A stretch of DNA of 61,042 bases, counting the filler, from Nemertoderma westbladi (Eukaryota > Animalia > Xenacoelomorpha), in the NCBI GenBank assembly GCA_032718475.1. It is 3 parts of 3 records of this genome, joined end to end, with 100 filler letters (N's around TTAATTAATTAA, not from the genome) between each part and the next. Parts side by side here need not be neighbours in the genome. Positions count along the whole stretch, not along the records: positions 1 to 19,771 come from JAUCBJ010004357.1; 2 more parts are not named here. One strand, 5' to 3'. Position numbers and translations under genes: made by a program. Of the stretch, positions 1 to 61,042 are shown in pieces. The notes under the pieces were generated by a model. It was not told the origin of the DNA. It made no database searches and saw only the letters and a program-made list of their open reading frames with translations. Each line of letters begins with the position of its first letter. Within the stretch, counting starts at the first letter, position 1.

Positions 1-289
1 GATGCAACGCGATGCCTCTTCCCTTGGCAATTCTCTACAGATAGGGCAAACACAACACTCTACTCCCAAGCTTACACTATACAAACAATGTATTTACTCT
101 CTAATGTGACAATATCTCCGTTGCGTAATTATTACTGTGTCAGCTCGTGATCAAACTCTCCGTCTCACATCAGAAGGTGAATATGGATCCACCATTCCAC
201 CGGCTAGCCTGAGTACTGTATAGGTTAACGTAAATCTGGGGGTGAGCGAGTTTTTAATTAATGACTCGTATCATCTTTCGTAAAGACTC

Positions 290-510
290 ATCTTTCGTAT
301 CTACATTATTCTTTGTCTAACGTCGCTCTCGCCGTACAACTCCTTCAAATAATCGCGATGATCTACGTCCATCCCAATCCATTTGCACCAGTAGTGTCTT
401 TCAGCAGACTTCTGGAATGTGAATCCTTCACCACCACGTTTCCTCTCATCAGCCTTCTGCCAGATAACTACAACATAATACAAACTGCTGATCAGTTATA
501 ATTGAAAATC
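290..510 (-). mobile_element. Old, diverged 3' fragment of an RTE-type LINE ORF
   Basis: Minus-strand peptide VVIWQ...RKRGGEGFTF, then (after a frameshift) LLKDT, resembles the C-terminus LVIWQPHGVNKHGGQPMTF..ILKDT of the RTE copies at 2373-2630 and 52944-53822. Confidence 0.45.
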
Positions 511-1744
511 CTAATGAATGGTAGTGATAGGTAATGGATTATAATATAATAATTATGACAGAAATGAAACGGAAGTGTTCTCATCGTTCGTGATTGAGTT
601 GAGTGGTTCGTAGTCTCTTTGCATTGGGAGCGGTACATACAGTAGTTGATCCCATTACATTTATATCTTTACTGTAAGGCTTATGAATCCCAAAAAAATT
701 TCCAATTTGCGGACAAAGCTAATACTTGTGAGAACTGAAAAGCGACATGTACTGAAAAAAGGTTTTATTCTTAAATTGTTACTTTTTCGCTCGAATATAC
801 CCCAAAATTGGGAGAAAAAGGTGCACTTTTTATCCCTAGAGAAAAAAGTAATCAATAGGATTGCATTGATTTTACTTTTTTTAGTTACGTAATAAATATT
901 CGAGAACAATAAATTATTTTAACATTGAGTAAGGCAACATTGAGAGTTGAAGAGTACAATAATTTGAATTGCAGTAACTATGGAAGCAAGTAAAATACTA
1001 CAGTTCAACTTATTTTGTATCACTGCTGTATATCTCATTATGTTTTATTACAGAATCAATAAAAAGTACCAATTTAAGAATAAAATACGTACCCTATTGA
1101 AAATTAACACTATATTTATTAAGTTGCTGCCGAGTCGGCCCCTTATTTTCTACTAAGAATATTGCAAGTACTTTGGAATATTAACAAGTAATTAATTCTC
1201 GCAACCCTTTATTAACTTTGCTTGCGCTTGGTAAATAAATGCATCAGGAATCGTGAAAAAAAGTTATGTTTTTTTCCCCATGTAGTAAATACTTTTTTAT
1301 TTAATTTTTTATTAATATAAATTATTTATAATACAAGCACTGTTGAACCTTTTCAATATAAGTCGGTGCAATTTCAATTTTCAGTCGGTGCAAATTGACT
1401 TACACCCCCCCCCCCCCCCCCCCCCCCCACTTGTTTTGGTCTAGCGCCGCCCCTATTCCAGAAAAAGAATGGCAAAGGTGAATTCATAGAAGAAGACATT
1501 AGAGTAGGCCTACAGTACAACTACTGTACCGGTATACAAGAATATTAAGGATAGATTTTATTTGCATTTCATATAGTGTATGTACAGTATGCGTAGAGTC
1601 GAATAATTCAGTTTTGACGAAAATCTACTTATGAGCACTGAAAACCTGTAGATCAAGTTGGTACAATTACAACACAAGAATAAAGTGTACCTTCTGTATC
1701 CCATCCATTACTTTAAGTGTCCCTCTATACTTTGTGTCATCTAG

Positions 1745-1925
1745 GTTGTCTAGGTGTCTCCTTGGAAGACGGGTCTAACGAAGTGGCCCATATCCGGGAC
1801 TCAATCCGACTTCTCAGAGAGGCTGTCGTAGGAATTTTGAGTAAAGGCTACATCCTCGGCAGGCCTCCGGATAACTGCAGCATCCCCGATGATCAGACTT
1901 GGAGTGACGGAGATTATCTTTTTAA
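1745..1925 (+). CDS. GRIN1: Internal exon of an NMDA-type glutamate receptor NR1-like gene (amino-terminal domain)
   Basis: Acceptor ctttgtgtcatctAG at 1744 and donor GTAAGT at 1926. Encodes GCLGVSLEDGSNEVAHIRDSIRLLREAV...PPDNCS...WSDGDYLFK, matching the NR1 segment G..GLQLINGKNESAHISDAV...PPRGC...WKTGPLFK as recalled. Splices in frame (AA|A) to the exon at 3084. Confidence 0.85.
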
Positions 1926-2372
1926 GTAAGTTCCTGATTCGATTCGTTCGATTCGATCTAACACCGTTTACACCCTTCTGAGTTATACTAACTACATCTA
2001 GACTCGCAAGTACCAAGTATTGTAGATTTACCGGAAAGAAACCCTTGGGGCTCCTTCACAAAAGTCTTCTACGTCTCGACTTTTGTTTATGGAGTATTAG
2101 TAATATAAACTAAACAGAATTCCTTATTAATAATTTTATTTCACCTTCAAATATGTATATGATTTCTCTACAGCATTGAGATTTATTATTTTCCTCTAAC
2201 CAAATCAGTTTTCTTAATTAATTTTAGTGACAAAATTGTTACTGTAAATAAACCATATTTAAATAACGTCTGGGATAATTGAGATTCATTGGGTGTTTTT
2301 AATGCATCGAAAACCATTACTTTTTCTAATCCGTAGCATGATGTAACTGTTAATCGATCTACTGTAGCTGTG

Positions 2373-2630
2373 ACATTGCTTTCGCCGTGAGGACCAGCCA
2401 GTGCATAATCTTGTACTTTGGCAGCCTCATGGAGTAAATAAGCATGGTGGACAGCCCATGACTTTCTTGAGACGCATCTTAAAGGACACTGGCCTTAAAG
2501 ATGCGGATGATCTAGCAAATGTCATGGGTGATAGGGAGTTGTGGCGGTGCAATTTTGTTGACAAGCCGGCACAGCATTCTTAAAAATGCAGCTGCAATGC
2601 AGCATGCCGATCCTAGTAGTAGTAGTCCTA
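2373..2630 (+). mobile_element. 5'-truncated RTE-type LINE 3' end with (TAG)n tail and target-site duplication
   Basis: Nearly identical to the reverse complement of about 52900-53155. Ends in TAGTAGTAGTAG. Flanked by the direct repeat GTAGCTGTG (2364-2372 and 2631-2639). Confidence 0.85.
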
Positions 2631-2659
2631 GTAGCTGTGCATAGTATAGCCAGCCAATG

Positions 2660-2920
2660 AGAGCCAAGGTTCCACCTTGGTGTTGTGGTTGCATTGAATT
2701 CACATCTGCCGTAGGTCGTGGGTTCGATCCTCACATGGGCCAGGGCAGTTACGGATGCTTTAAAGGGACCAGCCAGGGTGCATCTCTGCCTTGCATCCTT
2801 AAAGTGGTAGCTAAATGAGCTGGAGTTTCCTCTGGGGAGTAAAGATATGGAGGGACCGCACTGGAAATAAGTCGTCAGACTTTGTGCGTAATCCCTGGCC
2901 TAGCGGCCGAAGAAATTTAA
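2660..2920 (+). mobile_element. tRNA-derived SINE
   Basis: A-box-like TGGTGTTGTGG and B-box GGTTCGATCC. Central CTCTGCCTTGCATCCTT...GCTAAATGAG block resembles conserved SINE core domains. LINE-like tail GGACC...GGAAATAAG, also seen near 58941. Confidence 0.55.
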
Positions 2921-3083
2921 CTTTTTTGACATCTGATTTCTCAAACTTCCCTCGCGACCACGGTAACATAAAGCGTCCTTTATTTACCACTTAATTCTAT
3001 TTTTTTTATACCAAAAATTTTTTTTCCAACAACCAACCTTACTGTATATATTTTGCAAAGTGTTTTTGTTATAATTTTCGCAG

Positions 3084-3396
3084 ATCAATTAAATCAACGT
3101 CTCTGATGGATGGTCAAACAGGAATAGTTTCTTTCAATTACCATGGCGACCGCCAGCAGCCTCGCTATTGGCTGACCAATGTTCAGACCCATTGGGTAGT
3201 TACCATTGGACACTGGACCACGGACAATGGCTGGGTGTTCAATGTATCATTAAAGGCACCAGGGACAACTTTATACCCAGGGAACATAGAAGCACCCGAC
3301 ACCACCGTCTACCCGGGGAATGCACCCGGGAGCATTGTCTACCCGGGTAACATATACAAGAAACCTGACGGGATTAGCGTTAAAACTCATTTGAAG
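3084..3396 (+). CDS. GRIN1: Next exon of the NR1-like gene (end of amino-terminal domain and linker)
   Basis: Acceptor ttttcgcAG at 3083 and donor GTAAGT at 3397. Encodes DGQTGIVSFNYHGDRQQPRYWLTNVQ...IVYPGNIYKKPDGISVKTHLK versus NR1 [26 protein letters not shown]...[21 protein letters not shown]. Confidence 0.85.
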
Positions 3397-4009
3397 GTAA
3401 GTCGTTCTGTGGCCCAGTAGTGTTCTTTGGTACTAATAAGTTGTCGAGTTCAATCACACACTATTATATCCATAATATGTTGTTAGCCAATTGTTAATTA
3501 TCAACTGACCTTTGAATTAACACCAACTATATAAAAGCCAATCGTCAATTTACACGTCATTTTTGAATCGCAATAATTTTTATTGTCCGTTTAAATCCTT
3601 TTTTTGTCCTTTTTTTTTTATTTATTATGTCCTCCAAAAATCTAATGTTAGGTTCCATGCTACCGGTTTCTCTAATGCTGTTCTCTCAGGCTATCAGTAC
3701 CGGTATTAGTATATATAGCACTATTTTGCTGTATTGTATGTACAAATGTAGGTATAAAGCAGGTATTTCTGTATTTTAGTACCGGTACCGGCACCGGTAC
3801 TGCTATAGGCCTACTGTGTAGCCTACCATTTAAATACGGTAATGGTAGGCCTACCGGTTGTGCTAATAAATTTTAAATAATTGATAGGCCAAACTGGATT
3901 GCAGGATTGTGGAAAATGTGGATATACCTTTCACATAATTTAGGCCTATTACTGTATTAGTTTTATAATCAATAATGGATCATGACTACTGTCTGAGTAG
4001 TGTTACGGA

Positions 4010-4920
4010 TAACCTGCTCCTTTCCCTGATTTGGTAAATTGACTGTTTATTGTTTTGGATAGAAAATCCGGCCTTAACCTGCTCCTTTCCCTCAATTAGT
4101 TAAGTGATCGTTTATTGTTTTGGTTAGAAAATCCCGCCTCTGTAACCTGCTCCTTTCCCTCAATTGGTAATGTTATCGTTTATTGTTTTGGTTAGAAAAT
4201 CCCGCCTCTGTAACCTGCTCCTTTCTCTCAATTGGTAATGTTATTGTTTTGGTTAGAAAATCCCGTCTCTGTAACCTGCTCCTTTCCCTCAATTAGTTAA
4301 ATGATCGTTTATTGTTTTGGTTAGAAAATCCCGCCTCTGTAACCTGCCCCTTTCCCTCAATTAGTTAAATGATCGTTTATTGTTTTGGTTAGAAAATCCC
4401 GCCTCTGTAACCTGCTCCTTTCCCTGAATTGGTAAAGTGACCGTTTGTTGTTTTGGTTAGAAAGGCCTGCCTCTGTAACCTGCCCCTTTCCCTCAATTAG
4501 TTAAATGATCGTTTATTGTTTTGGTTAGAAAATCCCGCCTCTGTAACCTGCTCCTTTCCCTCAATTAGTTAAGTGATCGTTTATTGTTTTGGTTAGAAAA
4601 TTCCGCCTCTGTAACCTGCTCCTTTCCCTCAATTAGTTAAATGATCGTTTATTGTTTTGGTTAGAAAATCCCGCCTCTGTAACCTGCTCCTTTCCCTCAA
4701 TAAGTTACGTGATCGTTTATTGTTTTGATTAGAAAATCCCGCCTCTGTAACCTGCTCCTTTCCCTCAATTAGTTAAGTGATCGTTTATTGTTTTTGTTAG
4801 AAAATCCCGTCTCTGTAACCTGCTCCTTTCCCTGATTTGGTAAAGTGACTGTTTATTGTTTTGGTTAGAAAACTCGGCCTTAACCTGCTCCTTTCCATCA
4901 ATTGGTAATTGTTTTTGGCT
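4010..4920. repeat. Tandem satellite, 68-bp unit, about 13 copies
   Basis: Unit TAACCTGCTCCTTTCCCTCAATTAGTTAAATGATCGTTTATTGTTTTGGTTAGAAAATCCCGCCTCTG. Period 68 (e.g. 4271 to 4339). A lone relic monomer lies at about 59080-59130. Confidence 0.95.
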
Positions 4921-6400
4921 ATAAAATGAGTGTTTTGCTACGTCATGTGGTAATCGATTATCGACAACAACCACAAACTATTAAATATAGAGTCTTTTTA
5001 AAACAGGCGCATATGGAAATCTATCTCATATTCTATAAATCATGGAATCATGGAATGTTTTGGCACAGGCATAGTGAAATCAACTGTCTGACAGTCCAGA
5101 AATCATCAGTCTGACAGTTTGAAGAAATACATACATAAAAAGTCATTAAAAGGACAAAAAAAAGTCATTAAAAGGACAAAAAAAGTCATTATGCATAATT
5201 CGTAAAAAAAAATGACAAAAAAAGTCAAATAAAAGGACATAAAAAATCACTGCCTTTTTGAATTATAGTAGTTGTCGCATTTCAATCAATAATTGGTGAT
5301 GAATGAGTTTAATTAATATCAAACGTGAGTGGCAAAATAGCCTTTAACAAGAATATGGGAATTTCCGACGTGTTATTAAAAATTATAAAAATACGATCAA
5401 AATAAATGAACTCTGGCAGTCCTACTAAAAATAATATCTTTAACAGGAAAATCACTAAAACATTCCGTTTTCACTAAAACCAATTAATTATCATCAAATA
5501 CAGTAAGAGGAATGAACTGGTGAAAGTAGCAAGTTATACCTAACAAAACAATAATAATCGAAATTAAATAAAACAGGTTTCAATTTTGTTTTCAATGATA
5601 TAAATTTACATTTGAGTGATAATTAATTTATAATTATTTATAAATTAATGAGTGATAATTTTCAATGAATGAAGAATATATTATATTTTAGGGGTGACAA
5701 AAATTTAGTGAAAAAACATTTAATTTAGTGGAAAAACCATTTGTTTTAGAGAGCCAATGTAATTAATGCGAAACGAGTAAAATGTAAAATTTTTGTAAAA
5801 TGAGAGCATTCTTAATAAGATTTCCAAATTAATTGCGTACTCATTAATTTTAAAATGAATACTAAACCTTCATTATTAATTTATTTAAACTTCTTAAACT
5901 TTAATAAAAATATGGCAACATGGCAACTTGTTTTTATTTTTTTAATATTAATATTTATATGTGTAATAATAAAATGGCGTATAAAATTCCATTAATATTA
6001 TTTTCATAAGAATAAATTCATGCAATTTATTAGGTGTCGCTAGGTTACCAATTATACTGACCGGGCTAGAATTAAGTGAACTGTTAAAGGGTAGTCCCCG
6101 CCAAATGCGGTACTACAGCTGTACTACTTTACAGTTCTACCGGTACGATAGGCCTATTCAGAATACTGAATAAGGAATTAAAGAAATTATAAAGAGCATT
6201 ATCATATTGTTCTATTACATTATATATGGATGGAATTAGGAAATACAGAAATAATGCTGATGTGAAGTTTATTGAATTTGAGCAGTTTGCATTCATCTGT
6301 TCATTAGGTAGGCAGGCATGCCGTTGCCACATCAGTGATACTGACGTAACTGCACTTCTGATTACAGGATTAGTGCGAAAACTGAACAATAACCTAAATT

Positions 6401-7531
6401 ATGTCTGAAATTTATGTAAAAGATTTAATTCGTATTCTGATTGGTTGTTCCGAAATCTCTGCCGAAATCGCGAAAAAGATACGCGAAGATGAAACACTAC
6501 TTGAACTTTTAGTTGAGGAAAAAAAAGGCGACGCAAAGAACCCGCGATTTCGCCACGATTTCAAATCCCTCGCTGACGTTCTTATTCAAGAAGTGATTAA
6601 ATATCACGTCACGCGAAACATCTCCAGTCTATCCGATCGCATCTATGGCGAGGAATCGAACGTGTTCCGGAACCGCTCCGGTTCGTCTGTTGCTATAACG
6701 ATGGACGGCGACATCGGTGCGACTGCTTCTGCGCTCGCCTGCGTCCTCGACTGCGAAGTCTCGCTCGGGAATCGCCTCGCGGAGATCGCCTATTCCGAGC
6801 CGATTTGCGACGAATCGCAGGCCAACGAGGTTCACGCGAAGGCGGGAAATTCAAAAATCGATGCGAGTCGACTGGGAATCTGGATTGACCCAATTGATTC
6901 TACGAGTCAGTATATTCGTTCGAGGGACGATTCTGCTGATATCAGCGTCAGACTCGGTCTCACCTCAGTCACTATCCTTATTGGCGTCTTCAGTGTAGAC
7001 ACTGGCTATCCGGTATTGGGCGTAGTGAACCAACCATTCGCAAGCGAACCCCGTGTATTCTGGGGTTATAACGGCCCCGATCTCAAGATCAACAACGTTT
7101 CCAAGACAACAACCAATGAAAGAGCCGTAATATGTAGTTCGAGCGAGTTTGAGACTATTAGAGAGCGTCTGACCAACTGGGATGTTTCTCACTTCCCGGG
7201 CTGTGGGTACAAGGTTCTCTCTGTCATACGTGGTTCCGCGAGGTTCTTCCTATTAACCAAGGCTAGTTCCTTCTGCTGGGACACCTGCGCCGGTCACGCG
7301 ATCCTGCTGTCCCAGGGCGGGGGCGTCGTGAGTTTCGGCGACCTGGTGACGTCCCGTTCCAACGACCGGGACGAATTGGCATCTCAGTTGGAATCCCTGC
7401 AGGTTCGTTACTACGAGAAGAACCAATCTCTCTCGGGAATAAACCAATACTCCAACCAGAAAGGGATATTGGTTTACGCAGATTCGTCTGATGTGTTTAG
7501 TATTTATTCGTTACTGCGAGGTAATCTGTAA
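6401..7531 (+). CDS. INPP1: Inositol polyphosphate 1-phosphatase (IMPase/FIG family), single exon
   Basis: 376-aa ORF with DFKSLADVLIQ, IYGEESN, WIDPIDST, GVVNQPF, GCGYK and WDTCAGHAIL motifs. N-terminal LLVEEKKG...DFK is INPP1-like. Confidence 0.9.
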   Translation: MSEIYVKDLIRILIGCSEISAEIAKKIREDETLLELLVEEKKGDAKNPRFRHDFKSLADVLIQEVIKYHVTRNISSLSDRIYGEESNVFRNRSGSSVAITMDGDIGATASALACVLDCEVSLGNRLAEIAYSEPICDESQANEVHAKAGNSKIDASRLGIWIDPIDSTSQYIRSRDDSADISVRLGLTSVTILIGVFSVDTGYPVLGVVNQPFASEPRVFWGYNGPDLKINNVSKTTTNERAVICSSSEFETIRERLTNWDVSHFPGCGYKVLSVIRGSARFFLLTKASSFCWDTCAGHAILLSQGGGVVSFGDLVTSRSNDRDELASQLESLQVRYYEKNQSLSGINQYSNQKGILVYADSSDVFSIYSLLRGNL

Positions 7532-9463
7532 TGTAGTCTATTAAATTATTAATTACCGCGCTAAAATAGGAAATATAACAGTAATATAATAATATAGTTA
7601 TGTTGGCTAATGTTATTAGGTTTGGTTTTTAGGCTCAGCAATAATTAACCCACCTCCCTTGCTTCTATGTCTGTATCCATATAATATTTAATCTATTTTA
7701 GCATCATATCGGTAATGCTGCGATATGTTAAATAGTAATTTTGTGCCACTTTCAGTGATTAATTGTTTGCTTTAGATGTTTCACAATTCTTCCCATTCAT
7801 ATCCCGCTATTTCATTTATACTTATTATTTAATATTATATTTATTTATTTATTATTTTTTTTTTTATTTTTTTTTTGTACTATTTCTAAATGATGCCAAC
7901 CCCTCCCCATGTACCATCTCATTTTTCTGAAAATGGCAAATGTTACAATGTCATTAACCTACATGTGGAGGGTTAACTGTTTCTTTTTTCATTTAAATTC
8001 ATTGTTAACAGAGTCATAAACATGAATCCGAAAAAATTAGGTTTAATTTTCCGAAAGTCAGTTTTTTTACCTCTTGTCTCTCCTCGTATTCTGCAGTAAC
8101 TTGTGAGGTTAACGAGAGCTGTTCTCGGCTTCACGGAACGTTCCTCGTCTATTTTGTTCAACCCCACCTCAGGAACCAGCTTATAGTTAGAATTCACTAT
8201 TATTATATAGTTTTTTTCATTTTTGTGCAGGGTAAGTAAAAAAAAGGAGTGAACTGCCTCAAGTCAATGGAAAATTTTGTAATTCCAATAGCCGGTTGGC
8301 GGCCACTCATATGAAAATGGGTAGCTGTAGCCATCCTGATTGGGTAGAATGTTAACGTTAGTAGATGTAGTCTACTTTGGCTATTAATTGGCCACTGAAA
8401 ATTATATTTGCTTAATGGACTTCTTGTGATGTTTGATATTAGCGAATAGATTCAACCCACCGTTATTAAAGGTGCAATATTTATAAAACGTAGAACTATA
8501 AGTTCAAATTATTAGAAGTTTGAAAATTTATTCAAGAAAAAACATTCCAATTTGATGGATATTGTATTTTCATTATAATTAAAACTATTCGGATACAGAG
8601 TTTTACGTTTGGTTCCGGTGGACTAAGTTACTATTCTAGTAATGTAAAGTATAACTTTACAGTGCGGTGATACGCGTAGTTTAGTTTGCTACACTAACGA
8701 TCGTAGTCAGGGAGTGCTGATTGAGATGCGAGGATAAAATACTGTAAAGTACGTCGTTACAAGTGTATGTAGTAATTGGTTTTTATATTTATTACAACAG
8801 TAAATGCGATTTGTTATTTTCTATTGTTATAATGAACTACAGTGACAAATCAAGTAATATTAATGGCATTAAATAATGTTAACATTTTGGAATAAAATCA
8901 TTTATTTTATTTGGTAGTATTTTACTATATCACCTACAGGATATCTTATTCAGACAAATTATTATTATTATTGATAAATAAATAGATTTTATTCATTAAA
9001 TCTCCTTTCAGTTTTGTTTAATTACACAAACTGAAAGGACTCGTTCAACTCTACCAAACCTTGTCGGATTCTGGAATGACTTTCCTCCCAGAAAGATGAT
9101 CTACCGTTAATTATTTATGGATGTGAATGAATTATTTAATTTAGTAATTTCACATTTAAATCGTGTACGTGTTGGGTAGGAGTCTGCAGTGAAGGTAAAT
9201 GTCCGATGTAAGTATCTCCAGTTGGTGGACATTGACTGACTCATGTAACTTGCCCATATAGCAAAATGTTAGAATTAATGTAATTAAAAACTAATAGCTG
9301 CACCGTCGACAATTACATGATAGCATTTCAAGAAGAGGGAAAATCCTTTCATTTAATATGTAGCATGTCTGTTGCCGGATACATTAACGATATAATAATA
9401 CTTGTTATATATAATAACAAATATTATACGATGATATATATATGTTAGTCATTACTCGTTTGA

Positions 9464-10038
9464 TGTGACGGGATCCACCGAGGATCCCGGTTTATCCGAT
9501 TTCTTAACTACGCGTCCCCGCCGTGTGCATGAAAAGAGTCCTGGTGTTATTAACTCTGGTTATTGTTGGTAACGTATGTATAATGTATATAGTATAAGCA
9601 CAGTTTATGGATTGCAGGATTGGATGAGTACCGGTAACGTACAAATGTGATATAATGGCAGTGGACGGAGACGGTGATAAGAGTCTCGGTACCACCCTAA
9701 CTAACTGACTAAAGCAAAGAGTGAATGAATGATACACTGACATGGTAATATATTGCACCGGTTGGCCGCATTACACTACTCAGCCGATGCCTTCCCCCCA
9801 TTGGCTAATAACTCACTTGTCACCCTCCCATTTCCCTGGGTGTGCTTCCCCCCCGCTGCTGTCTCTCTCTCCCTCCCGGAGGTATAACCTCTGACCCCCG
9901 CTGTGTGTGTTCCCTTGGGGCCTATTGTCCCTGCTTATTGGGGTGACACGAGGTTGATTGGTAACCAACCTCGTGCTCCCAATATTGCTTAAAACCAACT
10001 CTGTGTGGGCCTGGTTAGCGGAATTGAATACGCTAACA
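9464..10038 (-). repeat. 3' LTR of the BEL/Pao element (575 bp, TGT...ACA)
   Basis: Minus strand begins TGTTAGCGTATTCAATTCCGC directly after the PPT GGGGGGGAG and ends CCCGTCACA. Both ends are independently supported by the homologous LTR at 40106-40674. Confidence 0.8.
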
Positions 10039-10076
10039 CTCCCCCCCATGCTATCTTCCCGGTGAGAAGATAGCAT
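10039..10076 (-). promoter_or_regulatory. Polypurine tract preceded by an 11-bp perfect hairpin
   Basis: Plus strand CTCCCCCCC (10039-10047), then ATGCTATCTTC-ccggtga-GAAGATAGCAT (10048-10076). Confidence 0.8.
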
Positions 10077-10731
10077 CCACCTCTAGTGCGCTACAATTCC
10101 GCTGGATCCCGATCTAGTATCGAGTGTGGGGTGGAACTATTTTCTCGGAGCCGGCTTTCCAGACCGCCCCCTATGGGTATGATATTGCTACCCTGTTTAC
10201 CTGGCGTCCCGTGTCGGGCCGATCGTGCGCTCCTCTCACACGACTTTTGTTTCCCCAACACTTTCACCACTAACTCTACTCTGTTCTCACCCTGACTCTC
10301 CTCTACTTCTCCTTACTTCCGCTCTAACTCTCGGACTTCCCTGTCCCTCACTCAGCCTCTTATTCCTCCCCCCCCCCCACACTTGAATTGCACCCGCACT
10401 CTCTCCACACTACAACTCAACCCCTATCTCTCCCACTCACTCCCGACGAGTTTCACCCCCCTCCTGTGCCGTCGCACTCAAGAAGTGTGATGTCGTCCAG
10501 TGTCTCGTCCATGATAGTATTATAGTCTATTGATCCCCAGTCCCAGTAGCTAATTGAGAAAAAGGTTGTACGACTATAGTACTTACTTTGATTGTATTAC
10601 TTTCTAAACTAATAATGATTTCTACGTACGTACATACTAATTGCACTTTTCAATTATTTAAATTACTTGAATTCGTACTTAGGAGTTCGCACGTCTCGCG
10701 TGGTCCCTTCCAGGCATATCACATGGATGTC

Positions 10732-13280
10732 TTAGTTCATTCCACCTGCCTTTGGGAACCACCTCAACTCTTTCCCTCTATCGTCCTCCTCCCTTGGTCG
10801 TTTCCTGGTCACTGCCGCTCCTTTGATCTTGTCTGCTTTCTGGCTTCGGACTCTCGCCGCCACCTCCTTACTGATCCCGGTCGTCGACTCCTTGGGTGCC
10901 GGTGTTATTAGCCCCCGGTATCGCTTCGCGGGTGGCCCCTCCGAGTGGCCCTGCTGTTTCCCCCTAGTGGCGTCCCATAGGATCATTTTCATCGCCCGCG
11001 GCACATGCTCCGCCAAGAAATCCCTGAACTCTCCTCTGTTCTGTGGCGTCCACCTGTCCAAATACCTCTGCGTATTTATCACCCCGGCATATGACGCCGC
11101 CGTCGCCACTTCCTGGTAGGTAAACGGAAGCCTCCGTTTGATAATCTCCATGTGGGCCTCCTGATTGATGTTAAAGAAGCCCCACCGGAACTCCTGGGCC
11201 TTCATACGTTGCCGAGTCATCGCCCCGACGTCGGCCCACTCCTCGAAGATCCTAAACTTCACTTTGTCGTCCATCCAGTCACACTGGCGTCCGTAATGTC
11301 CCCAAAAGTTACACTTCGAACATCGGTTATGCAACCGTGGACACGCCCCCATCCTGTGGCTCGACTCGCGGCAGTAGAGACAACTAGTCCCTTTCTGGAA
11401 CCGGTACAAACAGCTCCTTTCCTGATGGGTCTGTCTCCCACAGTAGTCACAGCCGAGCACCAATGTCTCCCGCCCCACGTTATCTTTCGTCCCAAGCGAT
11501 CTCCGCGGTCTGTGGAGTCGCTGGTAAGCGAACTTCCGGACGTTAGTGTCCCTGTCTACGTCGATCTCCTCGCCCCTCCTGGGTATCGTCTCCCCGAATA
11601 CTACCCGTGGTGCCGTCCCCGGTTGCTCGCCCAACCTAATGGTGCTCCCCGCGAAATCCATCGCCGGCTCCTCGTGCACCCAGGCCCGCTTGCCAGGTCT
11701 ATCCCAGAAGGCCCTCGCCCCACTGGCCGTCACCACCCTCCCGCCAACCCAGTCCGTGTCTGAGTGGCCGATCCTCCCGATGGGCGGCATCTCTCCGAAC
11801 TCGTCGTCGTCCTCGTCCTCCTCTGGCAGTGGCTCCAACGCCGGTATCCCAGTGGACCCACTATGTCCCTTCCCGCCTTGGCTCTCGCCCGTAGCTTTCC
11901 ATCCTTCTAGCTCCCCTAGCCTCCTTAGCGGCTGATCGCCCTCGGCGCCCGCTGGTATGGGCATCGTCTGCAATCCCGACGTCGACTGTTGCGGTGATCC
12001 CACCGTCCATCCTAATTCTCGCCCTGAACTCCCCGATGAGGTCCAACGAAGTTCGTCTAAGGCCGCCTGTTCCTCGAAGCCATAGCTCTGTGCCCTAGCT
12101 TCCTCCTCCCTTTCCTCTGCTTCTCTCCTCTCCTGTCTAGCGACTTCTTCCAATCGCTTCGCCTCTCGTCTATCCATCTCTAGCTGCTCCCACCTCTGAT
12201 ACGGCGTATCTACCTCCCCGTCTACCAGATGTCGGCTGTTGTAGTACACAGACTCGCCCTTCAGCCCCGGGTGGTCTACCAGACCCTCGAAAGCCATCTT
12301 AAAGGCTCTTCTGTAGCTTAGGGGTGATCCCGATAATAGGAATACCATTGGTTCCCTCTCGATAACCACGGTCATGAATAGGTTAAGCAAACCCATCATT
12401 ATCCAGTCCTCCTGTAGGATATATCGCTTCTGATATACCTTTATCGCTCCTCTCCGGAATTGATACACCTCTTGTCTCCCTGGCCTCGCTCCCCACTTCA
12501 GCGAGTTCGCCAAGTCCGCTCCGTACTCCCCTCTGAACTTACTCCAGTCCATCGGTTTGTGACACACGAGCCCCATTAGCTGGTCCATCGCCACTGCCCC
12601 GCAATGTCCTGTGTTCTCCACTAGTCCCAACCCGTCTGGTGCTGTCATAGCCATATAGACCGTCTGTGTATCCAGAAGGTTGGGGGTGTCCGGACCGATG
12701 ATTCTCTCCGCGTCGTCGCGAATCGCCGATCCCACTTTCGTTGTCGACTTCTCTCTCACTAGGGTTTGCACCGCCTTCAGCAACCGGTTCAACTTCGGCC
12801 CGTCCTTCTTTCCATACGTTCCTAGATCGAATAGGAATATATCCCCATTTGGCGCGGCCGGAGTATGGTTCTGGCCGACCCCGCCGATCCTCTCCTCGAA
12901 CCCTCCTCGTCTTCTACATTTCCTTCGTCGTCTAGGATCATGTATCCTCCCCTGCTGACGGACTCTACGAACCTCTTCCAATCTTTCCTCGGTGGCTCTC
13001 TCGCGTACTTCGGAATCCCGAACTTCGCCTCGTCTCCCTTCACCACGTAGTGGAAATGCTCGAAGATCGCATTGTCCAGCGACGGCGTCCCGTAGGTCCC
13101 GACCAGCCGCTGTTCGTGCACCTCCCTGAAATGGTCCTGTAGTGCTCGCGCTGCGTGACCTCTCTCTAACCGCTCGTAGTATCCCATCGTCTTCTCTTCC
13201 GGATGCCTCTTGGTGAAATCCACTAGTATTTCTTTTCCTCCTGACTCCGCCTTTCTCTTCCTGATCAGTTTCCCCGCCAT
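10732..13280 (-). CDS. Retrotransposon accessory ORF (about 850 aa, one 1-nt frameshift near 12860): DnaQ/DEDDy-like 3'-5' exonuclease plus 3 CCHC zinc knuckles
   Basis: ORFs 12822-13376 and 10732-12981 join if one base is added. ExoI-like YMILDDEG (12921-12944), then APNGDIFLFDL, ExoII-like KVGSAIRDDA, NLLDTQTVY, WGARP and ExoIII-like QKRYILQED. C-terminal CDYCGRQTHQERSC, CLYCRESSHRMGAC, CSKCNFWGHYGRQC. First ATG at 13280. Confidence 0.75.
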
Positions 13281-13777
13281 TCCGAACTCTTTCACTCGCT
13301 CACCTGTAAGGTGGTGCCTTGCCAAGGCGCAGTACAGATGAGTGATAAAGTTAAGATGGTCTGTACAGTTCGACAATGGCCTATTTCCTACTTAATTTCG
13401 AGTTATAGCCTAAATTTTACTACTTTGTTTCTGAAACTGTCAAATTGTACCCTAAATTACAATTTTGTCTGTTACTTTAATTATGTTCCAGAATTTACTT
13501 TCTACTGTTACCATAATTTGTTAATTTTCTAGCCCTATTCTATTTTTATTTTAATTTAATTCAATCCTACTACTGTGCTACTACTTACTATTGCCAATGG
13601 ATTATTCTACTTCATATTCCACATTCTGACCTACTCTGTGGGCTTGTGCAGTACAACAGTATGCGTCGTGTGGCCTACACGATTTATCCAGCTGTACTCA
13701 TATGCCCCCCTCTCGCTACTCACTACTAACTAATACCTACATTATACATACCCTTCTACCACTAACTCTTACTATCC

Positions 13778-14400
13778 GGTACTACGTACCCTCTTACTAA
13801 CTTCTAACTAACTTCTACCAACCGGTACTATGTACCCTCTTACTAACTCTAACTCCACTAACTAACTAACCGGTACTACGTACCCTCTTACTAACTCTAA
13901 CTCCGCTAATTAACTAACCGGTACTACGTACCCTCTTACTAACTCTACCTCCGCTAACTAACTAACCGGTACTACGTACCCTCTTACTAACTCTAACTCC
14001 GCTAACTAACTAACCGGTACTATGTACCCTCGTACTAACTCTAACTCCACTAACTAACTAACCGGTACTACGTACCCGCTTACTAACTCTAACTCCACTA
14101 ACTAACTAACCGGTACTACGTACCCTCTTACTAACTCTAACTCTCTCCAACTAATTAACCGGTACTACGTACCCTCTTACTAACTCTAACTCTCTTCAAC
14201 TAACTAACGGTACTACGTACCCTCTAACTACCTCTAACTCTCTTCAACTAACTAATGGTACTACGTACCCTCTTACTAACTCTAACTCTCTTCAACCAAC
14301 TAACTGTACTACGTACCCTCTAACTACTTAGCTAACTAACGGTACTACGTACCCTCTGACTACTAACTCCTACTAACTAACGGTACTACGTACCCTCTAA
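13778..14400. repeat. Internal tandem array of the BEL element, 14 units of about 48 bp with a GGTAC-TAY-GTACC hairpin
   Basis: Unit ACCGGTACTACGTACCCTCTTACTAACTCTAACTCCACTAACTAACTA. Core motif at 13778, 13824, 13872, 13920, 13968, 14016, 14064, 14112, 14161, 14209, 14257, 14305 (first G changed), 14341 and 14382. Confidence 0.95.
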
Positions 14401-14563
14401 CTACCTACTCTTACTATCTGCCTAACTCTTACTAACTTCCATCTGCCTACTTACTCTTCCTTTATTTATTATTTTTTATATTTTATTTTATTTGTGGGAA
14501 GGGCGTCTCGCCCTCAATCCCACCCCCCTCAGTCCAAAACTTGGACGACTAAACTCTTTACAA

Positions 14564-17500
14564 CTATGGTGCTCCCTCTAATAGGCAGCACTTGCCTACA
14601 GCCCTTCTATAGGTCTTTCTATCTTTCACTCCTATCTTCCCACCTATCCGCACTTCTACCGAATGGACTCTTCCGTCCTCGTCAGAGTAGGTGCCCACAA
14701 CTCTCGCCAATCGCCATTGGTTGTTGATGATGGTATCGTCCGTGACGATCACCAGATCACCCTCCTTTAGCTCTATGTTCGTGTTCCTCCACTTGCTTCT
14801 CCTATGGAGCGTGGGTAGGTATTCCTCGACCCACCTCCTCCAGTACTCTGCGCTTATTGCTTTAGCGACTTTCCAACTCTGTCGGGAGTGTATATCGTCT
14901 GGGTCTACACCCCGCATGTCGATGGTCACTGGCCTCTCCATTAAAAAGTGACTGGGCGTCAGCACATCTAATGACTCCGGGTCATCATTTTCTGGGTATA
15001 GCGGTCTGTTATTAATGATACCCTCGCACTTTGCTAGTACCATCCTTAGTACGTCCTCGGTAACCATGTGGATGTTCATCAACTTCGTCATCAGACGCTT
15101 GGAACTACCACTAGTCTCTCGACGCATCCTAGAGTATGCGGAGCATACGGCGTCCTCCTCTCCCACTTCACCTGTCGTCTTCTCATGGCTGCCCTGACTT
15201 CTTCCCCTTCCAGGATATCCAAGGCATCCGCCATCTCGTTCTCCGCCCCCACAAAGTTGGTTCCGCTGTCAGAATATATTACTGCAATCGTCCCACCTTT
15301 GCGGTCTCTGAACCTTTCTAGAGCATTAATGAATGCTGATGCGGTTGCATCTTGGGTGAGTTCTATCCCTACCGCCCGTGTGTTGTTACATACGAAGATG
15401 ATGCCGTAGCGCTTCTCCGTGTGCCGCGTCACCTTAATCTTTATCGGCCCGAACATATCCACACCGCAATGCGTAAATGGCGGGTCGTGCTGTCTCACTC
15501 TACTGGCCGGTAGTGGCGCCATCTCCTGTATAGCTCGTTCCTTCTTAGCTCGTCGGCAGGTCTGGCACTGCCCCACTACCGCCTTTACCTTCTTTCTCAA
15601 CTGTTTGACCCAAAAGGTCCTTCGTATCTCTGTGAGGGTCCGGTTGGTGCCCCCGTGCAATATCGACTTATGGGAGTCCCAGATGATCTGATGGACTATC
15701 GGTGATCCATTGGGGATGATGATGGGCTTTGGTGGGATGACAATACTGTTGTTGTTCAACACCCTAGAGTTCATTACTAGGATCCCGTCATCATTGAGTT
15801 GTGGTGACAGTGTGATCAGTTCGCTGTCCCGTCGGAGATGCTGTTGTTTACCGACGCGTTCTACTTCGTCGCCGTAATTCTTCCTCTGTTCGTAACGGAT
15901 GACGGCTTTGGCCGCCCCCTCCAGATCGACGGATATTTTACCCTTTGTATCTCTACCGATTCCCCTAAGGAAGTCCCCGAAGGCTCTCCAGTACGCTACT
16001 AACTTCTTGGTCTTATACCAACTAGAGCTGTAGCTAAGGAGTTTGTCCGTTGGGTTATCGCACAGTTCTTCCGGTTTCGGTTGCACGTCCCTTATCTCCC
16101 TCACCATCTGGCTGTATATCTCCTCACCTTCTGAATCTACTCCCTCCTCTTCTAATGCTACTTGTTCTGCGCCCGGGTCCACCTTTCTCATCGGCGGCCA
16201 GGCTGTCCTGTCGTTCAGAAATTGCGGTCCATGCTGCCACAATACTTCCTTCTTCAAGAAAGTGTGGCGTGCCACGCCCCTCGATAACAAGTCCGCTGGG
16301 TTCTCGTCCGTTGGGCAGTAGTGCCACCTTCCTAACTCCGTAATTGCCCTTATTTCGTCCACCCTATTTGCGACGAATATAGGGTATCTCGTCCTTTCAT
16401 TGTGTAGCCAACCGAGCACTACCATGGAATCCGTCCAGTAGTATGTTTCCACTATGTTGGGAATAGCGTCCACTAAGTAGGCTGTGGCCCTAACTCCTAA
16501 TCTCGCAGCTGTCAACTCGAGTTTCGGAACTGATGCTGAATCTGGTGGCGTCGACTTCGCTTTACTGAATGCGAGTCTGGGCTTGTGAGCCCCCTCTCCT
16601 GTACTATGTAGAGTGCCGCTCCGTATGCCTCTAATGATGCATCGGAGAACATGTGCAGATCCAGATTCGTCATGTCCCCATCCGGGAAATATACACGTGG
16701 CATGCTGTATGTTCCCATCTGCTCTAAACTCTCTGTCCACTTGCTCCATTGCTTGCTAATCTCTTCCGGGACCTCCGTGTCCCATTCGTCCTTTAATTTG
16801 TATACTCTCTTGAGTATCTGTTTCCCCGTGATTAGTAATGGGGATGCTAGGCCTAGGGGATCGTATATCCTCGCTATATACGACACATAGCCCCTCTTTG
16901 TGTGGATACCTGCGCCCTCCTGACTCAACTGGTATTTCAACTCGTCTGTCTCTCGGTTCCACACGATTCCTAGTGCCTTCTGCTGGGACTCCACTCTCTT
17001 GTTCGCCATGTCCTGTCCCTTGGCTGTCGTGGGATTATCCATGGTCGACTCTGGCCTCCTGTCCTCTATGGCTTTCATGAATTCTTGCGAGCTGGATTGG
17101 AACTTGGTTAGGTTGAACCCGGATCCTTTTAGGATGTCGCGAACCTCACGCCCCGTGTCCAGTAGTTCCTTAACCGTATTTCCAGACTCCATCCTGTTGT
17201 CTACATAGAAACCTCGTTGAATCATATCGACGGCTTTGGCGCTGAACTTATTCTCCTTCCCTTCTACCGTGTCTCTTACGGCCATAGTCGTTGTAAACGA
17301 AGACGACTTGGCTCCCATATTCTGTACTATCATCTTATACATTGGTATGGTCGACGGTTCCTCATCGCCGTCGTACCATAGGAAGCGCTGGCTATCGCTA
17401 TCCTCTTCCATTACACGGACTTGGTTGATCATGCCTTCGATGTCGCAGGTGAAAGCGTGTTTACCATTCCTGAATCTGAGTAGGACCTCGATCCCTGAGT

Positions 17501-19771
17501 TGTAGATGTTGGGACCCTCCAGCAGATAATCGTTTAGGCATTTTCCGTTGGTCTTGGCCGATGCGTCAACTACCATCCGCAGTTTACCTTTCTTCGGGTC
17601 TAGAGCCACGTGGAGTGGCAGGTAATAGGTCCTGTCCGTGTTTGGTTCATCCACCGGTAACTCCACGGCCCATCCTTTCTCGACATACTTTCTAATTGTC
17701 TTGTGAATGTACTCATTCTTCTCGGGGCTCTGTTTTAGCGTCTGCTTCAACTTACGAAGCCTCGTGAGTACCATCCCTTTGTTGTCGGGTAACGGTAGCT
17801 TCGGTAGCTTCCATACCATTCCTATGGTATACCGCCCCTCATCGCATGTCATCGATTCCTTTACACTTTGTAGAGCCTGCTTGTCTTCTACCGAGGTTCC
17901 GACCCCGGTCTCCTTTAATCCCTCAAAATCCTGCCTGAGCAGTCTCCTGAGCTGCTCCTCCGCTCCCTCATCTCCCATTTCTCGCATAGTTCCCCCGCCC
18001 TGATGTCTCCGACATCCTAAATGGTATCTTACTCCTGATTGGGCCACTCAGCGTCCACCCGAATGGTGTTAATATCGCCACCGGGTCACACTGTCTGTCT
18101 TCGCCGAAGACCGTTTGCATTCTCTCGTGGGCCGTCGGGCAGTCCATTCCTACTATGATGGATACCTTCCTGACGTCCACCTCTGGGATTGAGAAGTCGA
18201 TACTGTCCAGGAATCTATATTGTTCGACCTCGATGTTGGTTGGCCGCCTGGCGTTAATATTTTTCGACTCTATCACCTGGATGGGGTCGATGGTCGCCCC
18301 ATAGTCGCATCCCGGTGCTATCGCTGCTATCGCGCACCGTCCGGTCCTCATCTCCAGAACCTCATCTTTGCTGGAGATGGTTGTTACCGCCATTCTACTT
18401 GGCCTCGTTCTCAATCCTATCTCTTCGGCCACCCAATCCTCTACTAAGGTGAAGGCTGCACCACTGTCGACCAGCATCAGCGTGGTTACTGATCGATTGC
18501 CTTCCCCGATTATCCTTACTGGTACTACCCCTAATAGTACCGTTCCTCTCTTCCTTGCCACTACGGTGCTCGTTGCCATTGTCTGTCCTTTACTCTGACC
18601 GAACTTAATTGGCGTTTCTTTGCATTGGTTGGCTCTATGTCCACTCATCACACATCGCGGGCAGATTTCATTTCTTCTCACGTATTCTACCTCATCTTCC
18701 CTGGGTAGCGCTTGCCAATACCTGCAGTTCATGGTCTGATGAAGCGCATTTGTATGTAGTTGGCATTTGCTCTTTGGGTTGTAGCCATCCTTATAAAGTG
18801 CGTTGCATATCGCACTTATATTTGTACCAAAGTCCCTACTATTCTTATTGTTTGGGTTCGGCCTACTGGGCGTGCTGGGGTTATGTTTATTCGTGTTGTT
18901 ATTTTTCCCCTGTCCGCTCCATGATGTGGTCTTACCCCGGCTACTTGTGGACTGGTAGTCCCCTGCGTTGCTGCGTACGGCAGCGACTGTCTGAGCTTTG
19001 GCAATGCGTTTGACGCGTTATGCTCTGGTTTCGGCCTGTGATAATCGGTCCTTCATCCCTTTCCCAGGCTATCCTCGCTGTAGACTGGGTCCGTTATAAG
19101 TTCAGCTTCATAGTTTAAGAAGCTTGACATCTCTTCTAAACCCGGTTCCGCACCCTTCCTATCTCGAGTGGAGAAAGCGATTTTTCTCCACTTATTGCGC
19201 AGCCACATCGGTAGAGCCTGGGCTATCGTAGTGATGTTGTTGGATGCGTTGAGTTCGTATGGCGCGCCCAGCGTCTTTAGCACAATTAGCGCCTTCTCGA
19301 CTTTGTTAGCGAATGTCTTTATGCTAACGGGGTTATCCTGTAGGCCACCCGATGTTATACCTCTCAGGGTCTGCCGGATGATCTTGGCCGGGTGCCCGTA
19401 TTCCCTGTCTAACGCCCGCCATGCCGTCGTGAAGCCACCCTCAATGCCCTGGTATTGCCTCACGATGTCGTATGCTGGGCCCCCTGTATATACTTGCAGA
19501 TACTTTAGGCACTCCGCCTGCGTCAAGTTCTTTGTTAATATTTCGTTACTATACATGCGCCGAAACTGGAGGTATTCTTCCGGCCTACTTCCATCGAATT
19601 TGAATGGTTCCACGGGTGGTAACTCGATCCTGGTCTTTAGTGCATCGATTAACGTGGCCATCCCCATCGCTTGCGCTTCCAATGGGTTCGATGGGTGCTG
19701 TATAGGTTATCCCATTGGGTGCGGTCCGTTCATCCTGTCTGCCGCTTTCCTCTGACTTGGATATATCATAG
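14564..19771 (-). CDS. BEL/Pao gag-pol polyprotein, split by small frameshifts
   Basis: Gag PPVEPFKFDG; zinc knuckle CPRCVMSGHRANQC; protease LVDSGA; RT YYLPLH, RMVVDAS, CDIEGM, FYVDN; Pao-type YDPLG; RNase H MFSDAS, KLELTAA, WTDS, NPADLLSRG; integrase H..ILH..CQTC, GVDMFGP, SDSGTNF, GCVER; C-terminal LTPSHFL...W...YLPTL. Confidence 0.93.
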
Positions 19772-19871
19772 NNNNNNNNNNNNNNNNNNNNNNNNNNNNN
19801 NNNNNNNNNNNNNNNTTAATTAATTAANNNNNNNNNNNNNNNNNNNNNNNNNNNNNNNNNNNNNNNNNNNN
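19772..19871. other. Assembly spacer with artificial TTAATTAATTAA all-frame stop linker
   Basis: 44 N + TTAATTAATTAA + 44 N; the same construct appears at 46611-46710. Confidence 0.95.
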
Positions 19872-22589
19872 AGTTCTAGTCGATTAAGATATCGTAGCAC
19901 TTGCCGATACTCTTAAAAGACAATTTTCATAGAATTAAGGATCCTATGTCCCCAGACCAGCTCTGGAATCAAATTGTGTCAATTGCACTATCAAATAATA
20001 AAATTTCAGGGAATAAATTTGAATTCATATTTTAATGAATTTAATAAATTGTCATTCTGTGCAATTTATAACATTCCCAAAATCCCATTAATTAATAGAT
20101 CACGGGAGCGGAGATTCATCTTATTAAGTGTGTTAGAGTGTGAGAATCTCCCATGTATGAGTCAATAGCCGATAAAATTTATAAAATCATATATAAACGA
20201 GATATTGGACCATTAAAGAATTACTATTAAATAGCATCCCAGATCTGTATGCATTGGAATTACCCTAATTCTACCGCTAGCTTTCCATAATGTCACCATA
20301 GTAACACCCACGCTAGAATTAGAAGCAAGTTAAAAAGAACAATAAAAAGCTTGCCCCATTGCATAGTAAGAAATAAATAGCGCACTGCTAGTATCCAAGG
20401 ATACATAATAATAACGTGGCATTCTGGAAGGCACTGACTAACGGACAAATGGCCCGAGTGTGTGTAATTTGTGACAGTTGTGTGTGTGGAATTTGTGAGT
20501 TTATAGGCGAATGTTACTACTAAGGTGTGTTTACAGTAGCGAGTCGCAATTGTGAAAGTAACCCTAACTCTCCAGTAAGAACCTGAAGTGTATCTAAGCC
20601 TTTGGGACGGACAGTGGAGTGACTCGTGCTAGTGTCGTTGTCGTTGTGTAGCTACACGTTGGCGGAAAACACAGCGACGACGATACATTTGCGCTGAGGC
20701 TCTTACACTGTCCAGGGGCTGATTGGGGTAGGCAGCGACGCTCGCTAGCCTAATTATAAGCTCATTATAATATTAATAAACTCATATATAGCAGATATAA
20801 CGGAGTTGATAGAAGATGGTCTTGGTATCGGGGAGCGATATACTCTACCTTTACAAGTGTATGTTGATAGCTTGATACGCGGCGACGCTAGTCCAACTAC
20901 TACGAAGGACGATGGTCGTTATATCGAACCGACGATTTCCTAGAAGCAACTTACGCGTGAATTGGACTATGGAAAATTCACCGCTCGCTACACGCATCGT
21001 AATAGTACGTGTAAGGGTCCAGTAGTATACCGCTTACCAGATCCTAGTAACGATGTATCTTACTATGAGACTCTAGTAATGTATACGGGCTTGTACAGTA
21101 TCTGACAACAAATCCCAGTCCAGGATATCTAAACAAACAGATATAGTACACAAACGACTACTGGCGAGGAACAGAGCCTTGTATCTATTCTATGTACGTG
21201 AGCGGGTCTAATGCCTACGTACTAGACAGAAGGATACCTGTCCTCTAACCGGTGAGGCAGATGTACAGTTACCGTAACAGACCAAACTCACGGGAAAACA
21301 ATCCCCGCGCAGCGAATCCTAACTATCACTGACAGTCCTAAATACAGTAACTTGCCGCGGTGTGATTTATATGGTTTATATACGAACTAGGTGGTTAACA
21401 GACCTAGTGTAACAATGCTGATCATCCCTGTCGAAATCAGCCTAAAGGTCGTGCCTAAATGTAACAATAACTGATCCCCCTGTACGAAATCAGTCTAAAG
21501 GGTCAGGCCTAAATGTAACAATACCGTTGTCCAGACAAACAACAGTTTAATAACGAAAGTGAAATACTCCTTATCTTGCCGCAATCAAATCAGATCCTAA
21601 TTTTACAAATACAGATAATTTCCACCTAAAGTAATGTATAGTACGCTATAGCTAGTAGAACTTTAAGGGCGATATGTTTTAGGGCGTGTGTGTGTGGGTG
21701 TGTTACAAATAAAACAATTTCGGGTAATTCCTTTTACTAGGTTTTAGTGATTTTCTGACTAAAATGATACCGTGCGCTAGCTACTAAAATAAACTAGTCG
21801 CGTTTGTAGAACTTTATACTCACGAATGACGTCAAAGCTCTCTCCTTCCTATCCACAACCCAATGGGCAACCACAGTGTTAGTAACTACACCCGTGATCG
21901 GCACTAATACCAGATTCTGGTTGTAAGATAAGAATAGGGGTTAATCGCTACCGTACGTTAGCTGATCTGGTATACTAATTTAATTCTAGAATTTTGTTGC
22001 TGCGGTAGTTAGCAGCAATACCTATCAGTACGTGGCAAGGCGCGGTAGGATATTAATAAACCTCCCTAGGCCAAGCAGTGTGCCGGTAGCAGAAATGCTC
22101 CTTGCCTGATCAAATAGCTAACTCCAGACAAGGGGGGGGGGGGGGGGTACTAATGTACGTTCTACAAAGCGAACCGGTACCAAACAGTCAGTGCTATGAA
22201 TCACTAAATTATGGAACGTATGCTGTCCGTGCCTAATGTGTACTCGCGTACTGACGAATGGCAATAGTTCGCACCTGTAGGAAGTACAGGTTAACCCAGG
22301 GATTCGTAGGACTGACAAGAGGGGGGGGGTTGTCTGGATATAATTATTTGATCCTAAATTTGCGGCGTCCAGTGCGGTGTCACGCTTACCCTGATCTATA
22401 GGTCTTACGGCGGGCAAGGGCGTCGAACAAAGTCTTACCTTTCTCACAAAGCGGGCGCTGCATAGCAAGTTGAGCATTTCGAAGGGGCAAAGGGGGTGCG
22501 CGGTCGATCCAAATGTGGGCGCTAGCGTGTTGTGGACATCCCTTCCCTGCGTTGCTTACGGCCTAACGGTCTAGGCTGCCATCTCCCTG

Positions 22590-23060
22590 GTGTTCGGCTG
22601 TCCCGAAGTCGGACCAAAAGAAAACATGTCAGGAAATTGCAGTATATTTACAGTTTTAACAAAGTATTTATCAAACAAGTTTCAACAAGAAACCGAATTA
22701 ACTAATTTTACAAAGTAAACTGATAGAGTAACGTTGTAAGCGAAGGGGGGTAGAAGTGTCGTACTAGGTGATAACCGAAGGCAAACCGGCCTTTTATACT
22801 AGAAATTGCACATGGAAACTAAACAAAATTTTCCACAGCTTCACAATTGAGCAATGAAGTACGTCGTGCCCTATGATTGGCCCAGCTCATCGTTCAACGC
22901 AATACGGCCCTTACACTAAATCTGGGACATGGAATCCTAACAGAATTTTCCACTGCCTCACATTTGAGCAATAAGGTAATTTATGCCCTATGATTGGCCT
23001 GGCTCATTATCCGCTACGTTGTACGCTTCTCATTGGCCTACCAATTAGCACCTAAACAAA
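22590..23060 (-). mobile_element. Probable 5' LTR and primer-binding site of another LTR element (outer boundary uncertain)
   Basis: Minus strand: duplicated block of about 115 bp with CCAAT boxes (about 22825-23030), TATAAAAGG near 22790-22798, LTR end ...CCTGACA at 22627, then TGGTCC..TTCG..AGCCG resembling a tRNA-Tyr PBS. Confidence 0.55.
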
Positions 23061-23086
23061 AATAAATGGCCCCAAAATACAAATTT

Positions 23087-23155
23087 CCCGACTGGGATTC
23101 GAACTCGTAACCTACGTAATGTAACCAACGCCTTAACCATCTGACCACTACGCCA
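23087..23155 (-). pseudogene. tRNA-derived sequence (pseudo-tRNA or SINE head)
   Basis: Minus strand GTGGTCAGATGGTTAAGGCG...GAGTTCGAATCCCAGTCGGG has A and B boxes, but no convincing anticodon arm. Confidence 0.55.
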
Positions 23156-24453
23156 CGAGAGTACCTAAGGGTTTTATGTGTACAAATATAAATCGGCATA
23201 TTACATTACTGTAATTTAATCAAAATACGTCGGATTTTCAAAAGTTTTTACGTTAAAGTTAAACTACAAATGCTACCTTATAGTGAAATAATTCATCAGT
23301 ACGTATATGGACTTTTTAACCATTGGCCATTATATCGATTCACACGATACGGACTATGTCGAACATATATCCTACCCAGCGGAGTCGGAACGATAAACTG
23401 AAATTCGAATGCGAAAATTCTATTCGAAATCGACTCGAAAGAAAAGACATTAGAGAGACAAATGGACGCGGTAACTCTAACGTATATTTGGAATTCTTGA
23501 TAGAAGCATTGTAACAACAAATAAATATCATCCGCGTTTCCCCTACCAGACGTGCATCTTTGGTATTATTACGATAAATGCCCTAGACTCAACTAATAAA
23601 CGGAAAGACATAAACATCCACGGAAACCGAAACTTGTTCGACATATCACCTACGCTCGCTCGACTCAGACGATCCTTGAGTAAACCTACGATCATCGTTC
23701 CGGAATACTCAGTCAGACCACCTAGTTCCTTGATTAGACCTCAGACTTTCGATTCTGATGGTATCCCAGATCCTCACGAGCTGTATTCACTGTTCAAAGA
23801 TCTAGTGCTACCCTAACAATTAATCGGTAACACTCCGGCAGCGAGCTCTAGCTAGCCGCCCATCTTACCTAGCCGTATTGGAACGCGGACACCTAATATC
23901 ACCATTCAACCGTATGGTCGTCCCAGTTTAACGCGATACAACCCTTCATCAAGGTGAAGGAGAGCATTGTACGAAACGAGTTAAACGCTATTCTACAAAG
24001 ATCAGAAAGGAAACCTGCGTTTGTTCAGATAAACGTAAGTTATAACAGCAAGTCCAAGCGGTAAACGAATTGGCTTTATCTCAGTTCGATTGGGAAATCT
24101 TGAATCTTTAAGAAGATATCGAGCTTAGACAACCCTATTCTCTGCGAGAGTTTTGGACGAGCGTGTCCAACGACAAGCGGAGGAAAATCAGCTCGAGGAG
24201 AAGCAGATCGAAATGGACGAGACACTGACCGTAACCCTAAACCTTCTGATGCAATTGTATTGCACCCTTCACCCAGGAGTTATAGCCATCCTAGTAAAGT
24301 GGCTCGCCCCAAAGAGAAAAGGACTCTTGCTAGTCTCAAGAAACTGTGTAAACGCCGTCCGCGCAAGAAAAACTAACTGTTTAGAGTATCTTTATATTTT
24401 AGAAACTGTGATTTTTATATTTTATAGACTAAAATCCCATTTTCTGGGAGCGG

Positions 24454-24895
24454 TGTAAAAGCTTTTGCGGAATTGCCCGGTTATTTTCCCCGTAAAGTGC
24501 TCTGTAGTTGGTTTAGCAGGCATAAAAGGCCGTGTCATTGCTGTACCGGTGTTTTTAGGGGACATAAAAGCTATTTCTTCTGTATGTGTACTTTAGAGGA
24601 CATAATTAGCAATTCTATGACGCAACGCCCTAGAACCTCTTGAAACAGTGTCGTTACTATGACGACAGCTAACGGCTGAGCTTTACACGTGTAGCTTGCC
24701 CGGAGCCTTGCCTTGGTTCTTTGTTCTGCTCAGCTCAAAATGACGACATCTATCAGCTGTTTCCACGTGGAGCTTTTTGCCATTCGACCAATCAGAGATT
24801 CCCTCTTTGTGTAAAAGCTGTACAGCAGAATTACAGGATTCAGTACTGACGTTTCCCCCACGCCTAGAACACCGGCCGGGGAATGTTTTCTGACA
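24454..24895 (+). repeat. Possible 3' LTR preceded by a decayed ORF region (about 23300-24400)
   Basis: PPT-like GGGAGCGG followed by TGTAAAAG; a CCAAT box; candidate end TTCTGACA. No partner LTR is visible. Confidence 0.35.
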
Positions 24896-25708
24896 TTAGA
24901 GCGTCTTTAATTATAAGATCATCAAACTGTTATCTCGGTTAACTCGGTTTTGGTACAGCACCTCGGTACCTCGGTCTCGGTCTCGGCATCTGATTAAGCA
25001 CCCTGACGTAAACTGCTTTTCGCCGCATTATTTACTGCTATTTACTGTGTTGTTAATTGTATCGTTCGTTTACATATTATTATTGGGAAGAATATTGATA
25101 ACGATCCGAAAACCCAATCTTCTTGATACACTAAGGTTAGAGAGACCGGTTACATATAACAATTTGCGACATACATTATCGTGGTTCGTAGTGAGTTCAA
25201 TGCTACTTAATAGGCCCTACAAATGTCGGTTGTTATTCTCTTTATATATGATTAAAATCAGTGAATGTCGGCAATTCAGTGTGCAGTTGTGTGCAATAGT
25301 CTGTGTGTGCTTGACCGAGTAACAAAGCATTTCCTAAAGAATGCACTTTGGTGATCTATAAGACATACTGTTGTGTATAGTGTAAGTCATAGCTCTGTTT
25401 AAATAGATAGAGCGCCACGCCCTAAAGAAACTGCTAATATTTCCCAAAAGTGAATAATATTTGTCAGAGATTATATATTAACGATCAATCGAATAGTACG
25501 GTAGGCCTGCACTGCAATCAAATTAAAGCATCCAAATCCAGTCTCCCGGGTATATCCAGCGGGTGAATGGTCGCGCACAGACTGGCTTTGTCTAATGTTA
25601 GAATTATTATAGGTGTTCAATACTTGTCATAGGCTGGAGTAGATTTATAACCTAGAAGACATATAGATTTGGCGGGTTAAACTGCCTAAGGTCTTAAAAG
25701 CGCGAACA

Positions 25709-28036
25709 GAACAAGTTCTACAGTAGTGTGGGAAGGGAAGGGAAGGGAAAAAACTTGTAGGGTGGGTCTGGAAGTGGAATGGGAACAAGTTCTACAGTAG
25801 TGTGGGAAGGGAAGGAAAAAAACTTGTAGGGTGGGACCGGAAGTGGAATGGGTACAAGTTCTAGTGTGGGAAGGGAAGAAAAAAAAACTTTGTAGGGTGG
25901 GACCGGAAGTGGAATGGGAACAAGTTCTAGTGTGGGAAGGGAAGGAAAAAACTTTTAGGGTGGGACCGGAAGTGGAATGGGAACAAGTTCTAGTGTGGGA
26001 AGGGAATTAAAAAACTTTTAGGGTGGGACTGGAAGTGGAATGGGAACAAGTTCTAGTGTGGGAAGGGAAGGAAAAAAACTTTGTAGGGTGGGACTGGAAG
26101 TGGAATGGGAACAAGTTCTAGTGTGGGAAGGGAACATCAAGTGCTGGCTTGTAAATGAATTAAGTTCTAGTGTGGGAAGGGAAGGAAAAAAACTTGTAGG
26201 GTAGGACTAGAAGTGGAATGGGAACAAGTTCTAGTGTGGGAAGGGAAGGAAAAAAACTTGTAGGGTGGGACTGGAATGGGAACAAGTTCTAGTGTGGGAA
26301 GGGAACATCAAGTGCTGGCTTGTAAATGAATTAAGTTCTAGTGTGGGAAGGGAAGGAAAAAAACTTGTAGGGTGGGACTGGAAGTGGAATGGGAACAAGT
26401 TCTAGTGTGGGGAGGGAACATCAAGTGCTGGCTTGTAAATGAATTAAGTTTTAGTGTGGGAAGGGAAGGAAAAAAACTTGTAGGATGAGACTGGAAGTGG
26501 AATGGGAACAAGTTCTAGTGTGGGAAGGGAAGGAAAAAAACTTTGTAGGGTGGGACTGGAAGTGGAATGGGAACAAGTTCTAGTGTGGGAAGGGAACATC
26601 AAGTGCTTGCTTGTAAATGAATTAAGTTCTAGTGTGGGAAGGGAAGGAAAAAAACTTGTAGGGTGGGACTGGAAGTGGAATGGGAACAAGTTCTAGTGTG
26701 GGAAGGGAACATCAAGTGCTTGCTTGTAAATGAATTAAGTTCTAGTGTGGGAAGGGAAGGAAAAAAACTTGTAGGGTGGGACTGGAAGTGGAATGGGAAC
26801 AAGTTCTAGTGTGGGAAGGGAAGGAAAAAAAACTTGTAAGAAGGGACTGGAAGTGGAATGGGAACAAGTTCTAGTGTGGGAAGGGAAGGAAAAAAACTTT
26901 TAGGGTGGGACTGGAAGTGGAATGGGAACAAGTTCTAGTGTGGGAAGGGAACATCAAGTGCTGGCTTGTAAATGAATTAAGTTATAGTGTGGGAAGGGAA
27001 GGAAAAAAACTTGTAGGGTGGGACTAGAAGTGGAATGGGAACAAGTTCTCAGTAGTGTGGGAAGGGAAGGAAAAAAAACTTGCAGGATGGGACTGGAAGT
27101 GGAATGGGAACAAGTTCTAGTGTGGGAAGGGAAGGAAAAAAACTTGTAGGGTGGGACTGGAAGTGGAATGGAAACAAGTTGTAGTGTGGGAAGGGAACAT
27201 CAAGTGCTGGCTTGTAAATGAATTAAGTTCTAGTGTTGGAAGGGAAGGAAAAAAACTTGTAGGGTGGGACTAGAAGTGGAATGGGAACAAGTTCTACAGT
27301 AGTGTGGGAAGGGAAGGAAAAAAAACTTGTAGGATGGTACTGGAAGTGGAATGGGAACAAGTTCTAGTGTGGGAAGGGAAGGAAAAAAACTTGTAGGGTG
27401 GGACTGGAAGTGGAATGGGAACAAGTTCTAGTGTGGGAAGGGAAGGAAAAAAACTTGTAGGGTGGGACTGGAAGTGGAATGGGAACAAGTTCTAGTGTGG
27501 GAAGGGAAGGAAAAAAACTTGTAGGGTGGGACTGGAAGTGGAATGGGAACAAGTTCTAGTGTGGGAAGGGAACATCAAGTGCTGGCTTGTAAATGAATTA
27601 AGTTCTAGTGTGGGAAGGGAAGGAAAAAAACTTGTAGGGTGGGACTGGAAGTGGAATGGGAACAAGTTCTAGTGTGGGAAGGGAAGGAAAAAAACTTGTA
27701 GGGTGGGACTGGAAGTGGAATGGGAACAAGTTCTAGTGTGGGAAGGGAACATCAAGTGCAGGCTTGTAAATGAATTAAGTTCTAGTGTGGGAAGGGAAGG
27801 AAAAAAACTTGTAGGGTGGGACTGGAAGTGGAATGGGAACAAGTTCTAGTGTGGGAAGGGAAGGAAAAAAACTTGTAGGGTGGGACTGGAAGTGGAATGG
27901 GAACAAGTTCTAGTGTGGGAAGGGAACATCAAGTGCTGGCTTGTAAATGAATTAAGTTCTAGTGTGGGACTGTGGAGGGAACCACTTGTAGTGTGGGACT
28001 GGAAGTGGAATGGGAATAACTTCTAGTGTGGGACTG
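25709..28036. repeat. G-rich composite satellite: 64-bp A units interspersed with 49-bp B units
   Basis: Shared head AAGTTCTAGTGTGGGAAGGGAA, followed by GGAAAAAAACTTGTAGGGTGGGACTGGAAGTGGAATGGGAAC (A) or CATCAAGTGCTGGCTTGTAAATGAATT (B). Confidence 0.95.
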
Positions 28037-28347
28037 TGCAATATCTAGGACGAAATTTTTATCATTTTAGTGATACCTGTACTTGTTAAAAAATTTATTT
28101 TGAAAATTGTAGCTGATTTCTTAGATACGTTCCCGAATTATCGCCGCGGGGGAGTCGGGACAACTAATATCCCAAATGAATACTAGTCGCCTGCCTGCTA
28201 AAGGTAGGCATAAATAAAAATTGACATTTTCGTTCTAACAACATTAATAAAATTATTTCCAATTGTATTTTCCACCGCATTAGTAACACAAAAGAACTAG
28301 TAAGCCTAAATACGTAAACGTAGTCGTAATGGTAGGTACACTAAAGT

Positions 28348-29223
28348 CTACGGGTTACCACCACCGGTAGTCGAAGGCCTCGCCCACTCCACGTTTAGGA
28401 TTAAATGATCATATCCGAACCCAGAAACCTTCTCAATGGCCTTGGCTGCATCCTCCCGACGAATAAAGTTTATGTAAGCGAATCCGCGACTCTGTTGGGT
28501 CGAACGATCCTTAGCTAGAAACACTCGTTGAATAGTTCCGAAAGGCCGGAACAAATCCTGCAGATCGGACTCACGGACGTCCTCCGAGATGTTGGACACC
28601 CGGATGGTTGCGAATTCATCGCGGCGTTGCATCGAATCTCCGGTAGTCCGACGTCCCGCCCCCTCGCCGCGTAGACTCGGCGGCACGTACTTGTCGCTAG
28701 TGGGACCCCGAGCCGAGCCTCGTGAGTCATCTACACCCTGTCGCTCATCCAGGGATTCCATCGCGTCTTTATACGGACACTTTACCGACCAATGGTCACC
28801 TTTACAGTAGCGACATTGTTGGATCTTCTGGGCGTGGAGTTTCTTTGCGACGTCCTCTTCGGGTTGCGAAACGATCTCCTCTGTTGCTGATAGGAACTGC
28901 ATGGTTACGACCTCACCGACCACCGTTGTCGAGGCCGCCGGACCCGGTTTATCTCCCTTGGAGTCCCCGAACTTCTTCCATCGGCGTCGCGACGCCACCG
29001 TCTTTGGGACACGTTTCCTCTCGATCTTGTAAGTTCGCACGACCTTCTCCACCTTCCCCTCGTCGTTGCGACGGAATTGCGTGACCGTTTTAACGTCTCC
29101 TTTTATCTCTTCGCGCGACGGAGGAAGTTTTTCAGAATATTTACCGACCGCTTCCTCTGCGTCCTCAACTTGGTCAGCCCAACTGCTCTGAACCGGCGTT
29201 TCGCTTGTCTCAACTCCTGGCAT
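28348..29223 (-). CDS. EIF3G: Eukaryotic translation initiation factor 3 subunit G, single exon
   Basis: SWADQVE N-terminus, RRRWKKFG, zinc knuckle CRYCKGDHWSVKCPY, KYVPPSLR, C-terminal RRM (TIRVSNISE...RGFAYINF...GYDHLILNVEWA). First ATG (MPG...) at 29223. Confidence 0.96.
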   Translation of the reverse strand: MPGVETSETPVQSSWADQVEDAEEAVGKYSEKLPPSREEIKGDVKTVTQFRRNDEGKVEKVVRTYKIERKRVPKTVASRRRWKKFGDSKGDKPGPAASTTVVGEVVTMQFLSATEEIVSQPEEDVAKKLHAQKIQQCRYCKGDHWSVKCPYKDAMESLDERQGVDDSRGSARGPTSDKYVPPSLRGEGAGRRTTGDSMQRRDEFATIRVSNISEDVRESDLQDLFRPFGTIQRVFLAKDRSTQQSRGFAYINFIRREDAAKAIEKVSGFGYDHLILNVEWARPSTTGGGNP

Positions 29224-29558
29224 TGTGTACAAGTACGATACGCAGTACGTTCAGACTGTCAGACGTTTGCTGAGACTGCAATTTGCAGAGTATTGCAGTA
29301 TTGACACTGTCAGAGTCAGTAGACCTGGGGCTGTCAGGCTGGCTGGGCTGGCCCCTATCTCCTGGCCTATAATTGCTGAACTATCAACAGATAAAGGCCT
29401 ATCCCTGTATCCCGTACAGCTGTATCCCAAGTATCTCAGTATCTGAGTACTGCAGTACTGGAGTACAGGAGTATCGAGATATCGTATCACAGTATCCAGG
29501 TATCAGTATACTGGTATAGGTACCGGTAGGCCTTTAAAGTTGAAGTTGAAGTTTTTAT

Positions 29559-30615
29559 GGGTAAATCTTTTCGACCTACGCGTAGGCCTACGCGTAGCTA
29601 CGCGTAGGCCTACGCGTAGCTACGCGTAGGCCTACCTACTACGTAGGTGCTACAGTACGTATAACTACGCGTACAGTAGGTGCTACCCATAACTATGCCT
29701 ATACGTCCTTTATCATTAGTAGGCCTACGTATTCCAAGTGGTTCAGTACTAAAATAAGATAATACGGTATGTTCAATAAACAACCCACAACCTTCAAATG
29801 CTTTCAACAGTAATGCATCCTATACCTGTATACTCTACATAGAGGAATACGCTAAGTCTACATATTCTTCACTTCATGCGTTGCGGGTGCTAAAATGTGT
29901 TACCGGTAATAATGTTTAGAGTTCAAAAATAGTTTACAAAGGAAATAGGCCGATGGTTCTTATCGATTCTCTATGCTTATAATTGCCTTTGTTCATGATA
30001 GGGCAAGGATATATTTAATATGTTAACCCCTTGACAAGGGAAGGGGGAGACTAAATTGTCTACCATGATTGGTTGCACTTCTTGTTATTTGACCAAACAA
30101 TTGAATTATACAGTATGCAGTATTTATCAGCTTTCGCTTAACCACTTCAGCGGTAGATTGTTAGCTTACTACTGTAGAATATTTAAATAATCCAATGGAA
30201 ACAAAGATACTTGAATCATGAGACGTGAATTTTAAGTCTACTTTTTATTCATCCTGTGTTTGTATGTGAAAGAGCCGAATATTATTTATTACCAGTGCTG
30301 TATGTAGAGATATGAGTTTCCGATTCTGTTATTCCATTTGTCTGATAATCAGATACCTGACATATACCGATACTTGCCTAACAACTCAACCCTACCGGAC
30401 CTGAAATGAAAAATCATTGTTATCAGGACTGCTACGCGTAGCACCTACGCGTAGTTCCAAAATAACTACGCGTAGTTTTAAAACACCTACGCGTAGTTGT
30501 TAAAAAGACAGTAAGTCTGGCCCTACCGGTAAATGACAGGAATGGAAGTTACAAACTACGCGTACCTACGCGTAGCTACGCGTAGGCCTACGCGTAGGTC
30601 GAAAAGATTTACCTG
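29559..30615. mobile_element. Non-autonomous DNA transposon (MITE, probably hAT) with palindromic CTACGCGTAG subterminal repeats
   Basis: About 50-bp inverted termini GGTAAATCTTTTCGACCTACGCGTAGG... / ...CCTACGCGTAGGTCGAAAAGATTTACC(TG). Flanks GTTTTTAT / TTTTTTAT suggest an 8-bp TSD. Confidence 0.8.
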
Positions 30616-30795
30616 TTTTTTATTCCAAAACACTATCTGACTTTAGAAACAATAATAGAAACGAAACACTAATAGAATCACATGGCAGTTATTTTTCGGT
30701 ACCTATTTTTTTTATATTCTTTACCTATTTTTTTCAAATTAATTTTTTACCTATTTTACCGGTATTGTTCTTTTTACCTATTAATATTTCGACAT

Positions 30796-31411
30796 CCAGA
30801 TTTGATTTTTAATATTTAAAAAATTATGATTACAATAATATGTTAAACTGATTTAAAAACTAAGTAACTAAAAACGTACATAGTTTACTTTAAAGGAAAT
30901 TAAGTTTTCAATAAAAATACCTCATCAGAGTATTTAAATCAAATTACGTAAATTTTTTAGAAGGTAGGCCCTATTTATTAAGGGTGTCCGCTCATTAGGT
31001 CATTACATTTCTAGCTTACAATTTCTAACTTACGTGAATTTTTTATGATCACATAGTTATGTATAATTAAATTATAAATAAAAATAGATTTTATGGATTT
31101 ATTTATTTCTTTATTTACATTTATTATGAAAATTAGAGCCAGGGAGGAGGCAAGCGTGTCGAATTTAAACAATTACTGTATAAGAAAATACAATGCAGCC
31201 ATTGCAATGCTACGCCAATATGGAGGTCTTTGACCTTAATTATGATTTAAGGAACATTAAATCAAATTTCTAATAAATAATAATTTAAAAATATTCCATG
31301 GCCTGTTATCTTAACTAGTTGTTAGTGTAACAATAGGCCCTACAAGACACAGTCTGGGACACTACCACAACACTGCCTTGCAAATCTAATCGCTGTCCAG
31401 TCCATCCACAA
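30796..31411 (+). repeat. Interspersed AT-rich repeat, copy 1
   Basis: Colinear with 59961-60506 from ATTTGATTTTTAATATT through CAGTCTGGGACACTACCACAACAC..CCTTG.AAATC.AATCGCTG. Confidence 0.85.
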
Positions 31412-31504
31412 CATGTGTTGACTAATTATTGCACTATCCTGCAATATAATGTTTTGCAGTTTTGGTTCAGCCGTTTTGAAATTATATCAACTAATATAAA
31501 AGAA

Positions 31505-31990
31505 GCCCATGTGGGGAGACATGACGCCCGAGTGGGAGGGAGACTTGAAGCCTTCAATGCTGACGTCTACCTAGAGATACACCCACGTAGAGAACCATTA
31601 CACCACAGCACTCCAACTAGTTGATTGTTACTTAAACAGACTAGACTAGAACCAGACCAGACCAGACTAGAAAATAGACATGTTGAACATGTAATTATTA
31701 CACTTCTTATGCATTTTTGAACGAATTTATAAGAATGCGAGGTGGGGTTCAAGTCTCCCCCCCCCTAGGTCTCAAGTCTCCACCCATTGGGGGAGACTTG
31801 ACGCTTTTTCGAAAATACGAATAATTGGTATAATTAAAAAAGTTTAAGAGTTGAAATTCTCAAACTCTCACATAATGATAGCAATCATAAATGTAATGTG
31901 AAAAAGTTAAAACGGCATTGAAAAATTAATTTATCTGTTCTTTAGAGCGATTATAACTTTTGGGGTTCAAATCTCCCTCACTCACCCTAT
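31505..31990. mobile_element. MITE-like remnant with GGGAGACTTGA / TCAAGTCTCCC repeats in both orientations
   Basis: Motif near 31512, 31537 and 31790; inverted near 31748, 31772 and 31967. Terminus-like CTCACTCACCCT near 31988. Confidence 0.5.
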
Positions 31991-32013
31991 GGTAATTATT
32001 TAATGGGCTAGGA

Positions 32014-35000
32014 TGTAAGCCGGCACACACGGGTCTAAACACGATTGTCCAGATTCTCAATTTTGCTAAGTTATAGAGACACACCTGGGTTCGGTGTCAA
32101 TAATAAGTTTCGGTTCGACGTATCAGCGATATTATTAATCATAAGCTCAGCAATGCAAATAAAGCAAATAGATCAAATCATAATATTTAATAATATGTAT
32201 AATGTGAGTATTTATATTACAATCTATAATACGATTTTAATATTTATAATATTACAATGTAATAATTCCAGTCAATAAAGCTTGACTGGGTCTTACAATG
32301 ACCATAGCTTAGCATTGAATACAAACTAAATATATGATGAAGGTGTCTGTTCACTAATTGCCGTTTATATACGGAAAGCCCAAAGAGGCAACTTACGGCA
32401 TCCAGCATCACCGTGTGGTTTAAAGAGGCACCTGCTACTACAGAACGAATGTGAGCACAATGACGCTAGGTGGCGTCTCAATTAACTAAATAAGGCCAGG
32501 GTGTAGCTTTTACTAGAAATTCATTATTAACCAGTAACACAGAATAAATCCATTCTTAAATTAATTAACTAAACAGAATGTGGGCTTTAAATCTAGATAA
32601 TTCAAAATAAGTAAATTAAAACTGCAGAGAACAGCACCGCTTCCATTCATTTAACCCGGATGTTCGCACGTAATGAACATTAACAAGCTCGGATACAGAG
32701 AGCAGTAGTTGATAGTCTGGAATGTTGGAACGTTGCACTTCAATTTGATGTAAGTCCGCCGATCTATCCCATAACCTTATACAGTATATTTAATAAGCGA
32801 TGTCTCGTTGTCACTTTGGGTGGTGCCGAAGGGGCAAGAAGTAGAATGTAGATGTCACTTTAATAGGCACTTATAGCACTGTTAAGAGAAACTGAAGGCG
32901 ATTGAAGAAAGTATGGTTGGTAATTAGTTCCTTCTTAATTAGTTCCAGCTCAGCCAGGGGAAGCAATGATCCCATTGTCGGCATAGTCGCGAAGGGGCTC
33001 AGCAATAGGATTCCAATATCGGAGCAACAGCAATGAGGTTTGTGATGTTGATGCCAGTGTGAAATGGGTTAGGTTACGTCCGAATGTAGATGACACCGAA
33101 ATGCGTAACAGACAGGGACAGGTGAACGTGTACCTTCGTTTTGGAACCCTTCCATAAGAGTTTGGTCCGCAGAGCGGATTAGATCAGAGAAGATGAATAG
33201 GCTCTTCATTTAATTGTTCCTATTCTCGTCGTCTTGCAGGATAGAAAGCGGATCGATTGTGTGGAGAGCCATCAAGTGGGAAAAGGGGGGCAGGTGAGTG
33301 TCACCCACCGACACGTACCGGGTTCCATTTCCCCATCAATCCCCTGCTGCAAGCCAAGAATTCTGCAACTAGGCCTACCAGCAGTAATTATAAACTATCG
33401 TGGCTGAATGCAGAATCTGGCGACCCGTTGAGACGGGGAATGGTCTGGAACCATAGTTGGTCAGCTATAGTCTTTGCATCAAAGACAGTTTGGACAATTG
33501 CATATACTCATTCATTTAACCACACAATTAATTCCACACAATTTAGTCTATTTAAATATGAATTATTGGTTCCCTTTTGATAATCGGTCTAAGTACTGTT
33601 CAAAAGACTTATCTAATACCTACCATGATATCACTAATTTATATTTATAAGAACAATGTTAGGCTGATCAACTATAAACCACAATGTACATAGTGAGGTT
33701 TACAATTAAACAAACATTGTTTGTGTTTCCAAGGAGACGCGTAATTTTATTTCCTTTACTAATTTTGTTCCAAAATTAGTTCAGCGACATATTGGTAGAT
33801 GTAGAAATTAGATCACTCGGCACTCACACTTATTTCACACTTATTTCACACTTAGTAACTACTGTAATAGTTATTTGATTGGTTATGACGATATTTAATT
33901 TGGTTGGTTTAAATTGGTTATTACTAATTTGTAATTTAATAAATTGATTATTAATCGATATTTTTGAAAACGTTTCGCATATTTCTAAGCCCATAACGAC
34001 ACACAAATCCGCTTCCACGATTGAGTAATGTTGTTAGCAATTAGTCATTTAGCAATTAGTTCCCTTGCTATTTCTAGTAAATAAAGGCGGCCGATTTTCG
34101 ATTGAAATAGTGTACAGTACCTTGGGTTTGGGTTTAGCTCTCCAAATAGCTAAATCGACTAAACGAACTAGATCGTCATTTCACATAAAAACTACAGTTA
34201 TACGGCCTGTTTCCCAGTTGTTTCTAGGTTGGTCTTGATCCTCTAGCAGTACTATGTCACCAATAGATATATTTTCCTTTTTTGAGAACCATTTAGTTCT
34301 AAGTTGGATCAAAGGTAAATAATATCTTTCAAGGTGTGTAGCGAATTGCCGAGATAGTAGCTGCATCATCTGCTATGTAAGTCTCAATAGTTCATCGCCA
34401 TCCTGGTGTTTGGAAATGGGTAGCATGAGCAGGGGTTTTCTCAATATGAAATGCACTGGTGTAAGGGGTTCCAAGGCTTGTGGATCAGACAAAATGGGGA
34501 GAAGAGGTCAATCGTTTAAGTATAGCTTGATATCTCCTCTAATAGAGTTTGAAGTTATTCGTCGGTTAAATAAGCCTTGCATGGGATGATGTGATGGAAT
34601 GCCACCTTAGTGCTACCTATTAATCATTCCCAACTTCCACCCCACCAGGATGCATCAGCGGTGTTGAAGGTCCACATAGATGCTGATACTTTGAGGTGCT
34701 CGTCGAGTTGGTATTTGTTCCACAGTCGTTGATAAATTTAGAAATCTCGTTGTTGGAACCCACGAAGTTGGTACCCTGGTCAGATCTCATAGTCCGACTG
34801 GTTCCGAATGTGGCGATCAGTCTCCGAAGACAGATAATAAAGCTGTTCATTGACATATCATTGGCCATATCGAGGTAGACAGCTTGGAAAGTCATACAAA
34901 GAAAGATCACGGACCACCTCTTTACTACAGAACGAGCGCGTTTGACTTCAAAGGGTCCGAAGAGATCCACGCCGGTATGGGTAAATGGTGGGTGATAGTA

Positions 35001-38000
35001 ATCAACTCTTTCTTTCGGGATCGCCGCTTCCATTTGTGTCATCAGTTTGCTATAAATCCTCTTTCAAGGTATACAATTCCGTAGTATTTGGATATTTAAA
35101 TAAATAGTAACGCGTCCGTATTTCACTCAATATGTGTTCTCTCCCAGCATGATATAGTCGGTAATTAACATCCTTTATCAACTATATTTGGACTTCAGGA
35201 TTGAATATTAATATTGGGAACATAGTGTCTCGAGAAATAGGAGCATTTGTAAGACGACCTCCTACACGAATGAGTCCATTGATCATAATACTTGAGAATT
35301 TGTCTGACAATGATGTTAAAGTGTCAGCACTGAGTTGGTTGTATTTCTCAGGTCTCTGAAGTTTTTGTGAAAGTCTCAAAAGTTGTAAATTAGATTTATC
35401 AACTTCAAGGGGTGACACACCTACTACAGGTAAATTATTAGTACTGTATCAGTAGTGGAACAGTTGTTTTATGATAGTTATAGCCCTACATAATTTATCC
35501 CATGATTTATAATGATTCATAGCGTGGGCTATCAGTAGGGATAGACTTACTTCAATATTGGGTAAGTCTGATTGATATAAGTGGGGGATGTATTGTGGGG
35601 GCTTCAGTATGGGACTGAATACTCAAAGGGTTACAAAAGGGTTACACCTCGGGATGGTATGTCTGCTGTATTTTGGGGTCCGGGGACATCTCTCCACTGT
35701 TCTATTTTGGTGCGATAGAGAATCATAGAGACTCGGTTTGTGATGTATACACTAAAACCACAAACAGTGTTTGTTAAATACTCCAGCACTTATGGCTGCG
35801 TCTGTCCACAGAACAGTTCTTGAGATTTTATAATCTGTTTCTTCAAGAATGTTCTTGGCTATAATTGTTGCGAATAGGGCTGCTTTTAGTTTGGCCCTTG
35901 GGGCTGGTAGATCTTTACTTTTAATGAGGGATTTTGATGCAACAATAGATACACAAATATCTTGGGGGGTCGTATCCCTATAATATGCATTGATACCAAG
36001 ACCCTTGTCGTTTGCATTACCAAATACATGTAATTGATATGTATGGGACAGCAGAGCATCGGGAAAATATGCTGGAGGTACCTGGATTTTTTGAATATCG
36101 GGTAAGGTATTTTCCCATTTCAAACACTGATCTAATAAATCACCTGAAAGGGGTTGGTCCCATGTAAGGTCTTGGTCCCACATGCTTTTGACTATGTACC
36201 TAGCTTCCACAATGACGGGACTTATAAAGCCTATGGGATCAAATAAAGTACTCAATATACTAGGGCAGATACATTTAGTACGTACTCCCGGTGGAATAAT
36301 CTGAACTTTAAAGAACATTTCATCCAATTGAGTATCCCATCTAAGGCCTAAAGTTTTCGTAGCTGGTAAATCGTCCTTATTTAGATCTAAGTCTTGGCTG
36401 CCTCTCCCCTCCTCATGTATTCAGGTATTGATAGGAATTCTTTAGAATTACTGGCGAACTTTGTCAGTCTAAACCATCCTTTTTGAGGCAATCGACTGTC
36501 CCTTGAGCAATAGACAGGGCTTCTTTAATGGTAGGTTCGCTTTATGTTTTTGCTGTCTTCAGACTCATATAAATGCTGATTAACATCCGCCCTCCTGGAT
36601 ACAACGTAACAGGCGGTAGAAGGACTGGATATCAGCCCAAAGGCTAGTATAGTCATCCAATATAATATTCCTTCGGGGTTTTAGTGAAGTCTCCATCATG
36701 CCACCAGAGGAACTGTAGGCTATCCTGGTCTTCAGGAATAACCTTAACCCGTAAGAACATTCCTTCAATGTCTGACGCATAAGCTACATTATATTGTCGC
36801 AATCTAATTAATATCCCAGGCAATATAGGCCCAGGCAAACAAATTAGGGCCAGCCATCAGCTGAGAGTTCAATGATTGACCTTTGTATAAATCAGATCCA
36901 TCAAATACTACTCTTACCTTGCCGGGTTTGTCGGGCCAGTTTACAAAATGATGGGTTATGTAATAAGTGCGATCAGTATGGGGAATATTAGGCGGCCCTT
37001 ATGTAGCGCATCCTTCACTAATAGTCTTTAACATCTGTTCATTGTACATCCTGTGGGCGTTAGGGTTGCAGCTCAGGCATCTCTTTAGTTGGCCAAGACG
37101 TTTTTCTGCTAAGACGCAATTATTTAACAACTTTACTGATTTAGAACGCCAAAGTTAATGCTGTTTCATATCTACCCCCCCCCCCCCCCCCCCTTTTCTA
37201 CCCAATTGGAAATCTTTTCAGTTAGAGTTGCATCTGCTAATGCCTTGCGCAAAGATATATCCCTTTCTTCTTCCGCAGCAGAATATATATTAGGTGTCTA
37301 AGTCATATTCATTAACAAGCAGCGAGTGTATTCTCCATATTCCAGCATAGTGGTAGAATCGTCCGTGTTAAGTCTGGACATTGGTAGGTCACTGGATTCA
37401 TCACTGTGGAGTTCCTGATTATTGGTCGAAATTTTTGAAAATTTGCAGTCAAAATCGGTTAATCCTCCCTCCGGTTAATTCCACTGCTTCCACAATTTTA
37501 CTGAGTTTAGAGAATGAATATAGTTATTCGATATTTCCTCGTCAATAAGTCTCTCATTTAATGTCTTTAATGAGGGGCCAGTGCAGTACCAACCAATCCT
37601 GGTTCTACTAGCATATGTTGTTAGAGGCAGAGGCGAACTTGGCAATTTTCCAAAATTTCCAAGACCTAACTTAACAGCTGAACTCTAAGTCGATCGAGTT
37701 CGTATTGAGGGGTATTGTTTCGTTTCACAAAGTCATCTTTATCCCAATCATATACAGGGGCTTGACTATCTGTAAAGTTCTTAATCGCAACCACTTTAAT
37801 GTTATTTAATTTACATATTTCATTTATATCCCCAGGGTCAGATAAAGAAATCTTGTAATAACGAGTTTGTATAACTGGTTATTTAAATTACATATTTCAT
37901 TTATATCACCAGGGTCAGATAAAGAAATCTTGTAATAAGGAGTTTGTATAACTGATTGCCAGATTTGCATTACTCCAGATATGTTCAATTTCATTTGACA

Positions 38001-38150
38001 AGGCTAATGGGCAGCCTTGTCGAATAGTTCTTCCGCAAGGTCTTGGTCGATGAAGGATCCAGAACTTCCTGTATCCATTAGGGCATTGACTATGATGATA
38101 CTATTGTTATAATATAGCCGAACATGTGAAACAGGGAATACATCAATCAA
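32014..38150 (-). mobile_element. Second, degenerate BEL/Pao element
   Basis: Fragments: protease (ALMDTGS near 38070), RT (RVVFDGS, SDIEGMF), FDPIGF, RNase H (WTDA), RVGGRL, integrase GVDLFGP/SDQGTNF, and C-terminal YYLPLIQLRTKW, with many stops. Candidate 3' LTR 32014-32633 after PPT-like GGAAGCGG. Confidence 0.85.
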
Positions 38151-40068
38151 TTTTGAGTTAGAGGTCTTCATAGATGTATGACAGTAGTACGGCAGATAGC
38201 GCTAACTACACCAATCAGCTAGTGCACTAAAACCCGTACGTTAGTATATCAGTATACCAGTATGTCAGTCAGTGTAAGACATAAAGACCACCCAAAACCA
38301 TACCTAGGCCTCCTAACTAAACCCAATTTCCCCCTAATGCTACAAGGTTGAGACATAACCTAGATCGTCAGCCCCCTAATACTGTAACAACGGCTGGTCC
38401 CCGTTCCTTAACTGATTATCCCGACCGCAATGGTGGCCCCCCACCAGCGTTGCCCCGCTTTGGATCCTCCGCACTCCCCTCCGTCGCTTCCCCCGGTGCG
38501 CCTGCCGCGCCTACCGGTACCTTAGCCCTCCATGCTAAAACAAATAGCTACCATATCGGCGCATGCGTTCACAAACAGTCTGACAGTCTGAAAGAAACCC
38601 CGTAAGGATTATCGCATCTCAATTACATAGAAATCAAGAGTCAAATGTAGAAATCATAGTTCAAGATTGTAATTCAGAAGTAATCAGCAGAATCATTATC
38701 AACAATTTACATAAGCATTAACATGTAGCACATACCGGAACACAGCCAATTTGAATCTGACAAAATAAGGATGATGCAATAATCGTCTCAATGGTCCTCC
38801 AGCAAGCCATACCACCATTAGACAAACCTAGAACAGCTGGGCCAATGGGGAAGCCGGGTTGTGATCCCTTTCCCCCCTATTTCACAAATTATTACCATAT
38901 ATGGTAATGAATTCTGTCCCGGTGGGCTTATAGGTTGCTGGCCATTTCACGATTATTAAAGCACATTAAGCATAATTCGATATAAAGCCAATTTAGAAAG
39001 AAATATAAAAGGAAATTAACACAAATACACAATTAATTCAGTCAATATTGATAAACAGCAAATCCGTATTAGTGTTTTATAAGAGTTTGCTACCATAAAT
39101 GTTATTTACTAAGAATTTATTATAAAATTACGTACGCACACTACATACTATACAAAAAACGGATGAAATATATAAACTTGGATATTTTATTGTCCCTATC
39201 TAATCACGGCTGTACATCATCATGACTTATCTAAAATACTTTATACTGTATAGTGGGCTGCTTCGGTACACAGCGCCATATATCGTAACACTATCCCTAA
39301 ATACTGCAGAGGTTTTGGGCCATAAATTATCTGTCTCATTACTCCCTACTGTATAGTGTATATTCTTATTAAATTGAAAGAAAGAAAACACTCACACGTC
39401 CAAAAATACAAATGAGTAACACTTAAATAATATATCGATAAAAGGTTGAATATTAAATCCTATAAAATTCATGAAATAGCACAATTTTAGGAAGTTACTC
39501 TTATTAACCTTAGATTGTCACCTATAAATTTACTGACATTATTAAACCGTAATTTGTGACCTATAAATTTACTGACTATCAATATTCCTTTAAAATCTGA
39601 TATATGAAATTACATAATCGGGCTGAGTTCTGATGAATGAAAAGTGCAGTACTTTAATAAGAGACATCGGATTATTGTATTGCAGTGCTGGTGCTGGTTA
39701 TAATCACTATCGGAGACAGTCCTGAGATTTTTAGATGATTGGGAAATTTGGGGAACTCCTGGATGGGCACTAAAGTTGGGGTCTGGTGGCAATTCTGAAA
39801 GGCGGTGGCATACCACTCATTCTAGATGTCTTCCACTTCTAGAAACTCTAGATTTATCTGACGATTTACCAAGTTCATCAGAAGATATATAGCAAACAGA
39901 TTCATTAACACAGATCCTTTTCGACGTTCCTCATCTTGAGTGTCCGATTGTTGTTTTTCCTGTATATTAATTGTCTTTATTAACTGGACGACACAAGGAA
40001 AATGAGAAGATTACTCGAGGTAACATTGATACATTGGATTCCGTGGAATGGAGCACACTTATCGGTAG

Positions 40069-40674
40069 ATGCTATCTTATCACTGGGAAGATAGCATGGA
40101 GGGAGTGTTAGCCTATCCATTCCGCTCTACATTCCAACCACAAATGTAGGGAGCCAATTTAAGAATATTGGACACAGAGAAATACAGAGCCAGTAGGTGG
40201 GCCCACTCACCTTATAGCCACAGGGAAAGCCAGGGTATACTAACCAAGGGATGATGCAATTGGGCCAGCTGATGGGTGAGTTGGACCAACGGGAGGGTGA
40301 CATGTGGCGTGTATCAGCCAGAGGCCAATGAAATATGTTAGCCTATTATAAGCAGTATATTTTCCCCATATATATTACCGGTCAATCATTGTGCAGCCAG
40401 TTGGCATTCATTCCATATAATGCAGAGGTGAAATTGTTTTTCCACTGCTTTGCTTTGCTGCACTACATTACATTGTGCTACCAGTACTACAGTAGTCAGT
40501 CACTCAGTATATATTAATGTCGATTAATAACAGAAAAGTTCAGCGATAAACTCTTATGTTCAACAGGCCCATAGCCAAGTCAACCACCCAGTCAGTAGCC
40601 AGCGCGAGCGCGTAGGGAACAACCACCATCAAGTCAACCAGTTGGGATCTCTCGCTAACCGAGATTTCGTCACA
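40069..40674 (+). mobile_element. 3' end (hairpin, PPT, 569-bp LTR at 40106-40674) of a relative of the 9464-19771 element
   Basis: ATGCTATCTT..AAGATAGCATGGAGGGAG-TGTTAGCCTATCCATTCCGC ... CGTCACA mirrors the minus-strand sequence at 10076-9464. Confidence 0.8.
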
Positions 40675-41345
40675 ATCCTATTCCACTTCAAACTACGAGC
40701 CAGCAACAGAAGAGGAAACGTATTTAATGTATTTAAAGTATTTAAAATCTTTTCCATATCTTGATTCGTTGTCAAAACATATGTTATACAGTAGTCTATT
40801 ATGAGAATGCTCTCCATAGCGAAAAATATTTGTCATGGGGGACTATGGACCTTAGTGTTTTAGATTGTTACTGAAATTACCTAGTACGCATCAGGGGGCG
40901 CTTTTCTGCTACAGGATTAAATGAGTCGAAGTCCCGCTTACAGAGCATTCGTCTTGGACACTAAATGAAATGAAGATTTACAGTCCAGTTAGTGAATAAT
41001 CACCAAAAATTTTATAGTGCCAATTTTGATAGACTATCCTTAAAAGTTTACACATTTTTTTCTCAAAATATACATAATTTTTTACAACCATTTACTTTCA
41101 GAACAAAAAATATTAATGTTACCCAAATAGGCCTACATGTCATACATATACAGGACTGTATATTATATATGTCTGAAATGTCCATACAATGTATGTCTCA
41201 TTATATTTTATTTCTGTATTCACTACTTCACTACTATGATCACGCTGCTGTATAGCAGCTGCGCATTGACATTGGTATGCCAGCTTAACAAAAACATTTT
41301 GTCACCACCACCATATAATATGCACGGTATACGAAAGAACGGTAT

Positions 41346-42274
41346 ATGCATGCTAGGAGGCAATGCAAACGCAATGCATCTAAGATCAAACATGATAAAG
41401 TGGCGGAGGCTTTACTAAATAATTCTTCCACTAAACATTTTTGGTCACAGGTGCGCAACCATACAACTGATAAGTGTCCGTTACCTACGAGAATAGGAGA
41501 TGATGTTGGCCCTGTTAACATCGCTAACATGTGGAAGAATCATTTCCAGAGTTTATTTAACTGTGTCAACGATGACACAGATAGTGCATACATTAATACA
41601 TGTATTGATAACGCAGCTAATATTGGTTTTTCTAATATTTCATACAACAAAGTGATGGATTCACTGCTCGGCCTTCCATCCGATAAAGCCCCTGGGCTTG
41701 ACGGATTGTCGGCAGAACATTTAATCCACGCATGTTGTTATAATCTTGTGCGTGCAATTGCCCTTTTAATTAACTCTATTTTTATACATAACTATATGCC
41801 AGCTGCCATGATGGAATCAACCATCATTCCACTTGTAAAGGATAGGTCGGCTAGTCTGACGTATAAGGATAACTATCGAGGCATTTCTTTGCCTACGATC
41901 CTCAGTAAATTTATTGAGAAAGTAATTCTAGAGCACTGTTTCAAATATTTAGATACTACATATAACCAGTTTGGCTTCAAGCCTAAACTCGGAACTGAAA
42001 CATCTATATATACTCTGAAGGAAATAGTAAACTACTATCTCAATAACAATTCTTCTGTTTATGTATGCATTTTAGACGCATCTAAAGCGTTTGATCGTGT
42101 CAACCATTTAAAATTGTTTCGCAAACTGATAGACCGTGGTGTACCATTATACATTGTTCGCATTATTATGTTTTGGAATCGTAACCAACTAGTGCGTGTC
42201 TGTTGGGATGGGTTTTTATCACCATCCTTTTCTGTAACTAACGGAACTAGACAAGGTAGCATTATTTCACCATT
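41346..42274 (+). mobile_element. Non-LTR retrotransposon RT fragment (possibly RTEX-like), interrupted by the Gypsy element
   Basis: KAPGLDG, IIPLVK, NYRGISL, QFGFK, LDASKAFDRVNH, GTRQGSIISP. Homology stops at 42274, before the YADD motif. Confidence 0.88.
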
Positions 42275-42637
42275 CGCCAGTAGGTGCCGTCACCCGGTAG
42301 AACCTGCCTGGTAAGACTGGTGAAAGACACAAGAGGCTAATATGGTAATCTGGTAATATATGGTAATATAGCCGAAATGATATAGCAATATCAAACAACA
42401 ACAAAGCACATCGGTAATCTGGTACTGTACTGTAGGTACGCAGTCAGGCATACAGCACTGACTGCAAGTGCTGAAGTACAACACAAGGTACAGTCGGTAC
42501 CGGTAACCGGGTAGCTGACAAGCAGCTGGTAAAAGAGGCCGATAGCCAGACCCTTCTGGGCCCGTTAGGTCCAGCCGCTATGGGTTAGGAAGCGTAACCC
42601 GTGGGGTGGTGCTAGACGTCCGCAAGGCCGTCTGGCG
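42275..42637 (-). repeat. 3' LTR of the Gypsy element with CG...CG termini (363 bp)
   Basis: Inverted ends CGCCAG (42275) and CTGGCG (42637). Purine tract AAAAAGAGAAAGAAA lies just upstream on the minus strand. The left end coincides with the break in the LINE RT. Confidence 0.65.
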
Positions 42638-43030
42638 TAGTTTCTTTCTCTTTTTATTTTTTTATTTTTTTATTTTTTACTTTCAGTTTGGATGTGAAAC
42701 CGAAAGGGTCAGTTCAGGTGTAGTTCATACTTTCCCTTAGGTCATGGCTATACACCTCTGCTACTAAACCATTACTGTAAAATCAAATGACACTTACTTG
42801 TACAATATAACACAATAATATATGTCCTAAGATAGGTGTATCATAGTAGAGTCTTATTCATAAGAGTTCTTTACATAAGACATAACCACCACCAAATCTA
42901 CTTATAAAAGCCAATATATGCTAGTCAGATTCTGGATAAAATAAGCGTATCACTCAAAGAGTTGATTATGTGAAACTCAACGACTTGACCAATAGAGTAT
43001 GCATATGGTTGGCTGTCTCCTAGGAACTAG

Positions 43031-46000
43031 CTAATCGGTATAAGGGAAACCATAATACTGTGGTTTGCGACGAATACGGTTTGGGCGTCCCGCGGGTCCC
43101 AGTTCTAAGGCAACGGGGGCTTTGATTGGTATGCTTTGGGCACTATCACTACTGTCTTGTGGGCAATGGGTTGTAGGTATTGGGCCAAATTCCACAGGCG
43201 GTGCAGAATCTGTCTGGACTGGTGGGTTCGATGTTAGCGGAAGCGGTTGAGTAGGTGGTGTTGGTGATATCATCAGGTCTCCAGGTTCTGATCCTACAGG
43301 GGCAGGGTCTGGGACTGTTGGCCTACGTGGTGATATTATGTCATCTTCATCATCTGTTGAGGACGATGTCCTAGCTCGCAAAGACTCCTTGCGATACGGG
43401 ACCCTATAGCATGCAGATCGTGGAACGCGGTATGCCTGAGCACGCAACTGTGCCCCAATGAATTTTCGAACACTGGCCCACTCAGAGTCAATAGCTGAGA
43501 CAATATATCGTGGTCGACTCTTGAGTTGTGGTGAGTCACTATGGAGATAAACTAAATCACCAACTGAGATATTTGGGTTTGGAGCCATGGTGGCACGTGG
43601 TGCTTTAGACTGAGCACTGGTCAAATGGTTATTGAGTCGTGACTGATGTTGCTTCTCAATCAGGGTAGTGTCATGGAGGGGTATTTGTTCTCCACTGAAC
43701 TGGTCACGCTGGGTGAATATCTCTCGAGCAGAGAGGCCACTTGACCGAATACGAGCATTAAGGTTTGAGACAGCCAGGGCAATAGACACATTGGAGTATG
43801 GCCCTCCTGTAGGACAGATGCGGAGTAATTCCGTCTCTAACTCCTGCACAGCACGTTCTGCAACAGGATTTTTATTTACATTCTTTGCTCGTCCCAACTC
43901 AAGGCGTATATGATGTCGCTTGAGTACGGGGTCATCAGGGAGTGAGCGGAATCCGGGTGCAGGATCTGTGCGGACTACTGCATGAGGACCACTGAGTGGA
44001 CAGGATCCAACACAGAGGGACAGCAGAGCATCACGTAACGTTTCCCTGCACTCATCAGGATCCTCAGTGTTTTGGTTAATTATCCGTTTTGGTGCAGATT
44101 TAAGAGCAGCACACTGGGTACAACCAGCGGTGACTGATTCAATAGCACGGTCAAGATCTAGAGCAAGAAATGAACGCACCACTATCTGATGTAGTTGGGA
44201 CTTAGGTGGATGCTGTAACTCAAGGTGCAGGGAGGTGAGCAATCCAGCGAGGGCATGGCGAGGTACAATAATAAGATCACGTGGGGAAGCCAGGGCTATG
44301 GAACGCCTGGCAATGATAAGACCATCCTGTGAGAGTGTGGCATAACCTAAGTAACGCTTTATATCACGGATATGTGTTTCCTTCTTAGAGGGCCGGGTAC
44401 CCTGACGTAGGTATCCACGTACACGACATAAGTCAGCACATTCCTGTTGTATGGCCAACCAGGCAGTGCGGGTAGCATATATAGGCTGACTGGGCATCTT
44501 TGGTGCTGAATCAGGTACTGTTGATGATCTGACAATGGGTTCATCTGCAAGTTCATGGATAAAAAGACATACCTGACAACTATCATCTGTGCAGGGTGGG
44601 GCATTTCGGCTTTGGAAGTCGGCCGAGCGATTATTAGTACCCTGAATATGGGATAGATTGATGTTATGTTGACTGAGAGTAGCTAAGAAGGTGGTTAAAC
44701 GGGGACTGGACGAATATGATCCGCGCGATAGCTTGGCATATGCTTGAACACAGGGACGACTATCTGTCACAACCTGTGATGGGAGACTGGCCTGTACTAT
44801 GTACGGGGAAAAGTGGTTGACAGCACTGGCAATAGCTAAAGCTTCTAATTCACAGGGTAACCAATTCCGTTGGTGCTGGCGTACTTTAGCCGAGTAGAAT
44901 CCTGCTAGGTGGAGTCGAGAGTTACGTTTGGCATATAATACAGCGCCAAGTCCAGCAGCACTGGAGGCAGCATCTGTGACGATGAAAAGTTCATCAGATG
45001 GATGGGGTATGACAATAGATCGGCATGACTTTAATCCTGCTTGGGCCCGGCGAAATGCGGTAGTACTCGACTCAGTCCATAGAATAGGGTCACTGGGTTG
45101 GCCTACAATCAGTTCATCAAGGGGGGCAATGAGTGTGGAACACTGTGGAAGCACACGGGAAATGACTTTATACGAACCTACAAAGGATCTGAGGGCGCGC
45201 GTGCACTCTGGTGCTGCACATGTGGCTAGGGTAGAAATAACATGAGGTGATGCAGAAATGGATCCTTCGGTCCATCGCCAGCCAAGGATGGTTGTGGTTC
45301 GAGGGCAAATTATCGTTTTTTTTGGAGATAAACGCAGATCACAACGGGCAAGAGCATATAACAATTGTGAGAAGTTTGTAGCTGCATCAGCAATTGTGTT
45401 GCCACCACAGTAAATATCATCTGCAATTTTGGAGACAGTTCCGTTACACAGTAGGTCACCAAGGACACGACACATTAGCTCTTCTAAGGCACTCTCCGAT
45501 CCAGGCATGCCCATTGCGCAGCGCATGTAGACTCGTACACCACGGAAAGGGGTTACAACACCACAGTACTTTCTTGAGGATGGTTGTAGTGGGATTTGAT
45601 AGAAGGCCGATGTAAGGTCAGATTTTATTATATATTTATATGAGCCAAGAGACCGGAGTGTTGAGTCGACATTTGGCAGAAGAGAGGGTTGTGGTTTGGT
45701 ATACTGTGCAATTTGATTAAAGGCTGTTACCAGCCTTGTGCCTCCATTAGGCTTCGCAACTAGAAATGAAGGGCTCAAATACTCTACATGAACTCCAGCT
45801 TTTTCAGGAGTGGCAAACACTCCCAACTCCTCTAGCTGGTCGAAACGATCCTGTAACTCAACGAGTCGGTTACGACTATACTGGGGTATTCTCCCCTTTT
45901 GTTGAGGGGGCAATGTTGGCCCCATATTTACGACTCCCTCAAAGGGACCTGCAGCACCATTGTATCCTGGATAGTGGTCTGAGAAGACAGCCGAATGTTT

Positions 46001-46610
46001 GGTGATGACATCTAAGAACATTTGGCGCTCTGGTTCAGAAAGAATACCATCAGGATCTAGGGAGATACGGGTAAGGGGGTCACTGGTGCTAGAAACAGAC
46101 TCATGTCGGGTAACCTGTGGGGCAATGCCAGTCATTACATCAGCTTCAGATGTATCCATCACGGGGGTAGCAAGGCATACATGAGAATTTCGCTTGATTG
46201 TAATGGGGGATGTTGTCGTATTATTGATAGAGATGTTGCCATTTTGGGGAAAGACTAGGCATGGTGGGAACCATGGACGAATGGCATTATTGCATTGCAT
46301 ATGAGGTGCAATTAACATAGGTGACTCTTGACTGGGTTCTCCTGGTAGGGACAACTGTAAGTCATCATTTGGCCATATAACGACGGATCGTGCTGATGCC
46401 CGAAGGAGGGATGAATTGCTCTTAGGGGACCGAGGTACTGAGCGAGGCTGAGAGTTAAACTTAACTGTGGAACCATCAGATAGGACAATTGATTGATGGG
46501 CAGGGCGGATGCTGATATCATTGCTCTCCAGGAATGGCATTCCACCAATGATGGCAGAACCAAGATTGGGTATAACAAGGCCATTGAATGTAAAGGAGAG
46601 AGAACCCCGC
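43031..46610 (-). CDS. Ty3/Gypsy pol (protease end, RT, RNase H, integrase with internal deletion); 5' end cut by the contig break
   Basis: 1169-aa open frame: SPSFLVAK, RLVTAF, DLTSAFYQ, MGMPGS, KIADD; RNase H VTDAAS, CELEALAI, TDSRP, NRSADFQSR; integrase HLELQH...CTQC, RTDPAPGF, NPVAER; GDLVY. Confidence 0.92.
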
Positions 46611-46710
46611 NNNNNNNNNNNNNNNNNNNNNNNNNNNNNNNNNNNNNNNNNNNNTTAATTAATTAANNNNNNNNNNNNNNNNNNNNNNNNNNNNNNNNNN
46701 NNNNNNNNNN
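46611..46710. other. Assembly spacer with artificial TTAATTAATTAA linker
   Basis: Same 100-nt construct as 19772-19871. Confidence 0.95.
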
Positions 46711-49700
46711 AAACCAACTTACTAAAACTGGGACAATATCGGAAGCCAATTTACTAAAACTGGGATAATATCGGAAGCCAACTTACTAAAACTGGGACAA
46801 TATCGGAAGCCAACTTACTAAAACTGGGACAATATCGGAAACCAACTTACTAAAACTGGGACAATATCGGAAGCCAACTTACTAAAACTGGGACAATATC
46901 GGAAGCCAACTTACTAAAACTGGGACAATATCGGAAACCAACTTACTAAAACTGGGACATTATCGTAAGCCAACTTTACTAAAACTGGGACAATATCGGA
47001 AACCAACTTACTAAAACTGGGACAATATAGGAAGCCAACTTACTCAAACTGGGACAATATCGGAGCCAACTTACTAAAACTGGGACAATATCGGAAGCCA
47101 ACTTACTAAAACTGGGACAATATCGGAAACCAACTTACTAAAACTGGGACAATATCGGAAGCCAACTTACTAAAACTGGGACAATATCGGAGCCAACTTA
47201 CTAAAACTGGGACAATATCGGAAGCCAACTTACTAAAACTGGGACATTATCGTAAGCCAACTTTACTAAAACTGGGACAATATCGGAAACCAACTTACTA
47301 AAACTGGGACAATATAGGAAGCCAACTTACTCAAACTGGGACAATATCGGAGCCAACTTACTAAAACTGGGACAATATCGGAAGCCAACTTACTAAAACT
47401 GGGACATTATGGTAAGCCAACTTTACTAAAACTGGGACAATATCGGAAACCAACTTACTAAAACTGGGACAATATCGGAAGCCAACTTACTAAAACTGGG
47501 ACAATATCGGAAGCCAGCTTACTAAAACTGGGACAATATCGGAAACCAACTTACTAAAACTGGGACATTATCGTAAGCCAACTTTACTAAAACTGGGACA
47601 ATATCGGAAACCAACTTACTAAAACTGGGACAATATAGGAAGCCAACTTACTCAAACTGGGACAATATCGGAGCCAACTTACTAAAACTGGGACAATATC
47701 GGAAGCCAACTTACTAAAACTGGGACAATATCGGAAACCAACTTACTAAAACTGGGACAATATCGGAAGCCAACTTACTAAAACTGGGACAATATCGGAG
47801 CCAACTTACTAAAACTGGGACAATATCGGAAGCCAACTTACTAAAACTGGGACAATATCGGAAACCAACTTACTAAAACTGGGACAATATCGGAAGCCAA
47901 CTTACTAAAACTGGGACAATATCGGAAGCCAACTTACTAAAACTGGGACAATAACGGAAACCAACTTACTAAAACTGGGACAATATCGGAAGCCAACTTA
48001 CTAAAACTGGGACAATATCGGAAGCCAACTTACTAAAACTGGGACAATATCGGAAGCCAACTTACTAAAACTGGGACAATATCGGAAACCAACTTACTAA
48101 AACTGGGACAATATCGGAAGCCAACTTACTAAAACTGGGACAATATCGGAAGCCAACTTACTAAAACTGGGACAATATCGGAAACCAACTTACTAAAACT
48201 GGGACATTATCGTAAGCCAACTTTACTAAAACTGGGACAATATCGGAAACCAACTTACTAAAACTGGGACAATATAGGAAGCCAACTTACTCAAACTGGG
48301 ACAATATCGGAGCCAACTTAACTAAAACTGGGACAATATCGGAAACCAACTTACTAAAAGTGGGACAATATCGGAGCCAACTTACTAAAACTGGGACAAT
48401 ATCGGAAGCCAACTTACTAAAACTGGGACAATATCGGAGCCAACTTTACTAAAACTGGGACAATATCGGAAGCCAACTTACTAAAACTGGGACAATATAG
48501 GAAGCCAACTTACTAAAATTGGGACAATATCGGAAACCAACTTACTAAAACTGGGACAATATAGGAAGCCAACTTACTAAAACTGGAACAATATCGGAGC
48601 CAACTTACTAAAACTGGGACAATATCGGAAGCCAACTTACTAAAACTGGGACAATATCGGAAACCAACTTACTAAAATTGGGACAATATCGGAAACCAAT
48701 TTACTAAAACTGGGATAATATCGGAAACCAACTTACTAAAACTGGAACAATATCGGAGCCAACTTACTAAAACTGGGACAATATCGGAAGCCAACTTACT
48801 AAAACTGGGACAATATCGGAAACAACTTTACTACAACTGGGACAATATCGGAACCCAATTTACTAAAACTGGGACAATATCGGAGCCAACTTTCTAAAAC
48901 TGGGACAATATCGGAAGCCAACTTACTAAAACTGGGACAATATCGGAAACCAACTTACTAAAACTGGGACAATATCGGAAGCCAACTTACTAAAACTGGG
49001 ACAAAATCGGAAGCCAACTTACTAAAACTGGGACAATATCGGAAGCCAACTTACTAAAACTGGGACAACATCGGAAGCCAACTTACAAAAACTGGGGCAA
49101 TATCGGAAGCTAACTTTACTAAAACTGGGACAATATCGGAAGCCAACTTACTAAAACTGGGACAATATCGGAAGCCAACTTTACTAAAACTGGGACAATA
49201 TCGGAAACCAACTTACTAAAACTGGGACAATAACGGAAGCCAACTTACTAAAACTGGGACAATATCGGAAGCCAACTTTACTAAAACTGGGACAATATCG
49301 GAAGCCAACTTTACTAAAACTGGGACAATATCGGAAGCCAACTTACTAAAACTGGGACAATATCGGAAATCAACTTACTAAAACTGGGACAATATCGGAA
49401 GCCAACCTTACTAAAACTGGGACAATATCGGAAGCCAACTTTACTAAAACTGGGACAATATCGGAAGCCAACTTACTAAAACTGGGACAATATCGGAAAT
49501 CAACTTACTAAAACTGGGACAATATCGGAAGCCAACTTTACTAAAACTGGGACAATATCGGAAGCCAACTTTACTAAAACTGGGACAATATCGGAAGCCA
49601 ACTTACTAAAACTGGGACAATATCGGAAGCCAACTTTACTAAAACTGGGACAATATCGGAAGCCAACTTTACTAAAACTGGGACATTATCGGAAGCCAAC

Positions 49701-51590
49701 TTACTAAAACTGGGACAATATCGGAAATCAACTTACTAAAACTGGGACAATATCGGAAGCCAACTTACTAAAACTGGGACAATATCGGAAGCCAACTTTA
49801 CTAAAACTGGGACAATATCGGAAGCCAACTTACTAAAACTGGGACAATATCGCAAGCCAACTTTACTAAAACTGGGACAATATCGGAAGCCAACTTTACT
49901 AAAACTGGGACAATATCGGAAGCCAACTTACTAAAACTGGGACAATATCAGAAATCAACTTACTAAAACTGGGACAATATCGGAGCCAACTTACTAAAAC
50001 TGGGACAATATCGGAAGCCAACTTTACTAAAACTGGGACAATATCGGAAACCAACTTACTAAAACTGGGACAATATCGGAGCCAACTTACTAAAACTGGG
50101 ACAATATCGGAAGCCAACTTACTAAAACTGGGACAATATCGGAAACCAACTTACTAAAACTGGGACAATATCGGAAGCCAACTTACTAAAACTGGGACAA
50201 TATCGGAAATCAACTTACTAAAACTGGGACAATATCGGAAGCCACCTTACTAAAACTGGGACAATATCGGAAGCCAACTTTACTAAAACTGGGACAATAT
50301 CGGAAGCCAACTTACTAAAACTGGGACAATATCGGAAATCAACTTACTAAAACTGGGACAATATCGGAAGCCAACTTTACTAAAACTGGGACAATATCGG
50401 AAGCCAACTTTACTAAAACTGGGACAATATCGGAAGCCAACTTACTAAAACTGGGACAAAATCGGAAGCCAACTTTACTAAAACTGGGACAATATCGGAA
50501 GCCAACTTTACTAAAACTGGGACATTATCGGAAGCCAACTTACTAAAACTGGGACAATATCGGAAATCAACTTACTAAAACTGGGACAATATCGGAAGCC
50601 AACTTACTAAAACTGGGACAATATCGGAAGCCAACTTTACTAAAACTGGGACAATATCGGAAGCCAACTTACTAAAACTGGGACAATATCGCAAGCCAAC
50701 TTTACTAAAACTGGGACAATATCGGAAGCCAACTTTACTAAAACTGGGACAATATCGGAAGCCAACTTACTAAAACTGGGACAATATCAGAAATCAACTT
50801 ACTAAAACTGGGACAATATCGGAGCCAACTTACTAAAACTGGGACAATATCGGAAGCCAACTTTACTAAAACTGGGACAATATCGGAAACCAACTTACTA
50901 AAACTGGGACAATATCGAAGCCAACTTACTAATACTGGGACAATATCGGAAGCCAACTTACTAAAACTGGGACAATATCGGAAACCAACTTACCAAAACT
51001 GGGACAATATCGGAAGCCAACTTACTAAAACTGGGACAATATCGGAAGCCAACTTACTAAAACTGGGACAATATCGGAAACCAACTTACTAAAACTGGGA
51101 CAATATCGGAAGCCAACTTACTAAAACTGGGACAATATCGGAAGCCAACTTACTAAAACTGGGACAATATCGGAAACCAACTTACTAAAACTGGGACATT
51201 ATCGGAAGCCAACTTTACTAAAACTGGGACAATAGCGGAAATCAACTTACTAAAACTGGGACAATATCGGAAGCCAACTTACTAAAAACGGGACAATATC
51301 GGAAGCCAACTTTACTAAAACTGGGACAATAGCGGAAATCAACTTACTAAAACTGGGACAATATCGGAAGCCAACTTACTAAAACCGGGACAATATCGGA
51401 AGCCAACTTACTAAAACTGGGATAATATCGGAAGCCAACTTTACTATAACTGGGACAATATCGGAAGCCAACTTTACTAAAACTGGGACAATATCGGAAG
51501 CCAACTTACTAAAACTGGGACAATAGCGGAAATCAACTTACTAAATCTGGGACAATATCGGAAGCTAACTTACTAAAACTGGGATAATAT
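46711..51590. repeat. Tandem satellite, 32-bp unit (31-33 bp variants), about 150 copies
   Basis: Unit ACTAAAACTGGGACAATATCGGAAGCCAACTT; the array runs into the contig edge. Confidence 0.97.
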
Positions 51591-52257
51591 CACCAGGAAG
51601 CCCGGCTAGAAGTTCGACATCATTAATAACGTTGACTGGCCACTGATGCATCATACAATCCCAAGGAAATATACACGAACACTTTTCCATAATATATTTC
51701 AAAGTTGGTTTTATTTTATTTTAGTTCCTAAATTATTCAAATAATTTCACCTTTGAAAAATAAACTTACACTAAACTTATAATAATTTCACAAGCTTTTA
51801 GCTCATCTTCGTATTATTAATAGATATAAAATTTGTTTCAACAGTTCAATAGTAATTTATATTCGATTATACCCGTATTATAAACCTCAGCATGAACTCT
51901 CAACGAGCTAAATATATAAGAATGATTTGCTACGATAAACTATTAACTGGATATTCTAGAGCACAAAGTAACGACAAATGCTTCATAAACACTAACGTTG
52001 CCTTAAATTAATGTAACAATTACAAATTGTAGTTGTTGTTGATTAAACTATATACTTTATGAAATAAATACGTTAAAACTGACTTATGAAAAATATAAAT
52101 TCACCAACAAGAAACACAACACTACTAAAAAACACCAAAATTAAATTGTTGCAAAGATAGTTTTTCAGGATGATCTAAAGTATTTGCCAATATTTCAACC
52201 CAAACATGAATTATCAAATACAAACGCAGGACTTCATCAACATGTCAGTGCTCGTAC

Positions 52258-54189
52258 CAGGGTTTTTTTGGAAATTAGCTGACGGCGGCGCAGTCGACCA
52301 AATTGTCTATGGCGACAGGTGTCAGACAATACTACCACTACTAATAATATCGCCGTACTACTACTTTACCACCTACTGGTTAACCAGTAGTATCAGTAGA
52401 CTTACGACGTAGTTTATGTGCTCAGCAAATATAAAGAAAAATTAAACAACTAACATTCATATTAATTAATATAACATATATTTTATATAATGGAAAGGAC
52501 TAGAATTGCTCAACATCATGGGGATCATGGTAACGTTCCGGTATACCTAAAATATGTGAGAATCCAAAACCTAACAAATAATTTTAGTCCTTTTCATTCT
52601 TTATCGCGTTTAAAGTTGTTATAATTAATAAAATAATATAAATAAATCAAAAATAAATTAAACTTACCAAATTTTAATTTTATATAACATAAATCTAATC
52701 GGGACAATAAATGATAAGGACTAGAAATCCCCAACATTGTGTCAACCTTCATTGACCTTTTCATTTTTATCCCGTTTAAAGGTTTAAATTTAAGTTATAT
52801 TTATTGTAATTAATATAATATCGTTTAAATCGTTTAATTTTAAATCTTCTGCTTTATTTATTTTTTCAAATTCAATTCTTGTAATTTTAATTATAATACT
52901 ACTACTACTACTAGGATCGGCATGCTGCATTGCAGCTGCATTTTTAAGAATGCTGTGCCGGCTTGTCAACAAAATTGCACCGCCACAACTCCCTATCACC
53001 CATGACATTTGCTAGATCATCCGCATCTTTAAGGCCAGTGTCCTTTAAGATGCGTCTCAAGAAAGTCATGGGCTGTCCACCATGCTTATTCACTCCATGA
53101 GGCTGCCAAATTACAAGATTATGCACTGGCTCGTCCTCACGGCGAAAGCAATGTCCTGCAAAGCGGAGGCGATTTTGTTCTAGTGTCAAGCTTGGGGGAA
53201 CCAATGCGACACCTCCAATGTTATATAGTGTCTGGTTGGAGATGTGTGCATTGTACTTGTCACAGTGAACCCGGAGTAGCATTCTTGTGAATGTGCCATC
53301 CAGGGATTTGGTGTCCTCAGCAGTTAGAGCCCAGCATGGACTCCCATAGAGGAGTACTGGAACTACTGCTGCTCTAAATAATCGGACCTTAAGTTTCCGA
53401 TTAATTATCGGTGACTTCCAAATCCTGGAAAGCCTATTCAAGGCTGCCCATGCCTTTCCCTTACGTATTCGAAGGTCCTCACCTGACTTCCGGATCCATG
53501 ATCCCAGGTAACAGAAGTCATCAACATGCTCAAGCATACCATCCTTTGAGCTTATGCTCATCCGATCAGAGACTTGCTGAGGACTTTCAAAGTTAACTGT
53601 CAAAATTTTGATCTTTCTGGAGTTAATAAAAAGACCAACACTAGAAGCAGCATGTTCTAATGAGCTGAGGAGCCGTTGGGCTCCCTCTAGTGATTCTGAG
53701 AGTACTCCTAAGTCATCAGCAAAGTCTAGATCAGTTAGGTACTTGGCAGGATTTCCTCGACTTCTGGAGCCAGTAGGTGGAGATATCATCACCCCATCAT
53801 CATTATGATGATCTAAGGACATGCGTAGAACATAATTAATTAATAATTAAATTAAATTATAAATTAATAATTAATTATTAATTATAATAAACGTATTTGA
53901 AACGTACTAATTTTTTGTAACTAACTAAATTCGAAGTATCAAATTAATAAAACCACTTTAATTAACTAGATTACATAAAATGTCACCCAAACGAACAATG
54001 AGTTTGTGTGGGAATCTATTTTTATTAAATATTTTTATTAATACCGTTTCTGCACTGTTATCGGATAATATGCATGGCGAATCTTGGAGGAATCTCTATG
54101 GGGCTGCTGGAGCCATCGAGCTTCCTGCCAATGGCGCCACGGCTATGTGCTATGGCGCTGGCGCCACATTTAGGGCCAAAAAAACCCTG
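52258..54189. mobile_element. hAT-type non-autonomous element containing a nested RTE LINE fragment
   Basis: TIRs CAGGGTTTTTTTGG / CCAAAAAAACCCTG; 8-bp TSD GCTCGTAC (52250-52257) / GCTTGTAC (54190-54197). Confidence 0.85.
52897..53835 (-). mobile_element. 5'-truncated RTE-clade LINE (RT C-terminal half, ORF 52944-53822) with (TAG)n tail
   Basis: DLDFADD, GLFIN, FCYLGS, VLLYG..W and RLRFAGH motifs; short 3' UTR followed by TAG repeats. Confidence 0.9.
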
Positions 54190-54487
54190 GCTTGTACAAC
54201 ATACAACTAACTACTGAAAAACTACAAAGAATGAATTATGATTAAACTTATTGCAAAGTATGTATTGCATAAATAAACTGCGGTGGTGCCAACGTAACAC
54301 GTATTTATAAAATTTGGACTCATAAGACGTTAAGTTCACTATTCTCTACCCAACCCATGTCGCCATGTCTAAAATTAACTGCAAATTATTATAAGCCAAC
54401 TATTTTCCAAAAACAGTTTTCTTGATTTCCAACCAAAGTGGTTGTAAAAAAAGAGTAAAAAATGTCGCAGGTAAATAAAGAACACAT

Positions 54488-56527
54488 TTATTGATTGAGG
54501 ATCGAGCGACGGCCGCAGTTATTGAACAGTTGAAATCTTTGCGACTGACTTTCATTCTCCTCATCCTGTCGGTTGTTAAGGAAACCACTGAGGTTGGGAT
54601 ATTCCTCTCCTTCTAAATTATCGTGAAGGACCATCTCGGCCTCAGTAATAGTAACCCGGCCGGCCACCGAGACCGGGGGCCGGTTCTTCCTAAATCTCTT
54701 GTAGTTGCGAACACGTTGGCCTCGCCAAACACTCCAACCATCATCGCTGTGCTCCTCGATAGATCGAGGAACCGCGTTGAACACAACTAGATCAGTAACA
54801 ATCTCCTCCATCAAGGTCTTCATACACGGATTAGCTGAATGTTTATTTCTAGCGCAATAGAAACCTTCACTGTCGGGAGGCAGTATAACCACATTAACGG
54901 ATGAATATTCCTCTTGTTCTTCCATTTCCATAGCATCTTCTAACTCACAACTCTCTGGGAACCTCCTTTTATTTCTATTAACAACATGAGCGACCTCGGG
55001 AATACAGTTCGCTCCATCACTACGTTGACTAAGGGCATCGATTATCAACGTGTCGGCCTCGCGTGGGGTCTCAATAACGGGGTCATCGCGAATCGGTGGT
55101 GAAACAACGACGGGAGGGAGAGAGAGATCCACGAACCCAGCGGAAACATCCGGGGTAGCGGGACTCACGAAGGACGGCATCTGGTTGAGATCGACGAACA
55201 GTGAGTCAACCAGTTGGTCCAACGAGTTCTCCTTGTCGTTACCACCCAGTAGGTTCAACGGAACGGCTTCACAACCATCTTTACCTCCCTTTACAACTTC
55301 AGCTTCACCATCGATCTGCTTCGCTTCCTCCCTTATAATCTTGTTGCCTTCAACTTCGGTTTTATCGGCTAATGGTTTTGGAATCTTGAAGGTCGACTCG
55401 ATAACGGTGGTCAATGAAGGTTCCTGTGAAACGAACGTTGTTCTAGAACGCTGATCCTCTGTAGACGGGGCCAATGGTGTTCTAGAACTCTGATCCACAC
55501 TCGGGTTATCAAACTCCTCCACTAACTGACTCAGCGACTGCGATGTCACGTTGAAACTTCCGGGTTTATCGCCGCTCTCCAAGCGCTCCGGGTTGCAGTA
55601 AACTGCGGCGGAGGCGTGGAGTACCGCCAACCCGATCTCGGCTTCCGGCACGGCGCGACGATTACGTCGACGCAACTCGGAATAAACGCTCGCCATCCAC
55701 CGCAGTTGGGCCTCGTTCTTTCCGTTTCTCTCGACGAGGAGAACCACAACTATGTTATCAGCTCCCGCCTGGGTGGCATCGACACCGAGTTCTTGCAGTT
55801 CGGTTCTCCCACCAGCCTTTACGATGCAATCGGAATATTTAGCCAACTGATCCGCCGATAGAAACACCACAGTCGTACCGAGGAATACACTCTTCCTTCG
55901 GTTATCAGGGGCGAATTTAACCACGTTGGAATCTAAACTGCTCTCGGCTAGAGGAGGTTCGTAGTCGCTTATATCGGGGGGTTGTGATTTCGATGTGATA
56001 GCGTCTCGAAGATCGCTAAAGTATTCAGGTAACGCGATATAACAACCTGACACCAGAGCCGATATTACTTTGAGCGTTACAGTGAGACGACTCATCACGA
56101 GAACGTTACATGAGTCGCTCCACTGACCGGTTAAACGGTAACCCAGACTGCTGATAGCGCTACTCAAGGGCCGCTTCGCTGTCGATATAACGCAACTGGT
56201 ACAGACAACTAAAGGTTCGCAGGCTACAACCCACCGTTTTGTAAGCGCTCCGAACTTTAAAACGTCGCCGTCGCGTAGAGATTTACTACGGGACACTCGA
56301 GCCGAGTTAACGAAACAACCGAATTTAGAGAGATCCTCGAGAACTATCTCTGTTGGATTACCCAAGGCGCCTATCGATAGTTTAGCGTGCGTGCGGCTGA
56401 TGGATTGGTCTCCCGCTATTGGTATGGAGCAATCCTTGCGACCGACGGTAGTCGTAGTGTTGGGGAATAAAACCACGGCGGGCAACGAATGGGAATCGTT
56501 TGTGTCCAGCGCAAAGAACTTCCACAT
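54488..56527 (-). CDS. NBN: Nibrin (Nbs1), single exon
   Basis: MWK start, FHA domain (VGRKDC...DQSISRTHA...DLSKFG.FVN), tandem BRCT region (LVVCTSC, VTLKVISAL, EAEIGLAVL...YCNP), C-terminal Mre11-binding-like NYKRFRK and an acidic..LF tail. Confidence 0.95.
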   Translation of the reverse strand: MWKFFALDTNDSHSLPAVVLFPNTTTTVGRKDCSIPIAGDQSISRTHAKLSIGALGNPTEIVLEDLSKFGCFVNSARVSRSKSLRDGDVLKFGALTKRWVVACEPLVVCTSCVISTAKRPLSSAISSLGYRLTGQWSDSCNVLVMSRLTVTLKVISALVSGCYIALPEYFSDLRDAITSKSQPPDISDYEPPLAESSLDSNVVKFAPDNRRKSVFLGTTVVFLSADQLAKYSDCIVKAGGRTELQELGVDATQAGADNIVVVLLVERNGKNEAQLRWMASVYSELRRRNRRAVPEAEIGLAVLHASAAVYCNPERLESGDKPGSFNVTSQSLSQLVEEFDNPSVDQSSRTPLAPSTEDQRSRTTFVSQEPSLTTVIESTFKIPKPLADKTEVEGNKIIREEAKQIDGEAEVVKGGKDGCEAVPLNLLGGNDKENSLDQLVDSLFVDLNQMPSFVSPATPDVSAGFVDLSLPPVVVSPPIRDDPVIETPREADTLIIDALSQRSDGANCIPEVAHVVNRNKRRFPESCELEDAMEMEEQEEYSSVNVVILPPDSEGFYCARNKHSANPCMKTLMEEIVTDLVVFNAVPRSIEEHSDDGWSVWRGQRVRNYKRFRKNRPPVSVAGRVTITEAEMVLHDNLEGEEYPNLSGFLNNRQDEENESQSQRFQLFNNCGRRSILNQ

Positions 56528-56810
56528 CTTTATTGATAGACTGATAGATGATAGACATATAGATATACTTGTATACTGACTGAATGACTGACTAATAGCC
56601 TATAATCCAACAGAGACAGACAGATCAGCAGATAGATCACCAAACTGCATAACTGGCAACCAAGAGAATCAACGGCTGTACAGGCAACTGCCTGACAGAA
56701 CCTGGAGCTGGAACCCGTCAGCCTGGTGCTGGTTGGTACGGTCTGACGGTAGCGAGCAATACACAGACCAGACAGTCAGACAGTATGTCTGTATGCAGGT
56801 ATGTCAGTAC

Positions 56811-57723
56811 CAGGGTTGGCAACCAATGGTTTTTCTCACCATTGGTTTTTTATGGTTTTTTGGTTTAACCAACTTTTAAAAAAAGGCGAAAAAATTGGTT
56901 TTTTATGGTTTTTCATAAAATTTTACAATTAACGCTGTAAATAATATAAAGCAGACTGGTAGTCGCGTTTCTTTTTCATTTTGCACTGTTAGAAGGAAAA
57001 AATTTCGCTCACTTTGAGTTTTGCTCGCGTTTCTTTATCTTACATTTTGCACTGTTCAGCTGTTAGAATGGACAAATTTCTCTCACTTTGAGTTTTGCTC
57101 GCGTTTCTTTTTCATCTGTTCATTTTGCAATGTCAGAATGTTAATGAAAAGGTTTTGCTCGCTTCGCTGGCGTATGTTTCTCGTTTACATTGTTAAAATG
57201 TGGTGTGCGCGTTTTTTTTCGGTGCATGCGCGGTAGGTATATTGTCCAATATTGCGGGGCTGAAAAATTGTGCGCAGGCGTTGTGCGCGGTTCAGTGGTG
57301 GTTTGCAGCCTGGCAGCCTGGCGTGCAGTGGAGCAGTGCAGACGTCTGGACGTTGGTATGTATTTTTACGTTGTATGTTGTTAGTATTTTGTCGCATGCT
57401 GACATGGGCTGATGGGTTGGATGAGAGTAAGGACAGAACAGAACAGCAGAAGAAACGCTTCAAACCAGCATACTGTATGTGGCAGTGTGGCCTTATTCAG
57501 TTATTCCAGTATTTTGTTCTATTGTATTGGGCAAGCGCAAGGGTTGTACTGTCAGACTGTTGTATGTAGGCCCTACATTTGTATGTATTGCTGTATTGGA
57601 TTTAATTAAACCACAGAAAAACCATAAAAAACCATAAAAAACCGAAAAAAACCATAAAAAACCAAACAATAAAACCAAAACCAAAAAATTTTTTTCAAAA
57701 AACCATGGTTTTTGCCATCCCTG
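56811..57723. mobile_element. hAT-type MITE upstream of NBN
   Basis: TIRs CAGGGTTGGCAA / TTGCCATCCCTG, subterminal TGGTTTTT / AAAAACCA repeats, perfect 8-bp TSD GTCAGTAC (56803-56810 and 57724-57731). Confidence 0.92.
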
Positions 57724-58542
57724 GTCAGTACCGGTATGTCAAACTGTACAGCTGTAGAGTGCTGAACTGCAAACAGTCAGACCGTACAGTCGTATAGCTG
57801 TATAGGGATACTGAACTTGGGAGAAACGAAATTGCGACAACTATGGAGAATCGGGAGGCCTGGCCTGGAAGGATCTCATTTCCACTGTCCGAGTTCGCTC
57901 GACCTAGCACGTAGCACCTAGTAGTAGTAGTATGTCAGTATGTCAAACTGTAGAGTGCTGAACTGCAAACTGTCAGACTGTACAGTCGTACTGATGTACT
58001 ACAGCCAGTCAGGCTCACGTGCTGTACGTACCCTGTACCGCTGTGCTGTACCTGTCACTGTCAGGTTCAGCCTGTACTGTTGTAGCTGTGTAAAAGTATA
58101 ACAGCAGAACAGAACAGACGACAGATACCAGCAGAGCAGGACGTAGGCTAACTGCAGGCAGACTGTCAAATTAAACGACCTGCACCGCCCAGCCGCTGTA
58201 TCAACAGACTCTAATAACAGTGCGATGTCTGATACCAGTCAGCCAGTACTACAACTACTGAACTACAGTACAGCAGTACTGACAGACTGACTAGCACACT
58301 GCGCTGCAGTTTACTGAATATTACAATTTAAAATTCCCGCCGTTAATTTGTGTACAATAAATAATAATTGTATGGAGGGAAAGGAGCCGTTTACAGAGAG
58401 TTGGCGAACCGGGGAGTACGCTTTCCGAATCCGTCATATCGTCAACAACCCTGAACGTTTTCAAAGCCTGACTTATTCATCACTACCATAACTTTCCATT
58501 AAAGTTCACCCCTTCATGATTCGATATGATTCATTCATTAAC

Positions 58543-59066
<524 letters not shown>

Positions 59067-59960
59067 CGATGAAATCTACTTTGGTTTGTTGTTTTGGTTA
59101 GAAAACACAACCCCTTTAACCTGCTCCTTTCGATGTATTACATTAATTTTTTTGAAACAAATTGTAGCTGTACCAGTCATGGGCCTGTTCTCAGATACAC
59201 TTGCGGTGACAGCACGGTGAAATCGCATACTGTGAATCACAGCATTTGGGTTGTTGTTACAGAGATGCGAGTAAAGCAGTTACAGTCAACTGTATGTTCG
59301 GTTGGGTGATGACTTAGCCCGCGGGAATTCTTAGCCCGCAAAATGGGAATCGTTTACCCGCAAGCTTTCTTAGCCAGTGGGCAGGGCATCCTTAGCCCGA
59401 AAATAAATTGTATTAGCCCGCGGGAATTGATACTGGACGATTAAATTGACAGACTGGCTTTCTAGTGAATAATGTCTAAAGAAAATAATTTAATAATATT
59501 CCAGAGGCTTTATTTCAGAACGTAGCCCGGAGTTGTTAGTGGGGCCTATTACAAGACTCAGTCTGGTACTGGTACACTACCACAACACTGTGTTGTCATT
59601 CTAATAATGATTATAATAATTCACAATTGAATCTCCACTTGGCGATGTGGCGTAATGAAAGCAATGGCAGGTATGGGCTGTGCTGTGTGGAGTTTAATTC
59701 TGAGTTACGCAATGGGTTGGGTGGATGGCTACAACACATTATAATGGGGGGAGGGGGGGGGGGGGGGGGTGCAGGTCCGCAGCTTGTACAATGATATACT
59801 GTAGTAATAGTCCACAACAAGAGAGGGTATGGGATCACTGGGGTTATATTGATGCCTTGTCTTACAGCAAAAGTGAGCAAAAGTGTGGTTTGTCGGCCGG
59901 ATGGTTAAAAACCTCCATTAATTAAAAATGAATGAGCATAATTGAATAAGTATTACTAAC

Positions 59961-60506
59961 CCAATTTGATTTTTAATATTAAAAAAATTATAATTACAAT
60001 ACGTTAAACTGAATTAAAAAATACGTAACTAATGATGTACATAACATAGTTTACTTTGAAACAAATTAGGTTTTCAATAAAATTACCTTATCAGAGTATT
60101 AAAATTAAATTACGTAAATTTTTAGAAGGTATTTTAGGGGGTGCGCTGGCGCTTGGATTTATTTATTACTTTATAAAATTATTTCTTATTTATTTCTTTA
60201 CATTTATTAGTATAATTAGGGACAGGGGCAGGAAGGAAGCTTGTCGAATTTACACAATTAGTGTATAAGCAAATGCAATGCAACGGCAGCCATCGCGCTG
60301 CTACGTCAATGGAGGTATTTGGCCTTGATTCTGATTTAAGGAACATTGAAACAATTTCTAATATAACAATAAATTAAAAATATTCCAAAGGCTGTTTTTC
60401 TGAACTAGTTGTTGGTGTAATAATAGGCCCTGCCCTACAAGAACAAAACTCAGTCTGGGACACTACCACAACACCGCCTTGTAAATCCAATCGCTGCCCA
60501 TCCACA
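59961..60506 (+). repeat. Interspersed AT-rich repeat, copy 2
   Basis: Diverged direct copy of 30796-31411; a further partial copy lies at about 59540-59600. Confidence 0.85.
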
Positions 60507-61042
60507 AAGTCAAGCAAGCTCCATCCACCGCCCTGTCAATCACATCGCGGCTTGGCCATTAACAAAAGCCAGTTCTCGGCGGGAATCTGAGTTCAAAGGT
60601 ATGCCGCAGAAGAGCGATGTAAACTGTTACCTTGAAATCATTTCAATGTCATTTCAATATGAGACAGAAAGTCTGGAATTTCGGTCCATCGATTTCAAGG
60701 TCATTTCAATATGCCATCAATGTCATTTCAATGTCAATGCTACTTTCAATGATATTCTATGGACACATTTTGATCAAACTTTGATCAATGTTTGATCAAA
60801 GTTTGATCAATGTTTGATCAAAGGCATGCTTTTTGAGAGCGGGACTGTAGAACACATTAGTCTTTGTGAGGACGGTAATCAATCTGCAATTTCTCCAGTC
60901 TGCTGCTAGATGGCGAAATATCTGAAAGTGTAAACCTTCTCCCAGTTCCGCGATTTCCGTTATTCCGTTTAAGCTGTATCTTGAGATACTGTATTACAGT
61001 AGAACACATTATTATGCGTCTTTTTTTGGAAGGTGAACGATC

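Follow-up and report, generated by a model that had tools for sequence, protein, structure and literature searches.

Extra genes of LTR retrotransposons and related exonucleases

For animal LTR retrotransposons, gag and pol are generally regarded as sufficient, and where an extra gene is present it is usually env. In the soybean element SIRE1, an env-like gene is expressed by suppression of a stop codon. Among BEL/Pao elements, third ORFs described in the accessible text of two papers include the F-like env of Drosophila roo and a Chuviridae-like glycoprotein in mosquito elements (PMC13524379, PMC3118150). DEDDy ORF3s have been reported from bdelloid rotifers, where they are carried by the Juno and Vesta LTR elements and by Athena/Terminon (Rodriguez et al. 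2017, PMC5408684), a report that recurs in the accessible parts of PMC6431247 and PMC6338049. Outside mobile elements, the Trypanosoma brucei RNase D (TbRND; PDB 7c42 and 7c45) combines a DEDDy exonuclease with C-terminal CCHC knuckles, and the accessible text describes a zinc-finger domain that strongly raises RNA binding and cleavage (PMC7797062). The same fold and ExoI–III layout are found in the animal proteins EXD2, Nibbler/Mut-7, WRN, Egalitarian and EXD1.

The gene described here was found in a window of 61,042 nucleotides, the whole stretch of DNA that was analysed, from Nemertoderma westbladi (GenBank assembly GCA_032718475.1). It is predicted to encode a DEDDy 3′–5′ exonuclease fold and three zinc knuckles. 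The Juno and Vesta ORF3s, as described in the accessible text of the rotifer paper, resemble it in being RNase D-like DEDDy ORFs that follow pol, occupy the env position and lack membrane segments, but Juno and Vesta are not BEL/Pao elements and have a pol with dUTPase; the comparison made here is with the published description. In the same text all five mentions of 'knuckle' refer to gag or pol, and the motif is given as DEED. The three knuckles, a further conserved domain, a clade with a dead active site and single-stop fusions to pol set the BEL/Pao gene apart from the described rotifer ORF3s. It shares the position between integrase and 3′ LTR with the third ORFs of roo and the mosquito elements, but those encode membrane fusogens whereas this gene encodes a predicted nuclease fold with no membrane segment. 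TbRND has a similar layout, which may be convergent, but it is a cellular enzyme that trims guide RNAs and, in the accessible text, has four zinc-finger motifs (PMC7797062), and none of the animal proteins listed above is element-borne.

A literature search at the level of listings of openly available papers found no BEL/Pao exonuclease gene, and the word 'exonuclease' was absent from the accessible text of the BEL/Pao-relevant papers PMC3118150, PMC6238403, PMC8556966 and PMC13524379. An earlier database entry without a label is possible. The first-pass annotation had named no described BEL/Pao lineage with this cargo, and this search added none, but among LTR elements in general a DEDDy ORF3 has been known since 2017 (PMC5408684, accessible text). 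The accessory-gene family of BEL/Pao elements is real and apparently undescribed, and is of a kind known from the rotifer elements.

The extra gene and its BEL/Pao carrier

The carrier element lies on the minus strand. A gag piece containing DUF1759 lies at 19056–19706, and the 5′ end of the element, including the 5′ LTR, is lost in an assembly gap (19772–19871). The end of gag, the protease, RT, RNase H (Peptidase_A17) and integrase (H2C2, rve, DUF5641) follow in four ORFs (14564–19017), and the whole of gag-pol (19706–14564) is broken into five ORFs in this copy. Pfam searches found DUF1759, an aspartyl protease, Peptidase_A17, Integrase_H2C2, rve and DUF5641 upstream of the extra gene. The order gag-PR-RT-RNase H-IN with the BEL-specific DUF1759, Peptidase_A17 and DUF5641 is that of BEL/Pao elements, as is a polypurine tract (PPT) followed by a TG…CA LTR. 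Pol ends at TAG-TTG (14566–14564), and an AT-rich spacer of 1.28 kb (13281–14563) with an internal 48-bp tandem array at about 13745–14430 leads to the extra gene. From the stop of that gene, about 650 nt of untranslated DNA extend to a segment (10039–10076) made up of a hairpin (10076–10048) and the PPT (10047–10039), which is followed by the 3′ LTR (9464–10038; 575 nt, TGT…ACA).

The whole element was covered in four DNA runs from three studies, and contigs of the unique flank join it at about 9492. In run X1, summed contig depth, which is not equivalent to copy count, was 12,000–60,000 for the extra gene and 27,000–90,000 for gag-pol, with about 30 for a unique flank contig. The two repeated parts have depths of the same order, and these values show that the family is highly repeated and that the gene travels with pol. 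The window element is a decayed, high-copy BEL/Pao LTR retrotransposon.

As had been claimed in the first-pass annotation, a same-strand ORF lies between integrase and the PPT/3′ LTR, at 13280–10732. It occupies two frames that meet near 12860, where the addition of one base had been said to fuse them into some 850 aa; the joint length is 848 codons. Since gag-pol is itself broken four times, this single break fits ordinary decay or an assembly error. The first frame (piece A, 12860–13280) begins with Met at 13280 and contains a basic patch (KLIRKRK, 13271–13251) and the N-terminal part of the exonuclease with the ExoI D-x-E (YMILDDEG, 12944–12921). The exonuclease part of the second frame (piece B, 12300–12860) carries AAPNGDIFLFDL (12858), ExoII in KVGSAIRDDA (12738), NLLDTQTVY with DTQ (12681), KWGARP (12498) and QKRYILQED (12432), with ExoIII as Y-x3-E. 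Beyond these lie a charged helix and an acidic low-complexity linker (11452–12299), unconserved among relatives, and then the three CCHC knuckles (11281–11451), each C-x2-C-x4-H-x4-C (at 11451, 11382 and 11322). The last segment (10732–11280) consists of a conserved unnamed domain (F-E-x2-A-x2-G-x2-T…W-G-F-F) and a basic tail, with the patches PPAKRYR (10935) and RKRPR (10806) and the stop at 10732. Every motif and all three knuckles that had been listed were present, on the minus strand and in the order given. Of the DEDDy residues, D, E, D and Y are in place, with ExoIII as Y-x3-E rather than Y-x3-D. KWGARP probably does not represent the motif that immediately precedes ExoIII, because the conserved Trp of the family aligns with VYQF. 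The catalytic columns of the window copy are D-E-D-Y-E, a set shared with three relatives, and the copy is no more than 24% identical to any relative.

Hydropathy scans of the window protein and its relatives found no env-like signal peptide or membrane anchor, in agreement with the earlier claim; the highest 19-residue hydropathy was 1.48 in the window protein, and only one of 32 relatives reached 1.9 or more. Fold searches found no fusogen fold. An env gene was ruled out by these scans and searches.

The identification as an exonuclease was to have been checked by Pfam, where neither window piece matched any family. The gathering score of PF01612 was reached by none of the two window pieces, the 43 proteins described below and their 43 aligned domains; the best score was 23.3 bits against a gathering score of 23.6, and one relative (P0026) matched PF01612 at E=6e-5, just short of the curated cut-off. 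The exonuclease part of piece B had no match among PDB sequences, and the window pieces matched none of 988 candidates in a word-indexed protein search and nothing in the Atlas. In that protein search a family profile returned its own first row alone. The family is invisible to Pfam and is missed by annotation pipelines.

A full phmmer scan returned 43 proteins at E≤0.001, almost all via the knuckle region and including one TPR protein (P0018) that is unrelated. In the long relatives, D-x-E, KVGS-x3-D, DTQ and Y-x3-D occur in an N-terminal domain distinct from the knuckles. A profile built from 15 relatives and piece B matched human EXD2 at E=2.4e-9, as well as Egalitarian, WRN (weakly) and T. 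brucei RNase D, and a further family profile matched EXD2 at E=2.3e-11. A profile of 65 relatives that did not include the window sequence matched piece B at E=1e-13 (profile positions 82–249), and piece A was its second match in the window (positions 2–74, E=0.1, weak alone), such that the two pieces are collinear across the break on a DEDDy exonuclease profile. A chance motif match was ruled out by this profile.

The evidence for the fold comes from a relative, P0028, a protein without genomic context that is linked to the window by profile. In its AlphaFold model the exonuclease domain was mostly confident (pLDDT 64–97 by blocks), and Foldseek matched it to EXD2, Egalitarian, Rrp6, Nibbler and WRN. 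A wide structural search placed Nibbler (Z 16.3, rmsd 3.1, 201 aligned), WRN (15.6) and Rrp6 (15.3) highest, scores that are to be read as ties, and the structural alignments had 14–23% identity to animal homologues. Thus the DnaQ fold anticipated earlier was matched by the model of P0028, whereas a single-sequence model of the window's own protein (pLDDT 35) was unusable. EXD2 is the closest protein by sequence profile, with Nibbler, WRN and Rrp6 tied by structure. TbRND was matched by profile, by fold and by Atlas features (Atlas score 0.89, a lead only). Viral contigs gave no match to the family, and a viral fold library returned giant-virus and phage 3′–5′ exonucleases at 11–19% identity, none of them close.

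Other features were seen elsewhere in the window. A second BEL-type 3′ end at 40036–40674 (plus strand) has the same hairpin and PPT and a TGTTAGC…TCACA LTR of 569 nt, the interior of which barely aligns with the LTR of the main element; the hairpin ahead of the PPT, common to both 3′ ends, looks like a conserved cis element. Further retroelement remains, at 34620–36420 (minus), 41319–42314 (plus), 43031–46609 (minus) and 52944–53846 (minus), comprise a second BEL/Pao element, a pair of LINE-like RTs and a Gypsy-like pol whose long open frame is interrupted by a gap. Intron-free ORFs encode an inositol phosphatase (6398–7531, plus), eIF3g (28348–29250, minus) and nibrin (54488–56599, minus). 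Large tandem arrays occupy 3976–5016, 25729–28064 and 46655–50543, with units of 68, 64/113 and 32–33 nt, and inverted pairs of 262 nt (2372–2633 and 52894–53155) and 49 nt (within 29560–30613) are also present.

Relatives, selection and expression

Relatives were sought in metagenome contigs with a degenerate pattern for knuckles 2–3, which gave at least 120 loci of an estimated 300 or so. The loci were gathered by a knuckle pattern, and so the universality of knuckles among them is built in. The family profile matched 117 of the 120 listed loci. An exonuclease was present in 52 of the 57 listed loci with at least 1.7 kb of upstream flank. The five others were L072, a bacterial chance match, L036, in which exonuclease motifs are visible by eye, its close relative L076, and L048 and L060, which are BEL elements with the knuckle module in which an exonuclease was undetected. 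In the last two (L048:3341–6529 and L060:6880–9648) the third ORF differs in its N-terminal region, which is acidic, and its C-terminal part is long and helical. Exonuclease and knuckles share a single ORF in 41 of the 50 listed loci with a well-covered exonuclease. The third ORFs of L005, L015, L044 and L052, at 1300–1600 codons, have long extensions N-terminal to the exonuclease, and that of L005 had no Pfam match.

Flanks were obtained for 80 of the at least 120 listed loci and screened for BEL pol. The end of a BEL integrase was found upstream on the same strand in 36 of the 50 listed loci, at a median distance of 562 nt. The first-pass annotation had proposed testing whether all copies lie between a BEL integrase and an LTR; the integrase was upstream in 30 of the 33 listed loci with at least 1.5 kb of upstream sequence (exceptions L005, L008 and L033). 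Polyproteins of three relatives were identified as BEL/Pao by Pfam. In L024, pol and the extra gene lie between paired LTRs (797 nt, 95%), and the element also has a TGG site that resembles a PBS. A short element in L022 (5187–10931), bounded by LTR-like repeats, has the extra gene and the end of an integrase but lacks RT, and is possibly a deletion derivative that kept the extra gene.

Selection was examined in disjoint pairs of 55–99.5% identity by a simple counting method. All 11 exonuclease pairs had a dN/dS of 0.03–0.54 (median 0.15). In the knuckle domain, a set biased by the search pattern, 25 of 31 pairs gave 0.02–0.39 and the other six were saturated. The extra gene is kept by purifying selection in relatives, and the exonuclease pairs bear out selection rather than neutral decay, a point that the first-pass annotation had singled out.

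Among 66 aligned exonucleases, four acidic positions were kept in 30 (of 57 fully aligned), three in two and fewer in 25, with nine incomplete; the exact D-E-D-Y-D set was found in 22 of the 66. The sequences without the ExoI acids grouped together as a single clade both in the RT tree (99/98, 11 rows) and in the exonuclease tree (SH-aLRT 99, 15 rows), from the latter of which 15 partial or near-duplicate rows had been left out. Four pairs inside this clade had a dN/dS of 0.03–0.45, and as the dead clade is still under selection the fold outlives catalysis. EXD1 and Maelstrom are examples of the same, according to the accessible text of the rotifer paper (PMC5408684).

The exonuclease diverges fast, with a median of 18% identity among relatives, and the RT and exonuclease trees have matching clades. 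Compared with 47 other BEL proteins, a subsample of 120 matches, 18 carriers fell in one RT clade (SH-aLRT 97), while the window RT was weakly outside it on a long branch. A single origin of the extra gene was not rejected (AU p=0.088), and the trees are compatible with an old capture followed by losses as well as with a module swap. In 21 of the 22 loci that have both domains, GC3 of the exonuclease exceeded that of RT, which may reflect selection on expression. The exonuclease has low synonymous divergence compared with RT, which its higher GC3 probably explains, rather than a hidden overlapping gene.

In nine of 36 relatives (L007, L021, L030, L032, L035, L066, L069, L070 and L077) a single stop, always TGA, separates pol from an extra gene in the same frame. 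Three of them have CGG after the TGA and two have CAA-TTA; CAA-TTT, CGC, CTC and GGG each occur once. Spacers in these loci are 351–720 nt long and vary in sequence while the frame stays open, compared with five open frames of 72 controls. Single-stop fusions were found at 8 of 13 TGA-C stops versus 1 of 23 others (Fisher p=3e-4, an overstated value as the loci are related and seven of the nine belong to the dead clade). The readthrough signals described in the accessible text of PMC2754532 include CGG following UGA and CAA-UYA following a stop, and most of the nine stops have a context of readthrough type. RNA structure downstream of TGA-C stops was inconsistent (z +0.1 to −3.9).

Neither the remaining 27 relatives nor the window copy has a fusion of this single-stop type, so packaging cannot be generalised to the whole family. 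In the window, pol ends in TAG-TTG and the spacer is closed, which means that the gene there would need a separate mRNA. There appear to be two expression routes across the family, a readthrough fusion and a separate gene. The former recalls SIRE1, whose third gene is also reached through a single leaky pol stop, but SIRE1 is a plant Copia element with an env-like cargo, and readthrough in BEL/Pao elements is inferred from sequence and absent in the window copy.

Possible roles of the extra-gene protein

Taken jointly, the anatomy and position of the gene, the family, its selection and the clade without ExoI acids can be stated with high confidence. The function is put forward more tentatively. 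The reading that we prefer, at somewhat under even probability, is that the protein acts on the element's own RNA by trimming or shielding it. The knuckles and the conserved domain after them would hold RNA, in the manner of the knuckles in T. brucei RNase D, and would present its 3′ end to the exonuclease pocket. With the acids intact, as in the window (D-E-D-Y-E), the pocket might trim the end, and with the acids lost it might only bind or shield it. In one sub-lineage, readthrough of the pol stop would make the protein a C-terminal extension of integrase and could thereby bring it into the particle. We hold the probability at this level as fusion to integrase is the sole positional clue.

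The protein may instead counter silencing, by over-trimming or sequestering host piRNA or siRNA precursors, with the dead form a decoy for partners of Nibbler, EXD1 or Mut-7; we consider this unlikely, though it fares best among the alternatives. It would account for Nibbler as the top structural match, albeit tied with WRN and Rrp6, and for the matches to EXD1 and Egalitarian, and it suits an exonuclease that diverges fast yet is constrained between close pairs. The element family is very abundant in the host, and the gene is separate in most elements. Basic motifs occur in 27 of the 32 intact relatives, where shuffled sequences would give 17.4; this modest enrichment hints weakly at nuclear localisation. 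However, the best sequence match is EXD2, which to our knowledge is not a small-RNA factor. In the accessible text of the rotifer study, moreover, small-RNA coverage is found on every ORF type and the DEDDy ORFs bring no clear copy-number benefit (PMC5408684). The fuller claim, that a deep and widespread BEL/Pao lineage encodes a Nibbler/EXD-like small-RNA trimmer that sabotages host piRNA silencing, with a repeated dead pseudo-enzyme and delivery with the particle by readthrough, is more doubtful again.

An RNA transport adaptor like Egalitarian, carrying element RNA to the germ line with the fold used for binding alone, is improbable. Egalitarian was the second exonuclease-domain match by family profile, its structures include complexes with localisation signals, among them that of the I-factor, and the clade without ExoI acids is conserved; against this, all four acidic positions are retained in 30 of the 57 fully aligned sequences, and no motor-adaptor domain was recognised in the family. 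We give similarly low weight to an enzyme acting on the DNA side, proofreading or trimming cDNA ahead of integration. The fold is common to WRN, EXD2 and the exonucleases of family-A polymerases, and readthrough would join the exonuclease to integrase, but the knuckle arrangement is like that of the RNA-acting TbRND and the metal ligands are absent from a clade under selection. The loss of the ExoI acids from that whole clade disfavours the proofreading of cDNA that had been suggested at first.

That the gene is a hitch-hiking captured host gene, or a nested insertion that does nothing for the element, as the broken window copy might suggest, is very improbable and largely refuted by the same position in 36 other elements, the lack of terminal repeats of its own, the low dN/dS, the matching RT and exonuclease clades and a read depth of the same order as pol.

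The role in trimming or shielding element RNA thus remains our preferred reading. Dozens of highly divergent BEL/Pao elements retain this accessory gene, which exists in active-site, dead-site and nuclease-less versions. These provide a natural series of intact proteins for addressing the question, dating from the report of the rotifer ORFs, of whether RNA-processing or anti-piRNA factors are encoded by transposons.
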